This document shows positions 1-64,000 of a stretch of DNA of 64,000 nucleotides, in pieces. The DNA comes from an uncultured Bacteroidales bacterium (GTDB taxonomy: Bacteria > Bacteroidota > Bacteroidia > Bacteroidales > UBA3663). The notes under the pieces were generated by a model. That model ran no database searches and was not told where the DNA came from. It saw only the letters and a list, made by a program, of their open reading frames with translations. Made by a program: the position numbers and the translations under genes. Location of the stretch: positions 85,268 through 149,267 of the forward strand of contig CAJOLH010000003.1 in assembly GCA_905235375.1 (NCBI GenBank), written 5' to 3'. The stretch's first letter is position 1; the number at the start of each line of letters is the position of its first letter.

Positions 1-861
1 CCTACTGCCGACGACGTGAAAGCAAATGCGATACCCGTACTCAACGATGTTTGGGGCATCCTGGCCCGTGGCATCTATAACTGCCCCGTAGGCAACAACC
101 AGCAGGGGCCTCACGAGTCAATCTTCTGCTCGCGTCCTTCGCTCGACTGCTTCCAGTCCTCTTCATGGAGCAAGATGACTAATTACTACGACCCGACCTC
201 AACAGAACAGGCAGCCCGTCGTATGCTCTCAGTAGCAGACCAGATGAAAGGCAACAACAACTTCGAATACGACCTTGTCGATCTGGTGCGTCAAGCCATT
301 GCCGACCGTGCCCGCATCGTCTATAACTATGCCGTCGCTGATTTCAAGAGTTTCGACAAGAAGAGCTTCAAGAACCACACCGAGGAGTTCCTCCGTCTCC
401 TGCTGTTGCAGGACAAATTACTCGGCACACGTTCGGAGTTCCGCGTAGGACATTGGACCGAACAAGCCCGCAGCCGTGGCACCAATCAAGCCGAAAAGAA
501 TCAATATGAATGGAACGCGCGCGTACAAATCACTACATGGGGCAACGAATACTGCGCCAATACGGGAGGCCTTCGTGACTATGCCCACAAGGAATGGCAG
601 GGCATCCTCAAGGACTTCTACTATCCTCGTTGGGTGAAATACTTCCAGGTGCTGCAAGACGAACTGGATGGCAAGCTTCCCGTCCTCCCTGTCGGCAATT
701 CCTCGTGGCTCAAGAACAGCCAAGACAATCCTGCACTGACCATCAACTGGTACACCGTCGAAGAACCCTGGACGCTCGACCACACGCCCTATCGCGCTGC
801 TCCCGAAGGCGATCCCGTCGAAACAGCGAAGGAAGTATTCGGCAAGGCTTTCGCCAAGTGA
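1..861 (+). CDS. alpha-N-acetylglucosaminidase (GH89 / NAGLU-like), C-terminal part; the gene starts upstream of the window
   Basis: The frame is open from base 1. The translation (FEYDLVDLVRQA...WTEQARS...YEWNARVQITTWG...LRDYAHKEWQGILKDFYYPRW) matches the conserved C-terminal helical domain of NAGLU-type enzymes. Confidence 0.85.
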   Translation, partial: PTADDVKANAIPVLNDVWGILARGIYNCPVGNNQQGPHESIFCSRPSLDCFQSSSWSKMTNYYDPTSTEQAARRMLSVADQMKGNNNFEYDLVDLVRQAIADRARIVYNYAVADFKSFDKKSFKNHTEEFLRLLLLQDKLLGTRSEFRVGHWTEQARSRGTNQAEKNQYEWNARVQITTWGNEYCANTGGLRDYAHKEWQGILKDFYYPRWVKYFQVLQDELDGKLPVLPVGNSSWLKNSQDNPALTINWYTVEEPWTLDHTPYRAAPEGDPVETAKEVFGKAFAK

Positions 862-885
862 TACGCTTCTAATTGGAGTTTATTT

Positions 886-965
886 CGCAATTACGGTATA
901 ACGATAAAACGGAATAACGGTATTACGGAATAACGGAAAAATGGCATAACGTCATAACGATAAAC
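886..965. repeat. About 10 tandem 8-bp units (CGNNATWA type, e.g. CGGAATAA, CGGTATTA) ending 4 nt before the GH92 ATG
   Basis: Direct reading shows CG dinucleotides at 886, 894, 902, 910, 918, 926, 934, 950 and 958 (the unit at 942 reads TG), a strict 8-nt period. Confidence 0.7.
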
Positions 966-969
966 AATT

Positions 970-3312
970 ATGAAAACACTGCTTTCCCTGCTGCTGCTCC
1001 TTCTCACAACTGTTGCCAATGCTTGGGATCGAGAGCCTGCTATGGGCACCTACGTTGATCCAAGAATCGGCTCGGAAGGACTGGGACGCGTTGTAGTGGG
1101 TCCATCCTGCCCCTTCGGCATGGTCAAGCCCTCGCCCGACTGCACGGTCAGGCCCAACAGTGGCTGGCTGCCGATGCCTGCGCTTGTCAATGGCTTCAGT
1201 CAGACGCACGTCAGCGGCACAGGCGGCGGTCCCAAGTACGGTAACGTGCTCATCCAACCCTTCTGTTCGGGTATGGATCGCATCAGTCATCCGACATTGC
1301 GCAAAGACGAGGACATACGTCTGGCTTATTATGGTACTACGTTCGAGAACGGCATCCAGGTCGAGGCAACAACTGCGGAACGCGCTTCGCAATACCGCAT
1401 AACCTATTCTTCCGACTCGATGCAATGCCTGCTCATCGACGCAGGTTGGTTCCTCGGTGAACAGAACAAGCCCGATGCCCGCGAGGCGCAGAACTTTGTG
1501 GGTTCACAAATCCAAATAGTCAGCGAAACTGAAGTCCAAGGCTATACCCGCATTCGTGCTGGATGGAACGAAGGACGTGCCTACACGGTATATTTCTCAG
1601 CACAATTCGATAGACCAATTTCACAGTTCAAGACGTGGTCGGCCCCTGCTGCAGAATATGCCGACCAGATGGATGAGGAGACGCGCAATACCGTCATCAG
1701 CGATGCTCCTTATCAGGTGGATAACCAGCGCAAGACAGGAGCATTGCTATGCTTCAATCCATCAGAAGCAACGTCTGCACAAAGCAGTAGTTCTGGGCAG
1801 ACGAAACTCAACGTGAAGATTGGCATCAGTTTCATCAGCGAACTGAAAGCCCGTCAGAATGTGAAAGAGCAGATTCCTCATTGGGACTTCGACCAGACAC
1901 GTCAAGCCTGCATCGACAAGTGGGAGGCATTGCTGAGTAAGATTGAAATCGGCAACACTTCGAAAAAGGCTCTACCTGTATCCAATTCCCAACGTCGCCA
2001 GTTCTACACCGCCATCTATCATACCCTGCTCGAACCTGTCGATCGCACAGGAGAAAACCCGCTGTGGAGTGACCCAGGCGTTCCCTATTACGATGACTTC
2101 TACGCAATTTGGGACACCTATCGCACCTCGTCACCCCTCATCACCCTGCTCGACCCACAGCGCGAGACCGACATCATCAACTCCCTCCTCAATATCTGCC
2201 ATCGCGACGGCTACATGCCCGATGCACGCAGCGGCAACTGCAATGGTCGCACACAGGGCGGCAGCAATGCCGAGATTGTCATTGCTGATGCTTACGCCAA
2301 AGGGTTCACTGGCATCGATTGGGAGGATGCCTTGAAATGTATGCTCGTGGATGCCACTGTTCCTCCCGGAGGTGACCAAGAAGCCGAAGGTCGAGGCGGT
2401 CTTGTCGAATATCTCCGCTACGGATACATCCCCTACGGTATAGACCGCGCTGGCAACCGCACCGTCGAATATGCCTTCTGCGACTGGGCCATCGCACAAG
2501 TGGCAAAGGGGCTGGGCTACAACAGCATCTACGAGCAGTACATGAAGCAGTCGGAATACTGGAAGAACCTCTGGCGCGCCGACTACGAACACGCAGGCGT
2601 CCGTGGATTCATCATGCCACGTTCGGCCGAAGGCGAATGGCTCGACGAAGTACCGTTCGGACACTCCAAGAAGCAACGTCCCACATTCCTCTATACTCCC
2701 GTCACGGCTGAGAGTCCATGGTACACCCCGTGGTGGGGAACCTTCATGTACGAAGCCACCTCGTGGGAATATTCGCTCAGCATTCCGCACGACGTGCCCG
2801 GCCTCATCGAGCAATGCGGAGGTCCCGAACTGTTCCGCCAGCGCCTCGACACCTTCTTCGACGAAGGTTTCTACAATGTCAACAACGAGCCTTCGTTCCT
2901 CACCCCTTGTCTCTACCACTGGATAGGACGGCCCGACCTGACGGGAGAGCGTGTACGTCAAATCATCACCGAGAACTTCAACGACTCTCCACTCGGCCTT
3001 CCCGGCAACGATGATTCGGGTGCAATGTCCTCCTGGCTCGTTTTCCATTACATGGGGCTCTATCCGAACGCAGGCACCGACTACTATCTGCTCCATGCCC
3101 CGCTCCTGCCCTCCACGACCATTCATCTGAGCAACGGCAAGGATTTCACCATCGTCGCTCCCCGTCTTTCCGACAAGCGCCGCTACGTCCAGTCCGTAAA
3201 ACTCAATGGCGTAAATTACCCTTCTTCCTTCCTCTCCCACACCCAACTGATGGAAGGCGGTGTCCTGGAGTTCATCATGAGTGACAAACCCGGCGACTGG
3301 GGAACTAAATAA
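970..3312 (+). CDS. GH92 alpha-mannosidase, secreted
   Basis: 780-aa ORF with an N-terminal signal peptide. Carries the family-typical C-terminal block GNDDSGAMSSWLVFHYMGLYP and the GTGGGPKYG motif. Confidence 0.9.
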   Translation: MKTLLSLLLLLLTTVANAWDREPAMGTYVDPRIGSEGLGRVVVGPSCPFGMVKPSPDCTVRPNSGWLPMPALVNGFSQTHVSGTGGGPKYGNVLIQPFCSGMDRISHPTLRKDEDIRLAYYGTTFENGIQVEATTAERASQYRITYSSDSMQCLLIDAGWFLGEQNKPDAREAQNFVGSQIQIVSETEVQGYTRIRAGWNEGRAYTVYFSAQFDRPISQFKTWSAPAAEYADQMDEETRNTVISDAPYQVDNQRKTGALLCFNPSEATSAQSSSSGQTKLNVKIGISFISELKARQNVKEQIPHWDFDQTRQACIDKWEALLSKIEIGNTSKKALPVSNSQRRQFYTAIYHTLLEPVDRTGENPLWSDPGVPYYDDFYAIWDTYRTSSPLITLLDPQRETDIINSLLNICHRDGYMPDARSGNCNGRTQGGSNAEIVIADAYAKGFTGIDWEDALKCMLVDATVPPGGDQEAEGRGGLVEYLRYGYIPYGIDRAGNRTVEYAFCDWAIAQVAKGLGYNSIYEQYMKQSEYWKNLWRADYEHAGVRGFIMPRSAEGEWLDEVPFGHSKKQRPTFLYTPVTAESPWYTPWWGTFMYEATSWEYSLSIPHDVPGLIEQCGGPELFRQRLDTFFDEGFYNVNNEPSFLTPCLYHWIGRPDLTGERVRQIITENFNDSPLGLPGNDDSGAMSSWLVFHYMGLYPNAGTDYYLLHAPLLPSTTIHLSNGKDFTIVAPRLSDKRRYVQSVKLNGVNYPSSFLSHTQLMEGGVLEFIMSDKPGDWGTK

Positions 3313-3433
3313 CCAATCCAACACGAATTATCATGAATTTACATGAATTACTTAGAAAGATGTGTCATATACAAATATACTAATGAAAAATTTACGTTAA
3401 TTCGCGATAATTCGTGTTAAAAAAAAATAGATT

Positions 3434-3991
3434 ATGTTGAAGTGCATCATCCTCTATATGCTTTGCGTCTTTCTGGCATTTCCCGTTGTTGCTCTCAAGG
3501 CGCAAGCGAAGATTCCTGTCAAGAAGGCAAAGATTACGTTCGAACTGCATCGTCAATACCGAACATTCGACCTGACCTTTGCCGAGAAAGGCGATTCCCT
3601 GTCACTCCATTGGAGCATTACGCAGGACCTCAAGGAACGACACGGCAGTTATACGATGACACAAAAGTCCCGTCAGCATGCCTCGCAACTATGCTATGTG
3701 CAGCCCAATCACGGCCAGCATCTCACCCTGCCCGGCAGTCAAGCATTCTGCATGGCCTCAGCGGATATCATCAACGCTTTGCGCGAAGAATCTTCCGACA
3801 CCAAGCAGGTCATCTTCAACAAGACCTACTTCACCCTGCTCGACCGTGACGAGAAGTTCCGTGGCTTCCCGCTCTTCCACCTCAAGGATTACGAAGAGGG
3901 TGCAGAGATGTGGATCCTCGATGACCCCCAATTCCCCCTCATCGTCAAGATGCTCAACAATCCTGTCGAAATTAACTGGACAATTGAATAA
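3434..3991 (+). CDS. Hypothetical secreted protein (185 aa)
   Basis: Hydrophobic N-terminal signal. The stop overlaps the next ATG by 1 nt, suggesting translational coupling. I recognise no family. Confidence 0.5.
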   Translation: MLKCIILYMLCVFLAFPVVALKAQAKIPVKKAKITFELHRQYRTFDLTFAEKGDSLSLHWSITQDLKERHGSYTMTQKSRQHASQLCYVQPNHGQHLTLPGSQAFCMASADIINALREESSDTKQVIFNKTYFTLLDRDEKFRGFPLFHLKDYEEGAEMWILDDPQFPLIVKMLNNPVEINWTIE

Positions 3992-5079
3992 TGAAACAAC
4001 GCCTTTTATCCCTCGATGTCTTGCGCGGCCTGACAGTGGCAAGCATGATTCTGGTCAACAACGGCTGGGAGCATGATTCGTTCGAATGCCTGAACCATGC
4101 CAAGTGGAATGGGCTATCAATGAGCGACCTTGTGTTCCCCTTCTTCCTATTCATGGTAGGTGTATCAATCTATATTTCCATGAGCCGCCATGCTGGTGAA
4201 TCTGGGCTTATCCGCAAGATCCTGAAACGCACATTGCTGTTGTTTGTCATTGGTGTTGCACTCCATGCCTGGGATATGCTTATCTGGGGCGATGGTGCCG
4301 ACATTCCGTCTCGTCTGCGTTTCTGGGGTGTGTTGCAGCGAATTGCCCTCAGCTATTGTTTTGCCGCTCTGTTCTTCCACCTTGCGAAAGGACGTTACCT
4401 GTGGCATGCCATCGTCACGCTGCTCGTCGTTTACACCATCATCCTCATCGCTGGCAATGGCTACGCTGAGGATCCCGAACAAAACCTGCTGGCGCGCATC
4501 GACCGCAATCTCTTTGGCCAGCACATCTATCAGAAAGTTCTCGTTGGGCGCACGCCTGTCGATCCCGAAGGCCTCGTCGGTGTGATAGCTGGTGTGGCTC
4601 ATACCCTGCTCGGTGTGGTTTGCGGGCGCGCCATCATGACAGGGCGTGACACCAAAGAGCGCATCATGCAGCTGCTTGTCATCGCCGTCTCAATCGGACT
4701 GACAGGTTATATGCTCAGCTATGCCTTGCCGCTCAATAAGCGCATCTGGTCACCCTCCTTCACGCTGGTGACCTGCGGAATGGCAGCCAGCCTGCTCGGC
4801 ATCCTCACCTACGTCATCGACCTGCAAGGGCACAACCACTGGTGCCGCATCTTCCAGCAGTTCGGAATGAACGCACTCTTCATCTACATTGTCAGCGAAA
4901 TGCTGCCTTCGGTGCTGGGTGTTACCGGCATCAGCGAGGCTATCCACAACTTCTGGATTGCCATTTTCGGCAACGAACTCCTTCAGTATGCCAGTCTGTC
5001 CTATGCACTCACCATCGTTTCCGTCATGGCGCTACTGGCATGGTTGTTAGACAAATATAAAATCTACATAAAGATATGA
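3991..5079 (+). CDS. Heparan-alpha-glucosaminide N-acetyltransferase-like membrane protein (DUF5009/DUF1624 type)
   Basis: Polytopic membrane protein. Its N-terminus (RLLSLDVLRGLTVASMILVNNG) resembles the HGSNAT signature RxxSxDxxRGxxxxxMxxVN. Confidence 0.75.
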   Translation: MKQRLLSLDVLRGLTVASMILVNNGWEHDSFECLNHAKWNGLSMSDLVFPFFLFMVGVSIYISMSRHAGESGLIRKILKRTLLLFVIGVALHAWDMLIWGDGADIPSRLRFWGVLQRIALSYCFAALFFHLAKGRYLWHAIVTLLVVYTIILIAGNGYAEDPEQNLLARIDRNLFGQHIYQKVLVGRTPVDPEGLVGVIAGVAHTLLGVVCGRAIMTGRDTKERIMQLLVIAVSIGLTGYMLSYALPLNKRIWSPSFTLVTCGMAASLLGILTYVIDLQGHNHWCRIFQQFGMNALFIYIVSEMLPSVLGVTGISEAIHNFWIAIFGNELLQYASLSYALTIVSVMALLAWLLDKYKIYIKI

Positions 5080-6503
5080 CACACACAACTTCCCGTTCAC
5101 TGACCAAGGGCATTTGCAGCGTATTCGCCGCTTGTTCAGCCGCCCTTCTCCTCATCGCTTGCAACCAAACTTCCAACAATGGCGATGGCACCACCTACAA
5201 CGTGCTCAACTTCGGAGCCAAGGGCGATGGCATTACCGATGACGCTGCTGCTATCCAGAAAGCCATCGATGCTTGTTCAGCCCAAGGTGGCGGACAAGTG
5301 ATTTTCCCTGCTGGTCACACGTTCCTGAGCGGTCCTGTCGAACTCAAGTCCAACGTCGATTACCACCTCGAACCGAATGCCACTTGGTTGGCCAATCCCG
5401 ACGAGAGCATCTACAAACTGAGCGCCTTCAAGGAGAACGAGGGAGAAGGCATGATGTGGATATGGACACAAGACACCGAGAATATCTCCATCACCGGCCA
5501 GGGCACCATCGACGGCAACGGCATCAGCTTCATGGGCGAAGAACTGCTCGACAGCTACGAACTTAAACCTGTCGATAAGTTTGACCCACGTCCGCACGTG
5601 CTCACCCTCATTGGTGTCAAAAAGCTTCAGATTCGCGATGTCACCATCCGCAACGGTGCCTACTGGACCGTCCATCTTATCGGTTGCTACGATGCCTCTA
5701 TCATCGGTATCTCGCTGCTCAACAACCTCAAGATTCGCAATGGCGACGGCATCGACATCGACCACTCAAAGAAAGTGCGCATCGCCGACTGCTACATCAC
5801 TTCGGGCGATGACTGCATCTGCCTCAAGAACCGCCGCGAATGGGAGGAATATGGTCCCTGCAAGGACATTGTCGTTACCAACTGCGTCATGACAGGCCGC
5901 TCCTGTGCCATCAAGATTGGTTCGGAAAACATGGACAGCATCAGCGACGTACTTGTCCAAAACTGCGTCATCAAAGCTTCGAACCGTGGCATCGGCATCC
6001 AGAACCGCGACGAAGGCACCGTGACCAACGTCGTATTCGACAACCTCATCGTCGAGGGCTACTATTTCAGCGATGTCTGGTGGGGCAAGGCAGAGCCTAT
6101 CTATGTCACTTCCTATCCCCGCGCTTCGAGCAATCATAAGGACGGCAACTGGCGCTTCCCCAAGGGCAAGACCGAAGGCGAATGTGGTGAAGTCAGCGAC
6201 ATCTGGTTCCGCAACGTGGTCTGCACCTCCGAGAATGGCTCATTCATCGGTGGAGATGTTCCTGGCAAGGTTCACGACATCCACATCGTCGATAGTCAGT
6301 TCACCCTCGGCAAGGTGACCGATTATCCCGGTGGACAATACGACAAGCGCCCCTGTCAGGGCGAAGGCTTCGTCAACGGGCCCACTTACGGTTTCTATGT
6401 CGAAAATACTTCGAACATCGAAATCCGCAACTGCACCGTCAAGCAGGGTGCCGTGCCCATCAACAACTATGGCGGCGTACAGAAGTTTGTCAATGTGAAG
6501 TAG
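5076..6503 (+). CDS. GH28-like glycoside hydrolase (pectate-lyase-fold beta-helix), lipoprotein
   Basis: ATGA overlap with the upstream gene. Lipobox LLIAC. YNVLNFGAKGDGITDDAAAIQKAIDAC...GGGQVIFPAG is the typical N-terminus of GH28 / pectate lyase superfamily proteins. Confidence 0.8.
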   Translation: MTHTTSRSLTKGICSVFAACSAALLLIACNQTSNNGDGTTYNVLNFGAKGDGITDDAAAIQKAIDACSAQGGGQVIFPAGHTFLSGPVELKSNVDYHLEPNATWLANPDESIYKLSAFKENEGEGMMWIWTQDTENISITGQGTIDGNGISFMGEELLDSYELKPVDKFDPRPHVLTLIGVKKLQIRDVTIRNGAYWTVHLIGCYDASIIGISLLNNLKIRNGDGIDIDHSKKVRIADCYITSGDDCICLKNRREWEEYGPCKDIVVTNCVMTGRSCAIKIGSENMDSISDVLVQNCVIKASNRGIGIQNRDEGTVTNVVFDNLIVEGYYFSDVWWGKAEPIYVTSYPRASSNHKDGNWRFPKGKTEGECGEVSDIWFRNVVCTSENGSFIGGDVPGKVHDIHIVDSQFTLGKVTDYPGGQYDKRPCQGEGFVNGPTYGFYVENTSNIEIRNCTVKQGAVPINNYGGVQKFVNVK

Positions 6504-6560
6504 AAGATGTAATTCCGTTTCGCTGTTTTCGTTGTTTTCGGAATTAAAATAATAATCGTG

Positions 6561-8096
6561 ATGAAAATAATCAACCGCTCCATCCTTTTCGTGCTTGCTT
6601 TGGGCAGCCTGCTCCTGATGTCTTCATGTCGTCGGGCAGGTTCGACCAATGCCAAGGTGACGTACGATTATCCCGCAACCCTCACCGAAGCGCAGCTCCT
6701 TGCCAATCCGAATCTTTTAGGTGGCATTTATGCGGCTTATCCTGGCGCATCCGAAGAGAGTCTTACTCCCGTTCCCTATGGCTACGAAGCCTTCTACATC
6801 AGCCACTACAATCGTCACGGCTCGCGTTACCAGCCCAACGACAGCCGTTATGCCAACACGCTGAAGCGGCTTCAGGACGGACATCAGCGCGGCGTACTCA
6901 CCGAATATGGCGAATCGCTCCTCCCTCGCATCCAGCTGCTATGCGACTCCTGCTTAGGGCATGGAGGGCAGCTCAGTTCAGTGGGTGTGGAACAACTCGT
7001 CGGCATCGGAGCACGAATGGGGCGCAATTTCCGCGAAGTCTTTGCCCAGACCATACCCGAAGACAAAACTGCTCCCGAGACAAAACGCCGCAAATTCGTC
7101 AGTGCTCGCGCCAGTGTCGTGCCACGTTGTGGAGCCTCGATGCGCGCTTTCTGTGCAGGTTTGGAATCGACTTACTTCGATTGTTTCCCTGCCCTTGAAC
7201 CCAATGCCGTAGTCAAGACCGACAGCGCTGATATGGCCTACATTGCTTACGACAGTCCCGAAATGAAAGCACTCAGCAGCCGAAATGCCTCCTGGCAGCA
7301 AGATTATGACAAATTCAAGGTGGAGCACGTCAATCGCGACCGTTTCATCCAGGCCATCTTCAAGGATGCTACAGGTGTCGATACCTTGAACATGGCAATC
7401 GACCTCTACTGGCTCGTCGTGGGTATGCAGGATGTCGATGTGCCGGGGTGTGACCTGAGCGATGTCTTCACGCCCGAGGAACTTCTTCAGTGCTACCAAT
7501 GCGTCAACTACCGCATGTATATCTGCAATGCCAACTGCCCCCGCAGCAACAACATTCCAGCCCAAAGTGCCTCTACCCTATTGAGGAATATCATCGAAAG
7601 CGCCGATGCCGCCATCGCCACCGATACCATCGCCGCGCATCTTCGCTTCGGTCACGACAGCAACCTCCTGCGCCTCCTCGCCCTGATGCACATCCACAAT
7701 GCCGCCAACAGCGAAAGCGATCCCTCAAAGTATTGGCAGGCATGGCAGGAATGTACCCTATCCCCAATGGCCGCGAATGTGCAACTCATCTTCTATCGCC
7801 CCTCAAACCCCTCAAACCCCTCAAACCCCTCAAACCTCTCAAACCCCTCAAACCCCTCAAACCTCTCAAACCCTTCAAACCCCTCAAGCCCTTCAAACCC
7901 TTCAAACCTCTCACCCCCCTCCACCCCTTCCCCCATCCTCGTCCGAATCCTCCTCAACGAACACGAGACCTTACTTGATGCCGACCTCCAGCCCACCGAT
8001 GGCTGTTTCTACCGATGGTCAGACCTCCGTTCCTTCTGGTCCACACAGATTGTGGATAACGGAGCAGATGGGATCGGAACGGTGAACATTCAGTAA
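6561..8096 (+). CDS. Histidine acid phosphatase (branch 2, MINPP-like), lipoprotein, carrying a PSN-repeat insertion
   Basis: RHGSRY catalytic motif and a downstream HD motif (RFGHDSNLL). Lipobox LLLMSSC. The ATG at 6561 was preferred to the GTG at 6558. Confidence 0.75.
   Translation: MKIINRSILFVLALGSLLLMSSCRRAGSTNAKVTYDYPATLTEAQLLANPNLLGGIYAAYPGASEESLTPVPYGYEAFYISHYNRHGSRYQPNDSRYANTLKRLQDGHQRGVLTEYGESLLPRIQLLCDSCLGHGGQLSSVGVEQLVGIGARMGRNFREVFAQTIPEDKTAPETKRRKFVSARASVVPRCGASMRAFCAGLESTYFDCFPALEPNAVVKTDSADMAYIAYDSPEMKALSSRNASWQQDYDKFKVEHVNRDRFIQAIFKDATGVDTLNMAIDLYWLVVGMQDVDVPGCDLSDVFTPEELLQCYQCVNYRMYICNANCPRSNNIPAQSASTLLRNIIESADAAIATDTIAAHLRFGHDSNLLRLLALMHIHNAANSESDPSKYWQAWQECTLSPMAANVQLIFYRPSNPSNPSNPSNLSNPSNPSNLSNPSNPSSPSNPSNLSPPSTPSPILVRILLNEHETLLDADLQPTDGCFYRWSDLRSFWSTQIVDNGADGIGTVNIQ
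7799..7917 (+). repeat. About 13 tandem 9-bp units (YYTCAAACC) in-frame in the phosphatase, encoding (P/L)SN repeats
   Basis: Direct reading: cccctcaaacccctcaaacc...cttcaaacctctcacccc. Translated as PSNPSNPSNPSNLSNPSNPSNLSNPSNPSSPSNPSNLSPP. Confidence 0.95.
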
Positions 8097-8200
8097 CGCT
8101 CCGCCATCGCAATCTCATCCTGTCTTGTCCTGAAACAACTTAACCATTTCCTACCTCGAAGCATAGATTAGAAAGTCCTTTCTCACTCCATCAACACAAA

Positions 8201-8236
8201 CTGAAGGCGCGGCATCGTGTGGTGCTGCGCCTTCAG
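8201..8236 (+). terminator. Stem-loop downstream of the phosphatase gene
   Basis: CTGAAGGCGC (8201-8210) pairs with GCGCCTTCAG (8227-8236), a 10-bp perfect stem with a 16-nt loop. The U-tract after it is weak (TAGTTTAT). Confidence 0.45.
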
Positions 8237-8446
8237 TAGTTTATAAACAAGAAAATATAAGAATGCCTTAGAAATGAAAAGACATGCAGACGGTGAAGGA
8301 GTGGATAAACAGTCTTCCGTTGACGATGTCGTATTGACGTCGAAGGTTGGTGAGACAAATTAATGTAGAAACATCTATTACTCTCATTTCATAAATGTAT
8401 CAACAAAAGAAATCTTGCATTGCTTAGCGAAAAAAATCTTTATCGT

Positions 8447-10861
8447 TTATGACCCCATCGAAGGAGGTGCAGCCTCGGCAGATGTGCCTCGCTGCACGTT
8501 CGGCTCAGGTCTCATCACGACTTCAAGCACGCCACCAAGGGCGATGTCTTCGTGACGGAGGTAGTTGAGGTCGTAGGGCTTGCCGTTGAGGGTGACGCTT
8601 TGGATATAGACGTTCTGGGGCGAAGCATTTCGGACCGTCATCTTAAAGTCCTTGCCATTGGCGCCGTGGATTGTGAGCTGGTCGAAACAAGGAGAGCCTA
8701 ACGCATAATAAGGCATGCCGGGGCAAACAGGATAGAAGCCCATGGCCGAAAATACATACCATGCCGACATCTGACCTGCATCGTCATTGCCTGCCAAACC
8801 ATCGGCAGCCAGGCCATATTCGTCGTTCATGATTTGACGCACGCGCTGCTGCGTCTTCCAAGGCTGGCCCACATAGTCGTAGAGGTAGCTGATCTGATGG
8901 CAAGGCTCATTGCCGTGCCAGTAGCGTCCGCCTTCGAAGATGGTGTCCAGCTTGGCGGCAAAGGCTTCAGGACCACCCATCAGTTCGGCAAGACCAGCTA
9001 TGTCGTGAGGGACATACCATGTGTAGTGGCAGGGCTTGCCTTCGCAGATGTACTTCTGGAAACTGAACGGATCGCCATTGACCCAAGTGCCATCCTCATT
9101 GCGCCCATCGACCCAACCCAAAGCGGGATTATACACATTCTTATAATAGGCAGCACGGCGGAGCAAATCGTCGGCCACACTGTCGTGCCCCAATTCACGG
9201 GCGAAGAGCGAGAACACATAGTCGTCGTAGGCATACTCCATCGTGCGGCTGGTCTGTTCGTGCTTATGGAAAGCCTCTAATACCTCGTCCTGCACAGGGA
9301 TATAGCCATACTTGAGATAACTCGTCAAGGCGCGTCGTCCCTTGCCCTGCTCGTAGTCGGCAAAAGTGGCGGGCTGCTCGTAGGCATTCTTGCGAAGTGC
9401 CTCGTAGGCTTTGGCTACATCAAAGTTGCGAACGCCCTTGAAGTAGGCATCCACGGCCAGCGAAGCCACGTGGTCGCCTATCATCTCGGAGGTGTAACTG
9501 TTCCAGCACGGGAAGATGGGGAGCCAGCCACCATCGTCATACTTGTCGAGCAGTGACTGCACCATCTGTCCAGCTTTCTCGGGCTCGATGATACACATCA
9601 ATGGGTGCTGGGCACGATAGGTGTCCCACATCGAATAGTCCTCATAGTAAGTGCCGTCGGTGCTACGAATCTCAGTGCCACCTGCGTAGCTTGGATAGGA
9701 GCCATCGCAGTCGTTGAACTCGCGAGGCAGGAACGAGGCATGGTAGAGCGAAGTATAGAAACTGGTAAGCAACGCCCGGTCGCTGCTCTTGGCCTCGATG
9801 CGGCTCAGCGTCTGCTGCCAAGTGTCGGTCAATGTCTTCTGCAAAGCGTCGAAATCCCAGGCAGGAATCTCCTTGGCAAGATTTGCCTTGGCATGGGAAA
9901 CATCGGTGAACGAAGAGGCTGCCTTCACCAAAACCGTTTCTCCTGCCTCCACATGGAACTTCACGTAGGCACCCACTTCGTGCACTTCGGGTTCGGGCAC
10001 AAATTTGCGGTCATAGACGAGACCTTCGTTGGGGGTGTCGATGCGAGTCGTTCCCTCCAACTTGCCGTTGCAGTTATATACACCACCCTCCAAAATCTCC
10101 TTGTTCACCTTGACAACGAAATGTCCGTCGAAGCCGGCATATTCGCCCCAACCCTGATAGATGCGATGCACAGGATTCGAGCCCGTCATCTCCCCCGTCT
10201 CAGGGTCAAAGGCAACACGCCCCAAGCCCTCGTCGCTGTTGGGATTCATCACGAGATAGACATCGCCTGCCTCCCGATAGGTGAAACGGAAGATGGCCGA
10301 ACGTGGTGCCACAGTCATCTCAGCCTGTATGCCGTAGTCGGGCAGTTCCACGCTGTAATAGGCTGGCGTAGATACCTCCTTGTCGTGACTGAACTTCGAG
10401 CCACGCGCCAACGGATTGGTGATCAGTTCGCCGCCCAAAGGCATCAGGGTGAACGAACCGTAGTCCTGTGTCATGCCGCCCACAATCCAATGACTATTGC
10501 GGAAACCTTGTATCTCCTCGTCCTGATAGTAATAAGGCGAAATCTCCTTCTGCTCGGTGTCCTCGGTCTGAGCCACCCAGAAGTTCATGCCATGGGGCAC
10601 CAGCACTGCTGGAATACACTGCCCGGGATCGTGCGCCTGGTCGTAGCCTGCCATCGTTCCCTTCTTGCTCGTAGGGATGGGCTTCTGCTTGCGCTCCGTA
10701 CCCCAAAGGCTGGCAGCATCCTCACTGTAGTGCGCTCCCGTGCCGATCATCGTATCGACAAACTGCATGTAATCCTTTGACTCAGGTTGCTGAGTGCAAG
10801 ATATCAAGGCAGTCAAGCCCAAAAGCATAAGGCCATGATTCTTCAAGTTGTGTGTGTCCAT
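8447..10861 (-). CDS. GH92 alpha-mannosidase, lipoprotein
   Basis: 804-aa ORF. Signal plus Cys (LTALISC). Carries the GH92 block GNDDAGQMSAWYVFSAMGFYPVCPG. Confidence 0.9.
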   Translation of the reverse strand: MDTHNLKNHGLMLLGLTALISCTQQPESKDYMQFVDTMIGTGAHYSEDAASLWGTERKQKPIPTSKKGTMAGYDQAHDPGQCIPAVLVPHGMNFWVAQTEDTEQKEISPYYYQDEEIQGFRNSHWIVGGMTQDYGSFTLMPLGGELITNPLARGSKFSHDKEVSTPAYYSVELPDYGIQAEMTVAPRSAIFRFTYREAGDVYLVMNPNSDEGLGRVAFDPETGEMTGSNPVHRIYQGWGEYAGFDGHFVVKVNKEILEGGVYNCNGKLEGTTRIDTPNEGLVYDRKFVPEPEVHEVGAYVKFHVEAGETVLVKAASSFTDVSHAKANLAKEIPAWDFDALQKTLTDTWQQTLSRIEAKSSDRALLTSFYTSLYHASFLPREFNDCDGSYPSYAGGTEIRSTDGTYYEDYSMWDTYRAQHPLMCIIEPEKAGQMVQSLLDKYDDGGWLPIFPCWNSYTSEMIGDHVASLAVDAYFKGVRNFDVAKAYEALRKNAYEQPATFADYEQGKGRRALTSYLKYGYIPVQDEVLEAFHKHEQTSRTMEYAYDDYVFSLFARELGHDSVADDLLRRAAYYKNVYNPALGWVDGRNEDGTWVNGDPFSFQKYICEGKPCHYTWYVPHDIAGLAELMGGPEAFAAKLDTIFEGGRYWHGNEPCHQISYLYDYVGQPWKTQQRVRQIMNDEYGLAADGLAGNDDAGQMSAWYVFSAMGFYPVCPGMPYYALGSPCFDQLTIHGANGKDFKMTVRNASPQNVYIQSVTLNGKPYDLNYLRHEDIALGGVLEVVMRPEPNVQRGTSAEAAPPSMGS

Positions 10862-10890
10862 AATCTATCTATTTACGTTATTATTGAATT

Positions 10891-10928
10891 ACAAAAATGC
10901 TCCCTTGGGCAAAAAGACAGGGAGCATT
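10891..10928 (-). terminator. Rho-independent terminator after the DUF4954-like gene
   Basis: On the minus strand AATGCTCCCT...AGGGAGCATT forms a 10-bp stem followed by TTTTTG. Confidence 0.65.
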
Positions 10929-10964
10929 TATAAATGATTGAGGAAGAAGGAAAGGCTGACTGCA

Positions 10965-12554
10965 TTACAAATCAATGTTGCAGGCAACGATGTCCATTTC
11001 TCCATCTGCATCGAGTGCGGCATTCCAGGTTTCGGCAGCCGACTTGCCACCTTCAATCAGGCTCTCCTTCTCGGTGATGTCGAAGTGTGCAGCCAGCCAG
11101 TTGTACTCAAACTCAGGAAGTAGCGGGTGGAGGTCTTCGAACGACTTGCCTTCGCGCAAGGCTTCGAGCAGCTCCTTGCGTGGAACGAGCATACCGCCGT
11201 AGTCAGCCCAATCGCCAGTGCCGGCTTCTCCTGGTTCTTGTCCTAAAATGCCCAGATTCTCCAAAACCTGCAACTGCTGACCCACATACATATCGATAGC
11301 CTGCTGATAACGGTCCAACCCGCGCCTGATATGACGGGGATTGATGACGCCGCCCTGGAAATCGGTTTCACCTGTGTTCTTGAGTTTCCTGAGTATCTTC
11401 ATGCCACGCATGATATAGCCGATGCTGTAGGGATTGAAGAGCGTGAAATTGATTCTGTCACGGCGGGCACCCTCAATGTTCGAACGCTTGTCGCGCCTTG
11501 GCCACTTGTTGGCATCACGGCGTGTACCCACGCTGCCCAGATTCTGACCGGGCACGACGATGGTCTTGCCATTTCCATCTTCGGTGATGAGCGAGAAGGG
11601 AAGATCACGGAAATCCTCGTGTCCCGTATGATGACCGATGACCGTGCTGAACACACCCACCTGCATGGGCCAATAGACGTAGCTCGAACTACCCAGTTTG
11701 CAGCCACGCTGCAGTTGTCCATACTTGTTGGGGCCTGTCTTATAGGAGTGGTTGCTCTGATTGCTGACCGAACCGGCGTTGAAGAACGAGGTCATGCAGC
11801 CAATCATCAGGGTAGCCTTATGGTGACTCACGCTGTACGGGCCAGCGAAATAGGCGCAGGCCTCACCATTCTCGAAGAAACAGTTGGCGAAGAACAGCGA
11901 GTTGGCCGACGAGTAGAGGCGACCGATGTGGCATCCCTGTCCCACAAAACTGTTATCCATCTGCACGGCATCCTCCACCTTGCTGTCCGAGAGAATGATG
12001 ACATGCTCCAGAATGCAGCCGTCGCCGATGAAACTGGGAGCATCGGGAAGGCTGACGACGCTGACATCGACCAAACGCACAGCGCCAACCACCTTCGTAT
12101 TGGGGCCCAGATGAACATCCTTGATTTCGCGCACATCGCTCACGAAGCAACCTGCTTCAATGATGCTTCCGTCCGACCGAATGCCAGCAGCATACTTGCG
12201 AGCCTTCTCGTGCAGCTTAGCCACAAGTTCAGGTTCCTTGCGTGCCTCAATCACCTCAAAGGCAGCCTCCATCGAGGTCAAGCCGTCGTAGAGAACCACC
12301 TCAAGGCCACCATCTTCCTTCAGCACGCTGACCTCTATGCCATTGGCGAAGGTGGTATCGCCGCTTGTGCCAAGATTGCGTATATTGTCGAGGGTCACGT
12401 TCGTCCCCAAATAGACCTTTCCAGTGAAACGGACATTGCTTACCTGCGAAACGATGAACGGATCGGCAACCTGGATGTCAGCCCAATCCTTTGCGGCACA
12501 GCCCTGCTCCTGCAAGGCCTTGATTTCCGAAGTAGTTAGTGAACGGTAGTTCAT
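10965..12554 (-). CDS. DUF4954-like left-handed beta-helix protein (529 aa)
   Basis: The start was moved to MNYRSLTTSEIKALQEQGC, because the longer ORF runs into the promoter region. The sequence has a repetitive hexapeptide-like character. The family call is from memory of conserved Bacteroidota proteins. Confidence 0.65.
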   Translation of the reverse strand: MNYRSLTTSEIKALQEQGCAAKDWADIQVADPFIVSQVSNVRFTGKVYLGTNVTLDNIRNLGTSGDTTFANGIEVSVLKEDGGLEVVLYDGLTSMEAAFEVIEARKEPELVAKLHEKARKYAAGIRSDGSIIEAGCFVSDVREIKDVHLGPNTKVVGAVRLVDVSVVSLPDAPSFIGDGCILEHVIILSDSKVEDAVQMDNSFVGQGCHIGRLYSSANSLFFANCFFENGEACAYFAGPYSVSHHKATLMIGCMTSFFNAGSVSNQSNHSYKTGPNKYGQLQRGCKLGSSSYVYWPMQVGVFSTVIGHHTGHEDFRDLPFSLITEDGNGKTIVVPGQNLGSVGTRRDANKWPRRDKRSNIEGARRDRINFTLFNPYSIGYIMRGMKILRKLKNTGETDFQGGVINPRHIRRGLDRYQQAIDMYVGQQLQVLENLGILGQEPGEAGTGDWADYGGMLVPRKELLEALREGKSFEDLHPLLPEFEYNWLAAHFDITEKESLIEGGKSAAETWNAALDADGEMDIVACNIDL

Positions 12555-12597
12555 AGAGATATAAATATGGAAGATCAATAATTTATAAAATGACGCG

Positions 12598-12605
12598 CAA
12601 AGATA
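12598..12605 (-). promoter_or_regulatory. Bacteroidota -7 box (TATCTTTG on the minus strand) for the DUF4954-like gene
   Basis: CAAAGATA on the plus strand, 44 nt upstream of the ATG at 12554. Matches the TAnnTTTG consensus. Confidence 0.5.
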
Positions 12606-12741
12606 GAGATTCAAATGAAAAAAGCAAAATTTTTGGGCAATTTTCTGCAATTTTGCACCTAATCCTGATCATTTTATGCCAAATTTGCATTTTAGTCTTC
12701 ATATTTTTGTGCATTTTCTTGCACTTTTCCCCAAAAGACAA

Positions 12742-12749
12742 TACCTTTG
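12742..12749 (+). promoter_or_regulatory. Bacteroidota -7 box (TACCTTTG) for nnrD
   Basis: TAnnTTTG match 26 nt upstream of the ATG at 12775. Confidence 0.5.
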
Positions 12750-12774
12750 CACCAATCATAAAAAACAGAACGAC

Positions 12775-13638
12775 ATGACAAGAGTAATCACCGAAGAATA
12801 CCTGAGCCAACTGCTTCACCCACGCGAGCCTTTCAGCCACAAGAACAATTTTGGCAATGCACTGCTTGTCGCCGGCAGTCGCGGCATGATGGGTGCTGCG
12901 CTGCTTGCTGCCAGGGCATGTATGCGCAGTGGCGTAGGGTTGCTCACGGTGCGCACTCCCCGTTGCGGTTATGAAATCATGCAGTTGGGCTTACCCGAAG
13001 CAAAGTGCGAGACCGACAACCGCACCGACTATCACACCCACATCGAGTGGCGTAGCGGCATCGACGCCGTGGCTATTGGTCCCGGGTTGGGTCTGCAAGA
13101 AGAGACACAGGAGGCTCTTGTCGAACTGCTGCATCGCGGACTGTCAACGCCAGGAATGCCCGACACTGCCCTCATCCTCGATGCTGATGCGCTCAACATC
13201 CTTTCCCTCCATCCGCAGCTCTTGGACAAATTGCCCAAGGATACCATCCTCACGCCTCATCCCGGCGAAGCCAAGCGTCTGCTGAATGCCACAGGATGCG
13301 GCAACTGTCTGGTTATGGCCATGAAATATGGTGTAGTAGTTATCCTCAAGGATCATTACACCAACATCCATCTGCCCGATGGCAACGTATTTCGAAATGA
13401 GAACTTCGGCAATGCCGGCATGGCTGTCGGTGGTTCGGGCGACACATTGACAGGCATTCTTCTGGGTCTGCGCGCTCAAGGCTACACGACGCAGGATGCC
13501 TCCATCCTCGGCGTCTGCCTGCACGCCATAGCCGCCGACCTCGCCATCGAACGTGGAGGACAAAGCGAAGAATCACTCCTCCCCTCCGACATCACACATT
13601 GGCTCGGCGCCGCCTTCAAGGAACTATCTCCCTCTTAA
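12775..13638 (+). CDS. nnrD: ADP-dependent NAD(P)H-hydrate dehydratase (YjeF C-terminal type)
   Basis: SHKNNFGNALLVAGSRGMMGAALLAARACMRSGVG and a C-terminal GGSGDTLTG motif typical of the carbohydrate-kinase-fold NnrD. The start is set at MTRVITEE. Confidence 0.85.
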   Translation: MTRVITEEYLSQLLHPREPFSHKNNFGNALLVAGSRGMMGAALLAARACMRSGVGLLTVRTPRCGYEIMQLGLPEAKCETDNRTDYHTHIEWRSGIDAVAIGPGLGLQEETQEALVELLHRGLSTPGMPDTALILDADALNILSLHPQLLDKLPKDTILTPHPGEAKRLLNATGCGNCLVMAMKYGVVVILKDHYTNIHLPDGNVFRNENFGNAGMAVGGSGDTLTGILLGLRAQGYTTQDASILGVCLHAIAADLAIERGGQSEESLLPSDITHWLGAAFKELSPS

Positions 13639-13642
13639 CTCC

Positions 13643-15013
13643 TCAAACTCCCTTAACTCTTCTCAGCCTCCTCAGCTCACGCACCAGAAAGACGGCAGCC
13701 AGCATGAACGAAACGGCATCGCTGATGGGGAATGACCACCACACGCCATAGACACCCATTAGATGGGGAAGAATAATCAACATGGGCAGCAGGAACAGCA
13801 GCTGACGCGAGGTGCTGAGCAGAATGGCTATGCCTGCCCTGCGACTTGACTGGAAGAACGACATGGACATCATCTGCGGCCCCACGAGCGGGAACATACA
13901 CATGATGATGCGAAGCGCTGGAATACATTTCGACACCATGTCGGCATCGGTGGTGAAGAGCGAGGCAAGATGTTCGGGGAAGAGGTACACCAGCAGATAG
14001 CCCACTGTCATCACGGTAGTGGCACACGTTAAGGCAAACATCATGACTCCACGCACTCGACCATAGAGCTTTGCTCCGATGTTGAAGCCAACGATAGGCT
14101 GCAGCCCCTGTCCAAAGCCCATCACCATCATGACAATGAGCATCGATACGCGATTCACAATACCATAGACTCCTACATACATATCGCCATCGGCTCCACC
14201 GTATGAGATCAGCGAACGGTTGATGATGATCACAATCAGACAGTTGCAGAGATTGACACAAAAAGGTGAAAGGCCAATGGCAAGTATCTCACGGATGATG
14301 TCAATGCGCACCTTCAATCCGATACGGGCGAAATGCACAAAGTTGGTCTTGTCGAGGAAGAAACGGAACTCAAAAATCCAGGCACATACTTGTCCCAACA
14401 CGGTGGCAAAAGCCGCACCACGCATCCCCCATCCGAAACCGAAGATGAACAAGGCATCCAGGATGATGTTCATCACCACGGCAATAAGCTGGGCAGTCAT
14501 GGCCTTACGAGGATGACCTGTGGCTCGCAGTTGGTCGTTCATGCCCAGGAAGGTGTGGGTGATGATGTTGCCGGCAAGGATAATCTGCATATAATCATGC
14601 GCGTAGGGCAGTGTGGCTTCGCTGGCACCAAAGAGCCTCAGGATGGTGTCGAGAAACAACAAGCCAAGAACAGTAATCATCAAACCGATGGTGATGTCGA
14701 GGCGAAGCATATTGCCGAAAATCATCAGTGCACGTTGCTGGTTGCCCTCTCCCATCTTCACCGAAGTCTGTGCCGCCGAACCCACACCCAACATCGCACC
14801 AAACGCTCCGGAAATGTTCATCAATGGGAAAGTGATGGCAAGACCCGCTATGGCAAGCGGACCCGCTCCTCGCCCGATGAAGATGGAGTCGCAAAGGTGA
14901 TAGATCGAACTTGCCGACATCGCAATGATGCTCGGCGTCGCAAATTGTATCAGCAGTCGCCCAACGGGTTTGTTTGCCAGTTGGCGTTGTCTTTCGTCTT
15001 TATATTCTATCAT
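13643..15013 (-). CDS. MATE family efflux transporter
   Basis: 456-aa protein with 12 predicted TM segments. The N-terminus (PVGRLLIQFATPSIIAMSASSIYHLCDSIFIGRG) is typical of the MATE/NorM family. Confidence 0.85.
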   Translation of the reverse strand: MIEYKDERQRQLANKPVGRLLIQFATPSIIAMSASSIYHLCDSIFIGRGAGPLAIAGLAITFPLMNISGAFGAMLGVGSAAQTSVKMGEGNQQRALMIFGNMLRLDITIGLMITVLGLLFLDTILRLFGASEATLPYAHDYMQIILAGNIITHTFLGMNDQLRATGHPRKAMTAQLIAVVMNIILDALFIFGFGWGMRGAAFATVLGQVCAWIFEFRFFLDKTNFVHFARIGLKVRIDIIREILAIGLSPFCVNLCNCLIVIIINRSLISYGGADGDMYVGVYGIVNRVSMLIVMMVMGFGQGLQPIVGFNIGAKLYGRVRGVMMFALTCATTVMTVGYLLVYLFPEHLASLFTTDADMVSKCIPALRIIMCMFPLVGPQMMSMSFFQSSRRAGIAILLSTSRQLLFLLPMLIILPHLMGVYGVWWSFPISDAVSFMLAAVFLVRELRRLRRVKGV

Positions 15014-15133
15014 ACATATTTATATATATCACTTTCCTGTTCCCGAGGTTTTCGAATAACATTACATCCAAAATGACGTTGCAAAGATAATTATTTTTTG
15101 ACGAATTTTCGTTTATTTTCGCTAAAAAAATAG

Positions 15134-15169
15134 TTTTTTTTCTTTTTTTTGCTTTTTTTTCGCAAAAAA
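15134..15169. promoter_or_regulatory. Three phased T8 tracts plus an A6 tract upstream of the susC promoter (possible UP-like or bent DNA)
   Basis: T8 runs at 15134-15141, 15143-15150 and 15153-15160, then A6 at 15164-15169. Spacing is 9-10 bp. Confidence 0.4.
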
Positions 15170-15193
15170 TTTGGTTTTGACTTTTCAATTCCT

Positions 15194-15201
15194 TATCTTT
15201 G
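15194..15201 (+). promoter_or_regulatory. Bacteroidota -7 box (TATCTTTG) for the susC-like operon
   Basis: Perfect TAnnTTTG match, 96 nt upstream of the susC-like ATG. Confidence 0.55.
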
Positions 15202-15296
15202 CAGCGGATTAAGTATAAAATAACTTGATGCCGTACATTGTTAAACACAATCAACAGAGGCCCATCTTTTAACCAAATAAATAAAAACACTCTAAC

Positions 15297-18200
15297 ATGT
15301 TCAACAACCAGCGCATTTGTACGCCTTTTGTTCGAATTCTTGCCATTCTGTTCACGATTATGTGGAGCGGGAGCATGTTGTTCGGGCAAACTCGAACTGT
15401 GACCGGTCAGGTAATCGACCAGGCCACCGGTGAACCCGTCATCGGTGCCAATGTCCTCGTCAAAGGCACAACGACAGGCACCATCACCGATCTCGATGGC
15501 AACTTCTCGATCTCCGGCGTGACCGACAAGTCGGTGCTCCACGTCAGTTTCGTGGGATACACAGCCGAAGACGTACCCGTCAAGGGAAATACCCAGCTGA
15601 ATATCGTCATACGCGAAGATAACGACCTGCTTGAAGAAGTGGTGGTGGTAGGTTACGGTGTGCAGAAGAAACGCGACCTCACCGGTGCCATATCGAGCGT
15701 CAAGTCTGACGAAATCAAGGTGGCACCTGTAATGAATGCCATGGAAGGCCTGCAAGGCAAGATTGCAGGTCTCGACATCACCCGCGAGTCGGGTCAGGCT
15801 GGTCAGTCGCCCACCCTCCTGCTGCGTGGTAACCGTTCGCTCGACGGCTCAAATGCACCACTCTTCGTCATCGACGGCGTGAGCGGTGGCTCCATCGCCA
15901 ACCTTAACCCCAACGACATCGAGAGCATCGAGGTCCTCAAGGATGCCTCCTCGACCGCCATCTACGGTTCGGCAGGTGCCAATGGTGTCATCATCGTCAC
16001 CACCAAGCAGGGCACCAAGGGCAAGGTCAGCGTCGATTTCAATGCCTATATGGGCCTCAACTGCCTACCCGCCTATCCCGAAACCTACACAGGCGAGGAT
16101 TGGATCAACTACATGGCTACCGGATACGAAGGCTACTTCGGCAAGTCGGTATGGAACGAATACCCCAACCGCACCGATGCACTGTCCCGCCTTTTCAACG
16201 AATTCGGCATCTCGCAGGCTGGCATCGACTGCTACAATCAGGGTAAGTTCATCAACTGGAAGGACGAAATCCTGAAGACCGGCGTGCAGCAAAACTACTC
16301 TCTCTCTGTACGCGGCGGCAACGACAAGACGCAATCCTATGCCAGCTTCGGCTGGCAGAACGAGGAGGGCATGTACCGCAACGACAATTTCAAGCAACTC
16401 ACTTTCCGTGCCGGAACCAATTTCGAGGCCAACCGCTACATCACGATTGGTTTTCAGTCGTCCATTTCCTACACCGACCGCAACCGCCGCAACTCCCGTC
16501 TGTCGAAGACGCTGAATGAGGTGCCCCTCGGTGAAGTATATGAGGCTGACGGAACACTCAAATGGTATCCCACCGGCTCAAGTGACGACTACGTCAACAT
16601 CATGGCCGATGATATTCCCGGACAGTATGAGAACACCGTCCGCGCCACACGCTTCAACGTCACACCATTCGTCGAAATACGTCCCCTCAAAGGCCTTTCC
16701 TTCAAGTCGCTCGTCAATACCAGTGTCTCCACTTCTCGTGCTGGCAACTTTGACGGTCTTTATACCTACTACAAACTCACCGGTTCGAGCCAGGATGTCG
16801 GTGTCCGAACCGCCAGCATCAGTCACAACGACGGATGGTCTATCCAGTGGCAGAACATCCTCAATTATAACTTCAAGATCGGAAAGATTCATGACATCAC
16901 GGCTACAGGCATCATTGAGTACAACCGTTCGCACAGCGAATACGACTACGCCTACAACCGTGGCTTCGACTACGACAGCTATACATTCTACAACCTCAAT
17001 GCTGGTCTGCAGCCCTCAGTGGATTCGAACTACACCTTGACCAAGATGCTCTCCTACGCTGCCCGCCTCAACTATAGCCTCTTTGGCCGCTATCTCTTCA
17101 GCGCCACCATGCGCTGGGACGGTGCCTCGCAGCTTTACGACCAGTGGGACTCTTTCCCCTCTGCATCCATCGGATGGCGCATCAGCGATGAACCGTGGAT
17201 GGAATCCACTGCCGACTGGCTCGACAATCTCAAGCTTCGTGCAGGTTACGGCGTGACGGGCAACTCCAACATTCCGGCCTATTCGTCGAAGACACTCGTC
17301 GAGTCGTCCGCCAACTCACTCAATCTGGGTGGCGGTCAGGTGCAGAGCTACATTCTCACACAATCCGTTGCCAACTACAATCTGGGCTGGGAGAAGTCCT
17401 ACAACTTTAACCTGGGTCTCGACTTCTCCATCTTCAAGGGCCGTCTCGATGCCAGCATCGATTATTATAACACCGACACCAAGGGTGTGCTCTACAAGCG
17501 CCAGCTCCCCACGGCTTATGGTCTCTACAATGCCAAAAATCCATACACGATGATGTCCAATGTCGCACGCATCAAGAACGATGGCATCGAAATCTCGCTC
17601 AACACGCGCAACATCGTTACTCGTGACTTCACATGGACTTCCACCATCACCTTTGCGAAGAACAACGAACGGCTCACCAACATCGATCTGGGTAACGGCA
17701 CCTCCGTCGATGAACTCATCTCACTGGGTCTCTTCCTCGACAATCCTGTCAACACATATTATAATTATAAGAAGAATGGCATTTGGCAAAGCGGACAGGA
17801 AGATCAGGCTGCCTGCTTCGGCCTGCTTCCCGGACAAGTCAACATCGCCACCGACTCAAGCCTCAAGTGGGATCCTTCCTACCAATATACCGGTTATGTG
17901 AGCGACCGAATCACCAACCAATACACGGCTGTCGAGCGTCACGGTGCCTACTACATCGAGAATGAAGACGGTACCCGCACCTATTATCGCCAAGGCACCC
18001 CGCAGACCGAGGCGGATGGCAGTGTCACCATCGTCGATGAGAACCTCTACACCATCGGTGCCAACGACAAGGCCATCCTCGGCCACAAGACTCCCGACTT
18101 CACCATCGGCTGGACCAACAACTTTAAATATAAATGGTTCGACCTCTCCATCATGACTGTAATGCGCTGGGGACAGATGGTCAACGGCGACCTGCTTGGC

Positions 18201-18545
18201 TATGTCAGCGAAGTCAACCAGCCTACCGACTTCGATTATTGGACACCTACCAACCCGACCAACGCCTTCCCGTTGGCTAAGCTCGGCGTGAGCAACGAAG
18301 CCAAGACTGCGCTCACCTTCGTCGATGGCTCGTTCGTCAAGATCAAGAACATCACCGTGGGTTACACCGTACCCGTCAAGCTGCTTCGCAAAGCCCACAT
18401 GAGCCAGCTCCGTATCTACGGCACCGTACAGAACCCATTCATCTTCTGCAAGGACGATATGCTCAAGGGTCTCGATCCCGAAAACACCTCGTCTTCATTC
18501 CCGCTCTACAAGACCTTCGTATTTGGTATTAATGCTTCCTTCTAA
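15297..18545 (+). CDS. susC: SusC/RagA-family TonB-dependent outer-membrane transporter
   Basis: 1082 aa. N-terminal carboxypeptidase-regulatory-like domain (VTGQVIDQATGEPVIGANVLVKGTTTGTITDLDGNFSI), plug region, and a C-terminal beta-barrel ending in F. Confidence 0.92.
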   Translation: MFNNQRICTPFVRILAILFTIMWSGSMLFGQTRTVTGQVIDQATGEPVIGANVLVKGTTTGTITDLDGNFSISGVTDKSVLHVSFVGYTAEDVPVKGNTQLNIVIREDNDLLEEVVVVGYGVQKKRDLTGAISSVKSDEIKVAPVMNAMEGLQGKIAGLDITRESGQAGQSPTLLLRGNRSLDGSNAPLFVIDGVSGGSIANLNPNDIESIEVLKDASSTAIYGSAGANGVIIVTTKQGTKGKVSVDFNAYMGLNCLPAYPETYTGEDWINYMATGYEGYFGKSVWNEYPNRTDALSRLFNEFGISQAGIDCYNQGKFINWKDEILKTGVQQNYSLSVRGGNDKTQSYASFGWQNEEGMYRNDNFKQLTFRAGTNFEANRYITIGFQSSISYTDRNRRNSRLSKTLNEVPLGEVYEADGTLKWYPTGSSDDYVNIMADDIPGQYENTVRATRFNVTPFVEIRPLKGLSFKSLVNTSVSTSRAGNFDGLYTYYKLTGSSQDVGVRTASISHNDGWSIQWQNILNYNFKIGKIHDITATGIIEYNRSHSEYDYAYNRGFDYDSYTFYNLNAGLQPSVDSNYTLTKMLSYAARLNYSLFGRYLFSATMRWDGASQLYDQWDSFPSASIGWRISDEPWMESTADWLDNLKLRAGYGVTGNSNIPAYSSKTLVESSANSLNLGGGQVQSYILTQSVANYNLGWEKSYNFNLGLDFSIFKGRLDASIDYYNTDTKGVLYKRQLPTAYGLYNAKNPYTMMSNVARIKNDGIEISLNTRNIVTRDFTWTSTITFAKNNERLTNIDLGNGTSVDELISLGLFLDNPVNTYYNYKKNGIWQSGQEDQAACFGLLPGQVNIATDSSLKWDPSYQYTGYVSDRITNQYTAVERHGAYYIENEDGTRTYYRQGTPQTEADGSVTIVDENLYTIGANDKAILGHKTPDFTIGWTNNFKYKWFDLSIMTVMRWGQMVNGDLLGYVSEVNQPTDFDYWTPTNPTNAFPLAKLGVSNEAKTALTFVDGSFVKIKNITVGYTVPVKLLRKAHMSQLRIYGTVQNPFIFCKDDMLKGLDPENTSSSFPLYKTFVFGINASF

Positions 18546-18559
18546 ATCGTCAGACGTTT

Positions 18560-20608
18560 ATGAAAAAGATATCATATTTAGCTATCGCTGCTCTGCTCTC
18601 CTCCCTGTCGGCCTGCGACATCGACGAGGAATACAAGACACAGCTCGACCAAGATGTTGTCTATACCACCGCTGCCGGTTTCGACGGCCTGATCAATGCC
18701 TGCTACGAGAACATGTACTATATGTACGGCAAGGAAGACGGAATCCCAATGATGGAAATGGGCGACCTTTGGCAAAACGGAAGTGCCACCAGCGGAAACT
18801 GGAAAGAATGTGTCAACAACCTCGACTGGAACACCGAGACTGGCGTGAACCGTGTCATCTGGAACGCACTCTATGCCACCATCGCTTACTGCAACACCGC
18901 CATCTACTATCAGAACGAATGTTTGGAGTATGACGCAACTGCCATGAAGGCAAAGGTAGCCGAAGCTTACTTCATGCGCGGATTCTCCTACTTCCATGTC
19001 GTCGAGCAATGGGGCGGCGTCACCCTCACCACCACTTCGATGGCCGAAGAGGGTGCTCGCGAATACGCCTACCGCTCCACCGAAGAAGAGATCTACGACC
19101 AACTCATCTCCGACCTCATGGTGGCCTATCAGTACCTGCCTGTCACCCAGGGACAGGAACACGGACGTGCCACCAAATATGCGGCTGCTGCCATGCTCTG
19201 CAAAGCGTGGATCCAGCGTTCACGCCTCGAACGCGACTTTGCCGAGAATCCCGACGGACGTTCCAAATGGGCCAGTGTCATCACCAACGAGGGCAGTGTC
19301 AAATACTCCACCTCTCAATGCGCCGACTCGGCTTTCAAGTATGCGCAGATTGTCATCAATAGTGGTCGCTTCCAGCTCTATCCTTCCGACGAGACGTCCT
19401 CAGGCAGCACCAAGGAGTGGCTCGGCGACAACAACAAGGACAACTCCGAATTTATCTTCCTCGAAGCCATCGACCACGAAAATGGCTATAACCCCGAAGG
19501 CTGGAACCGTGGACGCACTCGCCAATACTACTTGATGAACATCGGCACGATGGCATCCAACTTCGGCGTACAGAGTGACGGCATCCGTTATGGCCGTGCC
19601 AACACCACCCGCGTGCGCCCCACCCTCTACCTGCTCTACGATTGCTTCGACCCCAAGCCAAGCGAGACCGATGTGCCAAGCACCGTCTATTGCGATGACA
19701 AGAACCGCGAATGGACTGCAGACACACGCTTCGACGACAGCTTCTACTACAAATACTTCATCTCCTCTGGTTCGTTCCCCGTGCCTTACTCCATCCTCAG
19801 GGCTTGCGGCAAAGACACCACCTACTTCTGGGATGCCTACCAGACCTCTGGTTACGAGTCGCGCTATACCATCACGGGCAACATCGCATCACCCGATCAG
19901 CTTAAGGCGAATTACGCCGGCTACAACTATTTTGCCGACAATGGCTCGATGGCAAGCACCGAAGTTATCGAACTCGAGAACCGTCCCGCTGCCCTTGGAT
20001 GCTACACTCCCAACTTCGCTGTCGATTCCGCATGGTGCGCCCGCAAGAAGTACCTCGTAGCAGGTCTGCCCAGCCTCGATGGCTCCATCAACACCGGCAT
20101 CTTCGCCTACCTACAGAACAACGGTTCTGTGGCCGAAGACGCCAACTATCGCTCCCTTGCACCTTCGCTCAAGAAGCTGTCACCGCTCAAGTACCTCATG
20201 ACCAACCAGCAGTCGCTGAACGACTTCCCCATCATCCGTCTCACCGACATCTACCTCCTTGCTGCCGAGGCATCGATCCTTTCAGGCAACAACAAGGGCG
20301 AGGGACTGGAATATCTCAAGACGGTGCGTCGTCATGCCGCCAAGTCAACCAACGAGGCCAAGATCCTCGAAGGTGTAGAGCTCACCATCGACTACCTTGC
20401 CAAGGAACGCGCCCGCGAGCTTTGCGGTGAGAACTGGCGATGGTACGACCTGAAGCGCATGGGTCTCCTCACCGCCGAGTACCTCAATGCACCCCGTCGC
20501 AACATCTATGGTCAGCCCTATCAGACCAAGTGGCGCGTGCGTCCCATCCCCCAGCAGATGCTCGACCAAATCGCCAACCCCGAGGAATACGGCAACAACG
20601 GCTACTAA
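18560..20608 (+). CDS. susD: SusD/RagB-family lipoprotein (682 aa)
   Basis: Sits immediately downstream of susC. Lipobox LSSLSAC. Has the typical SusD N-terminal helices (AGFDGLINACYENMY, AEAYFMRGFSYFHVVEQWGGV) and the C-terminal RARELCGENWRWYDLKRMG block. Confidence 0.9.
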   Translation: MKKISYLAIAALLSSLSACDIDEEYKTQLDQDVVYTTAAGFDGLINACYENMYYMYGKEDGIPMMEMGDLWQNGSATSGNWKECVNNLDWNTETGVNRVIWNALYATIAYCNTAIYYQNECLEYDATAMKAKVAEAYFMRGFSYFHVVEQWGGVTLTTTSMAEEGAREYAYRSTEEEIYDQLISDLMVAYQYLPVTQGQEHGRATKYAAAAMLCKAWIQRSRLERDFAENPDGRSKWASVITNEGSVKYSTSQCADSAFKYAQIVINSGRFQLYPSDETSSGSTKEWLGDNNKDNSEFIFLEAIDHENGYNPEGWNRGRTRQYYLMNIGTMASNFGVQSDGIRYGRANTTRVRPTLYLLYDCFDPKPSETDVPSTVYCDDKNREWTADTRFDDSFYYKYFISSGSFPVPYSILRACGKDTTYFWDAYQTSGYESRYTITGNIASPDQLKANYAGYNYFADNGSMASTEVIELENRPAALGCYTPNFAVDSAWCARKKYLVAGLPSLDGSINTGIFAYLQNNGSVAEDANYRSLAPSLKKLSPLKYLMTNQQSLNDFPIIRLTDIYLLAAEASILSGNNKGEGLEYLKTVRRHAAKSTNEAKILEGVELTIDYLAKERARELCGENWRWYDLKRMGLLTAEYLNAPRRNIYGQPYQTKWRVRPIPQQMLDQIANPEEYGNNGY

Positions 20609-20613
20609 TCCGG

Positions 20614-20700
20614 ATGGGGCCCACTCGCCCCATCCATCCTCCCTCCGTCGCCACCGTTCCCCTCGTCCCCCTTGTCCCCGTCGCAGCCAAGTTTGGCTGC
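20614..20700 (+). repeat. Composite intergenic repeat: hairpin GGATGGGGC-N6-GCCCCATCC, a 9-nt-periodic GTYCCCC tract, and the palindrome GCAGCCAAGTTTGGCTGC
   Basis: Direct reading. The palindrome lies at 20683-20700. GT starts fall at 20647, 20656, 20665 and 20674. Confidence 0.85.
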
Positions 20701-20734
20701 CCCCCATAAAACAACAACCATTAATTAAAAACCT

Positions 20735-21955
20735 ATGAAGAAATTCTTTACTCTTGCAGTCTCATTGCTCGTTCTTTCCGCCACCGCTCAGAACACGGTC
20801 AAGAATCTCGACAAGTCACTCGTCTTCTACCTCACCAACGACACCGTCTCCACCCAGATGGGCATCTATGAGGATCCCGACACCGGCGAAGAGGTCGAAG
20901 GCCTTGTTCCACGCCCATGGAATGGAGCATCCTGTGTGTCCGCCTTCAATGCCTGCGGCATCGGACTTCAGTCCGGCACCGATGATTTCGGACTGAACAT
21001 CACCATCAACAACAAGTACACCGACCCCGAGAACGGCTTCACCATCCCTGCAGGCGTCTATCGTGGTGTCACCCTCAACAGGGCACGTCTTGACATGTCC
21101 GGCCCGCTCAACGATGGCTCCACATTCAGAGCGTTCACCAACGTCAAGTCGATGATCCTCTACTTCATCCCCGTACCCACCACGTGGGTGAACGGAGGCA
21201 TCTCAATCCAGGACTTCCCCACAGGACGTATCGAAGCCCAGTATCTCAACCAGACCGACACGCTTGGCGAACTCTCCAACCTCGCCTATCGTGAGGTACA
21301 CATCAGCATGACCGCCGATCCTCTCGAAGACGAGAACCGCTCCATCAGGGGTGTCGATCTCGTTGGCTTCCAGCGCGACCCCGACGATCCCACCAAGATC
21401 TCCGTCAACCAGCCATTCAAGTGGACGGTCAATCTGCAGAACAAGAAGGACGCTTCGGAGTACGAGGCTATTTGGGCTGACCCCGAAACCAAGCAGGGTG
21501 AGTTCGTCAATTACGTTTGCTCCCCCGACGAGACCGAAGCTGCCATCGACTATTACTTCGGGCGCCTCGACGAATGTCGTGGCTACTACGACAACGAAAA
21601 GATCCAATCCACTGCCACCGGTTACAGTTGCTACGACCACAAGTGGTGCACCAAGACCCCATGGACTGCCGAAACGCCCATCGCTCTCAAGGTGAAATAT
21701 CGTATGTACCTTGTCGGCGTGGCTGTGATGTCGGCTACCGATGGCGCAGGTGTTCAGTACATGAACTCTTCCGATGGTGCCAAGGCCAGCTGGTCTGATA
21801 GCGCAGTCGCTTACGGAACTCATGGTGAGGAGGGCATCGAGACCATCACCGCCGATGCTGTAGCCACCCCTGCCATCTACAACCTCAACGGCCAGCAACT
21901 CCGCACCGCCACTGGCCTCTGCATTTCCGGCGGCAAGCTCATCTACGTTAAGTAA
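20735..21955 (+). CDS. PUL-encoded secreted protein of unknown function with a T9SS-like C-terminal tail (406 aa)
   Basis: Sec signal without a lipobox Cys (LSATAQN). The C-terminus is AIYNLNGQQLRTATGLCISGGKLIYVK. Confidence 0.6.
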   Translation: MKKFFTLAVSLLVLSATAQNTVKNLDKSLVFYLTNDTVSTQMGIYEDPDTGEEVEGLVPRPWNGASCVSAFNACGIGLQSGTDDFGLNITINNKYTDPENGFTIPAGVYRGVTLNRARLDMSGPLNDGSTFRAFTNVKSMILYFIPVPTTWVNGGISIQDFPTGRIEAQYLNQTDTLGELSNLAYREVHISMTADPLEDENRSIRGVDLVGFQRDPDDPTKISVNQPFKWTVNLQNKKDASEYEAIWADPETKQGEFVNYVCSPDETEAAIDYYFGRLDECRGYYDNEKIQSTATGYSCYDHKWCTKTPWTAETPIALKVKYRMYLVGVAVMSATDGAGVQYMNSSDGAKASWSDSAVAYGTHGEEGIETITADAVATPAIYNLNGQQLRTATGLCISGGKLIYVK

Positions 21956-21974
21956 GCCCATCCCCATGTCACGT

Positions 21975-21994
21975 GGCAGCCAAGTTTGGCTGCC
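21975..21994 (+). repeat. Second copy of the GGCAGCCAAGTTTGGCTGCC palindrome
   Basis: Exact inverted repeat, 20 nt after the stop of the 406-aa gene, flanked by C-rich sequence. Confidence 0.9.
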
Positions 21995-22046
21995 CCTCCC
22001 CCAAACAACTATCCCAAACCAAATACTAACCCTAAAAACAAACTGC

Positions 22047-25046
22047 ATGAAAAAGTTTATCTTACTTGCTGCTGCTGTGCTCATGAGCACCACAGCGTTT
22101 GCAGACTCTTACACTATCGTGTTCAACGACAACCCTGAAGGAGTGGATGGAACCATAGTCATCAGACCAGATGTTACGGCCGACTCCATCGCTGCTGAAG
22201 GTGCAGAGTTCATCGCCGACGTAGCCATCGGCACTGCTTCCACCACCTCACGTGCCTACTTTGGCCAGACTGGCTATGGTCTCAAGTTTGGCAACAGTTC
22301 CAACCCTGGAAACCTGCTCATTCACCTTTCTGCCAAAGGTCAGGTGAACGCCACCTCCATCGTCGTAAAGGCGGCTCCCTGGTGGAATACCGACTCTGGC
22401 AAGATCGACACTCCGCATGCCACCATCAATGGCTTCGAATATGCTGTCGATGACACCGAGACCGCACTGAAGGACTACGAAATCGTATTCGACGAGCCAC
22501 AGTTCATCGACACACTCTTCTTCAGCGGCACCGAAAAGGGACGCAGCTATGTCAAGAGCGTGACCATCAATTACGAGGCTGCTTCGTTCGACGCTTCCGT
22601 TGCCCATGCTCCACGTTACACCGAGGGCAAGGCTTTCGAAGTAGTGCTTGGTCCCGACCTCGTTCAAGGCGGATTCCCAAAGACTGCCGAAGATGGCACC
22701 GTAAGCAAGAAGTTCGGCATCTCCGAGAAGTACGACTGGGTAGAGTACATCAACCCAACCTCTACGCTCGACAATGGCAAGGCTGAGGTGCAGACCTCCA
22801 ACCGCTATACCAACTTCGACCCCAACTATGAGGATTACAACTATGGTGAAGGCAACAACTGGATCCAGGTTTATGGCAACAACGGTTCTGTCGACTCTCC
22901 TGTCCTCTCTGCTGCTTGGGGCAAGTACATGGTATTCTATGTAAAGGAGACCGCCAAGATGTCATTCCTCGGCGTAGGTTCTGCCGGCGGCTCTGCCGAG
23001 GACGGCAACTGCCTCCACGTCATCGCCCTCTCTGAGGATGGCGACATCATCGAAATCACCTCTACCCCAGGTGCTATCTACGGTAAGGGCACGGCTTCCG
23101 ACACCGTCAGCATCGCTCTCGATCCCGAGAAGACCTATCAGATTACCCTCAAGGGTGACGAAATCGCCCAGAAGGACATCATGATCGCCGGCATCCAGAT
23201 CTTCGGCGCATCCGAAGTTCCCGGCACCGCTCCCAAGGCACCCGAAGTTCCCAACTTCGCTTACTGGGAGACCGTCAAGGGTCCCGACATGCTGACCACC
23301 AAGACCAAGACTGCCGACGACGGCTCCGTATCCGAAAAGCCTGCCATTGCGCTCGATTGGATCGAATATGTCAACCCAACATCGACGCTTGACGACGGCA
23401 CAGCCGAAGTTCAGACCTCCAACCGCTATACTGACCTCGATCCCGAGACCGGCGAACACGGCGACTTCATTCAGGTTACCGGCGACAATGGATCGGTTGA
23501 CTCTCCTGTCCTTTCCGCTGCATGGGGCAAGTACCTCAAGTTCTTCGTACAGAACACCAAGAAGTTCACCGTTTATGCTGTCGGTTCATCAACCGGCTCT
23601 GCTGAAGACGGCAACTACGTTCTTGTTACTGCCAAGCCATTCAACAGCACCAACAATGTAGTGGCTCAGACCGAACCTGGAACCATCTACGGCAAGGGCA
23701 CAACTTCCGACTGCGTTTCTGTTGTGCTCGATCCTACCGAGAAGTACGAAATCGTTGTCGAAGGTGCTCCTGAGGTCAACAAGGACATCATGATTTCCGC
23801 AGTTACCCTCCAGGACGAGGCCACTGCCGACGCTCAGGAGGCAGGCAAGGGTACGCTCAACATTGCCATCGAGCAGGCTGCTTTCGATGCCGAGGCCAAC
23901 ACCTACAAGGTTGAACTCGTCGAAGGCAAGACCTACACCCTCGCAGGCGAGGCTCCTCTTGGCACCAAGAACGTTGACATCGTTGGTAACAAAGCACTCG
24001 TTGTCACCGCTGCCAACGGACAGATCACTGCCCAGACCGCGCTCAAGATCGAAGACGTCAACTTCGACTGCGCCGCTTCCACCGTGGCTCCTATCGCTTT
24101 CTCTGCTAATCCCGATACATCGCTCTACACCTACACTGAGACCACCGAAACGGCTGAGGATGGCACCGAAACCGTCGTAGGCACCTACAAGTATGAAGGC
24201 GCTAACCAGAAGGTTTACGAGGCTCAGGCCCTCAACATCGTAAAGACCAACTTCGCTAACCTCGGCGTTTCCCTGATCGATGCCAACAAGCAGCCTTGGG
24301 CTGTCCGCAGCCTCGTTATCGATAGTGTTATCGTCCAGAACAACAACGCCGAGGGCAAGGCTCTCATTCGCTTCGACGATGGCGGTAACAGCATCAAGAA
24401 CATCGACATCAAGAACTCGACGTTCTACAACACCAACGAGACCACAGGCTACTACTTCCTCCGCTTCTCGAACGCTTCCAACGCTACTGGAAACAAGGTT
24501 TGGGGCACCGAAGACGCTGCCATGACCTGGAACATGAAGAACAACACCTTCGTCAACAGCCCATCCAACCAGAACTTTGCCAACAACTACGTGAACAACA
24601 AGTGCGTCACCGCTGAGTGGACCGAGAACATCTTCGTCAACACCTATCGCCTCCAGAAGGCCATCGGCGGCAGCTGCGTTTACGTCACCGACAGCACCAA
24701 CTGCATCTGGGGCGGCATCAACGAGGTGGACAACACCGACGCTACCAAGTTCGCCGTGCTCGACTCGATGGATATCCAGTACGCTGAGCTTCCCGCGCTC
24801 GATCTCACCAACCCCGAGGCCCTCAAGGAGTACTTCGCTCCATTCGAGAGCAGCTACGCAGCTAAGGTTCAGGCCGGCGATCCTCGCTGGGCTGTAGAGT
24901 ATGTCGATCCAGTTCCTCCCGTTGCCATCGAGCAGATTGATGCCGAGACGATCGTCACCAACCGCGCTTACAACCTCAACGGCCAGCGCATCGAGAAGGC
25001 CCAAGGCCTCATCGTCCGCGACGGCAAGGTTCAGTACATCAAGTAA
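22047..25046 (+). CDS. PUL-encoded large secreted protein (999 aa): N-terminal domain, two tandem copies of an uncharacterised domain of about 175 aa, a beta-helix-like region, and a T9SS-like tail
   Basis: The start is set at MKKFILLAAAVLMSTTAFA. The internal duplication is visible as VEYINPTSTLDNGKAEVQTSNRYT...SVDSPVLSAAWGKY versus IEYVNPTSTLDDGTAEVQTSNRYT...SVDSPVLSAAWGKY. Parallel beta-helix-like repeats are present (IKNSTFYNT, MKNNTFVNS). The C-terminus is AYNLNGQRIEKAQGLIVRDGKVQYIK. Confidence 0.65.
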   Translation: MKKFILLAAAVLMSTTAFADSYTIVFNDNPEGVDGTIVIRPDVTADSIAAEGAEFIADVAIGTASTTSRAYFGQTGYGLKFGNSSNPGNLLIHLSAKGQVNATSIVVKAAPWWNTDSGKIDTPHATINGFEYAVDDTETALKDYEIVFDEPQFIDTLFFSGTEKGRSYVKSVTINYEAASFDASVAHAPRYTEGKAFEVVLGPDLVQGGFPKTAEDGTVSKKFGISEKYDWVEYINPTSTLDNGKAEVQTSNRYTNFDPNYEDYNYGEGNNWIQVYGNNGSVDSPVLSAAWGKYMVFYVKETAKMSFLGVGSAGGSAEDGNCLHVIALSEDGDIIEITSTPGAIYGKGTASDTVSIALDPEKTYQITLKGDEIAQKDIMIAGIQIFGASEVPGTAPKAPEVPNFAYWETVKGPDMLTTKTKTADDGSVSEKPAIALDWIEYVNPTSTLDDGTAEVQTSNRYTDLDPETGEHGDFIQVTGDNGSVDSPVLSAAWGKYLKFFVQNTKKFTVYAVGSSTGSAEDGNYVLVTAKPFNSTNNVVAQTEPGTIYGKGTTSDCVSVVLDPTEKYEIVVEGAPEVNKDIMISAVTLQDEATADAQEAGKGTLNIAIEQAAFDAEANTYKVELVEGKTYTLAGEAPLGTKNVDIVGNKALVVTAANGQITAQTALKIEDVNFDCAASTVAPIAFSANPDTSLYTYTETTETAEDGTETVVGTYKYEGANQKVYEAQALNIVKTNFANLGVSLIDANKQPWAVRSLVIDSVIVQNNNAEGKALIRFDDGGNSIKNIDIKNSTFYNTNETTGYYFLRFSNASNATGNKVWGTEDAAMTWNMKNNTFVNSPSNQNFANNYVNNKCVTAEWTENIFVNTYRLQKAIGGSCVYVTDSTNCIWGGINEVDNTDATKFAVLDSMDIQYAELPALDLTNPEALKEYFAPFESSYAAKVQAGDPRWAVEYVDPVPPVAIEQIDAETIVTNRAYNLNGQRIEKAQGLIVRDGKVQYIK

Positions 25047-25066
25047 CCCCTCCCCTCTTTAATAGC

Positions 25067-25098
25067 AACGAGCCGGCTCACTCCGGCTCGTTTTTTTT
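25067..25098 (+). terminator. Rho-independent terminator after the 999-aa gene
   Basis: CGAGCCGG-CTCACT-CCGGCTCG stem-loop followed by T8 (25091-25098). Confidence 0.85.
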
Positions 25099-25118
25099 CA
25101 TGTCCCCGTGTCCCCTCC

Positions 25119-25176
25119 GCAGCCGTCCTTGGCTGTCCACTCCCCACCTGTCCCAGTCGCAGCCAAGTTTGGCTGC
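25119..25176 (+). repeat. Degenerate (GCAGCCGTCCTTGGCTG) plus exact (GCAGCCAAGTTTGGCTGC, 25159-25176) copies of the palindromic repeat, with GTCCCC flanks
   Basis: Direct reading. Confidence 0.85.
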
Positions 25177-25218
25177 AAAAAAATCCCCGAAAAATTTGCA
25201 TCTTTCCCCAAAATCCCC

Positions 25219-25226
25219 TATCTTTG
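25219..25226 (+). promoter_or_regulatory. Bacteroidota -7 box (TATCTTTG) for the PL1/CE8 gene
   Basis: Lies within the block AAAATCCCCTATCTTTGC (25210-25227), 45 nt upstream of the ATG at 25271. Confidence 0.55.
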
Positions 25227-25270
25227 CACCAGCTAATAAGCATTGTCAACTAACCACAACCCGCACCCCT

Positions 25271-28200
25271 ATGAAATCCACCCTTTTCTCCACCCTGCTC
25301 TCGGCCGTTGTCCTCCTGTGCACACTCTCAACGCCAGCCCTTGCCGAACGCCAGCTCGCCTTCCCCGGCGCCGAAGGCTACGGTCGCTACGTCACCGGCG
25401 GTCGTGGCGGCGAAGTCTGCTACGTCACCCGCAACGACGATTGCTCGGACAACAACCTCGTCGAAGGCACCCTCCGTTGGGCACTCAACCACGACAACGG
25501 CGGTCGTCCCCGCATCATTCTCTTCAACACCTCGGGCACCATCTACCTTGAGTCAAAGCTCAGGTTCCGCTTCCCCAACGTTTCCATCCTCGGCCAGTCG
25601 GCCCCCGGCGGAGGCATCTGCCTCACCGGCTACAACATGTATATCAACAACGACAACATCATCATCCGTTATGTGCGTTTCCGTGCCGGCGACATCCCCA
25701 ACAAGTCGATGACCGGCCTTGACATGGAGAACTGCGAAGGTGTCATCCTCGACCATTGCTCCATGACGTGGAGCATGGAGGAGTGCCTCACCGCCTACGA
25801 CAGCGACTCCACCACCGTCCAATGGTGCATCATCGGCGAAGGCCTCTACAACTCCAAGAACTCCAAGGGAGCACGTGCCTACGCCACCCAATGGGGAGGT
25901 GAGCACAGCACCATGCACCATACGCTCATCACCAACAGCCACTCGCGCGCCCCGCGCTTCAATGGCGTACGCTCCGTGTCGAACACCAAGGGCGAACACG
26001 ATTACCAGGTCGATTCTGAGTTTGCCAACAACGTCGTCTTCAACTGGAGCGGTGCTACCAACCAGTATGGTGGCGAATACGACAAGGCCACCGTTGAAGC
26101 CCCCGCATGGGCTAAGGATGACCCGGGCTACGATCGCGTATATCTCATCGGCAACTACTACCGCCCGGGTCCCGCCACGCAGCGCAACACCTCCAGCGCC
26201 CGCTACTGGTGTGCCCCCTCCACACCCTACGGCCAATGGTATCTTAGCGGAAACAAGTTCGAAGTGAACAGCCGTTGGGCACCCCAGAACAGCACCGTCT
26301 GGAGCGAAACCGAACTTAACAAGGTCAATGCCGACAACTACTACGGAGCCCAGTCGGGCAGCTCCAGCCGTGGCATCAACCTCACAGGCTCCAACTTCAC
26401 TACCTACACCCTCACCGAACTTCCATACGCCCTCAGCGGTCTCGAATATGAAAGTGCCGACGAAGCCTTTGCGAAAGTCACCAGCCGCGCCGGTGCATCC
26501 CTGCCGCGCTACGATGAGGTCGATCAGCGACTCCTCGACGAAGCCGCAGGCCGCATCGATCCGCAGTATGCCGGTGCTTCCATCCCCAACGAGAAAGGCA
26601 TCATCGATGCACCCGACGACGTCCAGCTCACCGAGCACGACACCTACGTCGTCGATGGTGTCACCTACACCAACTTCCCCTTCCTCGGGATGCGCGAGGG
26701 CGACCGCTACATCATCGATGCTGATTGCGACGGAATGCCCAACGCCTACGAGGACGAGATGGGCTTCAACAAGAACGACCCCACCGATGGCGCAGCCCTT
26801 GCTGCCAATGGCTACACCAACGTTGAGAACTACCTCAACGGCATTGCCGATGGCACTCTCCAGAAGTCGCGCTACGAGACCTCCGACTACGCCATCACAC
26901 CCGGCCATGACATGACCGGCGACGTCCACTACACATTCACCACAGGTCGCGCCGACGGCGAAGCGCCCCAAGGCGGCACCCTGCCCTTCGCCTCGCAGTA
27001 CGTCATTCCACAGAACACCTCCCTCTACCTCGATGGATACACGCTCATCGGCTGGACCAGCCAGGGAAAGACCTATTACATCGGCGATGTCGTCACTCTC
27101 GTCGAGGACATGACCTTCGCGCCCGTCTTCCAGAAGAACACCATCTCGATCGACGACCGTCGCCACGACACCCGCTGGACGTGGGACTTCACCCTACCTG
27201 CCGCCCCTAAGCTAAATGCAGAGGACGAAGGCATCTACGTCAATCAGAACGAGGTCGAAGGCATCTCCATCGACACCTATATCGAATATTCAGGCACCCG
27301 CGTCACCCTGCCCTTTCGCACAGGAGCCACAGCCTTTGTCAACGACACCAAGGTCGAATCCGATGTAAGCCCCGACTCCACCCTAGCCTTTATCACAGTG
27401 CCTACCGATGTCGCCCTACGCACCATCACGGTCCTCTTTCCCTACGTTGAGCCCTCCCATGCCCAATCGGGCAGCGTCACCATCAGCTGGCCCTGGAACA
27501 CGGGAGCCTACGTAGCTGCTGCCACCTTCAGCGACGATGACTCCGCCCTTGCCTTCGCCTCAGCCACCGCCACCTACAACGAGAATTATCTCAGCTATAT
27601 GTCCAAGACCGACAAGGTCGATAAGGAGAACTGGGTAGCCTTCCAACCTGCCGAACAGATCTCGACACCCGACCCCAACTACGTGGTTGAGTTCCGCGTC
27701 ATCCCCGCCGCAGGCGTCAGCTTCACCCCCACGTCCGTCAGCCTCAATGCCATGCGTTTTGGCACCGACGGTGGCAAGCTCGACATCTACGCCGTCTATG
27801 GCGACGAGGAAGTGCTCCTCGACGAAGCCCTCGTCCCAGGTCGCGACAATGCCGGCAAGACCCCCATCTACCACGACCTCTCAAACCCTTCAAACCTCTC
27901 AAACCCTTCAAACCTCTCAAACCTTTCAACCCTTTCAAACCCATTCTCCCTCCGCATCTACATCTACAGCCTCGGCAACTCCAAGCAGGTAGGATTCAAC
28001 CACATCACCATCAACGGGGACTGGAGCGGCAGCTCCTCAGCCGAGCAGTATAGCGTCAGTGCCGAAGCCCTGCCCGCCGAAGGAGGCTCAGTGACCCTCT
28101 CTCCCGCAGGCGGTCTTTATCGCGAAGGCACGGTCATCACCCTCAAAGCCACGCCCAACGAAGGCTACAACTTCGTAGGCTGGACCGACGAGGATGAGAA

Positions 28201-29563
28201 CCTTGTCAGCAAAGATCCCTCCTTCGAACACACCGTCACCTCTGACGCCTACTTCTTCGCCAACTTCAAGGCTTACAGCGCCTACGACGAGATCTTCGAG
28301 CACTGCCGTCCCTTCGATGCCGCAGTCCGTACCATCGACGAGCTTCTTGTCGCCCTCGATGCAGCAGCCAAGCGGCCCTCCCCCGACCAGCGCTATCGCA
28401 TCTTCCTTTTCGATGGCACCTACGACTTCGGCACCACTGCCCTCACCAAAGTGCCCGGCAACACCTCGCTCATCGGCGAAAGCATGGAGGGCGTGCTTCT
28501 CATGAACGATCCTGGCACCGTCACAAAGTACCAGGACGAGACGCCCGTGCTCTTCATCGACCAGAATCAGAACGGCGTCTATATGCAGGATCTCACCATC
28601 CGCCAGGCACGCGACTGGGACAGCGGCCGCTCCAAGGGCCAGGCCATCGCCCTGCGCCAGCGCGGCAAGCAGGCAATCTACAAGAACGTGCGTCTGCAGG
28701 GCGTGCAGGACACCTACTATCTCAACAAGGCCGATGCCACCGCCTACTTCGAGGATTGCGACATCGCCGGCGAAGTCGATTTCATCTATGGCGACGGCAC
28801 GATGTTCTTCCAACGCTGTACCCTCCGCCCCCTCAGTTCTGGAGCCTGCATCACCGCCCCCAACACCCAGCCCGCCTACAAGGGCATCGTCTTCGACCGC
28901 TGCACCATCGATGGTGCCGAAGGCTATCGTCTGGGGCGTCCGTGGGGCGACTCACCTGCCAGCACCTTCCTCCACACCACCATGCGCTCCCTGCCCAATG
29001 CCGCAGGTTGGGGCTCAATGACGTCAGGCCTCGTCGTTCGCTTCCATGAGTTCGACTCGTGCGATGCCGAAGGCAATCCGCTCGACCTCAGTGCTCGCTC
29101 CATCAGCGCCTGCAATGCCGCCGCTACCTCCGACCCCTGCGTCATCACCGAAGAGCAGGCTGCCGACTACACGCTCGACAAGGTGTTCCCCAACTGGTAC
29201 CCGCAGAGCTTCACCGTACAACTCAGCACCGAAATGGTAATCGCCGACCGCACGCTCACCTGGGAATGTCCCGACACGGCCTTAGGCTTCGTCGTATGCA
29301 AGGACGGTCATCCCGTAGCCTTCACCACTGACCTCTCCTACACCCTGCCCGACGATGACACCGCCAGCACTTATTCCCTGCGCGTCATCAACGAGATGGG
29401 CGGTCTTGGCCCAGCGTACAATGCCGTCACAGGCATTCGTCAGCTATTCACCGACCGCATCCCCACCGACACCCCCACCACCTTTCACAACCTCCTCGGC
29501 CAAAAAGTATCCTCCAATTACCGAGGGATTGTGATCAGCAGCAAGGGAATCATGATGAAATGA
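25271..29563 (+). CDS. Multidomain pectin-degrading enzyme (1430 aa): N-terminal PL1 pectate lyase, Ca-binding-like and Listeria-Bacteroides-type repeat domains, C-terminal CE8 pectin methylesterase, and a T9SS-like tail
   Basis: PL1 evidence: AFPGAEGYGRYVTGGRGG, DHCSMTWSMEE, HSRAPRFNGVR. CE8 evidence: GQAIALRQRG, LQGVQDTYYL, VDFIYGDG, YRLGRPWG. The GYNFVGWTDED and YTLIGWTSQG repeats are present. The C-terminus is FHNLLGQKVSSNYRGIVISSKGIMMK. The start is set at MKSTLFSTLLSAVVLLC. Confidence 0.88.
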   Translation: MKSTLFSTLLSAVVLLCTLSTPALAERQLAFPGAEGYGRYVTGGRGGEVCYVTRNDDCSDNNLVEGTLRWALNHDNGGRPRIILFNTSGTIYLESKLRFRFPNVSILGQSAPGGGICLTGYNMYINNDNIIIRYVRFRAGDIPNKSMTGLDMENCEGVILDHCSMTWSMEECLTAYDSDSTTVQWCIIGEGLYNSKNSKGARAYATQWGGEHSTMHHTLITNSHSRAPRFNGVRSVSNTKGEHDYQVDSEFANNVVFNWSGATNQYGGEYDKATVEAPAWAKDDPGYDRVYLIGNYYRPGPATQRNTSSARYWCAPSTPYGQWYLSGNKFEVNSRWAPQNSTVWSETELNKVNADNYYGAQSGSSSRGINLTGSNFTTYTLTELPYALSGLEYESADEAFAKVTSRAGASLPRYDEVDQRLLDEAAGRIDPQYAGASIPNEKGIIDAPDDVQLTEHDTYVVDGVTYTNFPFLGMREGDRYIIDADCDGMPNAYEDEMGFNKNDPTDGAALAANGYTNVENYLNGIADGTLQKSRYETSDYAITPGHDMTGDVHYTFTTGRADGEAPQGGTLPFASQYVIPQNTSLYLDGYTLIGWTSQGKTYYIGDVVTLVEDMTFAPVFQKNTISIDDRRHDTRWTWDFTLPAAPKLNAEDEGIYVNQNEVEGISIDTYIEYSGTRVTLPFRTGATAFVNDTKVESDVSPDSTLAFITVPTDVALRTITVLFPYVEPSHAQSGSVTISWPWNTGAYVAAATFSDDDSALAFASATATYNENYLSYMSKTDKVDKENWVAFQPAEQISTPDPNYVVEFRVIPAAGVSFTPTSVSLNAMRFGTDGGKLDIYAVYGDEEVLLDEALVPGRDNAGKTPIYHDLSNPSNLSNPSNLSNLSTLSNPFSLRIYIYSLGNSKQVGFNHITINGDWSGSSSAEQYSVSAEALPAEGGSVTLSPAGGLYREGTVITLKATPNEGYNFVGWTDEDENLVSKDPSFEHTVTSDAYFFANFKAYSAYDEIFEHCRPFDAAVRTIDELLVALDAAAKRPSPDQRYRIFLFDGTYDFGTTALTKVPGNTSLIGESMEGVLLMNDPGTVTKYQDETPVLFIDQNQNGVYMQDLTIRQARDWDSGRSKGQAIALRQRGKQAIYKNVRLQGVQDTYYLNKADATAYFEDCDIAGEVDFIYGDGTMFFQRCTLRPLSSGACITAPNTQPAYKGIVFDRCTIDGAEGYRLGRPWGDSPASTFLHTTMRSLPNAAGWGSMTSGLVVRFHEFDSCDAEGNPLDLSARSISACNAAATSDPCVITEEQAADYTLDKVFPNWYPQSFTVQLSTEMVIADRTLTWECPDTALGFVVCKDGHPVAFTTDLSYTLPDDDTASTYSLRVINEMGGLGPAYNAVTGIRQLFTDRIPTDTPTTFHNLLGQKVSSNYRGIVISSKGIMMK
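27879..27941 (+). repeat. Seven tandem 9-bp units (TCTCAAACC/CTTCAAACC) in-frame in the PL1/CE8 gene
   Basis: Direct reading. Encodes LSNPSNLSNPSNLSNLSTLSNP. It shares the identical 21-mer ACCTCTCAAACCCTTCAAACC with 7861-7881. Confidence 0.95.
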
Positions 29564-29651
29564 GCCAACAATGTTGTCGCCCGACGAAGCGGAGAATCCC
29601 GTTTTTCCGCCACAACATTGTCATCCGATTCCTTATCTCCGCAAAATCCCC

Positions 29652-29659
29652 TATCTTTG
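29652..29659 (+). promoter_or_regulatory. Orphan Bacteroidota -7 box (TATCTTTG) with no downstream ORF
   Basis: Lies inside an 18-nt block (29643-29660) identical to 25210-25227. There is no plus-strand ORF of 60 aa or more before 30510. Confidence 0.45.
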
Positions 29660-29887
29660 CGCCAGATAAGAAATCAAGACAAAAGTAAAACGCTGATTGG
29701 GAGTGGCAGACCGTGAGGTTAGCCACTTCTTCGTTTTGTAGGGGACTAAACAATTGGGACTTGGCAAGTCGCGACATTTAGCGCATCAATCGACAGCTGA
29801 GATGCTTGCTGACAGCGGGAATGCAGAAAACTTTCTTAATTCGAGCGGATGGATGACAAGCCCAGCATCATCAGGCAGACGAAAAAA

Positions 29888-30330
29888 AGCACTCTGACGC
29901 GCAACAGAGTGCTTCCTCATTTTGCGCAAGCATCGCGACGGGCGACAGAGTGCTTGCTCCTATAGAATAGTGTACTCTGACGCGTGTCAGAGTGCTTGCT
30001 TCTACAGAATAGAGCATCGCGACGGGCGACAGAGTGCTTGCTCCTATAGAATAGTGTACTCTGATGCATGACAGAATGCTTGCTCCTACAGAATAGAGCA
30101 TCAGGACGCGCGGCAAAGTGCTTCCGCGATTAGATAGAGCATTCTGACGCGCGACAGAATGCTTACTCCTAAGGAATAGAATACTCTGACGCGCGACAGA
30201 GTGCTTGCTCCTACGGAATGAAGCATCACGACGCGCGACAGAGTGCTTCCGCGATTGGATAGAGCATTATGACGCGCGACAAAATGCTTGCTCCTACGGA
30301 ATAAAGCATTATGACGCGCGACAGAGTGCT
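29888..30330. repeat. Tandem array of 11 degenerate 41-42-bp units, each carrying inverted arms (G[C/T]ACTCTG-ACGCGCGA-CAGAGTGC)
   Basis: CAGAGTGC-type arms start at 29905, 29946, 29988, 30030, 30072, 30114, 30155, 30197, 30239, 30280 and 30322. The sequence between the arms is also conserved. Confidence 0.9.
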
Positions 30331-30513
30331 ATATGACAAAATAGATGGCGAATCTGAGTTTGAAACCTGCTTTCCGAATAAAGATAAAACCTTTTCAAAG
30401 AATTTGGAGAAAAATGATGAATTCGAAGGACAAGAAGGAAACCGAACCGCAATGGATAGAATGGAACGGCAAACGAATCTTTGAAATAATCGTTTAGCCG
30501 TCCCATTAAAAGT

Positions 30514-31696
30514 TTAACCGCGAGCCATGCGATAGATTTCTGCCATGTCGGTGGGCGTTAGCACCTTCAGGCAACCGCAGGTGGCAGTGTAGTCGCGACT
30601 GCATTTGCGTGTCATTTCGCAAATCTCGTCATCGGTAATCTCTCGGCCAATGAGTTCGCGAATGTTGATGGGCATTCCGATGGCATGATAGAAACGCTCC
30701 ATGGCTTCGATGCCCTTCAGTGCAGTAGACTCAGGGTCGGTGAAGTCGTTGGGCACATCCATCACATTCACCGCGAAGCGCACGAAACGACTAAGGTTCT
30801 GGTGCAATACATATCGTGCCCAACTGGGCCAGATGGCGGCAAGACCGGCACCATGTGTCACGTCGAACATTCCGCTCAGCTCGTGTTCCAGCTGGTGGGT
30901 AGCCCAATCGTCGCTCACGCCGCAACCCGTCAGTCCGTTGTGTGCAACACTGCCGCCCCACATGATCTGAGCACGCTGACGATAGTCCTCGGGATTCTTG
31001 AGCACATCGAAGATGGCGACCTTCATGCGACGCAGCACAGCTTCCGCCAAATCGGTGGTGAGGTCCATATCGTCGTCGATGGTGAAATAGCGCTCCATGG
31101 TATGCATCATCATATCGGTGACACCTGCTGCCGTCTGATAGGGCGGTAAGGTGAACGTGCGACATGGATTCATGATGGCGAACTTGGGACGTGACATATT
31201 GTTAGAATAGCCAAGTTTCACATCGCCATCCTCATTGGTGATGACACTTGCCTCGCTCATCTCGCTGCCTGCTGCAGGGATAGTCAGCACTGATGCCACT
31301 GGAAGCATGGATTCGGGTTCGGCCTTGCCCAGATAAATGTCCCATACATCGCCATCGAACCTAACGCCGTAAGCGATACATTTTGCACTGTCGATGACAC
31401 TACCGCCACCCACAGCAAGGATGAAGTCAATGCCTTCCTCGGCAAAGTTCAATGCCCTGCTTTGCCAACGACAGACGCGGATTGGGAACTACGCCACCCA
31501 GGGTAAATACTTCGATGCCACCATCGCGAAGGAGGTTGCACACCTTGTCGAGCAATCCCGAGCGAACCGCACTCTTGCCACCGTAATGAACCAGCACCTT
31601 GGTGCCACCATATTTCTTCACCAGTTGAGCCACCTGCTCCTCTGATTCTTTGCCGAAAACCACTTCGGTCGGCGCATAGTAATTGAAATCCTTCAT
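30514..31696 (-). pseudogene. Iron-containing (group III) alcohol dehydrogenase interrupted by a frameshift near 31440
   Basis: The N-terminal ORF (MKDFNYYAPTEVVFG...GVVPNPRLSLAKQGIELCRGRH*) and the C-terminal ORF (..EEGIDFILAVGGGSVIDSAK...) overlap in different frames. A 1-nt indel at TGCCGAGGAAGGC restores ELCR-EEGIDF. Confidence 0.8.
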
Positions 31697-31720
31697 TTTG
31701 TCAATTGATAAAAAATTGTT

Positions 31721-32476
31721 TTATCTGAATTCCCTCAACTTCTCGACATATCGCCAGAAGTAGATGAAGGGGTTGAATGCTATGCCGTGTTTGTGAAAGG
31801 CGCGGATATGGTCTTTCATGATTCGATAATGACTCTGCAAGCCTTTGGTTGTGGCTCCACCGATACGCATTGTCACCCAATCCTCCTCGACGTAGAGTGT
31901 CTTGATACGATTGAGATAAATGAGTCGCAGGAGGAACTCGAAGTCGGCTGCCACCTTATAATCGAGATCATAATAGCCGAACTTCTCCAAACATTCGCGT
32001 CGCAGATAGAAAGTAGGATGTGCCGGAATATAGCCCATCCGCATACGCTCAGGCGTAAACTTCTTGCTGCTATAGTAGCGCACAATCCGATTCGGATCCT
32101 TCGGCGAAACATAATGGACGTCGGCATAGACGGCATCCACGTCGGGATGCTGGTCGAAAGTGCGTGCTATGGTGGACAGGATATCGTTGCGCGTGAAGAA
32201 ATCGTCACTATTGAGGATGCCGATGACATCGCCCGTGGCACGAAGGCATCCACGATTGAACCCATCGTAGATTCCTTCGTCGGGACAACTCTCCAACTTC
32301 AACCGATTACCCAATCGGGAAGCGTATTCCTCGATGAGCTGCAATGTGCCATCGGTACTTCCCCCATCCTGTATGACCAGCTCGTAGTCATCGTAGTCTT
32401 GAGCCAACACGCCCTCAATGGTGCTACGCAATGTGCCAGCACTATTGTAGGTGGATGTCACGATAGATATTTTCAT
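31721..32476 (-). CDS. Family 2 glycosyltransferase
   Basis: MKISIVTSTYNSAGTLRSTIEGVLAQDYDDYELVIQDGGSTDGT is the classic GT2 N-terminus. Confidence 0.85.
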   Translation of the reverse strand: MKISIVTSTYNSAGTLRSTIEGVLAQDYDDYELVIQDGGSTDGTLQLIEEYASRLGNRLKLESCPDEGIYDGFNRGCLRATGDVIGILNSDDFFTRNDILSTIARTFDQHPDVDAVYADVHYVSPKDPNRIVRYYSSKKFTPERMRMGYIPAHPTFYLRRECLEKFGYYDLDYKVAADFEFLLRLIYLNRIKTLYVEEDWVTMRIGGATTKGLQSHYRIMKDHIRAFHKHGIAFNPFIYFWRYVEKLREFR

Positions 32477-32499
32477 CGATTGTCATGGATTTTCCGGTG

Positions 32500-32507
32500 C
32501 AAAGTTA
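32500..32507 (-). promoter_or_regulatory. Bacteroidota -7 box (TAACTTTG on the minus strand) for the GT2 gene
   Basis: CAAAGTTA on the plus strand, 24 nt upstream of the ATG at 32476. Confidence 0.5.
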
Positions 32508-32544
32508 CATATAATACTTGAGAATACAAAATAATTTGCAGGAT

Positions 32545-32579
32545 AATTAACAATTAACGATTAACAATTAACAATTAAA
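32545..32579. repeat. Five tandem 7-bp units (AATTAAC)
   Basis: Direct reading: aattaac aattaac gattaac aattaac aattaaa. Confidence 0.8.
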
Positions 32580-32601
32580 GAATGAAGAATAGCGCCAATA
32601 C

Positions 32602-32747
32602 AAAAAAACCGTCACCTGCCATTTGACTGACAGGTGACACGGGTTTGCTTTTCTTTTATCCAGTTTTTCTGGTATTAGATTTAAGGTCCCAAAGAAACTA
32701 CTTTTGTTGCGTTATTTAAGGTATTGTGTTATGGTTGTTTATTTAAG
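32602..32747 (-). ncRNA. Candidate small RNA (about 145 nt) bounded by a -7 box and an intrinsic terminator
   Basis: A minus-strand TATCTTTG box lies at 32754-32761. A terminator GUCACCUG-N12-CAGGUGAC followed by GGUUUUUUUG lies at 32602-32638. No ORF is present. ACCUUAAAU occurs three times in the transcript. Confidence 0.45.
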
Positions 32748-32884
32748 GTGGTGCAAAGATACATCATTTTTCAAACGAATCCAAATTTTCGTGAAACTTT
32801 TTTGCCGCGTAATCGGTTGCGCAAATACATTTTATTCTAAAAATATGTTATAGAACATGCTTTTTATGAAATAAGGAGAGGGAA

Positions 32885-33847
32885 TCAAGTGAAATTCCGA
32901 ACGAACGATAGAATTTTGTCAGCGTCAGCTGGATGGAACCAATGTATCTCCTGATCACGCTGGAACCAGGTCATCTGTTTTTTGCTATAGACACGGGAAT
33001 TATGACAAATACGCTCCTTGGCACGATCGAGCGTATAGACACCCGTGAAGTATAGCAGCAGCTCCTTCAGACCGACGGTATTCAGAGATGACGGCAAGAG
33101 ATTGGGGATAGGTTGCTTTTGCGTGGGTCCCGGATTACGAACGACCGAGGATAACTGTTCATCGACCGAAGACCGATAACGCTGATAGACGCGCCCTGCC
33201 TCCTCCACGATTCCTTGCTCGAACATCTGCGCTACCCTCAATTCGATGCGACGATAGAGCTCTTCCCTATCACGATGCAAGCCTATCTTGACCACACGGA
33301 AAGGGCGTTGCTTGCTCCGCCCCGTATGAAAAGTGCTGAAAGGCTGGCCGGTAGTCAGACACATCTCAAGACCATGAATGACGCGCTGTGGATTCTGCCG
33401 ATCGACCGAAGCATAATATACGGGGTCGAGCTGCTGCAGTTGTGCAAGAAGCGGTTGGAGCCCTTCAGCTTCATACTGCCTGCGCAGACGCTCGCGTATG
33501 GCAGGATCGGCCTGAGGCATATCGTCGATGCCTCTCGTCACTGCATCGATATACATCATCGAGCCACCGGAAAGAAGATAATCTTTTGGGCATATAGCAA
33601 AGAGCTGCATGACATCCGTCTCATACTGTGCAGCGCTGTAGGCATCCTCAAGGCCATGAGTTCCCACAAAGAAATGTTGCACCCGCGCCTGCTCCTGGGC
33701 CGTTGGTGCTGCTGTGCATATTGGTATCTCGCGATAGATCTGCCGCGAGTCACAATTGACAATCGGTACGCCCAACATCTCAGCCATCTGCAAGCTGAGT
33801 GCCGTTTTCCCGACAGCGGTGGGACCTAAAAGGACGAAAACAGTCAT
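32885..33847 (-). CDS. miaA: tRNA dimethylallyltransferase
   Basis: The P-loop N-terminus VLLGPTAVGKTALS, then NCDSRQIYREIPICTAAPT and the overall layout are typical of MiaA. Confidence 0.9.
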   Translation of the reverse strand: MTVFVLLGPTAVGKTALSLQMAEMLGVPIVNCDSRQIYREIPICTAAPTAQEQARVQHFFVGTHGLEDAYSAAQYETDVMQLFAICPKDYLLSGGSMMYIDAVTRGIDDMPQADPAIRERLRRQYEAEGLQPLLAQLQQLDPVYYASVDRQNPQRVIHGLEMCLTTGQPFSTFHTGRSKQRPFRVVKIGLHRDREELYRRIELRVAQMFEQGIVEEAGRVYQRYRSSVDEQLSSVVRNPGPTQKQPIPNLLPSSLNTVGLKELLLYFTGVYTLDRAKERICHNSRVYSKKQMTWFQRDQEIHWFHPADADKILSFVRNFT

Positions 33848-33897
33848 CTTTTGCTAAATATTTGGTCAAAAAAATTGGTAATTTGACAAAAATCCGT

Positions 33898-33905
33898 TAT
33901 CTTTG
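33898..33905 (+). promoter_or_regulatory. Bacteroidota -7 box (TATCTTTG) for the symporter gene
   Basis: TAnnTTTG match 54 nt upstream of the ATG at 33959. Confidence 0.5.
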
Positions 33906-33958
33906 CGACGTTTTTCTTTTCTTTTTTATCACGAATTTGCGAATTTGCGATTATTTGT

Positions 33959-35347
33959 ATGAACGAGATACTTACTACCCTCAACGGCTATCTATGGGGC
34001 TGGCCAATGATTGTACTGCTGGTAGGCACACACATCTTCCTGACCATACGACTGAAGTTCCCGCAGCGATACATTGGCAAAGCCATCCGACTGTCGTTCC
34101 AGCGTGATACGAACTCGAAGGGCGACGTTTCGCAATTCGCTGCTCTTGCCACCGGCCTTGCTGCGACTATTGGCACTGGCAACATCATCGGTGTTGCCAC
34201 GGCTGTCACCATGGGCGGACCGGGTGCCATCTTCTGGTGCTGGGTCACCGGTGTGTTCGGCATTGCCACCAAATACGCCGAAGGCCTGCTGTCGATCAAA
34301 TACCGCATCACGACGAAAGAAGGCAAGATGCTGGGCGGACCGATGTATGCCATCGAGCATGGCATGGGCTGCAAATGGCTCGCCATATTGTTCGCCCTCT
34401 TCGCTTTCCTTGCCACCTTCGGCATAGGCTGCACCATTCAGAGCAATGCCATCTCGACCATGGCGGCAGAGAGTTTCGGATGGGACACAACTTGGATAGG
34501 GCTCATCCTTGCCATCCTCATCGGCATGGTGGTCATCTTTGGCGTGAAAGGCATTGCCAAGGTCTGCGAACTCCTCGTTCCGTTCATGGCCATCTTCTAT
34601 GTTGCAGGTTGCATTGTCCTGCTGATTCACCAGAGCCAATATATCGGCGAAGCACTTGCGGTGATTCTGAAGAGTGCCTTCTCTGCGCAGGCGGCAACGG
34701 GCGGATTTGTCGGTTCGACCATCATGCTTTCGATGCGCTATGGTATAGCCCGTGGTCTCTTCAGCAACGAGGCGGGCCTGGGGTCCGCACCCATCGTAGC
34801 CGCTGCTGCCAAGACGAAGAATCCCGTGCGTCAGGCGCTGGTGTCGAGCACCTCGGTCTTTTGGGACACCGTCATCATCTGCGCACTCACAGGCCTCGTG
34901 CTTGTCACCACCATCCTGGCCGACAATGGTGTCGATTCGACGGCATCAGCGGCACTCACCCGACAGGCCTTCGAGCAGATTCCCATCTCCCTCGCCGGCT
35001 ATAATGTGGGCGGCGTTCTGCTGAGCATTGCCATCTTCACGTTCGCTTTCAGCACCATCTTAGGCTGGAGCTATTATGGGGAGAAGGCCTTGGAATACCT
35101 TTGCGGGAAGTACGGCAAGGCGGGCAGATACATCTTCCGCGTGCTCATCACAATCGGAACCTATTTTGGTGCAACAAATGCACTCGAAGCGGTGTGGAAC
35201 TTCGGTGATGCCGCCAATGCACTGATGGCCATCCCGAACCTTGTTTGCCTCCTCGTGCTGAGCGGTGTGCTCGTCAAGGAAACGAGGTACTACCTGTGGG
35301 AGGACCGTTTGGACGAAGAAGCCAGAGACCAGAACTCCACGAACTGA
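33959..35347 (+). CDS. Alanine/glycine:cation symporter (AGCS family)
   Basis: 462-aa polytopic protein. GDVSQFAALATGLAATIGTGNIIGVATAV and FSNEAGLGSAPI are AGCS signatures. Confidence 0.88.
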   Translation: MNEILTTLNGYLWGWPMIVLLVGTHIFLTIRLKFPQRYIGKAIRLSFQRDTNSKGDVSQFAALATGLAATIGTGNIIGVATAVTMGGPGAIFWCWVTGVFGIATKYAEGLLSIKYRITTKEGKMLGGPMYAIEHGMGCKWLAILFALFAFLATFGIGCTIQSNAISTMAAESFGWDTTWIGLILAILIGMVVIFGVKGIAKVCELLVPFMAIFYVAGCIVLLIHQSQYIGEALAVILKSAFSAQAATGGFVGSTIMLSMRYGIARGLFSNEAGLGSAPIVAAAAKTKNPVRQALVSSTSVFWDTVIICALTGLVLVTTILADNGVDSTASAALTRQAFEQIPISLAGYNVGGVLLSIAIFTFAFSTILGWSYYGEKALEYLCGKYGKAGRYIFRVLITIGTYFGATNALEAVWNFGDAANALMAIPNLVCLLVLSGVLVKETRYYLWEDRLDEEARDQNSTN

Positions 35348-36447
35348 CGTGCCACATCGTCCGCATTGTGATACTTGCGCACAAATGCCTGGCTGCTCGA
35401 CTGCAGTCGGGCTATTTTGTTTCTGTCGGTCAATGTTGTGCGCAGCACCTCGTAATTATGCACATCGTCGAACGGACGAAGGTTGATGATGCCGGATTCC
35501 TGTGGCCCGTCGATGAACCGCTGATATTCCGGCTCATAGCCGCTAATTACCACCTTCCCCTGCGCCATGCTTTCGAGGGCACCCATCGCTGGCGTAAAAC
35601 TGTAGAGCTGATCGACGACGACATCTGCCTCAGCCACAAGCCGCTGATACTCTTCGAAGGGAACCGACTCAATCTTGCGCAAGTCGATCACGTCGGGGAA
35701 CTCTTGGGAAAGTCTGTCGAACAGAGGTTCCAGTTGGTCGGTGCCCTTCATTTGTCCGCGAAGTTTCTGGGCTGCAAAGAGAAGGCGAAGGGGGGAAGAG
35801 GAGGAGGGAGTTGCGATGGCATCGCGACAGACGGAACGGGGGGAAGAGGGGGTGTTTACATCGATGGGCAAGGGGATGTAACGGAGGCGGGAGTGGAATT
35901 CGGGGGTGTCATAGACCTTCCAGTATTCGTAGAGGCATGGGACGAGACAATCGGCTTGCTGCATCACATATTGCGTCAATTCAGCTTTCGGTCCTTTGGT
36001 CCAAGCAGCGATACGACGACGATTCACGTCATGATCGATCACTCGGCCAGCGGCATAGAAGTCGGTATAAAGAAGATACTTGTCGTCCTGCATACGACTG
36101 ATGACGTAATAATCGTCGCCAAAGCAGCCCACCGACATGAGGTCATTGTTTCGCTTGAGATAGTCGAAGACCCACCTGTTCCATCGAGCCTTGACATCAA
36201 GGAAGATGGGATTGACGACCTGCACGACATCATACCCTCTCAGTTTGGGCAAAAGAGTGGCCAGCTTCGACAGATACATCAGGGAGCCGACAGGACCCGC
36301 CTTCGTGCGACGCAAATCGACATCGCGCGGATAATCCTTCCATCCATCACCATCGCTAATGAGCAGCACCTCATGCCCTGCGCGACGCAAGGCCTCGCAG
36401 AGTGTATGATGTACGTTGCTGTATTCGCCGAAGAGAAGGATGCGCAT
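35290..36447 (-). CDS. GT-B fold glycosyltransferase (group 1-like) carrying an in-frame repeat-element insertion
   Basis: MRILLFGEYSNVHHTLCEALRRAGHEVLLIS is a Rossmann-type N-terminus. The C-terminal half (KGTDQL...EADVVVDQLYSFTPAMGALESMAQGKVVISG) is typical of GT-B. The start is set at the ATG at 36447. The 3' end overlaps the convergent symporter gene by 58 nt. Confidence 0.7.
   Translation of the reverse strand: MRILLFGEYSNVHHTLCEALRRAGHEVLLISDGDGWKDYPRDVDLRRTKAGPVGSLMYLSKLATLLPKLRGYDVVQVVNPIFLDVKARWNRWVFDYLKRNNDLMSVGCFGDDYYVISRMQDDKYLLYTDFYAAGRVIDHDVNRRRIAAWTKGPKAELTQYVMQQADCLVPCLYEYWKVYDTPEFHSRLRYIPLPIDVNTPSSPRSVCRDAIATPSSSSPLRLLFAAQKLRGQMKGTDQLEPLFDRLSQEFPDVIDLRKIESVPFEEYQRLVAEADVVVDQLYSFTPAMGALESMAQGKVVISGYEPEYQRFIDGPQESGIINLRPFDDVHNYEVLRTTLTDRNKIARLQSSSQAFVRKYHNADDVARQFVEFWSLASSSKRSSHR
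35807..35841. repeat. Intragenic copy of the 35-nt palindromic repeat core (GGAGTTGCGATGGCATCGCGACAGACGGAACGGGG)
   Basis: 33/35 identical to 36512-36546. Flanked by G-rich tracts. Translated in-frame on the minus strand. Confidence 0.9.
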
Positions 36448-36584
36448 GGGGAGGAGGATGAGGGGGTTAAGGGCAGCCAAACATGGCTGCCATGGGGACA
36501 AGGGGGGGGATGGAGTTGCGATGGCATCGCAACAGACGAAACGGGGAACGGGAGGAACGGGGAACGGGAGGGACGAAAGTGGGC
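36448..36584. repeat. Composite intergenic repeat: palindrome GGCAGCCAAACATGGCTGCC (36472-36491), palindrome GTTGCGATGGCATCGCAAC (36515-36533), and GGAACGGG direct repeats
   Basis: Direct reading. It fills the whole space between the CotH-like stop and the GT start. Confidence 0.85.
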
Positions 36585-38072
36585 TTAGCGCTGGTGGCTG
36601 ATGACTCGCTTTCCCTGGATGAAGAGACCAATGGGGAGCTCGGTGGATGGGTTGAGCCTTCTTCCCAAAAGGTCGTAACAGGGAGATGGGGTTTGATACT
36701 TGTCTGTGGGGATGCTACGGATAGCATCGGGAGCAATATATCCATAGACCGAATCGAGATAAATGAGACGGTCGTGAATCCATCCGTAAATATACTCCTG
36801 TTCGAGGTCAGGGTCGCGAAGTTTGCAGTTGGAGTTGACCCATCGGTTCTGCTCACGTTCATACGCACCCGTCCGAACAAACAAGTCGAAGTAACGACCG
36901 AAGTAATTGCAAAGAGACTGCTCGGTCCAGAGACTGTCGCGCAATCCGGCATATCGGATTGACAAGGTATCGGCGTAACCCTTATAAAACTCCGACATAC
37001 GGGTGTTGAAATTGGTCTTGTTCCTCAATTCAGTGGTAGGATTGACGCGCACCCCAGTCACATCACGTCCCCACGACACGTCGAGGTCCCAAGGCGTGAT
37101 GCCCACACGCTGGTCGCTTGAACTTTGATCGTAGAACCAGCAATAGTAATTCTTGCCGACGTTGTCGTAGGCATAGAGCAAATCCAGCAGAAGCATGAAA
37201 TCGCAGAACACCGGAAGATCGAAATATTTGCCTACATAGTTGTAGAACGCCGTTCCCACATAGCCTGCAAGGTAATAGATATTCTTGCGCAAGGGTTCCC
37301 ATGTCCAGGGTTCGCCATCGTGGACATCGGGATATTCGCACTGAACGCCATCATAATAGGAGCTTTCCTCGTTAGGGACGTTCTGATTCCAATAAAAATA
37401 GGGCGTGCGCGTCTGGTTGCCATTGATGACCTTGTAGAGAAGTCCACGATGATGGGAGGTGCCATCCTCCTCGGTAACAAACTTCTTCAACTTGAGCTGT
37501 TTTCGATCAACGCGCTCCATCAAGCAGTAAAGTCCCATATACTGGCCGTTGGCATAAGCCTCGACATACTTGCCACGATAGCCATTGACGACCTTTGACT
37601 TCTCTTCCTGGTGATAGGGTGAATGAGAAAAATCGAGCCAAACATCCATCGAAACACGGTTGCGCATCTTAGAATGGTCGGGAGCCATGCCATCGAGAAT
37701 CCAGTTGTTGTCCTTTCGCATACCGAGGAAAGAGACATCAAGCGAATTGCCATCTTCGTCGAAAAACTTGAGCGCATAGTTCGGCTTGTCGTAGTCGAGT
37801 GACGTACCACCACGACGCCTAATGGTGCAACGGAACTTACGTGTGCTGTCGGTGCTGTGATAAACCACCTGACCCGGGATGAACGTATCGTGGTTGAGAA
37901 GAGCCTCGGTGTAGGTCAGTTCGATGACCGGAAGATCAGCCATCCAAGTAGTATCGACAGCTTGCCAGGCAGCAACAGTCTTCCCTTGAGCCATCACAGC
38001 CAAAGGAGACAGGCACACAGCTGACACCCAGGAAATCATTACAAGAAACAGCTTCAAAAAAGGAGTTTTCAT
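36585..38072 (-). CDS. CotH-like (atypical kinase fold) secreted protein
   Basis: Signal peptide MKTPFLKLFLVMISWVSAVC. The blocks DNNWILDGMAPDHSKMRNRVSMDVW and YVEAYANGQYMGLYCLMERVDRKQLKL resemble the CotH family. Confidence 0.65.
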   Translation of the reverse strand: MKTPFLKLFLVMISWVSAVCLSPLAVMAQGKTVAAWQAVDTTWMADLPVIELTYTEALLNHDTFIPGQVVYHSTDSTRKFRCTIRRRGGTSLDYDKPNYALKFFDEDGNSLDVSFLGMRKDNNWILDGMAPDHSKMRNRVSMDVWLDFSHSPYHQEEKSKVVNGYRGKYVEAYANGQYMGLYCLMERVDRKQLKLKKFVTEEDGTSHHRGLLYKVINGNQTRTPYFYWNQNVPNEESSYYDGVQCEYPDVHDGEPWTWEPLRKNIYYLAGYVGTAFYNYVGKYFDLPVFCDFMLLLDLLYAYDNVGKNYYCWFYDQSSSDQRVGITPWDLDVSWGRDVTGVRVNPTTELRNKTNFNTRMSEFYKGYADTLSIRYAGLRDSLWTEQSLCNYFGRYFDLFVRTGAYEREQNRWVNSNCKLRDPDLEQEYIYGWIHDRLIYLDSVYGYIAPDAIRSIPTDKYQTPSPCYDLLGRRLNPSTELPIGLFIQGKRVISHQR

Positions 38073-38096
38073 CGACGAACAAAGTATTTTTCGCTG

Positions 38097-38104
38097 CAAA
38101 GATA
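38097..38104 (-). promoter_or_regulatory. Bacteroidota -7 box (TATCTTTG on the minus strand) for the CotH-like gene
   Basis: CAAAGATA on the plus strand, 25 nt upstream of the ATG at 38072. Confidence 0.5.
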
Positions 38105-38147
38105 AGTAATTTTGTTCAAACCTTGTGCATCGAATCAATTTTTTTTG

Positions 38148-38155
38148 TAATTTTG
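38148..38155 (+). promoter_or_regulatory. Bacteroidota -7 box (TAATTTTG) for the GT2 gene
   Basis: TAnnTTTG match 21 nt upstream of the ATG at 38176. Confidence 0.45.
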
Positions 38156-38175
38156 CACCGTTAAAAGTTACAAAT

Positions 38176-39156
38176 ATGCTGCTAAGCTTCATTATTCCCG
38201 CCTATAATGTAGAGAAATACATCGTTGCATGCCTTGACTCCTGTCGGGCACAAGGCATCGATGACATGGAAATCATCGTAGTCGATGATGGCTCGACCGA
38301 TAGCACCCCTTCCCTACTCGACGAATATGCGCAGCAGCATCACTGCGTGAAAGTGTTCCACCAGAAGAACCAGGGACAAAGTGTGGCCCGCAACCTGGCC
38401 ATTGAGACGGCAATGGGTGAATACATCTACATGGTCGATGCCGATGACAAGATGATGGATGGCAAAGTGTTGCCTATCGACACGATGCGCAGCGGGAAAT
38501 ACGACATCATAGGCGTGCAGGTCATGTATCAGCTCGAAGATGGCTCACAACGTCCGTGGAGTCATCAGATGGAACGCTGGCCCTTCGACCACGAATACGC
38601 AACGGGCGCAGACTTTGTGCGAAGTCATAACATCGAGGGGCTGGTCTATGGATATCTGTTCAAGCGAAGCCTCTTTACCCAGAATCCGGCTTTGCGCTTC
38701 ACGCCCGGCATCTACCATCAGGACGAGGAACTTATCTTCAAGCTCTTCACGCTGGCAGGGCCTGTGGTCTATAAGCGCGGCTATACCTATTTATATTATG
38801 AACATTCGGGCAGCAGCATCAACACCCACACCGAAGCCCGTAAGCGCAAACTGATGGACGACACGATGACTATCATCAGCAATCTCATCCATTGGCGCGA
38901 TGAACACGGATTGGATGACATGATGCGATACAAATTGTCCTATTTGAGCATGGATGTTCTGCGCGTGCTCATCAGAAAGCAACATGATACGGACTATGCC
39001 CTGCAATGCATCGGAACATTGCGGCAACTGGGCCTTTACCCGCTGTCATGGATCAATGAACCGAAATACCTCGCAGTAAAACTGCTGACATGCACCGAGA
39101 GACTGGTCACATGGTGGATCAAGCATCCGCAGTTCAGCAAGAGAGTAGGATTCTGA
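38176..39156 (+). CDS. Family 2 glycosyltransferase
   Basis: MLLSFIIPAYNVEKYIVACLDSCRAQGIDDMEIIVVDDGSTD, followed by a DADD motif. Confidence 0.85.
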   Translation: MLLSFIIPAYNVEKYIVACLDSCRAQGIDDMEIIVVDDGSTDSTPSLLDEYAQQHHCVKVFHQKNQGQSVARNLAIETAMGEYIYMVDADDKMMDGKVLPIDTMRSGKYDIIGVQVMYQLEDGSQRPWSHQMERWPFDHEYATGADFVRSHNIEGLVYGYLFKRSLFTQNPALRFTPGIYHQDEELIFKLFTLAGPVVYKRGYTYLYYEHSGSSINTHTEARKRKLMDDTMTIISNLIHWRDEHGLDDMMRYKLSYLSMDVLRVLIRKQHDTDYALQCIGTLRQLGLYPLSWINEPKYLAVKLLTCTERLVTWWIKHPQFSKRVGF

Positions 39157-39170
39157 AGAGGTTATTTTTT

Positions 39171-39226
39171 CGGTATTACGGCATTACGGAATAACGTTAT
39201 TCCGGCATTTCGTTATAGCGAGACAA
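39171..39226. repeat. 8-bp-periodic CG-punctuated tract forming an imperfect palindrome of about 50 bp (core CGGAATAACGTTATTCCG) between convergent genes
   Basis: The units read cggtatta cggcatta cggaataa cgttattc cggcattt cgttatag. It could act as a bidirectional terminator. Confidence 0.6.
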
Positions 39227-39228
39227 TT

Positions 39229-40452
39229 TTATTTTGAAGCAAATTCCATCGTCCTCGCCGAACGATAAAGCACATCAAACTGCTTGGCAATGACTTCGGG
39301 GCTATGACGCTCGGCCACATATTGATGACGCTGAAGTGCCAACGTCAGGTCGGATAGCTGCACATCGGTCATCCGGCTCCGTGTCGCAATGAAGGCGGAC
39401 ATGACTTCCTGCAATTGAGATTTATCACCAGGTGCAACGGTTATGCCGCGATTCTGAGCCAACATAGAGGGAATAGTTCCGACCTTGGTAGCGATGACGG
39501 GAAGTCCGCAAGCGAGAGCTTCAAGTACCGAAACGGGCTGATTCTCGAAATTACTGAACATCAAGAGTGCATCATGCTGCTGGAGAGCCTCTGCCAAACC
39601 TTTACCTGTCTGCGACGGAAGGAATGACACCGTTTCGTCCAATCCAAGCTCCTTGCTGTAATCCATCAACTTAGGTTTATCGTTTCCCTCCCCAATGAAG
39701 TCGATGTGGAAGTCCTGACGCTGTTCCCTCAGCCTTGATGCGGTGCGAAGGATACCTGAGATGTTCTTCGAGTCATCGCGCATCCACGACACATGAACGA
39801 ATGTGACTTTGGGACCAGCGTTTACCTTTGGGGCAGGGACAAACATATCGGTATCGACAACATTGCCGATGCGCGTGTAATGACGATTGTCAAGCCCCCA
39901 CTTCTTCATATTTTGCTCAAGATTGAGGCTGACGGGACATACATAGGAAGCATCCTTTACGAAGCGTCGGCCCAGCCTGAGCTGCATAGCGCTGTCGGGA
40001 TAAGCCCCTTCACGGGCATAGCGTGACCAATGTTCGGTGATGATATATGGAATATGATGGAGTTTGAACAAGAGCCAGGGCAAACCTGCTGCACGCGTGA
40101 GAACATTGACATGGCACACCTCAGGCAGCTCCCCTTGCCAATAATTCTTCTTGATGAAACGATAGCCCTTGATGTAACCCATCATGAGCCAAAAGAGTCG
40201 CACAAGGCCTGTAATCAATGGTATCTCAAAACGAGTCTTGGGCACATAGACAAGAACCTCATGCAGTGATTTGATATTGCCTTCCGTCGGGCAAACTTCT
40301 ATCGACAAACCTCGGACAGCCAGATCGGTCTGCACCATCAACACAGCGACATCATTTAGACGAGCAACAGCCCTGGCGTGCTTCTGAATGAAGACACCAT
40401 CGCCCGCATCCTTGCGGTTAGGGTACCATGCTGTGGTGAAGAGAATGCGCAT
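39229..40452 (-). CDS. Family 4 (GT-B) glycosyltransferase
   Basis: MRILFTTAWYPNRKDAGDGVFIQKHA is the N-terminus. The C-terminal half has the EX7E-type region (FENQPVSVLEALACGLPVIATKVG). Confidence 0.85.
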   Translation of the reverse strand: MRILFTTAWYPNRKDAGDGVFIQKHARAVARLNDVAVLMVQTDLAVRGLSIEVCPTEGNIKSLHEVLVYVPKTRFEIPLITGLVRLFWLMMGYIKGYRFIKKNYWQGELPEVCHVNVLTRAAGLPWLLFKLHHIPYIITEHWSRYAREGAYPDSAMQLRLGRRFVKDASYVCPVSLNLEQNMKKWGLDNRHYTRIGNVVDTDMFVPAPKVNAGPKVTFVHVSWMRDDSKNISGILRTASRLREQRQDFHIDFIGEGNDKPKLMDYSKELGLDETVSFLPSQTGKGLAEALQQHDALLMFSNFENQPVSVLEALACGLPVIATKVGTIPSMLAQNRGITVAPGDKSQLQEVMSAFIATRSRMTDVQLSDLTLALQRHQYVAERHSPEVIAKQFDVLYRSARTMEFASK

Positions 40453-40453
40453 G

Positions 40454-41743
40454 TTACATTATATTATAATGATATCGGCAGAAGAGGATGTAGAGGATGA
40501 GGTCGAGGATGCCGCCAACAAAGATGCCCATGCCGATACCATCGAGACCACCAAGATAAAAACCCACGAGAACCACCATGATGTTTATCAGGCAACTTAG
40601 CCCTTCGAGAATAATGAAATGCAGACGCTTATTGAGCGCCAAGGGCAAATAACCCAAAGGAAGATAAATTGCCTTGAAAAGGATGGCCAGCACCGACCAA
40701 CGAACCATCGTGATGAGCGGCAGGAATTCCTCGCTCAATAGGATACGTATCACCCACGGGGCAAGAAGCCAGATAACGATTACCACGGGAAGCGCGATGA
40801 GGAACATGACGCGAATCTGACGAATCACTACGATGCGGCGACCCGCAATATCATCGTCGGCAACAGCAGAAAGACGTGGGAAATAATCGTTGGCCACACC
40901 CGAGAAGATCATGCTCGGATAGGTGAAGGCGCACTGATAGCCCGCTTTGAAGAGGCCGACGACCGTCAAAGATGCTGTGGTAGCCAACACCGACTGAAGA
41001 AACAAATCGCTGCCCTGCAGGAAAAGACCCGTAATGACAAAAGCCATGCCAGTACGAAGCATAGGCTGCGATGCTTCCCAGAACTGTTTCCAATCGGAGA
41101 ACTGGCCCAAGTCGAGACGGAAGGGATGCGTCTTGTGCCCTTGCCATAGGCAAATGACGGCAGAAGCAAGCGCACAGGAAACGATGGCAAAGATGACACC
41201 ACGTATGCCCAACCACCAATAGAAAGGAACAGTGAAGACCAAGGCACAGATGGCTGTCAGCAGCATACTGAAAGCCAATCGGACGGAACGTTGCAGACTG
41301 CGCATCACGCTCATCTCGATGTCGCAGACGATGAGCGCCGCCACACCCACGCCCAAGAGCATAAAATGTGGCACATAATGCAAGGTGTCGAAATAAAGCA
41401 GGCTGAGAAGCGGAGAAAGCAAGGCAAGGAGCACGATGGCAGCAGCACCGCAGAGGATAGCCCAATGGCGTACGCGGGTCACATGTCGGTCGATAAAGGC
41501 AAGATCATGGGTGGAATAGGCTTCGGACAAGGTCTTGACACTTCCCGTCGAAAGACCCAGACCAAGCAGTTGGTTCATGAAAAGTTGAACCGTATTGAAA
41601 AGTGCATTCAGTCCGACACCGGCAGTTCCCAAAAGCACAGCGGCAAACTTCGTACGCACCAGGGCAGTCAGGATATTGACTGCCTTGGCAGCTCCGAAAA
41701 TGCCAGCACCTTTGACAATGGATCTGTAGGATGGGACCTCCAT
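40454..41743 (-). CDS. wzx: Oligosaccharide flippase (Wzx / MOP superfamily)
   Basis: Polytopic membrane protein of about 430 aa in a GT cluster. The N-terminus IVKGAGIFGAAKAVNILTALVRTKFAAVLLG is typical. Confidence 0.75.
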   Translation of the reverse strand: MEVPSYRSIVKGAGIFGAAKAVNILTALVRTKFAAVLLGTAGVGLNALFNTVQLFMNQLLGLGLSTGSVKTLSEAYSTHDLAFIDRHVTRVRHWAILCGAAAIVLLALLSPLLSLLYFDTLHYVPHFMLLGVGVAALIVCDIEMSVMRSLQRSVRLAFSMLLTAICALVFTVPFYWWLGIRGVIFAIVSCALASAVICLWQGHKTHPFRLDLGQFSDWKQFWEASQPMLRTGMAFVITGLFLQGSDLFLQSVLATTASLTVVGLFKAGYQCAFTYPSMIFSGVANDYFPRLSAVADDDIAGRRIVVIRQIRVMFLIALPVVIVIWLLAPWVIRILLSEEFLPLITMVRWSVLAILFKAIYLPLGYLPLALNKRLHFIILEGLSCLINIMVVLVGFYLGGLDGIGMGIFVGGILDLILYILFCRYHYNIM

Positions 41744-41756
41744 AAACCGATGAATA

Positions 41757-42428
41757 CTAAACGTGACAATCGGGCGTAACGTCGGAAGCCTTGACTTCGG
41801 CAGGAACACCAGTTAAAAGTAGATGTCCTTCGGGATGCTCTGCGCTATAATCACGAGTGCAAACGGCACCACTGCCTATCACCGAATGAGGAGGGACGAC
41901 AGCACCACGCAGCACCATGGTGCGAAAACCGAAGTAACAGCCATCGCCGATAGTGATGGGTTTGGTCATGGGTTGCACGTCCTTACCATGCGCTACGCTA
42001 TGCCCTGCGCTGTCGCAGATATAGATCTCTCCAGCCAAAACATTATCGCCCACAACTACATGCTCGGCACATTCTATCTGGCTGTCGCGAGCGATAAAGA
42101 CATCCCGACCTGTGATGAATGTGGCTCCATGATGGATAAAAAGACTGCTATCAATCCCGATATGGATTTTACCTCTCACCTCCCAAGTTCCAAAGATAGA
42201 GAATTGTGCCTTTCCTGCCTCGGCCTTATAAGTCTCATGACGACTTCCCAACGTGATAGTAGCCTTAGCAGCTTCGTCTGGCAACACAACACGTGCCCCC
42301 TCTCCTATTTCGATGCGCAACGGACCCTCCACCACGATGGGCAGACGGCAAGCCTGATGCCAGGGAAGCAACTTGAGGTTGAGTTTCAACGTTGCCAACC
42401 AATTGGTGCGGAAGAAGGAATTGAACAT
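41757..42428 (-). CDS. Left-handed beta-helix (hexapeptide) acyltransferase
   Basis: Hexapeptide-repeat region: IGDNVLAGEIYICD...ITIGDGCYFGFRTMVLRGAVVPPHSVIGSGAV. Confidence 0.7.
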   Translation of the reverse strand: MFNSFFRTNWLATLKLNLKLLPWHQACRLPIVVEGPLRIEIGEGARVVLPDEAAKATITLGSRHETYKAEAGKAQFSIFGTWEVRGKIHIGIDSSLFIHHGATFITGRDVFIARDSQIECAEHVVVGDNVLAGEIYICDSAGHSVAHGKDVQPMTKPITIGDGCYFGFRTMVLRGAVVPPHSVIGSGAVCTRDYSAEHPEGHLLLTGVPAEVKASDVTPDCHV

Positions 42429-42486
42429 AAGAATGGTGGGATGGATGGGCTCAGATTTTTCGGAATAATCGGGGTATTCAGATTAC

Positions 42487-43597
42487 TCAGAATCTCCAAG
42501 CGTTTAACACTGCGATAACCTTTGAAACATCATCGTCGGTCATCGACTGATTGCAAGGAATCGACAACTCCTGAGCGGCTATCTTTTCGGTAATCGGGAA
42601 ATGCAAAGCATGCCACTCGTTGTAGGCCTTCTGCTGATGAGGTGCCAAGGGATAATGTATCTGTGTCTGTATTCCCTGCTCAAGAAGATATCTCTGGAGT
42701 TCCTCACGATGAGGACTCAGCACAGGATAAACATGAAAGACATGATCAGCCTTGGCTTTGGGCAAAACGAAGGACGGATTGGTGAACTCACGCAAAACGA
42801 TTCGCTATTGCCACACGTCGAGCATTGGCACGATCCAAGTCATGCAACTTGATGCGAAGTACGGCGGCCTGCAGTTCGTCCATTCGAGAATTAACGCCTT
42901 TGAAGCGATGCACATACTTCCTTTCACTGCCATAGAATGCCAACTGACGAATTACCGTGGCTAATGCTTCGTCATCGGTGGTCACCGCGCCTGCATCTCC
43001 CAATGCCCCCAGGTTCTTTCCCGGATAGAAACTCCAGGCACAAGTACCTTTTGCCTTAATGCCATGGCTTTGCGCACTGTCCTGCAATACCAGCAGTCGA
43101 TGCTGAGCCGCCAATCTATCGATGGCCTCCATCTCGCAGCGCTGTCCATAGAGATGGACGGGAAGAATAGCACGGATCGTGACATCCTTGGCAACAGGAT
43201 ATGCCGGCGAAGATTCGGGATCCTCCAAGAGTTGAGTAATCTTTCGAGGGTCAATCAGATAGGATTCCGGATCGGGCTCCACAGGAATGGGGACCAACCC
43301 ATTATCGCTTACAGCCAGTATGCTGGCAATGTAGGTGTTGGCAGGAACGATTACGCCATCGCCTCGCTTCAGATATCCCATCTCAATCCATGCACGCAGC
43401 ACAAGACGCAGCGCATCCAGTCCGTTGGCACATGCCACGCAAAAGCGCGCGCCATTATAGTCTGCCCATTCCTGCTCAAACGCAGCGACCTGCTGCCCGA
43501 ACAGATACCAGCCCGAGTCAACTACATCGAGCAATGCCTGCTTGATGTCCACCTCGTAAGGAGCATTGATGGTGTGTAGGTCGAGATAGGGAATCAT
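42487..43597 (-). pseudogene. DegT/DnrJ/EryC1-family sugar aminotransferase (FdtB-like) split by a frameshift at an A4/T4 run (42794-42797)
   Basis: The N-terminal ORF ends ...[10 protein letters not shown]. The C-terminal ORF continues (L)[11 protein letters not shown]...HVYPV. Removing one T gives ANRLREFTNP in frame. Confidence 0.8.
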
Positions 43598-43644
43598 GAA
43601 GAGCTATGATTATGAATGATGGGGGATTAATGATCTTTGAATCC

Positions 43645-44646
43645 TTAGAGACTATTAAAACTATAATAACTATGAGGACGATACAGTTTGAGGACGAACG
43701 TCTTATAAGCGATGCCACGTCCTCCGAAACCTTCCTTCTGGGCAATGAGTGAAGCATTGAGGACTTGCCCACCCTGTTCGTTGCTCGTCCCGAAATCGAA
43801 ATACTGGAAACCTTGGCTACGATACCGCTCCATCAACCGAGTATAAAGGAAGTCGAGGGCTCCATCGGCCTTGCCCTGCGACGTAGCATGTCCGTATTGA
43901 ACATGAACTGTCATCGGATTAGCCAGGAAGACAACGGCACCTGCCTGAGCCTCACCTTCGGAATCGACACAGAGGAAACACTGAATGTTCTGAGGGAAAT
44001 AGCCTTGGAGCAACTGCATTTCGGCCAAAGAATGGACAGGCGAAGCATCGTAGCGCTCTTGAAGGTTATTGACCATGATGGGCCAGAACTCTTCGAGCGA
44101 GGCATTCTCGACAAGTTTATAACCCGCCTCTCTGGCACGTACTACTCCACGACGACGACGACGTTCGAACGGTGGTTGCTGCGGAGTACCAGCGAGAGGA
44201 ACCGTGCACGAGATATTACAACCCTCCAAGGTGGCTCCATGACGCCACAAGGCATATTCATCTTCTTGCGACGGACACTGATGATAGATTGTGGGCATTT
44301 GCTTGTAGTGCCATGCTTCGAAACCTTCATTTCTCAGATAGGCGACAGTTTCGTCGAAAAGTTCCATGACCTGTTCAACCGTGTTTTTGGTCGAAAGGAC
44401 AAAACCACCATATGTCAATCCCTGATGACTATAAAGATGCAGCACTCCATCGCACTCCACCTCATTGGCGGGCATGAGGGCGACCAGACGACCCTTGTCG
44501 TCGAGGCACATCAGCGAATGGTCAGTGAAATGATCACGATGATAGTCCATATAGTCACGTTCGAAGAGGAAGGTTCCATTCTTCGAAGAGCGGACAAAGG
44601 CATCCCATGCCAGCTTGTCACTGTCCGTATAACGATGGATATTCAT
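43645..44646 (-). CDS. FemAB-like / GNAT-fold acyl(aminoacyl)transferase (333 aa)
   Basis: The size and the N-terminus (WDAFVRSSKNGTFLFERDYMDYH) resemble Acetyltransf_6/FemAB-type proteins. ATGA overlap with the upstream fdtA-like gene. Confidence 0.5.
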   Translation of the reverse strand: MNIHRYTDSDKLAWDAFVRSSKNGTFLFERDYMDYHRDHFTDHSLMCLDDKGRLVALMPANEVECDGVLHLYSHQGLTYGGFVLSTKNTVEQVMELFDETVAYLRNEGFEAWHYKQMPTIYHQCPSQEDEYALWRHGATLEGCNISCTVPLAGTPQQPPFERRRRRGVVRAREAGYKLVENASLEEFWPIMVNNLQERYDASPVHSLAEMQLLQGYFPQNIQCFLCVDSEGEAQAGAVVFLANPMTVHVQYGHATSQGKADGALDFLYTRLMERYRSQGFQYFDFGTSNEQGGQVLNASLIAQKEGFGGRGIAYKTFVLKLYRPHSYYSFNSL

Positions 44647-45056
44647 GCTTGGGCAAGGTATTTCAGATAATCATCGAAGTTGCGGATGTAGTCATCTTCA
44701 CTGTAATCATGGCTGGCAAGAACCAGACAAAGGGCACCCGTAGTGAATTCCTGCTCGTGAGCCCATACGCCAGGGGGGACAAGCAATCCCTGATAGGGAC
44801 GATTCAAGGTCACAACCTTTTCGGCGTGACCATCGTTGAGATAAACCTCCAAGGCGCCCGAGGCAGCGATGATGAACTGCCAGCACTGCTTGTGGGCATG
44901 AGCTCCACGATCCTTGCCGGCAGGCACATCGTAAATGTAGAAGACACGACGTATCTCGAAAGGAATCTGCACATTCTGATAGATATACGTCAGGCTTCCC
45001 CGAGGATCTTCCTCCTTGGGCAGATTGATGATCTTGCAGTCGTCTATTGTAGCCAT
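44643..45056 (-). CDS. fdtA: WxcM/FdtA-like dTDP-4-keto-6-deoxyhexose 3,4-ketoisomerase (cupin)
   Basis: 137 aa. DPRGSLTYIY...FEIRRVFYIYDVPAGKDRGAHAHK...LVLASHDYSEDDYI is the FdtA/WxcM signature. Confidence 0.85.
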   Translation of the reverse strand: MATIDDCKIINLPKEEDPRGSLTYIYQNVQIPFEIRRVFYIYDVPAGKDRGAHAHKQCWQFIIAASGALEVYLNDGHAEKVVTLNRPYQGLLVPPGVWAHEQEFTTGALCLVLASHDYSEDDYIRNFDDYLKYLAQA

Positions 45057-45083
45057 ACAGTCAAAGATTATCGAACGAATATG

Positions 45084-46757
45084 TTATCGCTTCAGCCAAC
45101 GCTCTGGATTGACAGCATTGGCATTCTGATAGATCCAGAATCGGATCTCGGCTCGATTGCTTTCAGGTTCGGTCTTCAAGGTGCCCAGCTGCTGACGCGT
45201 TGAAACTTTCTGTCCAGCTCGAACAAAAACATTCTGCAAGTTCATATAAACCGAACGATAATTGCCGTGTTGCACAATGATGGTCCATTCCTCGCTCGTC
45301 TTGAAACAGCTTTGAACGACACCCTCGTAGATAGCGCAGGCGTGCGCTCCGACACGGGTGCTAAGCACGATGCTCGAGTTACCGCTGCTTGGATTATAAT
45401 GATCGACAAAAGCAAACGTGGCATCCAAGGGATAAGGCAACTTTCCACGATTATCGGCAAAGCTGCCCGACAACCTGCGGAAAGCATCGTCCTTCTTCAC
45501 CGTTGCTGAATTGTGGGTCGTATTTCTGGAGGGAACGGTGCCAGACGACTTTGAACTCGAAGCGCCACCCGTCGCGCCCTTCGATGCTGTAGCAGCACCC
45601 GTGCTCTTGTTCTCGCCAGCCTTTTTGGCAGCAGCTTCCTTACGTCGGGCTTCTTCCTCGGCTTTCTTGCGCGCCTCCTCAGCCTTGCGTATCTCTTCCT
45701 CAATCATACGTTGAATGGTCTTCTCCACCTCTGCCATTCGCTTGCGGTCGCGATCCAATTCGGACTGCAGTTCCTTGTTGTGCTTCTGCAGATTGGCAAT
45801 TTGTGCCTGCTGCTCCTGCTGTCGCTGGTCGAGCGAAGCACGTTCCTTCTCCAGATCCTGCAGGACGTTCTCATGGTCGGCACGAGCCTGTTCGAGCGCC
45901 TGTTTGGCCTCGGTGGTGGCATTGCGCTGCTCCAACAGCAGTTCGGCCTGTCCCTTGCGCCACTCTCCATAACGACGCAGATAACGAACACGTCGCATAC
46001 CCTCGAGCAAATCCCTGGCCGAAACGACAAAGAGCAGTTCATCATAACCGCTACGCCACTTATAGAGATGACGCATTGCTGCGGCATACTTCTTCTGCGT
46101 AGCATTGTGCAGTTTCTCGAGGTCACGAATCTCGCGACGCAGACTGTCCTCTTCGGCAACGATGGACTCTATCTCACGATGCTTGCTGTTGATGAGCGCC
46201 TGACGTTTACGTATCTCGTCGGCACGAATCTGGATATCACGATTCTGGCTCTTGAGCGAATTATTGTTGTTGCTGATGAGTTTCTCGGTATCCTTTATCT
46301 GTCGCTGCAGATCCCGCTGCTGCTTTTCGTAAGCCTGACGACTCATTGGCTTGCTTTTCTTCTTGCTGCTTGTCGAACTCTGCGAGCCCGTCCTCTTGGA
46401 GGAAGACTGCGAAGACTTCTTTGCCGTGCTCTGAGCAGGTTTCTTCTGCGTAGTTTGTGCAGGTTTCTTCTGTGTGGTCTGCGCGGGCTTCTTCTGCGTG
46501 GTCTGTGCAGGCTTTTTCTGTGTGGTCTGCGCGGGCTTTTTCTGCGTGGTCTGCGCGGGCTTCTTCTGCGTGGTCTGTGCGGGCTTCTTCTGCGTGGTCT
46601 GTGCGGGCTTCTTCTGCGTGGTCTGTGCGGGCTTCTTCTGCGTGGTAGTCTTCGTCGTTGTGGACTTCTGCTGAGCAAAACCGACAACACCATCGGGACC
46701 TGCCATCAGCAAGACCGAAAAGACAACGACCACAAAATATCGAAAGAAACGCTTCAT
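45084..46757 (-). CDS. M23-family peptidoglycan endopeptidase / EnvC-like protein with a coiled coil and a QKKPAQTT repeat tract
   Basis: Signal peptide, then 9 copies of QKKPAQTT, a long coiled coil, and a C-terminal LytM-like domain (GVVQSCF...IVQHGNYRSVYMNLQNVFVRAGQKVSTRQQLG). The ATG at 46757 was preferred to the GTG at 46766. Confidence 0.8.
   Translation of the reverse strand: MKRFFRYFVVVVFSVLLMAGPDGVVGFAQQKSTTTKTTTQKKPAQTTQKKPAQTTQKKPAQTTQKKPAQTTQKKPAQTTQKKPAQTTQKKPAQTTQKKPAQTTQKKPAQSTAKKSSQSSSKRTGSQSSTSSKKKSKPMSRQAYEKQQRDLQRQIKDTEKLISNNNNSLKSQNRDIQIRADEIRKRQALINSKHREIESIVAEEDSLRREIRDLEKLHNATQKKYAAAMRHLYKWRSGYDELLFVVSARDLLEGMRRVRYLRRYGEWRKGQAELLLEQRNATTEAKQALEQARADHENVLQDLEKERASLDQRQQEQQAQIANLQKHNKELQSELDRDRKRMAEVEKTIQRMIEEEIRKAEEARKKAEEEARRKEAAAKKAGENKSTGAATASKGATGGASSSKSSGTVPSRNTTHNSATVKKDDAFRRLSGSFADNRGKLPYPLDATFAFVDHYNPSSGNSSIVLSTRVGAHACAIYEGVVQSCFKTSEEWTIIVQHGNYRSVYMNLQNVFVRAGQKVSTRQQLGTLKTEPESNRAEIRFWIYQNANAVNPERWLKR
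46431..46646. repeat. Nine tandem 24-bp units encoding QKKPAQTT
   Basis: Direct reading. The units differ only at synonymous positions (CTGTGC/CTGCGC, GGG/AGG, CTTCTT/CTTTTT on the plus strand). Confidence 0.9.
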
Positions 46758-46769
46758 GGGGAACACGGC

Positions 46770-47618
46770 TTACTTGGTCATACCCTTGATTCTATTGCCA
46801 ATATCCTTAATGGGGACCTTATTGAAATTGTCGGAGGTTTCGAAATCACGCCAAGTGCTTTCACCAAAGGAAGGATTGGTCAGCTTGAGACCCGCCGAAA
46901 TCTCCTTGTTATTGGCATTGGTGATGGTAATATATTCCTGGGTGGGCACCCACTGTCCATCCTCCACTTCCTGGTAGTCGGAGTATTCCCATCGTGCTGT
47001 CTTACCACCCACGGCGAGCAACGTGCTTACGAGGCGACCCGTCTCATCGATGGCATAGAGGATGCTATAATCCTTCCCCTCAAACAGTCCTTCGGAATAA
47101 CCCTGTTTGCCGTCGGCAAGCATAGGCGTAGTCCAAATGAGTTTCGTGTAGTCCTTGCTCGTTGCCTGTCCCTTGCCTGGGATATAGATACGACCGAGCA
47201 TGATGCACTCCAAGGCTTCCATCTCGTGACCTTTGATTTCCTTGATGTCGTAGAGATTGGAAAGTTCGAGGACCGTGTATATCTTGTCGTACTTATCGAC
47301 CAAAAGGACAGAGTCCTGACTGGCTTCTACACGAGCCACCTCGAAACCGATGATAGGAGCATTGACCTGCATGCAAAGACGATTGCCCGACTCCAGACAC
47401 ATCTTTCCGTTGAGGCTGGTTTTTCCCATCGAATACTTCACCTTCGACTGAAGGGCTTCATACTTGTAGTTGTTTTGCACAACATTCTCAAAACGAGCCT
47501 TCTCGGGATGAGCTCCCGTCAAGGTGCCAGTGACCACCTTGGTGGTGTGACAGGAAGTGAACACGAGGGAAAAGGCCAACAATGCAGCCGTATAAATATG
47601 CTTCAAGTTCTTGTTCAT
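46770..47618 (-). CDS. DUF4292-like outer-membrane lipoprotein (LolB-like fold)
   Basis: Lipobox VFTSC. It sits in the conserved Bacteroidota neighbourhood TPR protein / DUF4292 / M23 peptidase. The family call is from memory. Confidence 0.6.
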   Translation of the reverse strand: MNKNLKHIYTAALLAFSLVFTSCHTTKVVTGTLTGAHPEKARFENVVQNNYKYEALQSKVKYSMGKTSLNGKMCLESGNRLCMQVNAPIIGFEVARVEASQDSVLLVDKYDKIYTVLELSNLYDIKEIKGHEMEALECIMLGRIYIPGKGQATSKDYTKLIWTTPMLADGKQGYSEGLFEGKDYSILYAIDETGRLVSTLLAVGGKTARWEYSDYQEVEDGQWVPTQEYITITNANNKEISAGLKLTNPSFGESTWRDFETSDNFNKVPIKDIGNRIKGMTK

Positions 47619-47624
47619 TGCAAT

Positions 47625-49568
47625 TTAATTATTTAGAAGTGTCTCTGCACTGTCAATCTTCTTCTGTATCTTCTCGACGTCTTCAACGTCATCACATTCG
47701 AGGGCACGTTTCCACTGCTCGATAGCACCCTTGAGGTCATTGCTCTTGAGCAACATGTCGCCATAGTGGTCAAACAACGTGCTGTTGCCCTTGTCGTCCT
47801 TTGCCAGACAGTCGAGGGCATGCTGCTGATAGAACGTAGCCAAGGTATAGCTCTCTTCGAGGTAGAGAATCCAGGCGTATGTATCGAGATAGGTAGGATT
47901 GTCGGGGTACTTCTGAATCACCTTCAATGCCATGTCCTCAGCCTTATGAAGATCTTTTTTCTGCTGGCTCAGATAGTAGGCATAATTGTTGAGCGCATTG
48001 TAGTTCGTCGGGTTATACTTGACGGCCTTGTCGTAGCATTCGAAAGCCTCGTCCATACGGTTGTCCTGATAATAGATGTCGCCCATGCTTCCATAAAGGT
48101 TGCTGACCTTGTTGGCATCGGGTGGTGTCATGTTCTCGATAGCCAGGCGATATTGCTCGATGGCCTTTTCATGCTGATCCTCCTGAATGTAAGCCCATGC
48201 AGCGACGAGGTAGGCGGTCTGACTGGTGGGATGCTCTTTCAAAGCCTCCTGTGTCAGCTCAATGAGCTGGGGCTTGGGCATCCACGAGGTGCTGTAGTAG
48301 AGCAACTGGTCCCAATATTCCATCGATGTTGGCTTCAAATCGACAGCAAAACGCATACTCTCAGAGGCAAGACTATCCTGCCCCATCGCATTGCGCCAAT
48401 CGGCCTGCAACTTGTAAACCTCGTCGGAGGTAGGATGCATCACCACAACGGCGGTGAAGAGGGAATCCACATTGTGGAAAAGCGCCATCGTATCGAGGTC
48501 GGTAGTCACGTTGCCTTTCTCAATCTGGTCACGATAGGACGAAAGTTTGCGAAATGATCCCCTCAGATACTCTTCCATGACCTCCACCTTTGTATCGACA
48601 TCGAGATTGTTGTTAACAAGCGCAGAAGCGACAAGTCGGTCGGCAGCATCCTGATCGCCTGTCATGCTGTAGTAATTGGCTTGAGCGACCCACACATACG
48701 CATTGTCGGGCTCAACAGCAGCAGCGGCTTCGTAAGTCTCCTTGGCCTGAGGTATCTGTCCGTACTGCATCTGCAAATCGCCCAGCTGCACACGATAGCG
48801 CACATTATAGGGATAGCGTGCGATGAGCTTACGGTATTCGTCGAAACCCTCTTCGGTGCGCTTCTTGTCGCTGAGAATGGCAAATTTATAATGTGTGAGC
48901 TGTTCGTTGATGCCTTCTATCTCCTCAAGTCGGTTGAGCATTCCAAGACATTCGTTCACACTGTCAAGCCGCAGATAGATCTCCGACATATTATAGAGCG
49001 GTTCACTCTTGTCGGGATAGTTGCGCACCAGTCGTTCATAGCATAAACGAGCATCATCGATGCGGTTCAATGCGAGGAAAAGGTCTCCCTCAGCCTCTGT
49101 GTACCAATAGTTGACCGAGTCGATGGCAATGGCCTGTTCAATAGCCACTATCGCGCTCATGGCGTTGTTCTGCGTGCGATATTGGTTGCTAAGGAAAAAG
49201 TAGGCAGCAGCCAGGCCTGGCACCTGCGTGGTTGTCGGGTTCTTGACACCCTTCTTCGTCTCCTTGGGCTCTTCGGTAGGCAGCTTGATCGAAAGTTCAT
49301 ACCCTTGCGATGTCAGCACTGAATCGTAGAATGCTACCGCCTGCTTCATCAGCGTCACGGCCGAATCAGGACGCTCACATTGCCCTTGGGTCACTGCAAG
49401 GAAATAGAGGGAATCAAAATACTGCTGTTCGTCAAGGGTCAGCAGGGAAGTATCGCCTGACTGAGGATTCTTCTTTCGTGCTGACAATGTGGCGGGCAGC
49501 ACGACTGTCAGCAGCAGGAGAAGAAATATGTGATATCTTTGTTTATACATCAGTTTCGAATGTGCCAT
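47625..49568 (-). CDS. Tetratricopeptide-repeat protein (647 aa)
   Basis: Signal peptide. Multiple TPR-like A/Y/W-rich 34-aa repeats are present (e.g. AYLVAAWAYIQEDQHEKAIEQYRLAIE). Confidence 0.75.
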   Translation of the reverse strand: MAHSKLMYKQRYHIFLLLLLTVVLPATLSARKKNPQSGDTSLLTLDEQQYFDSLYFLAVTQGQCERPDSAVTLMKQAVAFYDSVLTSQGYELSIKLPTEEPKETKKGVKNPTTTQVPGLAAAYFFLSNQYRTQNNAMSAIVAIEQAIAIDSVNYWYTEAEGDLFLALNRIDDARLCYERLVRNYPDKSEPLYNMSEIYLRLDSVNECLGMLNRLEEIEGINEQLTHYKFAILSDKKRTEEGFDEYRKLIARYPYNVRYRVQLGDLQMQYGQIPQAKETYEAAAAVEPDNAYVWVAQANYYSMTGDQDAADRLVASALVNNNLDVDTKVEVMEEYLRGSFRKLSSYRDQIEKGNVTTDLDTMALFHNVDSLFTAVVVMHPTSDEVYKLQADWRNAMGQDSLASESMRFAVDLKPTSMEYWDQLLYYSTSWMPKPQLIELTQEALKEHPTSQTAYLVAAWAYIQEDQHEKAIEQYRLAIENMTPPDANKVSNLYGSMGDIYYQDNRMDEAFECYDKAVKYNPTNYNALNNYAYYLSQQKKDLHKAEDMALKVIQKYPDNPTYLDTYAWILYLEESYTLATFYQQHALDCLAKDDKGNSTLFDHYGDMLLKSNDLKGAIEQWKRALECDDVEDVEKIQKKIDSAETLLNN

Positions 49569-49577
49569 GAGTAATGT

Positions 49578-50360
49578 TTACGCAATGCTGACGTTGAAGC
49601 CCTCGGCAACGAGAGGGGCTACCAGCTGAGCCATCTCCTCTTTGGAAACCTTCACAAGATTGGGCTCTGGGGTCGGGCGATCAAGGCTATAAACCATTAT
49701 CTGGTGAGGCTTGATTTCGCGCATAAGGTCACACCAGGCATCGACTTCTTCGGGTGTAGTGTTATCAATCACCTTGCCGTCGTGCATGCCCCGCACAAAC
49801 ATCGTCTGGACGATGAGCTGGCCACGGAACGACTTCATGCCATCGACAATCTGACGCACACTGTAGTTCTTGTCGGTTGGCTGGTCAATGAGATGTATCG
49901 TCTGGTCGAAAGCTCCATCGATTTTGAGAATATTGTTATCGACCTTCAAAAGGGCGGTATAGACACTTGGGTCAGTCATGCGGGTAGCGTTGCTCAGCAC
50001 ACTCACCTTGGCCTGAGGGAAATACCGGTCACGGAGTGATATGGTTCGGTCGATGACCTCAGCGAACCGTGGATGAAGAGTGGGCTCTCCGTTGCCAGCG
50101 AAGGTGATGACATCGATCTTGCGGCCTTCAGCCACTTCTTCCTTGAGTTTGGCTTCGAGTTCCTCCATCACAGCATCTGCATCGGGGAAACGGCCTCCCC
50201 TATGATCCTTGTTCCATCCACACTCACAATAGATGCAATCGAAAGAACAGATCTTTGCATCCTTCGGCAGGAGATTCACTCCCAGGCTGATACCCAGTCT
50301 GCGACTATGGATAGGACCGATGATATTGTCATTGTAAATATTTGGTTTACGTTCTTGCAT
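49578..50360 (-). CDS. Radical SAM protein
   Basis: CSFDCIYCECG (CX3CX2C) cluster motif. The start is set at MQERKP because a minus-strand TAACTTTG box lies at 50388-50395, inside the longer TTG-started ORF. Confidence 0.75.
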   Translation of the reverse strand: MQERKPNIYNDNIIGPIHSRRLGISLGVNLLPKDAKICSFDCIYCECGWNKDHRGGRFPDADAVMEELEAKLKEEVAEGRKIDVITFAGNGEPTLHPRFAEVIDRTISLRDRYFPQAKVSVLSNATRMTDPSVYTALLKVDNNILKIDGAFDQTIHLIDQPTDKNYSVRQIVDGMKSFRGQLIVQTMFVRGMHDGKVIDNTTPEEVDAWCDLMREIKPHQIMVYSLDRPTPEPNLVKVSKEEMAQLVAPLVAEGFNVSIA

Positions 50361-50446
50361 CGTTGGGAAATGTATATATTTCGGGAGCAAAGTTACGAAA
50401 AAAACTTAACATGACAAAATCTATGCGCCAATTTTTCACATATTTA

Positions 50447-50480
50447 ATAAAAAAGGCCCCGAAACCAATGGTTTCAGGGC
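50447..50480 (-). terminator. Rho-independent terminator after ilvC
   Basis: On the minus strand GCCCTGAAACC-ATT-GGTTTCGGGGC is followed by CTTTTTTATT. Confidence 0.8.
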
Positions 50481-50526
50481 TTTGCAAAGTATCTTTACAC
50501 GTTGTGTAAAAGAGAGCTCCTACGAA

Positions 50527-51570
50527 TTAGTTGTTCTCTGGACGGAGCTTGCGCACGGTGACTGCTGTTTGCCACATCTCGCTTTCTCGCAGGGCCTTGA
50601 GTTCCTTCTCGAGTCCAGCACGATAGTCGGGCTTGGAGTTGGCATCGATGGAAATCTGAGCCTCATTGCCGAGCTTCACGCTCATGTAGAGCCACTGGCA
50701 GATAGGCTTGATGGCATCGTGGAAACGGGGATACCAATCGAGGGCACCGCGCTGGGCAGTGGTCGAGCAATTGGCATACATCCAGTCCATACCATTCTTT
50801 GCAAAGAGAGGCATGAGCGACTGAGTAAGCTCCTCAACGGTCTCGTTGAAAGCCTCCGAAGGAGAGTGTCCGTTCTCGCGAAGCACTTCGTACTGAGCGA
50901 GGAGGAGACCCTGGATAGCGCCCATCAACGAACCACGCTCGCCGGTGAGGTCTGAAGTAGCCTCGCGCTGGAAAGTGGTCTCGAAGAGGTAACCAGAACC
51001 TATGCCGATACCGAGGGCGATGGTGCGATCGTAGGCACGACCTGTAGCGTCCTGGTAGATGGCATACGAAGAGTTGAGGCCACGGCCTTCGAGGAACATG
51101 GTACGGAGTGAAGTGCCTGAGCCCTTAGGGGCAACCATGATAACGTCGATATCCTTCTGGGGAACACAACCTGTGCGGTCGTTCCATGTGATTGCAAATC
51201 CGTGCGAGAAATAGAGAGCCTTGCCTGGGGTGAGATACTGCTTGAGAGTAGGCCATACGCTCATAACAGCTGCATCAGAGAGCAGACACATCACGATAGT
51301 AGCCTTTTGGGCTGCCTCCTCGATGCTGAAGAGGGTCTTGCCTGGTACCCAACCGTCGCTGATAGCCTTCTCAAAAGTCTTGCCCTGACGCTGACCAACA
51401 ATAACGTTGAAACCATTGTCACGCAGGTTGAGCGACTGACCAGGACCCTGTACGCCGTAGCCAATAACTGCAATAGTCTCGTCCTTCAGGACTTCACGTG
51501 CTTTCTCAAGAGGATACTCCTCGCGGGTCACTACATTTTCGATGACGCCGCCAAAATTCAATTGTGCCAT
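50527..51570 (-). CDS. ilvC: Ketol-acid reductoisomerase
   Basis: MAQLNFGG...IAVIGYGVQGPGQSLNLRDNG is the Rossmann motif. The rest is an IlvC class I layout. Confidence 0.93.
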   Translation of the reverse strand: MAQLNFGGVIENVVTREEYPLEKAREVLKDETIAVIGYGVQGPGQSLNLRDNGFNVIVGQRQGKTFEKAISDGWVPGKTLFSIEEAAQKATIVMCLLSDAAVMSVWPTLKQYLTPGKALYFSHGFAITWNDRTGCVPQKDIDVIMVAPKGSGTSLRTMFLEGRGLNSSYAIYQDATGRAYDRTIALGIGIGSGYLFETTFQREATSDLTGERGSLMGAIQGLLLAQYEVLRENGHSPSEAFNETVEELTQSLMPLFAKNGMDWMYANCSTTAQRGALDWYPRFHDAIKPICQWLYMSVKLGNEAQISIDANSKPDYRAGLEKELKALRESEMWQTAVTVRKLRPENN

Positions 51571-51603
51571 ATTGATTATAATTAATGGGTTATTAAATAT
51601 TTT

Positions 51604-52431
51604 CTAGTCTTCTACCTTTTCATGATCTTCCTCTCGCTTGGTCAGATACTGATCCAAACGTTCGATACATGACTTGGTGATGGAGATGCGTCCGGAACGT
51701 ACGAACTGCAGGACGCAGCCCAGTTTGTTCAACTGGTTGAAGTTGTCAAGCACGTCGGCTGTGATGCCTGTCTTCTCGACGATGGTGTAGGTGGGATTGA
51801 CCTCCACGATATGGGCATCATGACGACGCACAATGCGCGAAACCTCGGGGTTGGCAAGGACCATCGGGGTAGCAAGCTTCAGGAGCGATGTCTCGAGAAT
51901 GAAAATCTCGTCATCGACAAAGCAGTTGGCCTGCAGCACATCGATACGCTTCTCAATCTGCTTGGTGAGCATCTCGGCCATCTCCTGCTTGCAATAGCAG
52001 GTAATCGTATATTTGTGGACGCCTGGTGTCGAAGAAGCACACACATTAAGTGTCTCGATATTGACCTGGCGACGTGTGAAGACGGCCGTAATCTGGTTGA
52101 GGATACCTGCGTAGTTCTCGGAATAGACAATGAGCGTGTAGTGCGTCAGACCCTCGTGCAAAGGACTCAGCAATGCTCCCTCCCTACCGGGAGTGGCAGG
52201 AGCATCGACAGCATTCTTTGAGAACCGTTCATGAAAGCCTCCATCCTTGAGGTCTTCCGACAGCGATGCTGAGCGTTCGCGAAAGAGGTTCTTTTCGTAC
52301 GAATTACGGTCAATGGCAGCGGCTGCCTTCACAGCCTCATCCAATGCCTGCAACGATGCCTGTGCCTCATCGCATTTGCCGCAAGTGTTGCAGTCGCCGC
52401 ACTCGCCACCATTTTTTACATGTTCTGCCAT
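51604..52431 (-). CDS. ilvN: Acetolactate synthase small (regulatory) subunit with an N-terminal extension of about 95 aa
   Basis: ACT domain HYTLIVYSENYAGILNQITAVFTRRQVNIETLNV. The ATG lies 1 nt after the ilvB stop. The extension contains CGDCNTCGKC. Confidence 0.75.
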   Translation of the reverse strand: MAEHVKNGGECGDCNTCGKCDEAQASLQALDEAVKAAAAIDRNSYEKNLFRERSASLSEDLKDGGFHERFSKNAVDAPATPGREGALLSPLHEGLTHYTLIVYSENYAGILNQITAVFTRRQVNIETLNVCASSTPGVHKYTITCYCKQEMAEMLTKQIEKRIDVLQANCFVDDEIFILETSLLKLATPMVLANPEVSRIVRRHDAHIVEVNPTYTIVEKTGITADVLDNFNQLNKLGCVLQFVRSGRISITKSCIERLDQYLTKREEDHEKVED

Positions 52432-52432
52432 A

Positions 52433-54130
52433 TCACAATATTTCTAATAGCATCTCATCCACGTTGGAACCTGGAGGAGTCATCGGTAAAACATTATCTT
52501 CTTCCTTCACAGCACATTGCAGAAGGAATGGACCCTTGGTATCGAGCATCTCACGAATGGCATCATCCAGATCCTCACGCTCCACAACGGTACGACACGG
52601 AATGCCATAACCCTGGGCTATCAACTCGTAGTCAGGATTCAGCATTGGAGTGAATGAGTAGCGTTTGTTGAAGAACAGATACTGCCACTGGCGCACATTG
52701 CCCAGGTAATTGTTGTTGAGCAAAATGATCTTCACTGGAGCCTGCTGCTCCATGATGGTGCCCAGTTCCTGGATGGTCATCTGCAGACCTCCATCGCCCA
52801 CAAACATACAGACAGTACGGTCGGGAGCGCCAAAGGTGGCACCAATCGCTGCAGGCAGGGCAAAGCCCATTGTGCCACAACCACCCGAAGTGACGATGGA
52901 ACGTTTTTTCGTGAACTTGAAATAACGGCATCCGAAGAGTTGGTTCTGACCCACATCGGTGACGAGGATGGCTTCATTGTTGGCTGCTTCGCTCACCTTA
53001 CGAACCACTTCGCCCATCAGCAATGGCCCCTCAGTGGGGTGCAATGCCTTGTCGATGACCTTGTCGTACTCCTTCTCTTCGTAAGGCTTGAAGCCTGCAA
53101 TCCACGAGCCATGCTTGACCTCATCAACATAAGGGATAAGGTCTGCCAGCGTCTGCTTGCAGTTGCCGAGTACGGCCAAATCGGCCTTCACGTTCTTGTT
53201 GATTTCCGATGGATCAATCTCGAAGTGGATGACCTTGGCCTGCTTGGCGTAAGTCTTGAGGTTGCCTGTCACACGATCGTCGAAACGCATACCCACAGCA
53301 ATCAACAGGTCGCACTGGTTGGTCATCACATTGGGGCCAAGGTTGCCGTGCATACCAAGCATACCCTTGTTGAGCGGATGGTCGGAAGGGATGGCTGAGA
53401 GGCCGAGCATCGTGCAGCCGAAAGGTATCTGTGCCTTCTCAACGAGTTCAAGCAGTTCATGATTGGCGCCAGCCAGCTCCACGCCCTGACCCACGAGCAT
53501 GAAAGGCTTCACGCTTCGGTTGATCATCTCGGCAGCTTTCCGTATCACTGACATGTCACAGGTAGGCTCTGGGACATACGAACGAATGAAGTTGACCTTC
53601 TGTGTCTCATAGTCGATGACTGTGGTCTGCGCATTCTTGGTGAAGTCGAGCACGACGGGACCTGGACGACCCGTACTTGCGATATAGAACGCACGAGCCA
53701 CGGCCCATGCCACATCCTCGGCACGTCGGATCTGATAGTTCCACTTGCTGATCGGCTGTGTCACGCCCACCACATCGACCTCCTGGAAGGCATCGGTGCC
53801 CAACATGGCTGCACCTACCTGTCCGCAGATGACGACAAGGGGTGTGGAGTCAATCATGGCATCGGCAATGCCGGTGATGGTGTTCATGGCACCGGGACCC
53901 GAAGTTACCAATACCACACCCGTTCGTCCGCTTACGCGGGCATAGCCCTGTGCGGCATGGACAGCTCCCTGCTCATGTCTTACCAGCACATGGTTGAGCG
54001 TGTCTCGATGATCATAGAGTGCATCGTAGGTCGGCATGATGGCACCTCCCGGATAACCAAAGAGTATGGTGACACCCTGATCCTCGAGGCTGCGCATCAG
54101 CGCTTCAGCACCAGATATTCTTTCTGACAT
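52433..54130 (-). CDS. ilvB: Acetolactate synthase large subunit (ThDP-dependent)
   Basis: GAEALMRSLEDQGVTILFGYPGGAIMP, then GPGAMNTITGIADA, and the ThDP-binding motif GDGGLQMTIQELGT...NNNYLG. Confidence 0.93.
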   Translation of the reverse strand: MSERISGAEALMRSLEDQGVTILFGYPGGAIMPTYDALYDHRDTLNHVLVRHEQGAVHAAQGYARVSGRTGVVLVTSGPGAMNTITGIADAMIDSTPLVVICGQVGAAMLGTDAFQEVDVVGVTQPISKWNYQIRRAEDVAWAVARAFYIASTGRPGPVVLDFTKNAQTTVIDYETQKVNFIRSYVPEPTCDMSVIRKAAEMINRSVKPFMLVGQGVELAGANHELLELVEKAQIPFGCTMLGLSAIPSDHPLNKGMLGMHGNLGPNVMTNQCDLLIAVGMRFDDRVTGNLKTYAKQAKVIHFEIDPSEINKNVKADLAVLGNCKQTLADLIPYVDEVKHGSWIAGFKPYEEKEYDKVIDKALHPTEGPLLMGEVVRKVSEAANNEAILVTDVGQNQLFGCRYFKFTKKRSIVTSGGCGTMGFALPAAIGATFGAPDRTVCMFVGDGGLQMTIQELGTIMEQQAPVKIILLNNNYLGNVRQWQYLFFNKRYSFTPMLNPDYELIAQGYGIPCRTVVEREDLDDAIREMLDTKGPFLLQCAVKEEDNVLPMTPPGSNVDEMLLEIL

Positions 54131-54200
54131 TCTATGGGTTGTTTCTGTTTTTTATCTTTATTAAACGTGATAAACACGTATTAATCGTGATTGGCAAGTA

Positions 54201-56003
54201 TTAATCGATGATACGCACACCGCCCTTGTCGGCTGAAGATACTGACTGGGCGTAGGCGCGCAATGCCTTGCTGACCACACGATGACGCTTCAGGGGCTGC
54301 TGCGGACGAGCAGCCAGTTCCTCGTCACTGAGCTTCACGTTGATCGAGCGTGTGGGAATATCAATGACGATGATGTCGCCGTCCTTGATCTTTCCGATGC
54401 TGCCACCTGCGGCTGCTTCAGGGCTGATGTGTCCGATGGAAAGGCCCGATGTGCCGCCTGAGAATCGTCCATCGGTGATGAGCGCACATTCCTTGCCCAG
54501 ATGCATCGACTTAATGTAAGAAGTCGGGTAGAGCATCTCCTGCATACCTGGGCCTCCCTTAGGGCCTTCATGAGTGATGACAACGCAGTCGCCTTTCTTG
54601 ACCTTGCCGCCAAGGATGCCTTCGCAAGCATCCTCCTGGGAATCGAAGCACACGGCAGGACCTTCGAAATGCCAGAGCTCGGGAGCCACGCCAGCCGTCT
54701 TGACGACGCAACCATCCTTTGCGATGTTGCCGAAAAGCACAGCCAGGCCTCCATCCTTGGTGTAGGCATGTTCGATGTCGCGGATACAGCCATTGGCACG
54801 ATCGGTGTCGAGCGTCTCCCACTGTGCATTCTGCGAACCCATCTTGATCGAGAACTTTCCGGCTGGAGCACTGTGATAGATGCGACTGGCCTCGGGGTCG
54901 ATGTTCTCCTTGAGGATGGAATACTTTTCGATGTCTTCACCGAGTGTTGCACCATTGATACGCTTGCAGCTAAGGTCGAGCAGATTGCCCTTGGCAAGTT
55001 CACCGAGGATGCCGAGGATGCCACCTGCACGATTCTCCTCCTGCACCGAATACTTCTGTGTATTGGGAGCAAGTTTGCAAAGGCAAGGCACTACGCGGCT
55101 TAGGCGGTCGATGTCCTTCATCTCGAAATCGACGCCACCCTCCTGCGCTACAGCAAGGAGGTGAAGCACTGTGTTCGAAGAGCCACCCATAGCGATGTCG
55201 AGCGTCATGGCATTGAGGAATGCTGCACGTGTGGCGATGCTGCGTGGCAACACGCTCTCGTCTCCCTCCTCATAATATTTCAATGCGTTCTTGACTATCA
55301 GCCGTGCTGCATCCTTGAAGAGTTGGATGCGGTTCACGTGAGTGGCCAGTATAGAGCCGTTGCCAGGCAGAGAGAGTCCGATGGCTTCGGTCAGAGAATT
55401 CATCGAATTGGCAGTAAACATACCAGAGCATGAACCGCACCCAGGGCATGCACAGCCTTCAATCTCTGCCATCTCCTCGTCGGTCACCGAAGGGTCGGCA
55501 CCCTTCACCATGGCGGTGATGAGGTCGGCATTCTCGCCACGCCACTTGCCAGCCTCCATAGGGCCTCCACTGCAGAAGACGGCAGGAATGTTGAGACGCA
55601 TGGCAGCCATCAGCATACCTGGAGTCACCTTGTCACAGTTCGAAATGCAGATCATCGCATCGGCCTTGTGTGCATTCACCATATACTCCACCGAGTCGGC
55701 AATGATGTCGCGCGAAGGAAGGGAATACAGCATACCGTCATGCCCCATGGCGATGCCGTCATCGACAGCTATTGTATTGAACTCAGCCGCATAGCAGCCG
55801 AGTTTCTCGATTTCAGCCTTCACAATCTGGCCAATTTCGTGCAGATGGGTATGACCCGGCACAAACTGGGTAAAGGAGTTGACGATGGCGATAACTGGCT
55901 TGCCAAACATTTCACGCTTCATTCCGTTGGCTACCCACAAGGCACGGGCACCAGCCATCCTGCGGCCTTCGTTGGTCTGAGCACTTCTAAGTTGAATCTT
56001 CAT
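54201..56003 (-). CDS. ilvD: Dihydroxy-acid dehydratase
   Basis: [18 protein letters not shown], then [12 protein letters not shown] and [17 protein letters not shown] are IlvD signatures. The start is set at MKIQLRS. Confidence 0.93.
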
Positions 56004-56114
56004 TTTGTCGTAAAAACTAACCAAATTAACACAATACACGAAAAGTGACTGCAAAAATACAGACTTTTTTCGAAATATCCTCATAAAAAGAAAAATAATG
56101 ATGTAAATTCTTGA

Positions 56115-56453
56115 TTATTTCTTCATTTTTTTACAAAAAAGCAACTTTAAACGGCAAAATAACGCATTACATACAAAATAAAATGTCTCGAATGCTACGA
56201 CGTTGCGAAACAAAAGCAAGAGGCCCATCCTAAAAGGATGAGCCCCAATACAATAAAGTCTATAGCACCTCATTTTGCCGCGCAATCTCCGAAACAAAAG
56301 AATCGAGCCCTCTACAAGAGCAAATGCAACGATGAATTCAAGCAAAGCATCAACAAAATCTGCGTGGAAACGAGAAATGAGCTGGTCGAAACATGCCGCA
56401 ATAAGCGCCAAAACCAACACCCTTGCGACGAAAAACAAAAATGGCTTCATCAT
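56115..56453 (-). CDS. Possible small membrane protein (112 aa)
   Basis: The ORF begins 2 nt after the nadC stop and has a hydrophobic N-terminal half. The 3' part runs into AT-rich promoter DNA. There is no recognisable family. Confidence 0.3.
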   Translation of the reverse strand: MMKPFLFFVARVLVLALIAACFDQLISRFHADFVDALLEFIVAFALVEGSILLFRRLRGKMRCYRLYCIGAHPFRMGLLLLFRNVVAFETFYFVCNALFCRLKLLFCKKMKK

Positions 56454-56454
56454 C

Positions 56455-57309
56455 TCACTTCACCGCCTTGAACGACATGTCGAGACCCTTCACCGAATGG
56501 GTCAGGGCGCCGAACGAGATATAATCGACACCGGCATTGGCGTATGGCAGCATCGTGTCGTAGGTAATGCCGCCAGACGACTCCGTCTCGCAGCGATGAT
56601 TGACAATCTGCACAGCCTTGGCAGTATCTTCGGGGGTGAAGTTGTCGAACATGATGCGATCCACACCCTCGGCCAATGCTTCATCAAGTTCCGTGAAATT
56701 GCGCACCTCCACCTCGATCTTGAGATTCTTTCCCTTCTCCTTGCAGTACTGCTTGGCACGGCTGATGGCATTGTGGATGCCGCCAGCGAAATCGACATGA
56801 TTGTCCTTGAGCAGAATCATGTCGAACAGGCCGATGCGATGGTTGCAACCGCCGCCGATCTTGACCGCCATCTTTTCGAGGATGCGCATACCGGGAGTTG
56901 TCTTGCGGGTGTCGAGCACCTTGGTGCCTGTGCCTTCCAAAGCCTTGACGTAGCGGGCCGTCATGGTGGCAATACCGCTCATGCGCTGCATGATGTTGAG
57001 CATCAGACGCTCGGTCTGTAGCAGGCTCTGCTCCTTGCCCGTCACGACGAATGGCACATCACCCGGCACGACATGCGTACCATCCTGCATGAAGACCTCC
57101 ATCTTGAGTTCAGGATCAAAAGCATTGAACACACGTCGGGCAATATCGACACCGGCCAGAATGCCCTCCTCCTTAATCAGGAGTTTCTGCTTGCCGATAG
57201 CATCGGCAGGGATGCAGCAGAGCGTGGTGTGGTCTCCATCGCCGATATCCTCGGCAAAACTCAGTTTGATAAGCTCCTCGATGAGCTCATTGACAATCAG
57301 TTCATCCAT
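56455..57309 (-). CDS. nadC: Nicotinate-nucleotide pyrophosphorylase (carboxylating)
   Basis: EDIGDGDHTT..., then TRKTTPGMR and LLKDNH are NadC motifs. The ATG at 57309 was preferred to the TTG at 57318. Confidence 0.9.
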   Translation of the reverse strand: MDELIVNELIEELIKLSFAEDIGDGDHTTLCCIPADAIGKQKLLIKEEGILAGVDIARRVFNAFDPELKMEVFMQDGTHVVPGDVPFVVTGKEQSLLQTERLMLNIMQRMSGIATMTARYVKALEGTGTKVLDTRKTTPGMRILEKMAVKIGGGCNHRIGLFDMILLKDNHVDFAGGIHNAISRAKQYCKEKGKNLKIEVEVRNFTELDEALAEGVDRIMFDNFTPEDTAKAVQIVNHRCETESSGGITYDTMLPYANAGVDYISFGALTHSVKGLDMSFKAVK

Positions 57310-57321
57310 GATATGCAAGTG

Positions 57322-58503
57322 TTAAGTCATAGGGACAAAGGTCGTATCCTGTTCTCTGATAAGCTTTTCCTTGTTAAATACAGGATTGCTGTACATGGTG
57401 AGCAGCATATCCCACAGATAAGCCTCATCGCGGTTAGGAATGTCAATCTTGGCGAGCTGTTCGTTCAGATAGGAAATTACCTTGTTCTTCTCAGCTTCAT
57501 TATACATCTTCTTGTAGCGATCGGTCTGATATTTGAGGTCGTATGCCACATAGTTGATCGGGAAGAGCACCATTGCCTCGTGCAGCATTTTGTCGATGGT
57601 CTCGCAGACGCAGTTGACCTGTGCGTTCCTGTCGTTGATCCAGGGATACTGGTCGAAGACACCATTTAGCTCCGAGGTGAAGGTATAGCGGATGCGGCCC
57701 TTGTAGCCCATCATGCCCGTTGCCATGCTCTTCACGTCGTCGGCCTTGGTCTTCTTCCATGCAGGATTATCGCGCTTGAGCTGGAACTCGGCCGCCTTGA
57801 GGTAGTCACAGGGGTCATACTCATAGCTGATGGCAACAGGGATGGTGTGCAGCGCACGGACGTTCTGCATGTGATCCTTGCTCTTGCCTCCCAGCGAAAG
57901 CATCTTGATGACCGAAGCCTGGGTATTGTCGGAGTTGTCCTTCGAACGTCCTTCACGCTGTGCCATCCACACGGAGCGCTTCTTCTCAACAATCTCCTGA
58001 TGGATATAGGACGACATCTTGATCGACGACTCGAGCAACTGTCGGCCAGTAAGGTCACGACGCACAACGAAACTCTTGTTCATCCTGACAAGATCCTCAA
58101 TCCATGGGGCAGCAAACAGGTTGTTTCCGATGGCAATCTCGGAAGTCTCCCTGCCGCTCTTGGCAAGCAGGACGTTGAGCAGCGCCGAATCGAGCACGAT
58201 GTCCCGATGGTTGGTCACAAAGAGGTGCCCATTGGTGGGGTCAATCTGGTCAATGCCATAAGCCTCCACGCCGTCGGTGCACTTTTTGCACAACATATCG
58301 AGGATGAAAATGATTACCTTGGTTTGAAAATCCTTCACCGTCTTGCAGTTCCGGATGAGTGCTTTCATCTGCTCCAGATCGACATCTGGGAATCCGGCCT
58401 TGATGGCGCCCAATATTTCGGGACGATCGGCCAGTGGCCAGAGCTTCGAAGGAATGTCTTCATCGTTGTAGCAACGAATGTCATCAAAATTGTATTCTGC
58501 CAT
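57322..58503 (-). CDS. PlsC-family (lysophospholipid/glycerol) acyltransferase
   Basis: HX4D motif NHRDIVLD. 393 aa. Confidence 0.65.
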   Translation of the reverse strand: MAEYNFDDIRCYNDEDIPSKLWPLADRPEILGAIKAGFPDVDLEQMKALIRNCKTVKDFQTKVIIFILDMLCKKCTDGVEAYGIDQIDPTNGHLFVTNHRDIVLDSALLNVLLAKSGRETSEIAIGNNLFAAPWIEDLVRMNKSFVVRRDLTGRQLLESSIKMSSYIHQEIVEKKRSVWMAQREGRSKDNSDNTQASVIKMLSLGGKSKDHMQNVRALHTIPVAISYEYDPCDYLKAAEFQLKRDNPAWKKTKADDVKSMATGMMGYKGRIRYTFTSELNGVFDQYPWINDRNAQVNCVCETIDKMLHEAMVLFPINYVAYDLKYQTDRYKKMYNEAEKNKVISYLNEQLAKIDIPNRDEAYLWDMLLTMYSNPVFNKEKLIREQDTTFVPMT

Positions 58504-58527
58504 AATGCTTGTAGGATTACAATTAAA

Positions 58528-59520
58528 TTATAAAGATCCAAACGTAATTACGTCATCCATGACATCCGAGATGTCAAGACCAGCTGCTCTAACCTCCTGT
58601 GGGATAAACGAGGTGGCCGTCATGCCAGGAGTCGTGTTGACTTCCAGAAGATGCGGGGTGTCGCCGATGATGATGTAATCAACACGGATGATACCCTTGG
58701 CGCCTACATATCCATAGATTCGCCTGGTCAACGCTTGTATCTTCTGGGTCATTTCGTCAGAAATGCGTGCAGGAGTTATCTCCTCCACTGCGCCATTATA
58801 TTTTGCATCGACATCGAAGAACTCCTTCTTCGAGACGACTTCCGTGATCGGCAAGGCACTCAGTCCGTTGCGGGAGGTATAGCATCCGCAGGTAACCTCG
58901 GTGCCTTGCATAAAACTTTCGATGATAACCTCGCCTGTCGCTTCCCGTTTGGCTGCTGCAATGGCGGGCTGCAGCTCCTCTGGAGTCTTCACCTTGGTGG
59001 TGGCATACGACGAGCCTCCGGCATTGGGCTTGACAAAGACGGGGAGACCCAGTTCGCTGACACACTGCTCAGTACCCACTTCCTCACCTGCACGCAGCAG
59101 GATGCTCTTGGCAACGGGGATGCCGAAGGTCGAAAGATAACGATTGCAAGTATATTTCGAACAAGTAAGAGACGCTGCCAGCACGCCGCAGCAGCTGTAG
59201 GGCATACGTATCATGTCGAAATATCCCTGCAGGATGCCATTTTCGCCTGGAGTGCCGTGGATGATGATATAGGCGAAGTCGAAGGTGAGCTTCACCCCGT
59301 CCTTCACCACCGAAAAGTCCTCACGATCGACAGGCCATGTCCTGTCCCAGTCGTACTGCTGGCCGTCATACTGCACCATTTTCCATTCGGTGCCCCTGAT
59401 GACGATGATACTCGTTTCGTATTTGTTGTGGTCCACGAAGCTCCAAATGCCCTGGGCACTGCGGAGCGAAACCACATATTCGCTGGAGTCACCTCCAGCC
59501 ACAATAGCTATTTTTTTCAT
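58528..59520 (-). CDS. ddl: D-alanine--D-alanine ligase
   Basis: MKKIAIVAGGDSSEYVVSLRSA, then an ATP-grasp region, then the C-terminal IRVDYII...LLEVNTTPGMT. ATGA overlap with rluD. Confidence 0.92.
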   Translation of the reverse strand: MKKIAIVAGGDSSEYVVSLRSAQGIWSFVDHNKYETSIIVIRGTEWKMVQYDGQQYDWDRTWPVDREDFSVVKDGVKLTFDFAYIIIHGTPGENGILQGYFDMIRMPYSCCGVLAASLTCSKYTCNRYLSTFGIPVAKSILLRAGEEVGTEQCVSELGLPVFVKPNAGGSSYATTKVKTPEELQPAIAAAKREATGEVIIESFMQGTEVTCGCYTSRNGLSALPITEVVSKKEFFDVDAKYNGAVEEITPARISDEMTQKIQALTRRIYGYVGAKGIIRVDYIIIGDTPHLLEVNTTPGMTATSFIPQEVRAAGLDISDVMDDVITFGSL

Positions 59521-60629
59521 CAATAGTTTCTGTTACTAACATATTCCCGCCACTTTTCGACGAGTCGGGCCATGTCGGCGGGTAATGGGGCCTCGAAGTC
59601 CATCTCCTCGCCTGTGCGGGGGTGGCGGAATCCGAGCGTCCCGGCATGTAATGCCTGTCGCGGACAGATGTCGAAGCAGTTACGCACGAACTGCGAATAT
59701 TTCGCGAAGGTGGTGCCTTTCAGAATCTGGTCACCTCCGTATGTCTTGTCGTTGAAGAGCGTGTGCCCCGCGTGTTTCATGTGGACACGTATCTGGTGCG
59801 TTCGTCCGGTTTCAAGCCGGCACTCCACCAGCGTGACGTACCCCAGTCGCTCCATCACACGATAATGTGTGACGGCGGGCTTGCCCTCTTCGCTTCCTTC
59901 AGGATAGTATTCCATCAGGGTACGGTCGCGCTTGTTGCGCCCGATATTCCCCACAACGGTTCCTTCATCCTGGTCCACATATCCCCAAACCAGGGCAGTG
60001 TAGAGGCGACGTGTCGTCTTGTGGAAGAACTGTCGGCTGAGCGAAGTGCCTGCATCTTCGTTCTTGGCAATCACCAACAGGCCGGAGGTCTCCTTGTCGA
60101 TGCGATGCACCAGCCCCAAGCGCTTCTGGAAGTCGGGCTTCTGCCCTGCTTCGCTCGCCTCAGCTCCTTCTTCGGCATCCTCGCCATCTTCGGCCTCTCC
60201 AGCCAAGTCAAGCTCTATGCCTTCCTGTAGGAAATGCCATGCGAGGGCATTGACCAGCGTCCCGGTATAATTACCATGCCCAGGGTGAACCACCATGCCG
60301 GCAGGCTTGTTCACCACCAGCAAATCATCGTCCTCATAAACGATGTCGAGCGGGATGTCTTCGGGTAAAATCTCGGTGGAATGACGCGGGCGATCCATCA
60401 TGACCTGCACCACGTCGCCGGGACGAACCTTGTAGTTCGACTTCTCGGGTTTGCCGTTGACAAGGATAAATCCGCCATCGGCAGCATTCTGGATGCGGTT
60501 GCGACTGGTGCCTACGATACGATCCACCAGAAACTTATCGACACGCAACGGCCCCTGACCTCTGTCGGCAACGAATCGGAAGTGCTCGAACAGTTCCTCC
60601 TGTCCTTTATCCTCGGTTATTCCAGCCAT
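59520..60629 (-). CDS. rluD: RluA/RluD-family 23S rRNA pseudouridine synthase
   Basis: S4 domain (RVDKFL...SRNRIQNA), the catalytic HRIDKETSGLLV motif, and the C-terminal TGRTHQIRVH. Contains an acidic insertion (EAEDGEDAEEGAEASEAG). Confidence 0.88.
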   Translation of the reverse strand: MAGITEDKGQEELFEHFRFVADRGQGPLRVDKFLVDRIVGTSRNRIQNAADGGFILVNGKPEKSNYKVRPGDVVQVMMDRPRHSTEILPEDIPLDIVYEDDDLLVVNKPAGMVVHPGHGNYTGTLVNALAWHFLQEGIELDLAGEAEDGEDAEEGAEASEAGQKPDFQKRLGLVHRIDKETSGLLVIAKNEDAGTSLSRQFFHKTTRRLYTALVWGYVDQDEGTVVGNIGRNKRDRTLMEYYPEGSEEGKPAVTHYRVMERLGYVTLVECRLETGRTHQIRVHMKHAGHTLFNDKTYGGDQILKGTTFAKYSQFVRNCFDICPRQALHAGTLGFRHPRTGEEMDFEAPLPADMARLVEKWREYVSNRNY

Positions 60630-61231
60630 TGCTCCTCGGATTCTTCGTTCTCGGGTTCCAGTTCCAGATTGCTGTTGCCCACCGAAATCACGACGTGCGT
60701 CCCAAAGGGATATTCAGCCCCCGGCACCATCTCTTCCTCACCAGAAGTAACGCTGAGCACCAGGTCGTGCATCTCAGAAGGCACCTGCCTCACCGAATCG
60801 ACCACAAATCCCAGCGAACGCAGTGTCGAGAGCGCCTGACGACTGCCGCCCTCGCGCACCTCCTGCATCTTCACCATGCGTACGCCAAGGGCATTGATGG
60901 TGAGATAGACGATACGTCCCTTCTTGACAGGAAGGCCTGCGGTCGGCAGCTGCTCAACCACAGCACCCGGCTGAATGTTAGCATAGACCGAATCGATAAT
61001 CATCGATTTCAGTCCGGCATTGTCGAGAATACGCTCGGCTTCGGGAGCAGGGATGCCCGCCAAACGGGGAACTTCGACACGCTCGTTGTGATGCGTGTAG
61101 GAGTTCATCCAAAGCGAAAGACACGTCAAGACAGCCACCGTGGCAACGATGATACCCAATATCGAGAGTCCTACCATTTTGCCGAAGTAGCCCCATTGGC
61201 TCTTGCGGCCATTATTTTCTTCTTGTGCCAA
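60617..61231 (-). CDS. PASTA domain-containing membrane protein
   Basis: N-terminal TM segment followed by PASTA-like repeats (VEVPRLAGIPAPEAERIL...GLKSMIID). The start is a TTG in the ORF track. A -7 box (TATCTTTG, minus strand) lies at 61262-61269. Confidence 0.6.
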   Translation of the reverse strand: MAQEENNGRKSQWGYFGKMVGLSILGIIVATVAVLTCLSLWMNSYTHHNERVEVPRLAGIPAPEAERILDNAGLKSMIIDSVYANIQPGAVVEQLPTAGLPVKKGRIVYLTINALGVRMVKMQEVREGGSRQALSTLRSLGFVVDSVRQVPSEMHDLVLSVTSGEEEMVPGAEYPFGTHVVISVGNSNLELEPENEESEEQWLE

Positions 61232-61363
61232 ATTTATACCTTATTAAATAAAATAACGGCGCAAAGATAGCGCTTTTTGTGAATAAAAACAAACAAAAGG
61301 CAAAAAAATCTGCAATATTTAAAAAAGTTGCAGTCAATTGACCCGTATTTCACAAAAAATACG

Positions 61364-61371
61364 TACCTTTG
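61364..61371 (+). promoter_or_regulatory. Bacteroidota -7 box (TACCTTTG) for the 61436 gene
   Basis: TAnnTTTG match 65 nt upstream of the ATG. Confidence 0.45.
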
Positions 61372-61435
61372 CGCCGCATTTGTGCCCTTCGCTATGCGCG
61401 AATAGCCCATCAGTCCGAAAAACATCAAGACAAAT

Positions 61436-62317
61436 ATGAAGAATAAGGTTATTATCATTGCCGCTGCCATCGTCCTCCTTGCCTTGCTGGGCGGTGGTGG
61501 CTATTACATCTGGCGTCAACAGCAGACCATCGAAGAGCTCACCGAGGGCTTTGCGCTCGAAAAGGAACAGCTCGAAGATGAATACACCCAGCTCGCCATC
61601 CAGTACGAAGGCTACAAGCTGCAGGTCAACAACGACTCGCTCGAACAGAAACTCGAGGATCAGCGCATCAAGATACAGCGCCTCGTCGAGGAACTGCGCC
61701 AGACCAAGGCACAGGATGCCCGCCGCATTGCCGCCCTCAAGAAGGAACTCGAGACGGTACGCGGCGTTCTCCGCTACTATGTCGCACAGGTCGATTCGCT
61801 CAACAAGGTCAACGATGCCCTCGTGGCCGAAAACCAGCAGATTCGCAGCGACATGCGCTCAGTGCAGCAGCAAAATCAGCAGGTGCGTCAGCAGAACGAG
61901 ACCCTCACCAAGCAGGTCACCGTGGCCGCTCAGCTCGCTGCCACCAACGTCTCCGTAACAGCCCTCGACCGCAAGGACAAGGTCGAGAAACGCAACCGCG
62001 TCGATAAGCTCGCCAAGTTCCAGATAAACTTCACCATCGCTGCCAACGTCACCGCACAGACCGGCGAGAAGGACATCTATCTGCGCATCCTGCGTCCCAG
62101 CGACGAAGTTCTCACCAACGGACAGAGCGGCAAGTTCAAGTACGAGAACGCAAAGCTCGACTACTCGGCTCGCAAAACCATCGAATTCGGAGGTGAAGAG
62201 ACTCCGGTAACCATGTTCTACAAACGCGGCGAGGCCCTCGATGCAGGCACCTATCGCGTGGAAATCTATGCCGATGGCAACATGATAGGCCGCGGCTCTA
62301 TCGCACTCAAGAAGTAG
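61436..62317 (+). CDS. Membrane-anchored coiled-coil protein of unknown function (293 aa)
   Basis: N-terminal TM segment (VIIIAAAIVLLALLGGGGYYIW), a long Q/E-rich coiled coil, and a C-terminal beta-rich domain. Confidence 0.6.
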   Translation: MKNKVIIIAAAIVLLALLGGGGYYIWRQQQTIEELTEGFALEKEQLEDEYTQLAIQYEGYKLQVNNDSLEQKLEDQRIKIQRLVEELRQTKAQDARRIAALKKELETVRGVLRYYVAQVDSLNKVNDALVAENQQIRSDMRSVQQQNQQVRQQNETLTKQVTVAAQLAATNVSVTALDRKDKVEKRNRVDKLAKFQINFTIAANVTAQTGEKDIYLRILRPSDEVLTNGQSGKFKYENAKLDYSARKTIEFGGEETPVTMFYKRGEALDAGTYRVEIYADGNMIGRGSIALKK

Positions 62318-62395
62318 TTCCATTTCCCTATATCCCGAATTGGGGAATGAGCGATTGTTGACGTTCAATCCGATAATTCGGGACATCCTAATGAC

Positions 62396-63799
62396 ATGAA
62401 CGAGATCTTCTGGCGCATCCGCCTCTTCTGGAGGTTTCTGAAGCACGACATCTGGAGTTACACGAACGAAGACGTCCGTGGCACCTACCTTTGGCTGATG
62501 AACATCTTCAAGGCGGTCTATTTGTCCATACGCTTCTTCCTCGCTCATCGCATCATGGAGCGTGCCTCGGCGCTCACCTACTATACGCTGCTCGCTCTCG
62601 TCCCCACCGTGGCGCTTGCCCTCGGCATAGGCCGAGGCTTCGGTATGCAGGAGATGTTCTACAACCTCATTACCGACGCCTTCCCCGGCCAAGTCGAGGT
62701 TATCGATTATATCAACAACTTTGCCGAGAGGTACCTCGAACGCGCCACCTCAAGCATCATCATCGGCATCGGCATAGTCCTCCTGCTCTGGGTCATCTAT
62801 TCGCTCATCAGCAACATCGAGGATGTCTTCAACGGGATATGGCAGGTGAAGGACGGTCGCAGCACCATTCGCCGCATCACCGACTACCTCAGCATCATCT
62901 TCCTCGTCCCCACCTTCCTCGCCATCAGCTCAGGAACGCAGCTCTTCCTCCAGACCTACATCTTGACTGACATGTACGACTACGTGCTCAGTCAGACCCT
63001 GCTCACCATCCTCCGCTGCATTCCCTCCGTCTTCACCATCCTGCTCCTGACGTTCATCTATATCGTCATCCCCAACTGCAAGGTGCGTTTTCTCAATGCC
63101 TTTGCAGCGGCTGTCATTGCCGGCTCGGCGTTTCTCCTCTTCCAGTGGCTCTATATCCACGGACAGATATGGGTCAGCAAGTACAACGCCATCTACGGCT
63201 CGTTTGCTGCACTACCGCTCCTCCTGCTCTGGGTGCAGATGTCGTGGATCATCTGCCTCTATGGCGCCGAGCTGTCATACGCCTCGCAGAACATCCAGAA
63301 CTACAATTTCGAGAATGTCGAAGAGAGACTCTCGCGCCAGGATCGCGACTTCCTCCTCGTCCTCGTGGCAGGCATCATCTACAACAGGTTCGCCAACGAG
63401 GTGCCTGCTCCCACCACCGAGGAGGTAGGACAGGCGCTCAAGCTGCCTGCCCGTCTGACGGGTAGCCTCATCCGCCAGCTCGCCGACATCAACGTCATTC
63501 GCGAAGCATATCCCACCAACAAGAACAAGCTCAACAACTGGATACCCGGCAAGGAGACCGACAAGCTCTCCATCGCCGCACTCTTCGAGCTGCTGGCTTC
63601 CGACGGCGAAAACCTCTTGAAGATCAACTATTCAAAATACTTCCCCAAAGAATACAGGGCCTGCGAGGCAATGCGCCAAGCGGCAATCCAACAGGGTCAG
63701 TCAATCCTCTTGCGCGACATTAACCTCGACCATTTTAAACCCTTGGCAGCTTCCCTTGTCAAAAAGAAAAAACAAAAGACCCCTAAAAACAATTTGTAA
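62396..63799 (+). CDS. YihY/BrkB-family membrane protein
   Basis: RASALTYYTLLALVPTVALALGI and WVQMSWIICLYGAELSYA are typical YihY blocks. There is an extra C-terminal soluble domain. Confidence 0.8.
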   Translation: MNEIFWRIRLFWRFLKHDIWSYTNEDVRGTYLWLMNIFKAVYLSIRFFLAHRIMERASALTYYTLLALVPTVALALGIGRGFGMQEMFYNLITDAFPGQVEVIDYINNFAERYLERATSSIIIGIGIVLLLWVIYSLISNIEDVFNGIWQVKDGRSTIRRITDYLSIIFLVPTFLAISSGTQLFLQTYILTDMYDYVLSQTLLTILRCIPSVFTILLLTFIYIVIPNCKVRFLNAFAAAVIAGSAFLLFQWLYIHGQIWVSKYNAIYGSFAALPLLLLWVQMSWIICLYGAELSYASQNIQNYNFENVEERLSRQDRDFLLVLVAGIIYNRFANEVPAPTTEEVGQALKLPARLTGSLIRQLADINVIREAYPTNKNKLNNWIPGKETDKLSIAALFELLASDGENLLKINYSKYFPKEYRACEAMRQAAIQQGQSILLRDINLDHFKPLAASLVKKKKQKTPKNNL

Positions 63800-63809
63800 T
63801 TTTTAAACA

Positions 63810-64000
63810 ATGAAACAGAAACTAATGTCCGCTGCCCTCGTGGCAGCCTTGGCTCTGCTCAGCAGCAGTTGCGTTACACAGAAGAAGTACTCGGAGCTAC
63901 AAGATGACTATGACCTCCTGATGAGTCAGTTTAACGATGCAAAGATTGCCCTTGCCACCTGCGAAACGAGCAGCAAGAGCATCGAAGAGCGCCTGGAAGA
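63810..64000 (+). CDS. Lipoprotein, N-terminal fragment (possibly OmpA-family); continues beyond the window
   Basis: MKQKLMSAALVAALALLSSSC is a lipobox, followed by a coiled-coil-like sequence. The frame stays open to the window end. Confidence 0.5.
   Translation, partial: MKQKLMSAALVAALALLSSSCVTQKKYSELQDDYDLLMSQFNDAKIALATCETSSKSIEERLE

Follow-up and report, generated by a model that had tools for sequence, protein, structure and literature searches.

This locus raises the question of whether the intergenic DNA between a miaA gene and a glycosyltransferase gene of an uncultured Bacteroidales bacterium encodes an independently transcribed small RNA and, if it does, which partners the RNA is likely to have. 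All coordinates given below refer to the window, which is the whole 64-kb stretch of DNA that was analyzed. A preliminary description of the locus had proposed a minus-strand RNA with three copies of a short motif, bounded by a promoter and an intrinsic terminator and belonging to neither neighbouring gene, and had supposed that the repeated motifs act either as seed regions or as sites that sponge a protein. Each of the features that it listed is found where it had placed them, and its reading of the locus as an independent sRNA is supported by the comparative data. The reading favoured here, to which a probability of roughly 0.6 may be assigned from sequence analysis, is that the locus encodes an independently transcribed, trans-acting, base-pairing small RNA (sRNA) which would antagonize the sRNA FopS and repress a small metabolic regulon.

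Of the RNA regulators of polysaccharide utilization in gut Bacteroides, FopS is the central one known so far. According to the available part of PMC11697453, the 5' end of FopS (positions 1-21, the extended seed R1') pairs with susC-type mRNAs close to their start codons and prevents their translation, and in B. thetaiotaomicron this repression is relieved by the protein RbpB. The FopS seed of B. thetaiotaomicron agrees with the RF04319 consensus, and the susC gene BT_3983 is one of the targets of FopS. Within the literature searched, some of which was available in part, RbpB is the only antagonist of FopS that has been described.

Organization of the locus

The minus strand carries at 32754..32761 a -7 box, TATCTTTG, which is of the Bacteroidota TAnnTTTG type and agrees with the perfect box of the preliminary description. 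A -33-type element TTTG (within AAAATTTGG) is located 20 nt upstream of it on the same strand, at 32782..32785. Both elements were identified by reading the sequence, and the same -33/-7 arrangement is seen upstream of most of the family members that were collected from relatives. The fopS genes of the host genome have TATCTTTG or a close TAnnTTTG variant at an equal distance from their 5' end, and they start at the fifth base after the -7 box, which is the G that follows TATCTTTGCATC. By analogy with this spacing, the +1 position of the candidate is predicted to be the A at 32749, and the first motif would therefore form the very 5' end of the RNA. With a 3' end placed in the U-run, the predicted sRNA occupies 32602..32749 on the minus strand and has a length of 148 nt, close to the ORF-less stretch of about 145 nt noted earlier. 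The RNA has no conserved ORF, since the position of the AUG in module 3 (defined below) varies among the family members and the frames downstream of it run for only 1-20 codons.

The intrinsic terminator, located by scan and fold at 32602..32639 (minus strand; 32602-32638 in the preliminary description), consists of a 12-bp stem spanning 32639-32610 with a 6-nt loop, followed by U7 (GTTTTTTTGT). The terminator scan is not enriched by itself, as it returned one site in the 2.5 kb scanned against 2.0 expected. In close relatives, the hairpin is preserved through paired changes, in which GUCACC/GGUGAC becomes AUCACC/GGUGAU, and the terminator hairpins of more distant members are unrelated in sequence. 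Pfam confirms the identity of the genes on either side, which are both on the minus strand: miaA upstream at 32885..33847 (IPPT, E 7e-65), with the RNA lying 135 nt past its stop codon, and a GT2 glycosyltransferase gene downstream at 31721..32476 (E 2e-24), which has a separate promoter whose -7 box, TAACTTTG, was read at 32500..32507 on the minus strand.

The minus-strand transcript would contain three copies of ACCTTAAAT. On the plus strand these appear as ATTTAAGGT at 32679, 32714 and 32741. They are the only copies in the 64-kb window, for which 0.27 are expected, and none of 100 shuffles reaches three. Module 1, found by motif search, is the 5'-terminal ACCUUAAAU at 32741..32749 (minus strand), and each aligned family member opens with the corresponding (A/G)CCUUAA. 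Module 2 is the minus-strand 21-mer AACCAUAACACAAUACCUUAA at 32716..32736, which takes in most of the second ACCUUAAAU (32714-32722). Module 3 is a 25-nt stretch, ACCUUAAAUCUAAUACCAGAAAAAC, at 32663..32687 on the minus strand, which is antisense to FopS nt 3-27 and includes the third ACCUUAAAU motif. The first 90 nt or so of the RNA are conserved, G-poor and unstructured, and the 3' part is variable. The internal hairpin CCAG-AAAAA-CUGG which had been pointed out in the preliminary description can be read in the sequence and also forms in the minimum-energy fold that is predicted, and its bases form part of the anti-FopS stretch; the hairpin is not conserved in relatives, which have CAGG, CGAG or CUGA at the site.

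Conservation and distribution of the family

A DNA search of relatives gives a match in all 24 of the genomes of the same genus that were searched. The closest loci align over 169-176 nt with 86-90% identity, and for the more distant loci the alignment is limited to the stretch between the promoter and about position 118 of the query, with 93-98% identity, the sequences being unrelated beyond that point. The promoter and the 5' domain are thus 93-98% identical at loci where MiaA is only 65-69% identical, which indicates that the RNA is conserved beyond the DNA that flanks it. In a species-level genome collection the exact 21-mer is found in 59 stretches, with up to four copies per genome, and the records that contain it are nearly all metagenome-assembled genomes of uncultured Bacteroidales or Prevotellaceae. 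Two matches that lack a promoter, in Flavobacteriales and Pirellulales records, are probably due to chance.

The members of the family were gathered by means of the 21-mer, using exact matches and then matches with up to 3 mismatches. This procedure collected 82 copies, from which 57 non-redundant members were kept, the presence of a -7 box at the right distance being the criterion for inclusion and so no separate finding; four matches (L055, L082, L072 and one of the two tandem matches in L062) were dropped because the box is missing. The alignment of the members contains 21 invariant columns, 17 of which lie inside AACCAUAACACAAUACCUUAA, and the invariance of module 2 is partly a product of ascertainment, because that 21-mer was itself the probe by which they were gathered. 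A hairpin followed by a U-run is present in each of the 57, with predicted RNA lengths of 115-203 nt (median 157) and with hairpin sequences that differ from one another. A second subtype has an extra small hairpin, inserted after ...UAC(C) and before (AU)GAAAAACAC.

The preliminary description had proposed a search for covariance and conservation, and had named a lack of conservation even in close relatives as a result that would refute it. The sequence is conserved far outside the circle of close relatives, while RNAalifold applied to the aligned 5' region of about 100 nt finds no conserved base pairs, the joint changes described above being those in the terminators of close relatives. The absence of conserved pairs in the 5' region implies that what is conserved is the primary sequence of a single-stranded, G-poor region, and the model of the family, R1, was for this reason built from sequence only. 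R1 detects the family in 29 of 31 genomes of the genus, with 1-4 matches in each, and the two genomes without a match are 63% and 83% complete. Among 151 order-sampled genomes it has matches in three, which are the host genome itself, one congener and one member of another genus (G110). Since the genomes of the genus are kin and therefore not independent, counts of this kind overstate the support that they provide.

The genomic settings of the copies bear directly on whether the RNA has a gene of its own. A second copy in the host genome, at G000:C53:11327-11424, likewise has a promoter and a terminator of its own. The RNA gene adjoins miaA in 19 loci of relatives, in which MiaA is 53-90% identical, and the GT2 gene lies downstream of it only in the three closest loci. 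At two loci, L015 and L017, the RNA gene and miaA lie on opposite strands with their 3' ends facing each other, and in this convergent arrangement the RNA cannot come from miaA read-through. One copy, at L123 (the same locus as L072), lacks a recognizable -7 box and may be made differently.

Rfam has no match anywhere in the window at its gathering thresholds. A permissive scan of 32300-33000 (E up to 10) returned a sub-threshold match to FopS on the plus strand together with two chance-level matches, and the only minus-strand match that overlaps the RNA is one to L20_leader over the terminator, which is likewise at the level of chance (15.2 bits against 58.7). Taken from promoter, terminator and conservation, it is very likely that the RNA is a real, independently transcribed sRNA gene. 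The family, which is multicopy and would act by base pairing, is very probably previously undescribed and restricted to a single uncultured genus of Bacteroidales with a few of its neighbours. That the RNA is identical with SrcF, an sRNA of Segatella copri, is unlikely, as a preprint, in the part that is available, describes SrcF as specific to Segatella.

Complementarity to FopS

The sub-threshold Rfam match is to the FopS family, RF04319; it covers 32661..32733 on the plus strand and scores 22.6 bits (E 0.54), where 56 bits are needed to reach the gathering score. The alignment is confined to the 5' seed part, with mismatches at the positions of the hairpin and without any terminator hairpin, and at the place of the would-be plus-strand promoter the sequence is TTTCTTTT, which is not of the TAnnTTTG type. 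The RNA is accordingly not a member of the FopS family by either score or layout: the plus strand is below the gathering score and lacks the combination of seed, hairpin and TAnnTTTG box, and the minus strand has no match to RF04319. The FopS-like match is likely to be the relic of an inverted 5' part of a fopS gene. Because it is the plus strand that resembles the FopS seed, the RNA transcribed from the minus strand would be antisense to that seed. The preliminary description had not noticed that the third motif falls within a 25-nt stretch antisense to the FopS seed.

The fopS genes of the host genome score 55-70 bits; four of them exceed the gathering score and a fifth falls just short of it, at 55.2 bits. 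All of them open with GTGTTTTTCATGGTAT(T/A)AGATTT(T)AAGGT. Module 3 is the complement of FopS nt 3-27 except that the U of the AUG is missing, so that the predicted pairing consists of 18 perfect nucleotides and a further 7 beyond a 1-nt gap, a degree of complementarity such as is looked for in a sponge. When the reverse complement of FopS nt 1-32 was compared with the whole genome by short-word BLAST, 23 matches were obtained, and outside the fopS genes the candidate is the best trans-complementary site in the genome, with its 18 perfect nucleotides where no other site has more than 14. By covering nt 3-27, such an RNA would occupy the seed of FopS, and the inclusion of the third motif in this stretch makes an RNA a likelier partner than a protein.

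Each of the three motif regions has a predicted duplex with FopS nt 1-33. For module 3 this is a near-continuous duplex of -31 to -35 kcal/mol; for the 5'-terminal unit it consists of three helices with a total of -18 to -19 kcal/mol (module 1 together with CCAUAACAC forms such a three-helix duplex with FopS nt 1-28 at -18.3 kcal/mol); and for the middle motif it amounts to -11 to -13 kcal/mol. Co-folding of the whole molecules gives a gain of -23 to -27 kcal/mol. Every one of the 57 family members pairs more strongly with the FopS 5' region than do all 50 of its own shuffles, with medians of -27.5 and -14.1 kcal/mol, energies that are to be read with the caveats that RNAduplex ignores accessibility and that the shuffles preserve only mononucleotide composition. 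Members of the candidate's subtype mostly have energies of -30 to -38 kcal/mol, and those of the hairpin-insert subtype mostly -20 to -29 kcal/mol.

If the complementarity is functional, then substitutions in module 3 should tend to preserve the pairing. In the 46 of the 57 members in which module 3 can be aligned, 51 of the non-consensus cells are compatible with G-U pairing and 63 are mismatches. Transitions that keep the pair occur in 16 of the 21 columns in which they are possible, and those that break it are restricted to 7 cells in 3 of 7 columns. This spectrum is only mildly in favour of pairing. The most variable base in the module is the one at the AUG position, where AG, UG, CG, GG, CUG and AUG are all found, and this variability, combined with the absence of a consistent ORF, makes module 3 look like a decoy of a start region and not like a coding start. 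A further comparison is possible at FopS nt 17, for which both U and A alleles occur in the host genome and in all five of the further genomes checked. Members that have CUUAUACC in place of CUAAUACC fit the A17 allele, and the two genomes whose module 3 reads U at this position, G006 and G018, have A17 in 3 of 4 and 3 of 6 fopS genes; the four genomes with A or G opposite nt 17 have mostly U17 fopS genes. In both cases the genomes are so few, and such close kin, that the agreement carries no weight as a test.

FopS genes are present, at 3-6 per genome, in all five other genus genomes checked. At the level of the order, all three of the genomes that carry the family also carry FopS, compared with 26 of 151 genomes overall (24 of 148 genera), an association that involves only two genera and is correspondingly weak. 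Considered together, these complementarities suggest that pairing with FopS is probably part of the function of the RNA.

Predicted mRNA targets

The preliminary description had also proposed a search for mRNA 5' regions complementary to the motif, and this search gives significant matches. The complement of the 21-mer at 32716-32736 is TTAAGGTATTGTGTTATG, which ends in ATG. It has four matches with at most 2 mismatches in the host genome, two of which are the sRNA genes themselves. In the third, which has 1 mismatch in 18, the ATG is the start of a 496-aa acetyl-CoA hydrolase/transferase, and in the fourth, which has 2 mismatches in 18, it is the start of a 447-aa cofactor-independent phosphoglycerate mutase (both identified by Pfam). 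The 18-nt box therefore has two matches, with at most 2 mismatches, that coincide with the start of an ORF of 100 aa or more. Sixty shuffled boxes in which the ATG was kept have a mean of 0.083 matches overall and of 0.017 at such starts, and none of them reaches two matches at ORF starts. A third candidate is the mRNA of a 2-oxoacid:ferredoxin oxidoreductase, whose 5' UTR opens with AGAAAAUUUAAGGUUGUGUUAAU and has a second AAUUUAAGGUA beside the AUG.

The persistence of these complementarities in the genus was surveyed by determining the longest exact complement to RNA nt 1-50 within -70..+10 of each start. A complement of at least 9 nt is found for the CoA-transferase in 21 of 27 genus genomes (4% of shuffles reach 9 nt), for the oxidoreductase in 14 of 26 (3.5% of shuffles) and for the phosphoglycerate mutase in 5 of 29 (1% of shuffles); for miaA, which served as a control, it is found in none of 19 (1.8% of shuffles). 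The match in one genome, G005, extends over 16 perfect nucleotides across the start codon of the CoA-transferase. When RNA nt 1-52 were ranked by RNAduplex against 4038 crudely defined start regions, the phosphoglycerate mutase came 7th and the CoA-transferase 17th. The energy ranking is noisy, with long looped duplexes formed by spurious GC-rich ORFs prevailing in it, and the statistics of contiguous matches were for this reason relied upon instead.

The 9-mer AUUUAAGGU is not enriched genome-wide, with 28 occurrences against about 29.5 expected under uniform composition, and the conservation of UAAGGUAUG beside start codons could reflect a role in translation itself and not pairing with an sRNA. 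Given the matches and their recurrence in the genus, the odds that the predicted mRNA targets are genuine appear to be about even.

RRM proteins and competing explanations

The presence or absence of RbpB-like proteins is relevant both to the proposal that the RNA sponges a protein and to the possibility that the RNA takes the place of RbpB. No RRM_1 protein (the RbpB family) was detected in the 31 genomes of the genus, which are 63-93% complete, or in a further genome, G161, which is 96% complete, and such proteins are found in 112 of the 151 order-level genomes. The notion that the RNA stands in for RbpB is attractive and only correlative, and it is weakened by two observations: G110, the genome of another genus that has a copy of the family, has two RRM_1 proteins, and among the FopS-bearing order-level genomes, 9 of 26 of which have no RRM_1 match, there are 7 further genomes in which neither RRM_1 nor the new RNA family was found. 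The protein-sponge half of the earlier supposition, in which the single-stranded ACCUUAAAU repeats titrate an RNA-binding protein, could draw on the location of the three motifs within an unstructured region and on the report, in the available part of PMC11697453, that the B. thetaiotaomicron RRM protein binds single-stranded regions of sRNAs. It is made quite improbable by the lack of RRM_1 matches in the genus and in G161, and by the fact that the conserved stretches are far longer than the 9-mer and are exact mirrors of known RNAs, which a short protein-binding motif does not require; the seed half of the supposition is strengthened by the complementarity to FopS and to the mRNAs. The most serious competitor, although still an unlikely one, is that the RNA targets mRNAs only, and that it resembles FopS through having arisen from an inverted piece of a fopS gene and through a shared sequence vocabulary, a likeness without regulatory meaning. 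The mRNA complementarity is indeed significant and conserved, the opposite strand does resemble the 5' part of a fopS gene that has decayed and whose promoter is no longer intact, and AUUUAAGGU, GUGUU and AUGG are common to FopS and the mRNA boxes. A neutral relic would however be expected to decay, whereas module 3 is kept in both subtypes, despite the inserted hairpin and at loci where MiaA is only 53-68% identical, and a 25-nt duplex of about -33 kcal/mol with the seed of an sRNA of an abundant type would form whether or not it had been selected.

Two other explanations dispense with the minus-strand sRNA gene altogether. If the stretch were simply the 3' UTR of miaA and the hairpin its terminator, as the distance of 135 nt from the miaA stop on the same strand and the L123 copy without a recognizable -7 box might suggest, then neither the canonical -33/-7 promoter with its constant spacing to the conserved 5' end, nor the convergent orientation at L015 and L017, nor the paralogues elsewhere with their own promoters and terminators (such as the second copy in the host genome) would be accounted for, and this explanation, which the preliminary description had itself put forward as a way in which its proposal might fail, is very unlikely. 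Still less probable is a functional plus strand, encoding either a divergent FopS paralogue or a small protein. The weak Rfam match to FopS and two plus-strand ORFs of 49 and 38 aa that overlap the region are what can be cited for it; the match has 22.6 bits where 56 are needed, with no terminator hairpin and a destroyed -7 box, every conserved promoter and terminator belongs to the minus strand, and the indels in the 3' variable parts are incompatible with an ORF.

Proposed mechanism and significance

From the anatomy, the conservation and the excess of complementarity that are observed at the locus and in its relatives, we infer that the RNA is transcribed, that it pairs with its partners in vivo and in which direction the regulation between the two RNAs runs. 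In the antagonism of FopS and repression of a metabolic regulon proposed here, the unstructured first 90 nt or so of the RNA would present three ACCUUAA-centred pairing modules. Module 3 would pair with the 5' seed of FopS, with the consequence that FopS is sequestered or co-degraded, and the RNA, acting as a sponge or as a mutual antagonist, would relieve the repression of susC-type mRNAs by FopS. Modules 2 and 1 would mirror the UUAAGGUAUUGUGUUAUG box that overlies the translation starts of the genes for the acetyl-CoA hydrolase/transferase and the phosphoglycerate mutase, as well as part of the 5' UTR of the 2-oxoacid:ferredoxin oxidoreductase, and pairing at these mRNAs would be expected to block the initiation of translation. 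An extension of this mechanism that is attractive but on balance doubtful is a reciprocal switch in which the RNA has taken over the job of RbpB in a genus that would have lost its RRM protein of the RbpB type. FopS would shut down the susC-type mRNAs, the RNA would shut down the mRNAs of the acetyl-CoA hydrolase/transferase, the phosphoglycerate mutase and the 2-oxoacid:ferredoxin oxidoreductase, and the mutual neutralization of the two would couple sugar uptake to fermentative central metabolism.

If the proposed antagonism is correct, the RNA would be the first candidate for an sRNA sponge in the Bacteroidota, a phylum that is not known to have Hfq, and its occurrence in a genus in which no RRM protein was found would suggest that RNA and protein antagonists are interchangeable. 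Because the RNA also mirrors the starts of fermentation genes, it would link glycan import with central carbon flow in abundant uncultured Bacteroidales of the gut and rumen. The pairing predictions are specific to single nucleotides.

Relation to known regulators

The RNA would constitute a new family of an established kind, the base-pairing sRNA, whose distinguishing features are the long mirror of the FopS seed and the anti-start-codon seed. The closest analogues of the proposed function are the sponges of Proteobacteria, among them SroC and AgvB, which act on GcvB, the chb decoy, which acts on ChiX, and 3'ETS-leuZ, which acts on RyhB and RybB. The candidate resembles them in that its extended seed complementarity would titrate or destabilize an sRNA and de-repress its targets. 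Most of them arise by the processing of mRNAs or tRNA precursors and require Hfq, whereas the candidate is a stand-alone multicopy gene that has up to three sites and apparently its own set of mRNA targets as well. A likeness of another sort is found in the RsaE/RoxS-type sRNAs of Firmicutes, which have several C-rich motifs that target the Shine-Dalgarno sequence; in both cases short, unpaired, pyrimidine-rich repeats are predicted to mask the initiation regions of central metabolism. There is no homology or Rfam match between them, however, and the motif of the candidate is ACCUUAA and not a run of C, with UUAAGGU and not the Shine-Dalgarno sequence as its target.

No precedent for an RNA antagonist of FopS was encountered in the sources consulted: the word "sponge" does not occur in the available part of the FopS/RbpB paper (PMC11697453), neither "sponge" nor "decoy" occurs in the available part of a 2026 review of the sRNAs of gut commensals (PMC13750123), and a literature search on sponges and B. 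thetaiotaomicron sRNAs revealed no FopS antagonist by title or abstract among the matches listed.

Within the Bacteroidales, the comparisons that can be drawn are with the three regulators described in the available part of PMC11697453. The RNA and FopS (RF04319; B. thetaiotaomicron) are alike in being multicopy, in having a TAnnTTTG promoter and, ahead of the terminator, a 5' pairing region without structure, and in being predicted to act at translation initiation regions, with the shared sequence appearing in mirror image. The RNA differs from FopS in that it is antisense to the seed, is about twice as long, has three modules and is restricted to about one genus, as compared with the wider occurrence of FopS in the order. 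RbpB would have the same proposed outcome, the relief of FopS repression, but is a protein where the candidate is an RNA. GibS of B. thetaiotaomicron, which was compared by its description, is like the candidate an intergenic Bacteroidales sRNA of about 145 nt with two pairing regions; its promoter motif differs, and GibS shares the sense R1 seed with FopS, whereas the candidate is complementary to that seed.

Unusual family members and the proposed FopS partner

The family copy L123 (G161:C45:857-925), which is identical in sequence to L072, lies downstream of miaA, and the MiaA encoded beside it is 53% identical. No -7 box is recognisable at L123 or at its identical counterpart, and release from the miaA 3' UTR, rather than independent transcription, may give rise to the L123 RNA. 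A different departure is seen in the Bacteroidales MAG copy L062, in which the 5' unit is tandemly duplicated (ACCUUAAAUAAACAACCA(A/U)AACACAA(C/U)ACCUUAAAU, twice), so that four ACCUUAAAU motifs stand 5' of the anti-FopS module, the part of the sRNA that is antisense to the FopS 5' seed.

Comparison of the fopS genes at loci L001-L005 and L097-L117 distinguishes two alleles at nucleotide 17 of this seed, GGUAUUAG and GGUAUAAG, which are found together, in differing proportions, in each of the genomes checked (G000, the source of the window, and G001, G006, G008, G018 and G019). The source genome also carries two additional fopS-like fragments (G000:C21:40460-40470 and G000:C66:16448-16494, the latter being L007), one of which combines a canonical promoter with a seed that has been shortened (opposite strand, …TATCTTTGCATCGTGTTTTCATGGTAATG); the other, a GUGUUUUCACUCUUAGAUUUAAGGUC copy, is divergent and reaches 22.3 bits. 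RRM_1 proteins of the RbpB type, which counter FopS in B. thetaiotaomicron, were found in none of the 31 genomes of the genus (G000 and 30 others), which does have FopS sRNAs, nor in G161, the genome of L123; they are present in 112 of the 151 order-level genomes.

Predicted target leader and flanking repeats

The leader of the 2-oxoacid:ferredoxin oxidoreductase gene, a predicted mRNA target (5' UTR at G000:C52:23827-23895, minus strand, about 65 nt), contains two GAAAAAUUUAAGGU repeats, and the UUAAGGU element close to its 5' end is found again, genus-wide, in several leaders of different build.

The stretch that separates the GT2 promoter from the sRNA terminator contains consecutive TTAATTG/TTAATCG heptamers, TTAATTGTTAATTGTTAATCGTTAATTGTTAATT (window 32544-32578, minus strand). 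They could form an array bound by a protein, or could serve the GT2 promoter as an UP-like element; comparable AATTGTTAATTGTTAATT runs occur 3' of the sRNA terminator in the close relatives L009-L011.

Follow-up and report, generated by a model that had tools for sequence, protein, structure and literature searches.

Rickettsia palindromic elements (RPEs), reportedly described by Ogata et al. in 2000 and summarised in PMC3733652, were the precedent invoked in the first-pass annotation of this locus, and RPE-1 measures roughly 100-150 bp. A second set of relevant elements comprises the CGTC- and GTAG-tagged REP superfamilies, which are short stem-loops with an unpaired terminal tag (Di Nocera et al. 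2013, PMC3733652). These tagged REPs occur in tens to hundreds of copies, form subfamilies that differ in the stem and lie mostly between unidirectional and convergent ORFs; some fall inside genes, those for tRNA synthetases among them (PMC3733652). The CGTC type has an 8-9 bp stem, a 4-5 nt loop, AT first pairs and a CCA tail, and the accepted tag spellings are CGTC (or TGTC/CCTC) or GTAG (PMC3733652). CGTC REPs have no dedicated transposase and are reported in Bacteroidetes, and how tagged REPs spread without RAYT is an open question (PMC3733652).

Here we describe H1, a leader-plus-hairpin repeat found both between and inside genes. The first-pass annotation knew of nothing alike in Bacteroidota. 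This holds for Prevotellaceae, for which we found no description, but not for the phylum, given the reported intragenic REPs and Bacteroidetes CGTC-tagged REPs (PMC3733652). A full-text literature search with the H1 sequence gave no match, and nothing relevant was found in the Prevotella literature on palindromic, in-frame or MITE sequences. Tagged REPs within genes have precedents in the Rickettsia RPEs and in Opitutus; H1 is a new family.

H1 at the CotH-glycosyltransferase locus

The H1 unit is 28 nt long and combines a 9-nt unpaired leader, GTYCNGTNT, with a 19-nt palindrome, GTTGCGATG-N-CATCGCAAC. Two copies are present in the window, that is, in the whole 64-kb stretch of DNA analysed (Table 1): one inside a glycosyltransferase (GT) gene and one in the spacer between this gene and a CotH-family gene. 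The 35-nt core singled out in the first-pass annotation matches 35807-35841 and 36512-36546 (+ strand) and no third place in the window, with a chance expectation of 0 from shuffles. As had been claimed, this palindromic core is intergenic in one case and in frame within the GT gene in the other, with no frame break; the two cores are identical at 33/35 positions, and their similarity stretches to 42 nt at 90% (family D19). The palindrome with 9-bp arms is perfect in the spacer copy (GTTGCGATGGCATCGCAAC, 19 nt, 36515-36533) and has a single arm mismatch in the coding copy (35810-35828, ...CGCGAC), and the G-rich tracts said to border both copies (C-rich on the coding strand) were likewise seen. 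On the minus strand the leaders, GTTCCGTCT in the coding copy and GTTTCGTCT in the spacer copy, run directly into the palindrome, and the tag of the window copies reads CGTC-T-stem, with CGTC one base ahead of the stem. None of the six frames of the H1 palindrome is interrupted by a stop codon.

Table 1. Positions of H1, of other repeat modules and of the genes around them in the window
Feature	Position	Strand	Details
9-nt tandem repeat (CCYYTCAAA)n	7789-7961	+	In frame in a histidine-phosphatase-family gene, (P/L)SN repeats
H2 family copy	20667-20700	+	Downstream of a gene; repeat comparison
H2 family copy	21960-21993		
H2 family copy	25103-25136		
H2 family copy	25143-25176		
Second (CCYYTCAAA)n array	27867-27976	+	1487-aa protein with a pectinesterase domain, array in frame (LSNPSNLSNPSN...)
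GT-B (GT4-like) glycosyltransferase, 385 aa	35290-36447	-	Intact ORF, purifying selection
Hypervariable interdomain linker, GT residues 195-222	35782-35865	-	Alignment, linker census, orthologue DNA, structure
H1 in GT coding sequence	35810-35837	-	Leader GTTCCGTCT 35837-35829, palindrome 35828-35810, one arm mismatch; R-S-V-C-R-D-A-I-A-T
CotH-GT spacer	36448-36584		Mosaic, 137 nt
H2 module of spacer	36464-36513	-	TTGTCCCC-ATGGCAGCC-ATGTTT-GGCTGCC-CTTAACCCC
H1 in CotH-GT spacer	36515-36542	-	Leader GTTTCGTCT, perfect 19-nt palindrome GTTGCGATGCCATCGCAAC
C-rich tract, CotH stop codon to H1	36543-36584	-	Reiterated leader-like CCGTTCC motifs (direct reading)
CotH-family gene	36585-38192	-	Upstream of GT and co-directional with it; stop codon bounds the spacer

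Across the coding copy the GT ORF reads ...IDVNTPSSPRSVCRDAIATPSSSSPLRLLFAAQ... with the frame unbroken, and H1 itself encodes SVCRDAIAT. The GT start codon is the ATG at 36447 (MRILLFGEY, common to all orthologues), so the second copy is intergenic and lies 68 nt upstream of the start. Pfam matches of the protein are weak. Its AlphaFold model (mean pLDDT 91, pTM 0.89) has two Rossmann-like halves and a joining linker, as in the GT-B fold, and its top Foldseek matches are PimA, MshA and BshA. The first-pass annotation had placed the H1 segment exactly between the N- and C-terminal halves and wondered whether it formed a surface loop; the model agrees, as the sole internal segment with pLDDT <50, residues 202-212 (SPRSVCRDAIA), is H1 itself and forms a disordered interdomain loop that follows the last elements of the N domain and precedes the first strand of the C domain. 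Nor is the gene a pseudogene, as had been considered: dN/dS is 0.045-0.12 for both Rossmann halves and, judged from these sequence comparisons, the catalytic halves are under strong purifying selection (dN/dS ~0.05).

The linker holds H1 amid C-rich sequence. As had been expected for an inserted element, GT homologues at <=76% identity have ordinary linkers of 13-47 aa without the H1 segment, and remote homologues have none of the H1, H2 or 9-nt repeat modules. Close orthologues, with a mutual dS of only 0.12-0.19, carry at the equivalent site either H1, or H2, a second hairpin repeat family that fills the linker in other lineages, or the 9-nt repeat (CCYYTCAAA)n, the third module type. By this comparison of orthologue DNA, each close lineage has remade its GT linker with different intergenic repeat modules. 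The linker H1 of the window and that of the orthologue at locus L197 show 2/28 differences at a dS of 0.6 (P ~5e-5), which is over-conserved relative to synonymous divergence, so concerted evolution or selection is needed to account for it. A metagenome scan with the GT alignment gave, among the matches listed, homologues that are 37-43% identical, and these served as outgroups, not for module boundaries. Fusion of two half-GT genes was rejected, as each remote homologue is one protein in which the linker is short.

The spacer has a minimum free energy fold with two hairpins (z = -6.1), one of which is H1; the coding-copy hairpin is weak, at -5.6 kcal/mol as RNA. Tandemised leaders like those of the spacer C-rich tract were also seen at loci L051, L057, L068 and L102. 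Intrinsic terminators were rejected, both spacer hairpins running into C-rich sequence with no T-run.

Across the whole window, the excess of hairpins is modest (13 against ~7 expected) and is accounted for by H1, H2 and terminators, so that coding hairpins do not saturate this genome.

The H1 family in rumen genomes and viral contigs

The suggestion that the core belongs to an element dispersed in both coding and non-coding DNA was borne out beyond the window. The exact H1 palindrome was found in at least 115 stretches in GTDB species genomes. About a dozen of the listed stretches come from unrelated phyla, which is at chance level, and the remaining ones from rumen Prevotellaceae/Bacteroidales MAGs, with several contigs per MAG. 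In Bacteroidales loci, palindrome and leader occur together at a minimum of 113 sites; the loci come from at least 48 species-representative MAGs of the ruminant gut, and the sites are intergenic as well as in frame inside genes. A further 22 stretches, in viral contigs, hold the exact palindrome with an identical leader. Among the matches listed, exact H1 copies come from MAGs or viral contigs and none from an isolate genome; BLAST of the 39-nt H1 palindrome against GenBank phages gave no match.

The unit has sharp boundaries, its information content jumping at -9 and ending with the palindrome. The family leader consensus is GTTCcGTaT, in which only GT is invariant at the positions corresponding to the CGTC of the window copies. 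Exact conservation of the leader spans -9 to -1, on a single side in 82/113 copies; in 18/113 a leader stands on both sides, the inverted one extending the palindrome to 37-39 nt. When copies are read in leader orientation, 88 have C and 25 have G at the centre, and this asymmetry makes H1 copies directional. The stem is 8-9 bp with G-C and T-A as first pairs, the loop 1-3 nt and the tail weakly A/C-rich. Outside the ascertained sites, H1-like sequences with <=3 mismatches number 33 in 767 kb against 0 in shuffles. In most variants paired changes leave the palindrome perfect and the leader is retained, so that H1 falls into subfamilies.

H1 lies mostly in short spacers, within mosaics with other repeat modules, and by crude gene calls its contexts are unidirectional in 45 cases, convergent in 11 and divergent in 3. 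Clustered copies are arranged head-to-tail (L035, L054, L102, L110 and L091). In one filled/empty comparison, a phage operon spacer measures 39 nt when it contains H1 and 10 nt when it does not. At the 113 loci, no transposase-like family recurs within 2.5 kb of the repeat and only orthologous host genes do; target-site duplications of >=3 nt do not rise above the null, and Rfam has no family at H1, either for the region at E<=1 or for 16 H1-bearing loci at gathering thresholds.

About a third of the sites (42-44/113) are located well inside ORFs whose codon usage is coding-like, and Pfam confirmed the reading frame in 17/20 H1-bearing ORFs tested. The frames are split 30:12:0, with (2/3)^42 = 4e-8: only (S)VCCD[A/G]IAT(NGT) and VAM[A/P]SQQT(ER) are used and the basic LLRCHRNR frame is absent. 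The genes include those for MnmG, HisRS, ValRS, SufS, ThrA, NRPS-like proteins and glycosidases. In most cases H1 adds 8-12 residues in loops or linkers; relative to solved homologues the gain is 8 aa in MnmG, 9 in HisRS, 12 in SufS, 8 in an aspartokinase and 11 in a DegT aminotransferase. In an ABC ATPase, where H1 holds an orthologous position in 6 MAGs, and in a phage lipoprotein family, it occupies native positions with the length unchanged, an outcome not expected from simple insertion.

Origin and maintenance of H1 copies

It seems probable that H1 is a REP/RPE-like non-autonomous hairpin repeat family of ruminant-gut Prevotellaceae, tolerated at permissive coding sites. Its mobility, as proposed in the first-pass annotation, is suggested by the distribution, the subfamily structure and the one filled/empty site; neither a recurrent transposase next to H1 nor a target-site duplication was found. 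H1 copies would be templated on other copies by trans-acting machinery, possibly through HUH/RAYT-type insertion that recognises single-strand hairpins or through short-patch templated conversion, and they would survive only at harmless sites. The encoded peptide would then be a passenger and no adaptation, and the spacer and linker copies would be two members of the family and not a private duplication. A bolder version, which we put forward tentatively and hold to be possible but not probable, is that a transposase-free, hairpin-guided copy-or-convert process is active in rumen Prevotellaceae and their phages and places short cassettes of leader plus hairpin at permissive sites. At hot spots that stay fixed, namely the GT linker, two MnmG loops and operon spacers, it might exchange perfect hairpins at a pace above that of synonymous divergence, and in some cases overwrite native codons without a change in length. 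If true, it would amount to a novel route to local hypervariability of protein loops and spacers, beyond another REP family.

Several other explanations were weighed against the repeat family. H1 could be a dyad-symmetric recognition site for a nucleoid, partition or regulatory protein, or a motif resembling an uptake sequence, arising and being kept at any place where the local sequence permits it, by selection or transmission bias and not by transposition. This would fit the perfect dyad with a free centre base, conservation above the neutral expectation, the presence of H1 in phages of the same hosts and the two in-place cases, in which the length is unchanged and the native peptide already resembled the H1 translation. 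However, the variants are paired, structure-preserving changes in recurrent subfamilies and do not scatter round one motif, the unit has its leader on one side and an asymmetric centre base, and the density of H1-like sequences is only ~one per 25-45 kb. It would also be odd for such a site to add 8-12 residues to loops of MnmG, HisRS, SufS and ThrA when spacers are available, and we regard this explanation as unlikely.

Somewhat less likely again is a process without any mobility, in which template switching at quasi-palindromes generates hairpins on the spot and then perfects them, independently in permissive loops and spacers. Orthologous MnmG loops do carry distinct perfect hairpins in different lineages, and paired changes were found at orthologous sites in the phage lipoprotein and a phage spacer. 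Yet template switching cannot yield one 28-nt sequence with an unpaired leader at >100 unrelated sites in ~50 species, although it may contribute to keeping the H1 arms complementary.

H1 as an RNA-level control of the CotH-GT operon (a stabiliser, pause site or attenuator), with the coding copy as an internal regulator of the GT mRNA, appears improbable. Antisense copies make up one third, Rfam holds no matching family, neither hairpin of the spacer is followed by a U-run and the coding copy folds weakly, with a mismatch that breaks its stem; moreover, unrelated modules substitute for H1 in orthologues. These points outweigh the location of copies chiefly in transcribed spacers of co-directional genes, the excess of leaders on the sense strand (23:12 between genes, 22:8 inside genes) and the folding of the spacer into two strong hairpins. 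We give very little credence to a private local duplication or gene conversion between spacer and linker, 705 nt apart, since the proximity and 33/35 identity of the two copies must be set against a family present in many species and against the GT orthologues at L074 and L197, which have H1 in the linker and none in the spacer. Chance similarity of low-complexity DNA or an assembly artefact, suggested by the C-rich flanks and by sources that are all metagenomic assemblies, is hardly credible, with 0 matches expected from shuffles, intact H1-bearing ORFs and H1 recurring at orthologous sites in assemblies that separate studies produced independently (for example the ABC ATPase, 6 MAGs).

Significance and comparison with known systems

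As a REP/RPE-like repeat family, H1 would carry the phenomenon of selfish palindromes within genes beyond Rickettsia and a small number of REP-rich species, to gut anaerobes that are abundant and free-living and to the phages of these bacteria. Its copies sit in essential genes (MnmG, HisRS, ValRS, SufS), offer a natural map of insertion-tolerant sites across many enzyme folds and show that linkers can be assembled out of intergenic repeat modules. The resulting hypervariable loops and indels in conserved single-copy genes matter wherever sequences of rumen Prevotellaceae are aligned, used in phylogenomics or typed to strain level. On the spread of tagged REPs without RAYT, many natural filled/empty comparisons could come from the thousands of rumen Prevotella MAGs and from strain-resolved metagenomes.

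Among known systems, attC, dif and parS presumably do not apply, as their sequences do not fit H1. In REP/RAYT systems the repeats flank a gene for a cognate RAYT, a Y1/HUH transposase. MITEs such as the Neisseria Correia elements are 70-300 bp long, with terminal inverted repeats and a target-site duplication, and those of P. gingivalis contain internal minisatellites. Like MITEs, H1 is non-autonomous, dispersed and sometimes joined to tandem repeats, but apart from the hairpin it has no terminal inverted repeats, it shows no target-site duplication and it is several times shorter. Uptake sequences (USS/DUS) are short and specific and occur in coding and non-coding DNA at ~one per kb. H1 shares with them a frame bias, poorly constrained protein positions and, in some cases, an unchanged length, whereas its density is 25-45 times lower, its variants are compensatory and it forms a hairpin with an unpaired leader. 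The spacer and linker, as mosaics of H1, H2, the 9-nt repeat and C-rich tracts in variable order and number, recall the REP mosaics (BIMEs) of E. coli and the BOX elements of S. pneumoniae; the module sequences are unrelated, however, and the H1-type mosaics are also translated inside genes.

The likeness to RPEs drawn in the first-pass annotation stands in part. Both are palindromes dispersed in non-coding DNA and in frame in functional genes, the encoded peptides lie in loops or linkers, and a transposase is known for neither. H1, at 28-39 nt, is 4-5 times shorter than classical RPE-1 and unrelated in sequence, its hosts are Bacteroidota, free-living gut anaerobes, and their phages, its leader is conserved and unpaired, its copies can form head-to-tail arrays, and at hot spots one hairpin takes the place of a different one. 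It is closer to the tagged REPs, with which it shares an 8-9 bp stem, an unpaired tag at one end, a family size of tens to hundreds, stem subfamilies, unidirectional or convergent contexts and intragenic units, some of them in tRNA synthetase genes. Its family tag is GTYCNGTNT, with the conserved part GT.C.GT.T and not CGTC or GTAG, yet the window copies do read CGTC one base ahead of the stem. It differs from the tagged REPs in a loop of 1-3 nt instead of 4-5 and in lacking both the AT first pairs and the CCA tail. Finally, head-to-head dimers, which predominate among tagged REPs, are not the rule for H1, and its intragenic fraction, about one third, is much higher than that of the tagged REPs.

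H1 copies in the window and their surroundings

The first-pass annotation had described a palindromic repeat lying both between genes and in frame within a GT-B glycosyltransferase (GT) gene. The window contains exactly two copies of its 35-nt core, where chance would give none; they are indeed 33/35 identical, with the similarity reaching 42 nt. Only the intergenic copy has a perfect 19-nt palindrome, GTTGCGATG-G-CATCGCAAC; the copy within the gene carries one arm mismatch and is read through in frame, as ...PSSPRSVCRDAIATPSSSSP..., in the GT ORF. The palindrome and a 9-nt unpaired leader make up the 28-nt repeat unit, H1.

The intergenic copy occupies part of a 137-nt spacer that runs from the stop codon of a CotH-family gene to the GT ATG, a start common to all orthologues in the alignment. 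On the coding (minus) strand, this spacer consists of a C-rich tract with reiterated CCGTTCC motifs, the H1 unit (GTTTCGTCT + GTTGCGATGCCATCGCAAC), a C-run, a module of a second hairpin family, H2 (TTGTCCCC..GGCAGCC-ATGTTT-GGCTGCC), and CTTAACCCCC. Its RNA fold is exactly the H1 and H2 hairpins (z = -6.1), with no U-run after either, and Rfam scans found no family at the element. The coding copy folds weakly as RNA because of its arm mismatch. RNA-level regulation by the hairpins was kept as a rival explanation, but this weak coding hairpin and the substitution of H1 by unrelated modules (see below) speak against it.

The window holds further repeats. Five copies of H2 (TGTCCCCGT-GGCAGCC-N6-GGCTGCC) all follow genes, one adjoining a canonical terminator, and their leader resembles that of H1. 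The 9-nt repeat (CCYYTCAAA)n is in frame, read (P/L)SN, at domain boundaries in two further genes. Separately, an antisense ORF spans both H1 copies and the GT gene in full; it exceeds the real gene in length and could mislead gene callers.

Positions of the genes and repeats in the window
Feature	Position	Remark
GT gene	35290..36447	minus strand; ATG at 36447
CotH-family gene	36585..38192	minus strand, upstream of GT
Core copy in GT gene	35807-35841	H1 unit 35810-35837
Core copy in spacer	36512-36546	H1 unit 36515-36542
H2	20667-20700	
H2	21960-21993	
H2	25103-25176	two copies
H2	36464-36513	in CotH-GT spacer
Canonical terminator	25067-25100	adjoined by one H2 copy
9-nt repeat array	7789-7961	in histidine-phosphatase-family protein gene 6558..8096
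9-nt repeat array	27867-27976	in 1487-aa pectinesterase-domain protein, ORF 25100..29563
Intergenic 8-nt units (CGGAATAA/CGGTATTA)	886-979; 39171-39232	
Palindrome CGGAATAACGTTATTCCG of the 8-nt-unit family	39187-39204	just after GT2 gene
24-nt tandem array	46359-46670	~13 units
42/84-nt repeat set	29883-30373	internal inverted repeats
Antisense ORF, 447 aa	35245-36588	plus strand
GT 3' overlap	35290-35347	58 nt shared with convergent Na+/alanine symporter gene

H1 as a dispersed, directional family

The core recurs well beyond this contig. When GTDB genomes, one for each species, were scanned for GTTGCGATGSCATCGCRAC, at least 115 stretches matched, with both intergenic and intragenic copies. 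About a dozen of these, in unrelated phyla, are at chance level; the remaining matches listed are all from ruminant-gut Prevotellaceae/Bacteroidales MAGs, often on several contigs per MAG, and the first 80 loci represent at least 48 assemblies. IMG/VR viral contigs contributed a further 22 stretches that have H1 with its leader, and every source of an exact copy is a MAG or a viral contig.

Alignment of 113 Bacteroidales sites revealed a sharply bounded, directional unit, in which conservation starts exactly 9 nt ahead of the palindrome (consensus GTTCcGTaT) and stops at the palindrome end. The leader is on one side in 82 copies and on both sides in 18, giving a 37-39-nt palindrome, and the leader-oriented centre base is C in 88 and G in 25. 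Beyond the sites by which they were ascertained, these loci (767 kb) hold 33 matches with up to three mismatches (shuffles gave 0), and H1-like matches have a density of ~1 per 25-45 kb. Most variants are perfect palindromes in which both arms changed together and the leader was retained (GTTGCGTTG-N-CAACGCAAC in at least eight loci; also GCTGCGATGGTATCGCAGC and GTTGCGACTCAGTCGCAAC), and they therefore constitute subfamilies. Two other rivals were also kept. A role of H1 as a sequence-specific binding or uptake site is difficult to reconcile with compensatory subfamilies and a one-sided leader, and in situ correction of palindromes, which would make the hairpins locally, with a leader common to unrelated sites.

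H1 is enriched in transcribed spacers: the intergenic copies are flanked by 45 unidirectional, 11 convergent, and 3 divergent gene pairs. The leader favours the sense strand, both within genes (22:8) and between co-directional genes (23:12). The gene calls of this census are crude, and the Pfam-checked subset agrees with them. Locus L035 also contains an intergenic satellite (4997-5681) of three 200-280-nt units, each composed of an 18-nt C-rich repeat, an H1 copy, and a GC-rich segment. A gathering-level Rfam match to the Acido-Lenti-1 sRNA in a Prevotellaceae MAG (L102, 353-398) is unrelated to H1.

In-frame copies and cassette turnover

Between 42 and 44 of the 113 sites are deep within long ORFs with coding-like codon usage, and for 17 of the 20 checked with Pfam, both the frame and the host protein were verified. 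The hosts, confirmed or otherwise identified, include ValRS, HisRS, aspartokinase-homoserine dehydrogenase, SufS, MnmG, GH2 and GH31 enzymes, an M24 peptidase, a PreA-like oxidoreductase, a DegT aminotransferase, NRPS-like proteins with several copies each, one ABC ATPase in six MAGs, and the phage ERF, Mu-F, and endolysin proteins. Inside genes, H1 persists only where the reading frame is tolerable and the site permissive. No frame of the palindrome contains a stop codon. Only two frames are used, (S)VCCD[A/G]IAT(NGT) in 30 copies and VAM[A/P]SQQT(ER) in 12; LLRCHRNR is used by none of the 42 ((2/3)^42 = 4e-8). Compared with solved homologues, H1 is a net gain of 8-12 residues at a loop or linker (MnmG and aspartokinase +8, HisRS +9, DegT aminotransferase +11, SufS +12). 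Three NRPS-like genes (L032, L081, L093) carry 3-4 H1-type cassettes each, in both usable frames (VQSVAMPSQQ, SSVCCDAIATN, SPVCCVDNAT, GSVCCAANAT), and that of L081 also has the 9-nt repeat (NPSNLSNPSNSSNP).

The GT protein is a GT-B/GT4 enzyme according to its predicted model and structure matches. The element, residues 202-212 (SPRSVCRDAIA), falls between the Rossmann halves as proposed and is the sole internal low-confidence stretch of the model. Purifying selection on both halves is strong (dN/dS 0.045-0.12), and the gene is therefore functional rather than a pseudogene. Every one of the 34 orthologue clusters sharing at least 80% identity builds its linker from the C-rich intergenic module set: H1 in 3, H2 (read CPRGSRPWLP) in about 10, with decayed forms besides, and the 9-nt repeat (SNPSNLSN) in 13. 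At 76% identity or less the segment is absent, and ordinary hydrophilic linkers of 13-47 residues contain none of these modules. The DNA of five orthologous loci agrees: the linker is H1 plus H2-derived sequence in L074, a GC-rich segment plus H1 in L197, the same segment plus H2 in L198, the 9-nt repeat in L199, and H2 in L200, and the CotH-GT spacers are equally mosaic. Cassettes thus differ among L197 to L200 at a dS of only 0.12-0.19. The linker H1 copies of the window and of L197 differ at 2/28 positions despite a gene dS of 0.6 (P about 5e-5), so these copies are homogenised or constrained. More distant homologues (P0080-P0099, 55-60% identity) have linkers assembled from short repeats peculiar to them (EKGKGKNRENSA, IEPLEGKKEKGTGQE...), and this protein may in general construct its linker from lineage-specific simple repeats. 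The simplest reading of the H1 peptide encoded in the GT is that of a neutral passenger.

Cassettes at hot spots turn over rapidly. MnmG orthologues at 89-91% identity, Segatella bryantii included, all have inserts at two loops, where a conserved GGTTCNGT leader precedes lineage-specific perfect hairpins (H1, GTTGCGTTGTCAACGCAAC, CTGCTGTAGTACAGCAG, CCTGACGA..TCGTCAG, CTGAGG..CCTCAG) or decayed remnants. In Segatella bryantii-like lineages (L201-L203, L043, L099), these surface loops are hot spots for hairpins of similar length. A phage operon spacer is 39 nt when filled (TAA-CGAG-[palindrome + AAACAAAAC]-AAGAAGC-ATG) and 10 nt when empty in relatives at 77% identity (TAG-AGAATAGCCA-ATG); another relative has a paired-change variant at the same site.

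Origin of H1 and comparison with known systems

We infer that H1 is mobile. No target-site duplication was seen at H1 sites, and no recurrent transposase family was found near them. Simple insertion leaves two cases unexplained. In the ABC ATPase (L005/L027/L028/L036/L048/L077), GTVCCDGIAT overlays a conserved G-x-[IV]-x-x-D-G with length unchanged, and a phage lipoprotein family (L226-L279) has constant length down to 37% identity, with perfect H1 DNA in two members only. In both, H1 occupies native positions whose peptide already resembled its translation. New copies would be templated from existing ones, possibly by a single-strand, hairpin-recognising activity following the logic of REP/RAYT and IS200/IS605, which would fit a hairpin with an unpaired tag and no duplication. 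Alternatively, short-patch conversion would also account for the concerted conservation and for the two cases without length change.

In the literature, we found neither the H1 sequence described nor any in-frame palindromes reported for Prevotellaceae. Functionally, H1 behaves like the Rickettsia palindromic elements. Structurally, the nearest are tagged REPs, whose short stem-loops have stems of 8-9 bp and an unpaired tag, CGTC or GTAG. They are positioned after genes, and units within genes are occasional; the CGTC type lacks a transposase, and the five phyla in which it is reported include Bacteroidetes (Di Nocera et al. 2013, PMC3733652). The window copies of H1 do read CGTC one base ahead of the stem, but the family consensus has a different tag, and H1 also departs from CGTC families in the length of its loop, in its first pairs and tail, and in that head-to-head dimers do not predominate. 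Because several defining details of CGTC REPs fail, we file H1 as a new family of the general tagged-REP kind and not as a CGTC REP.
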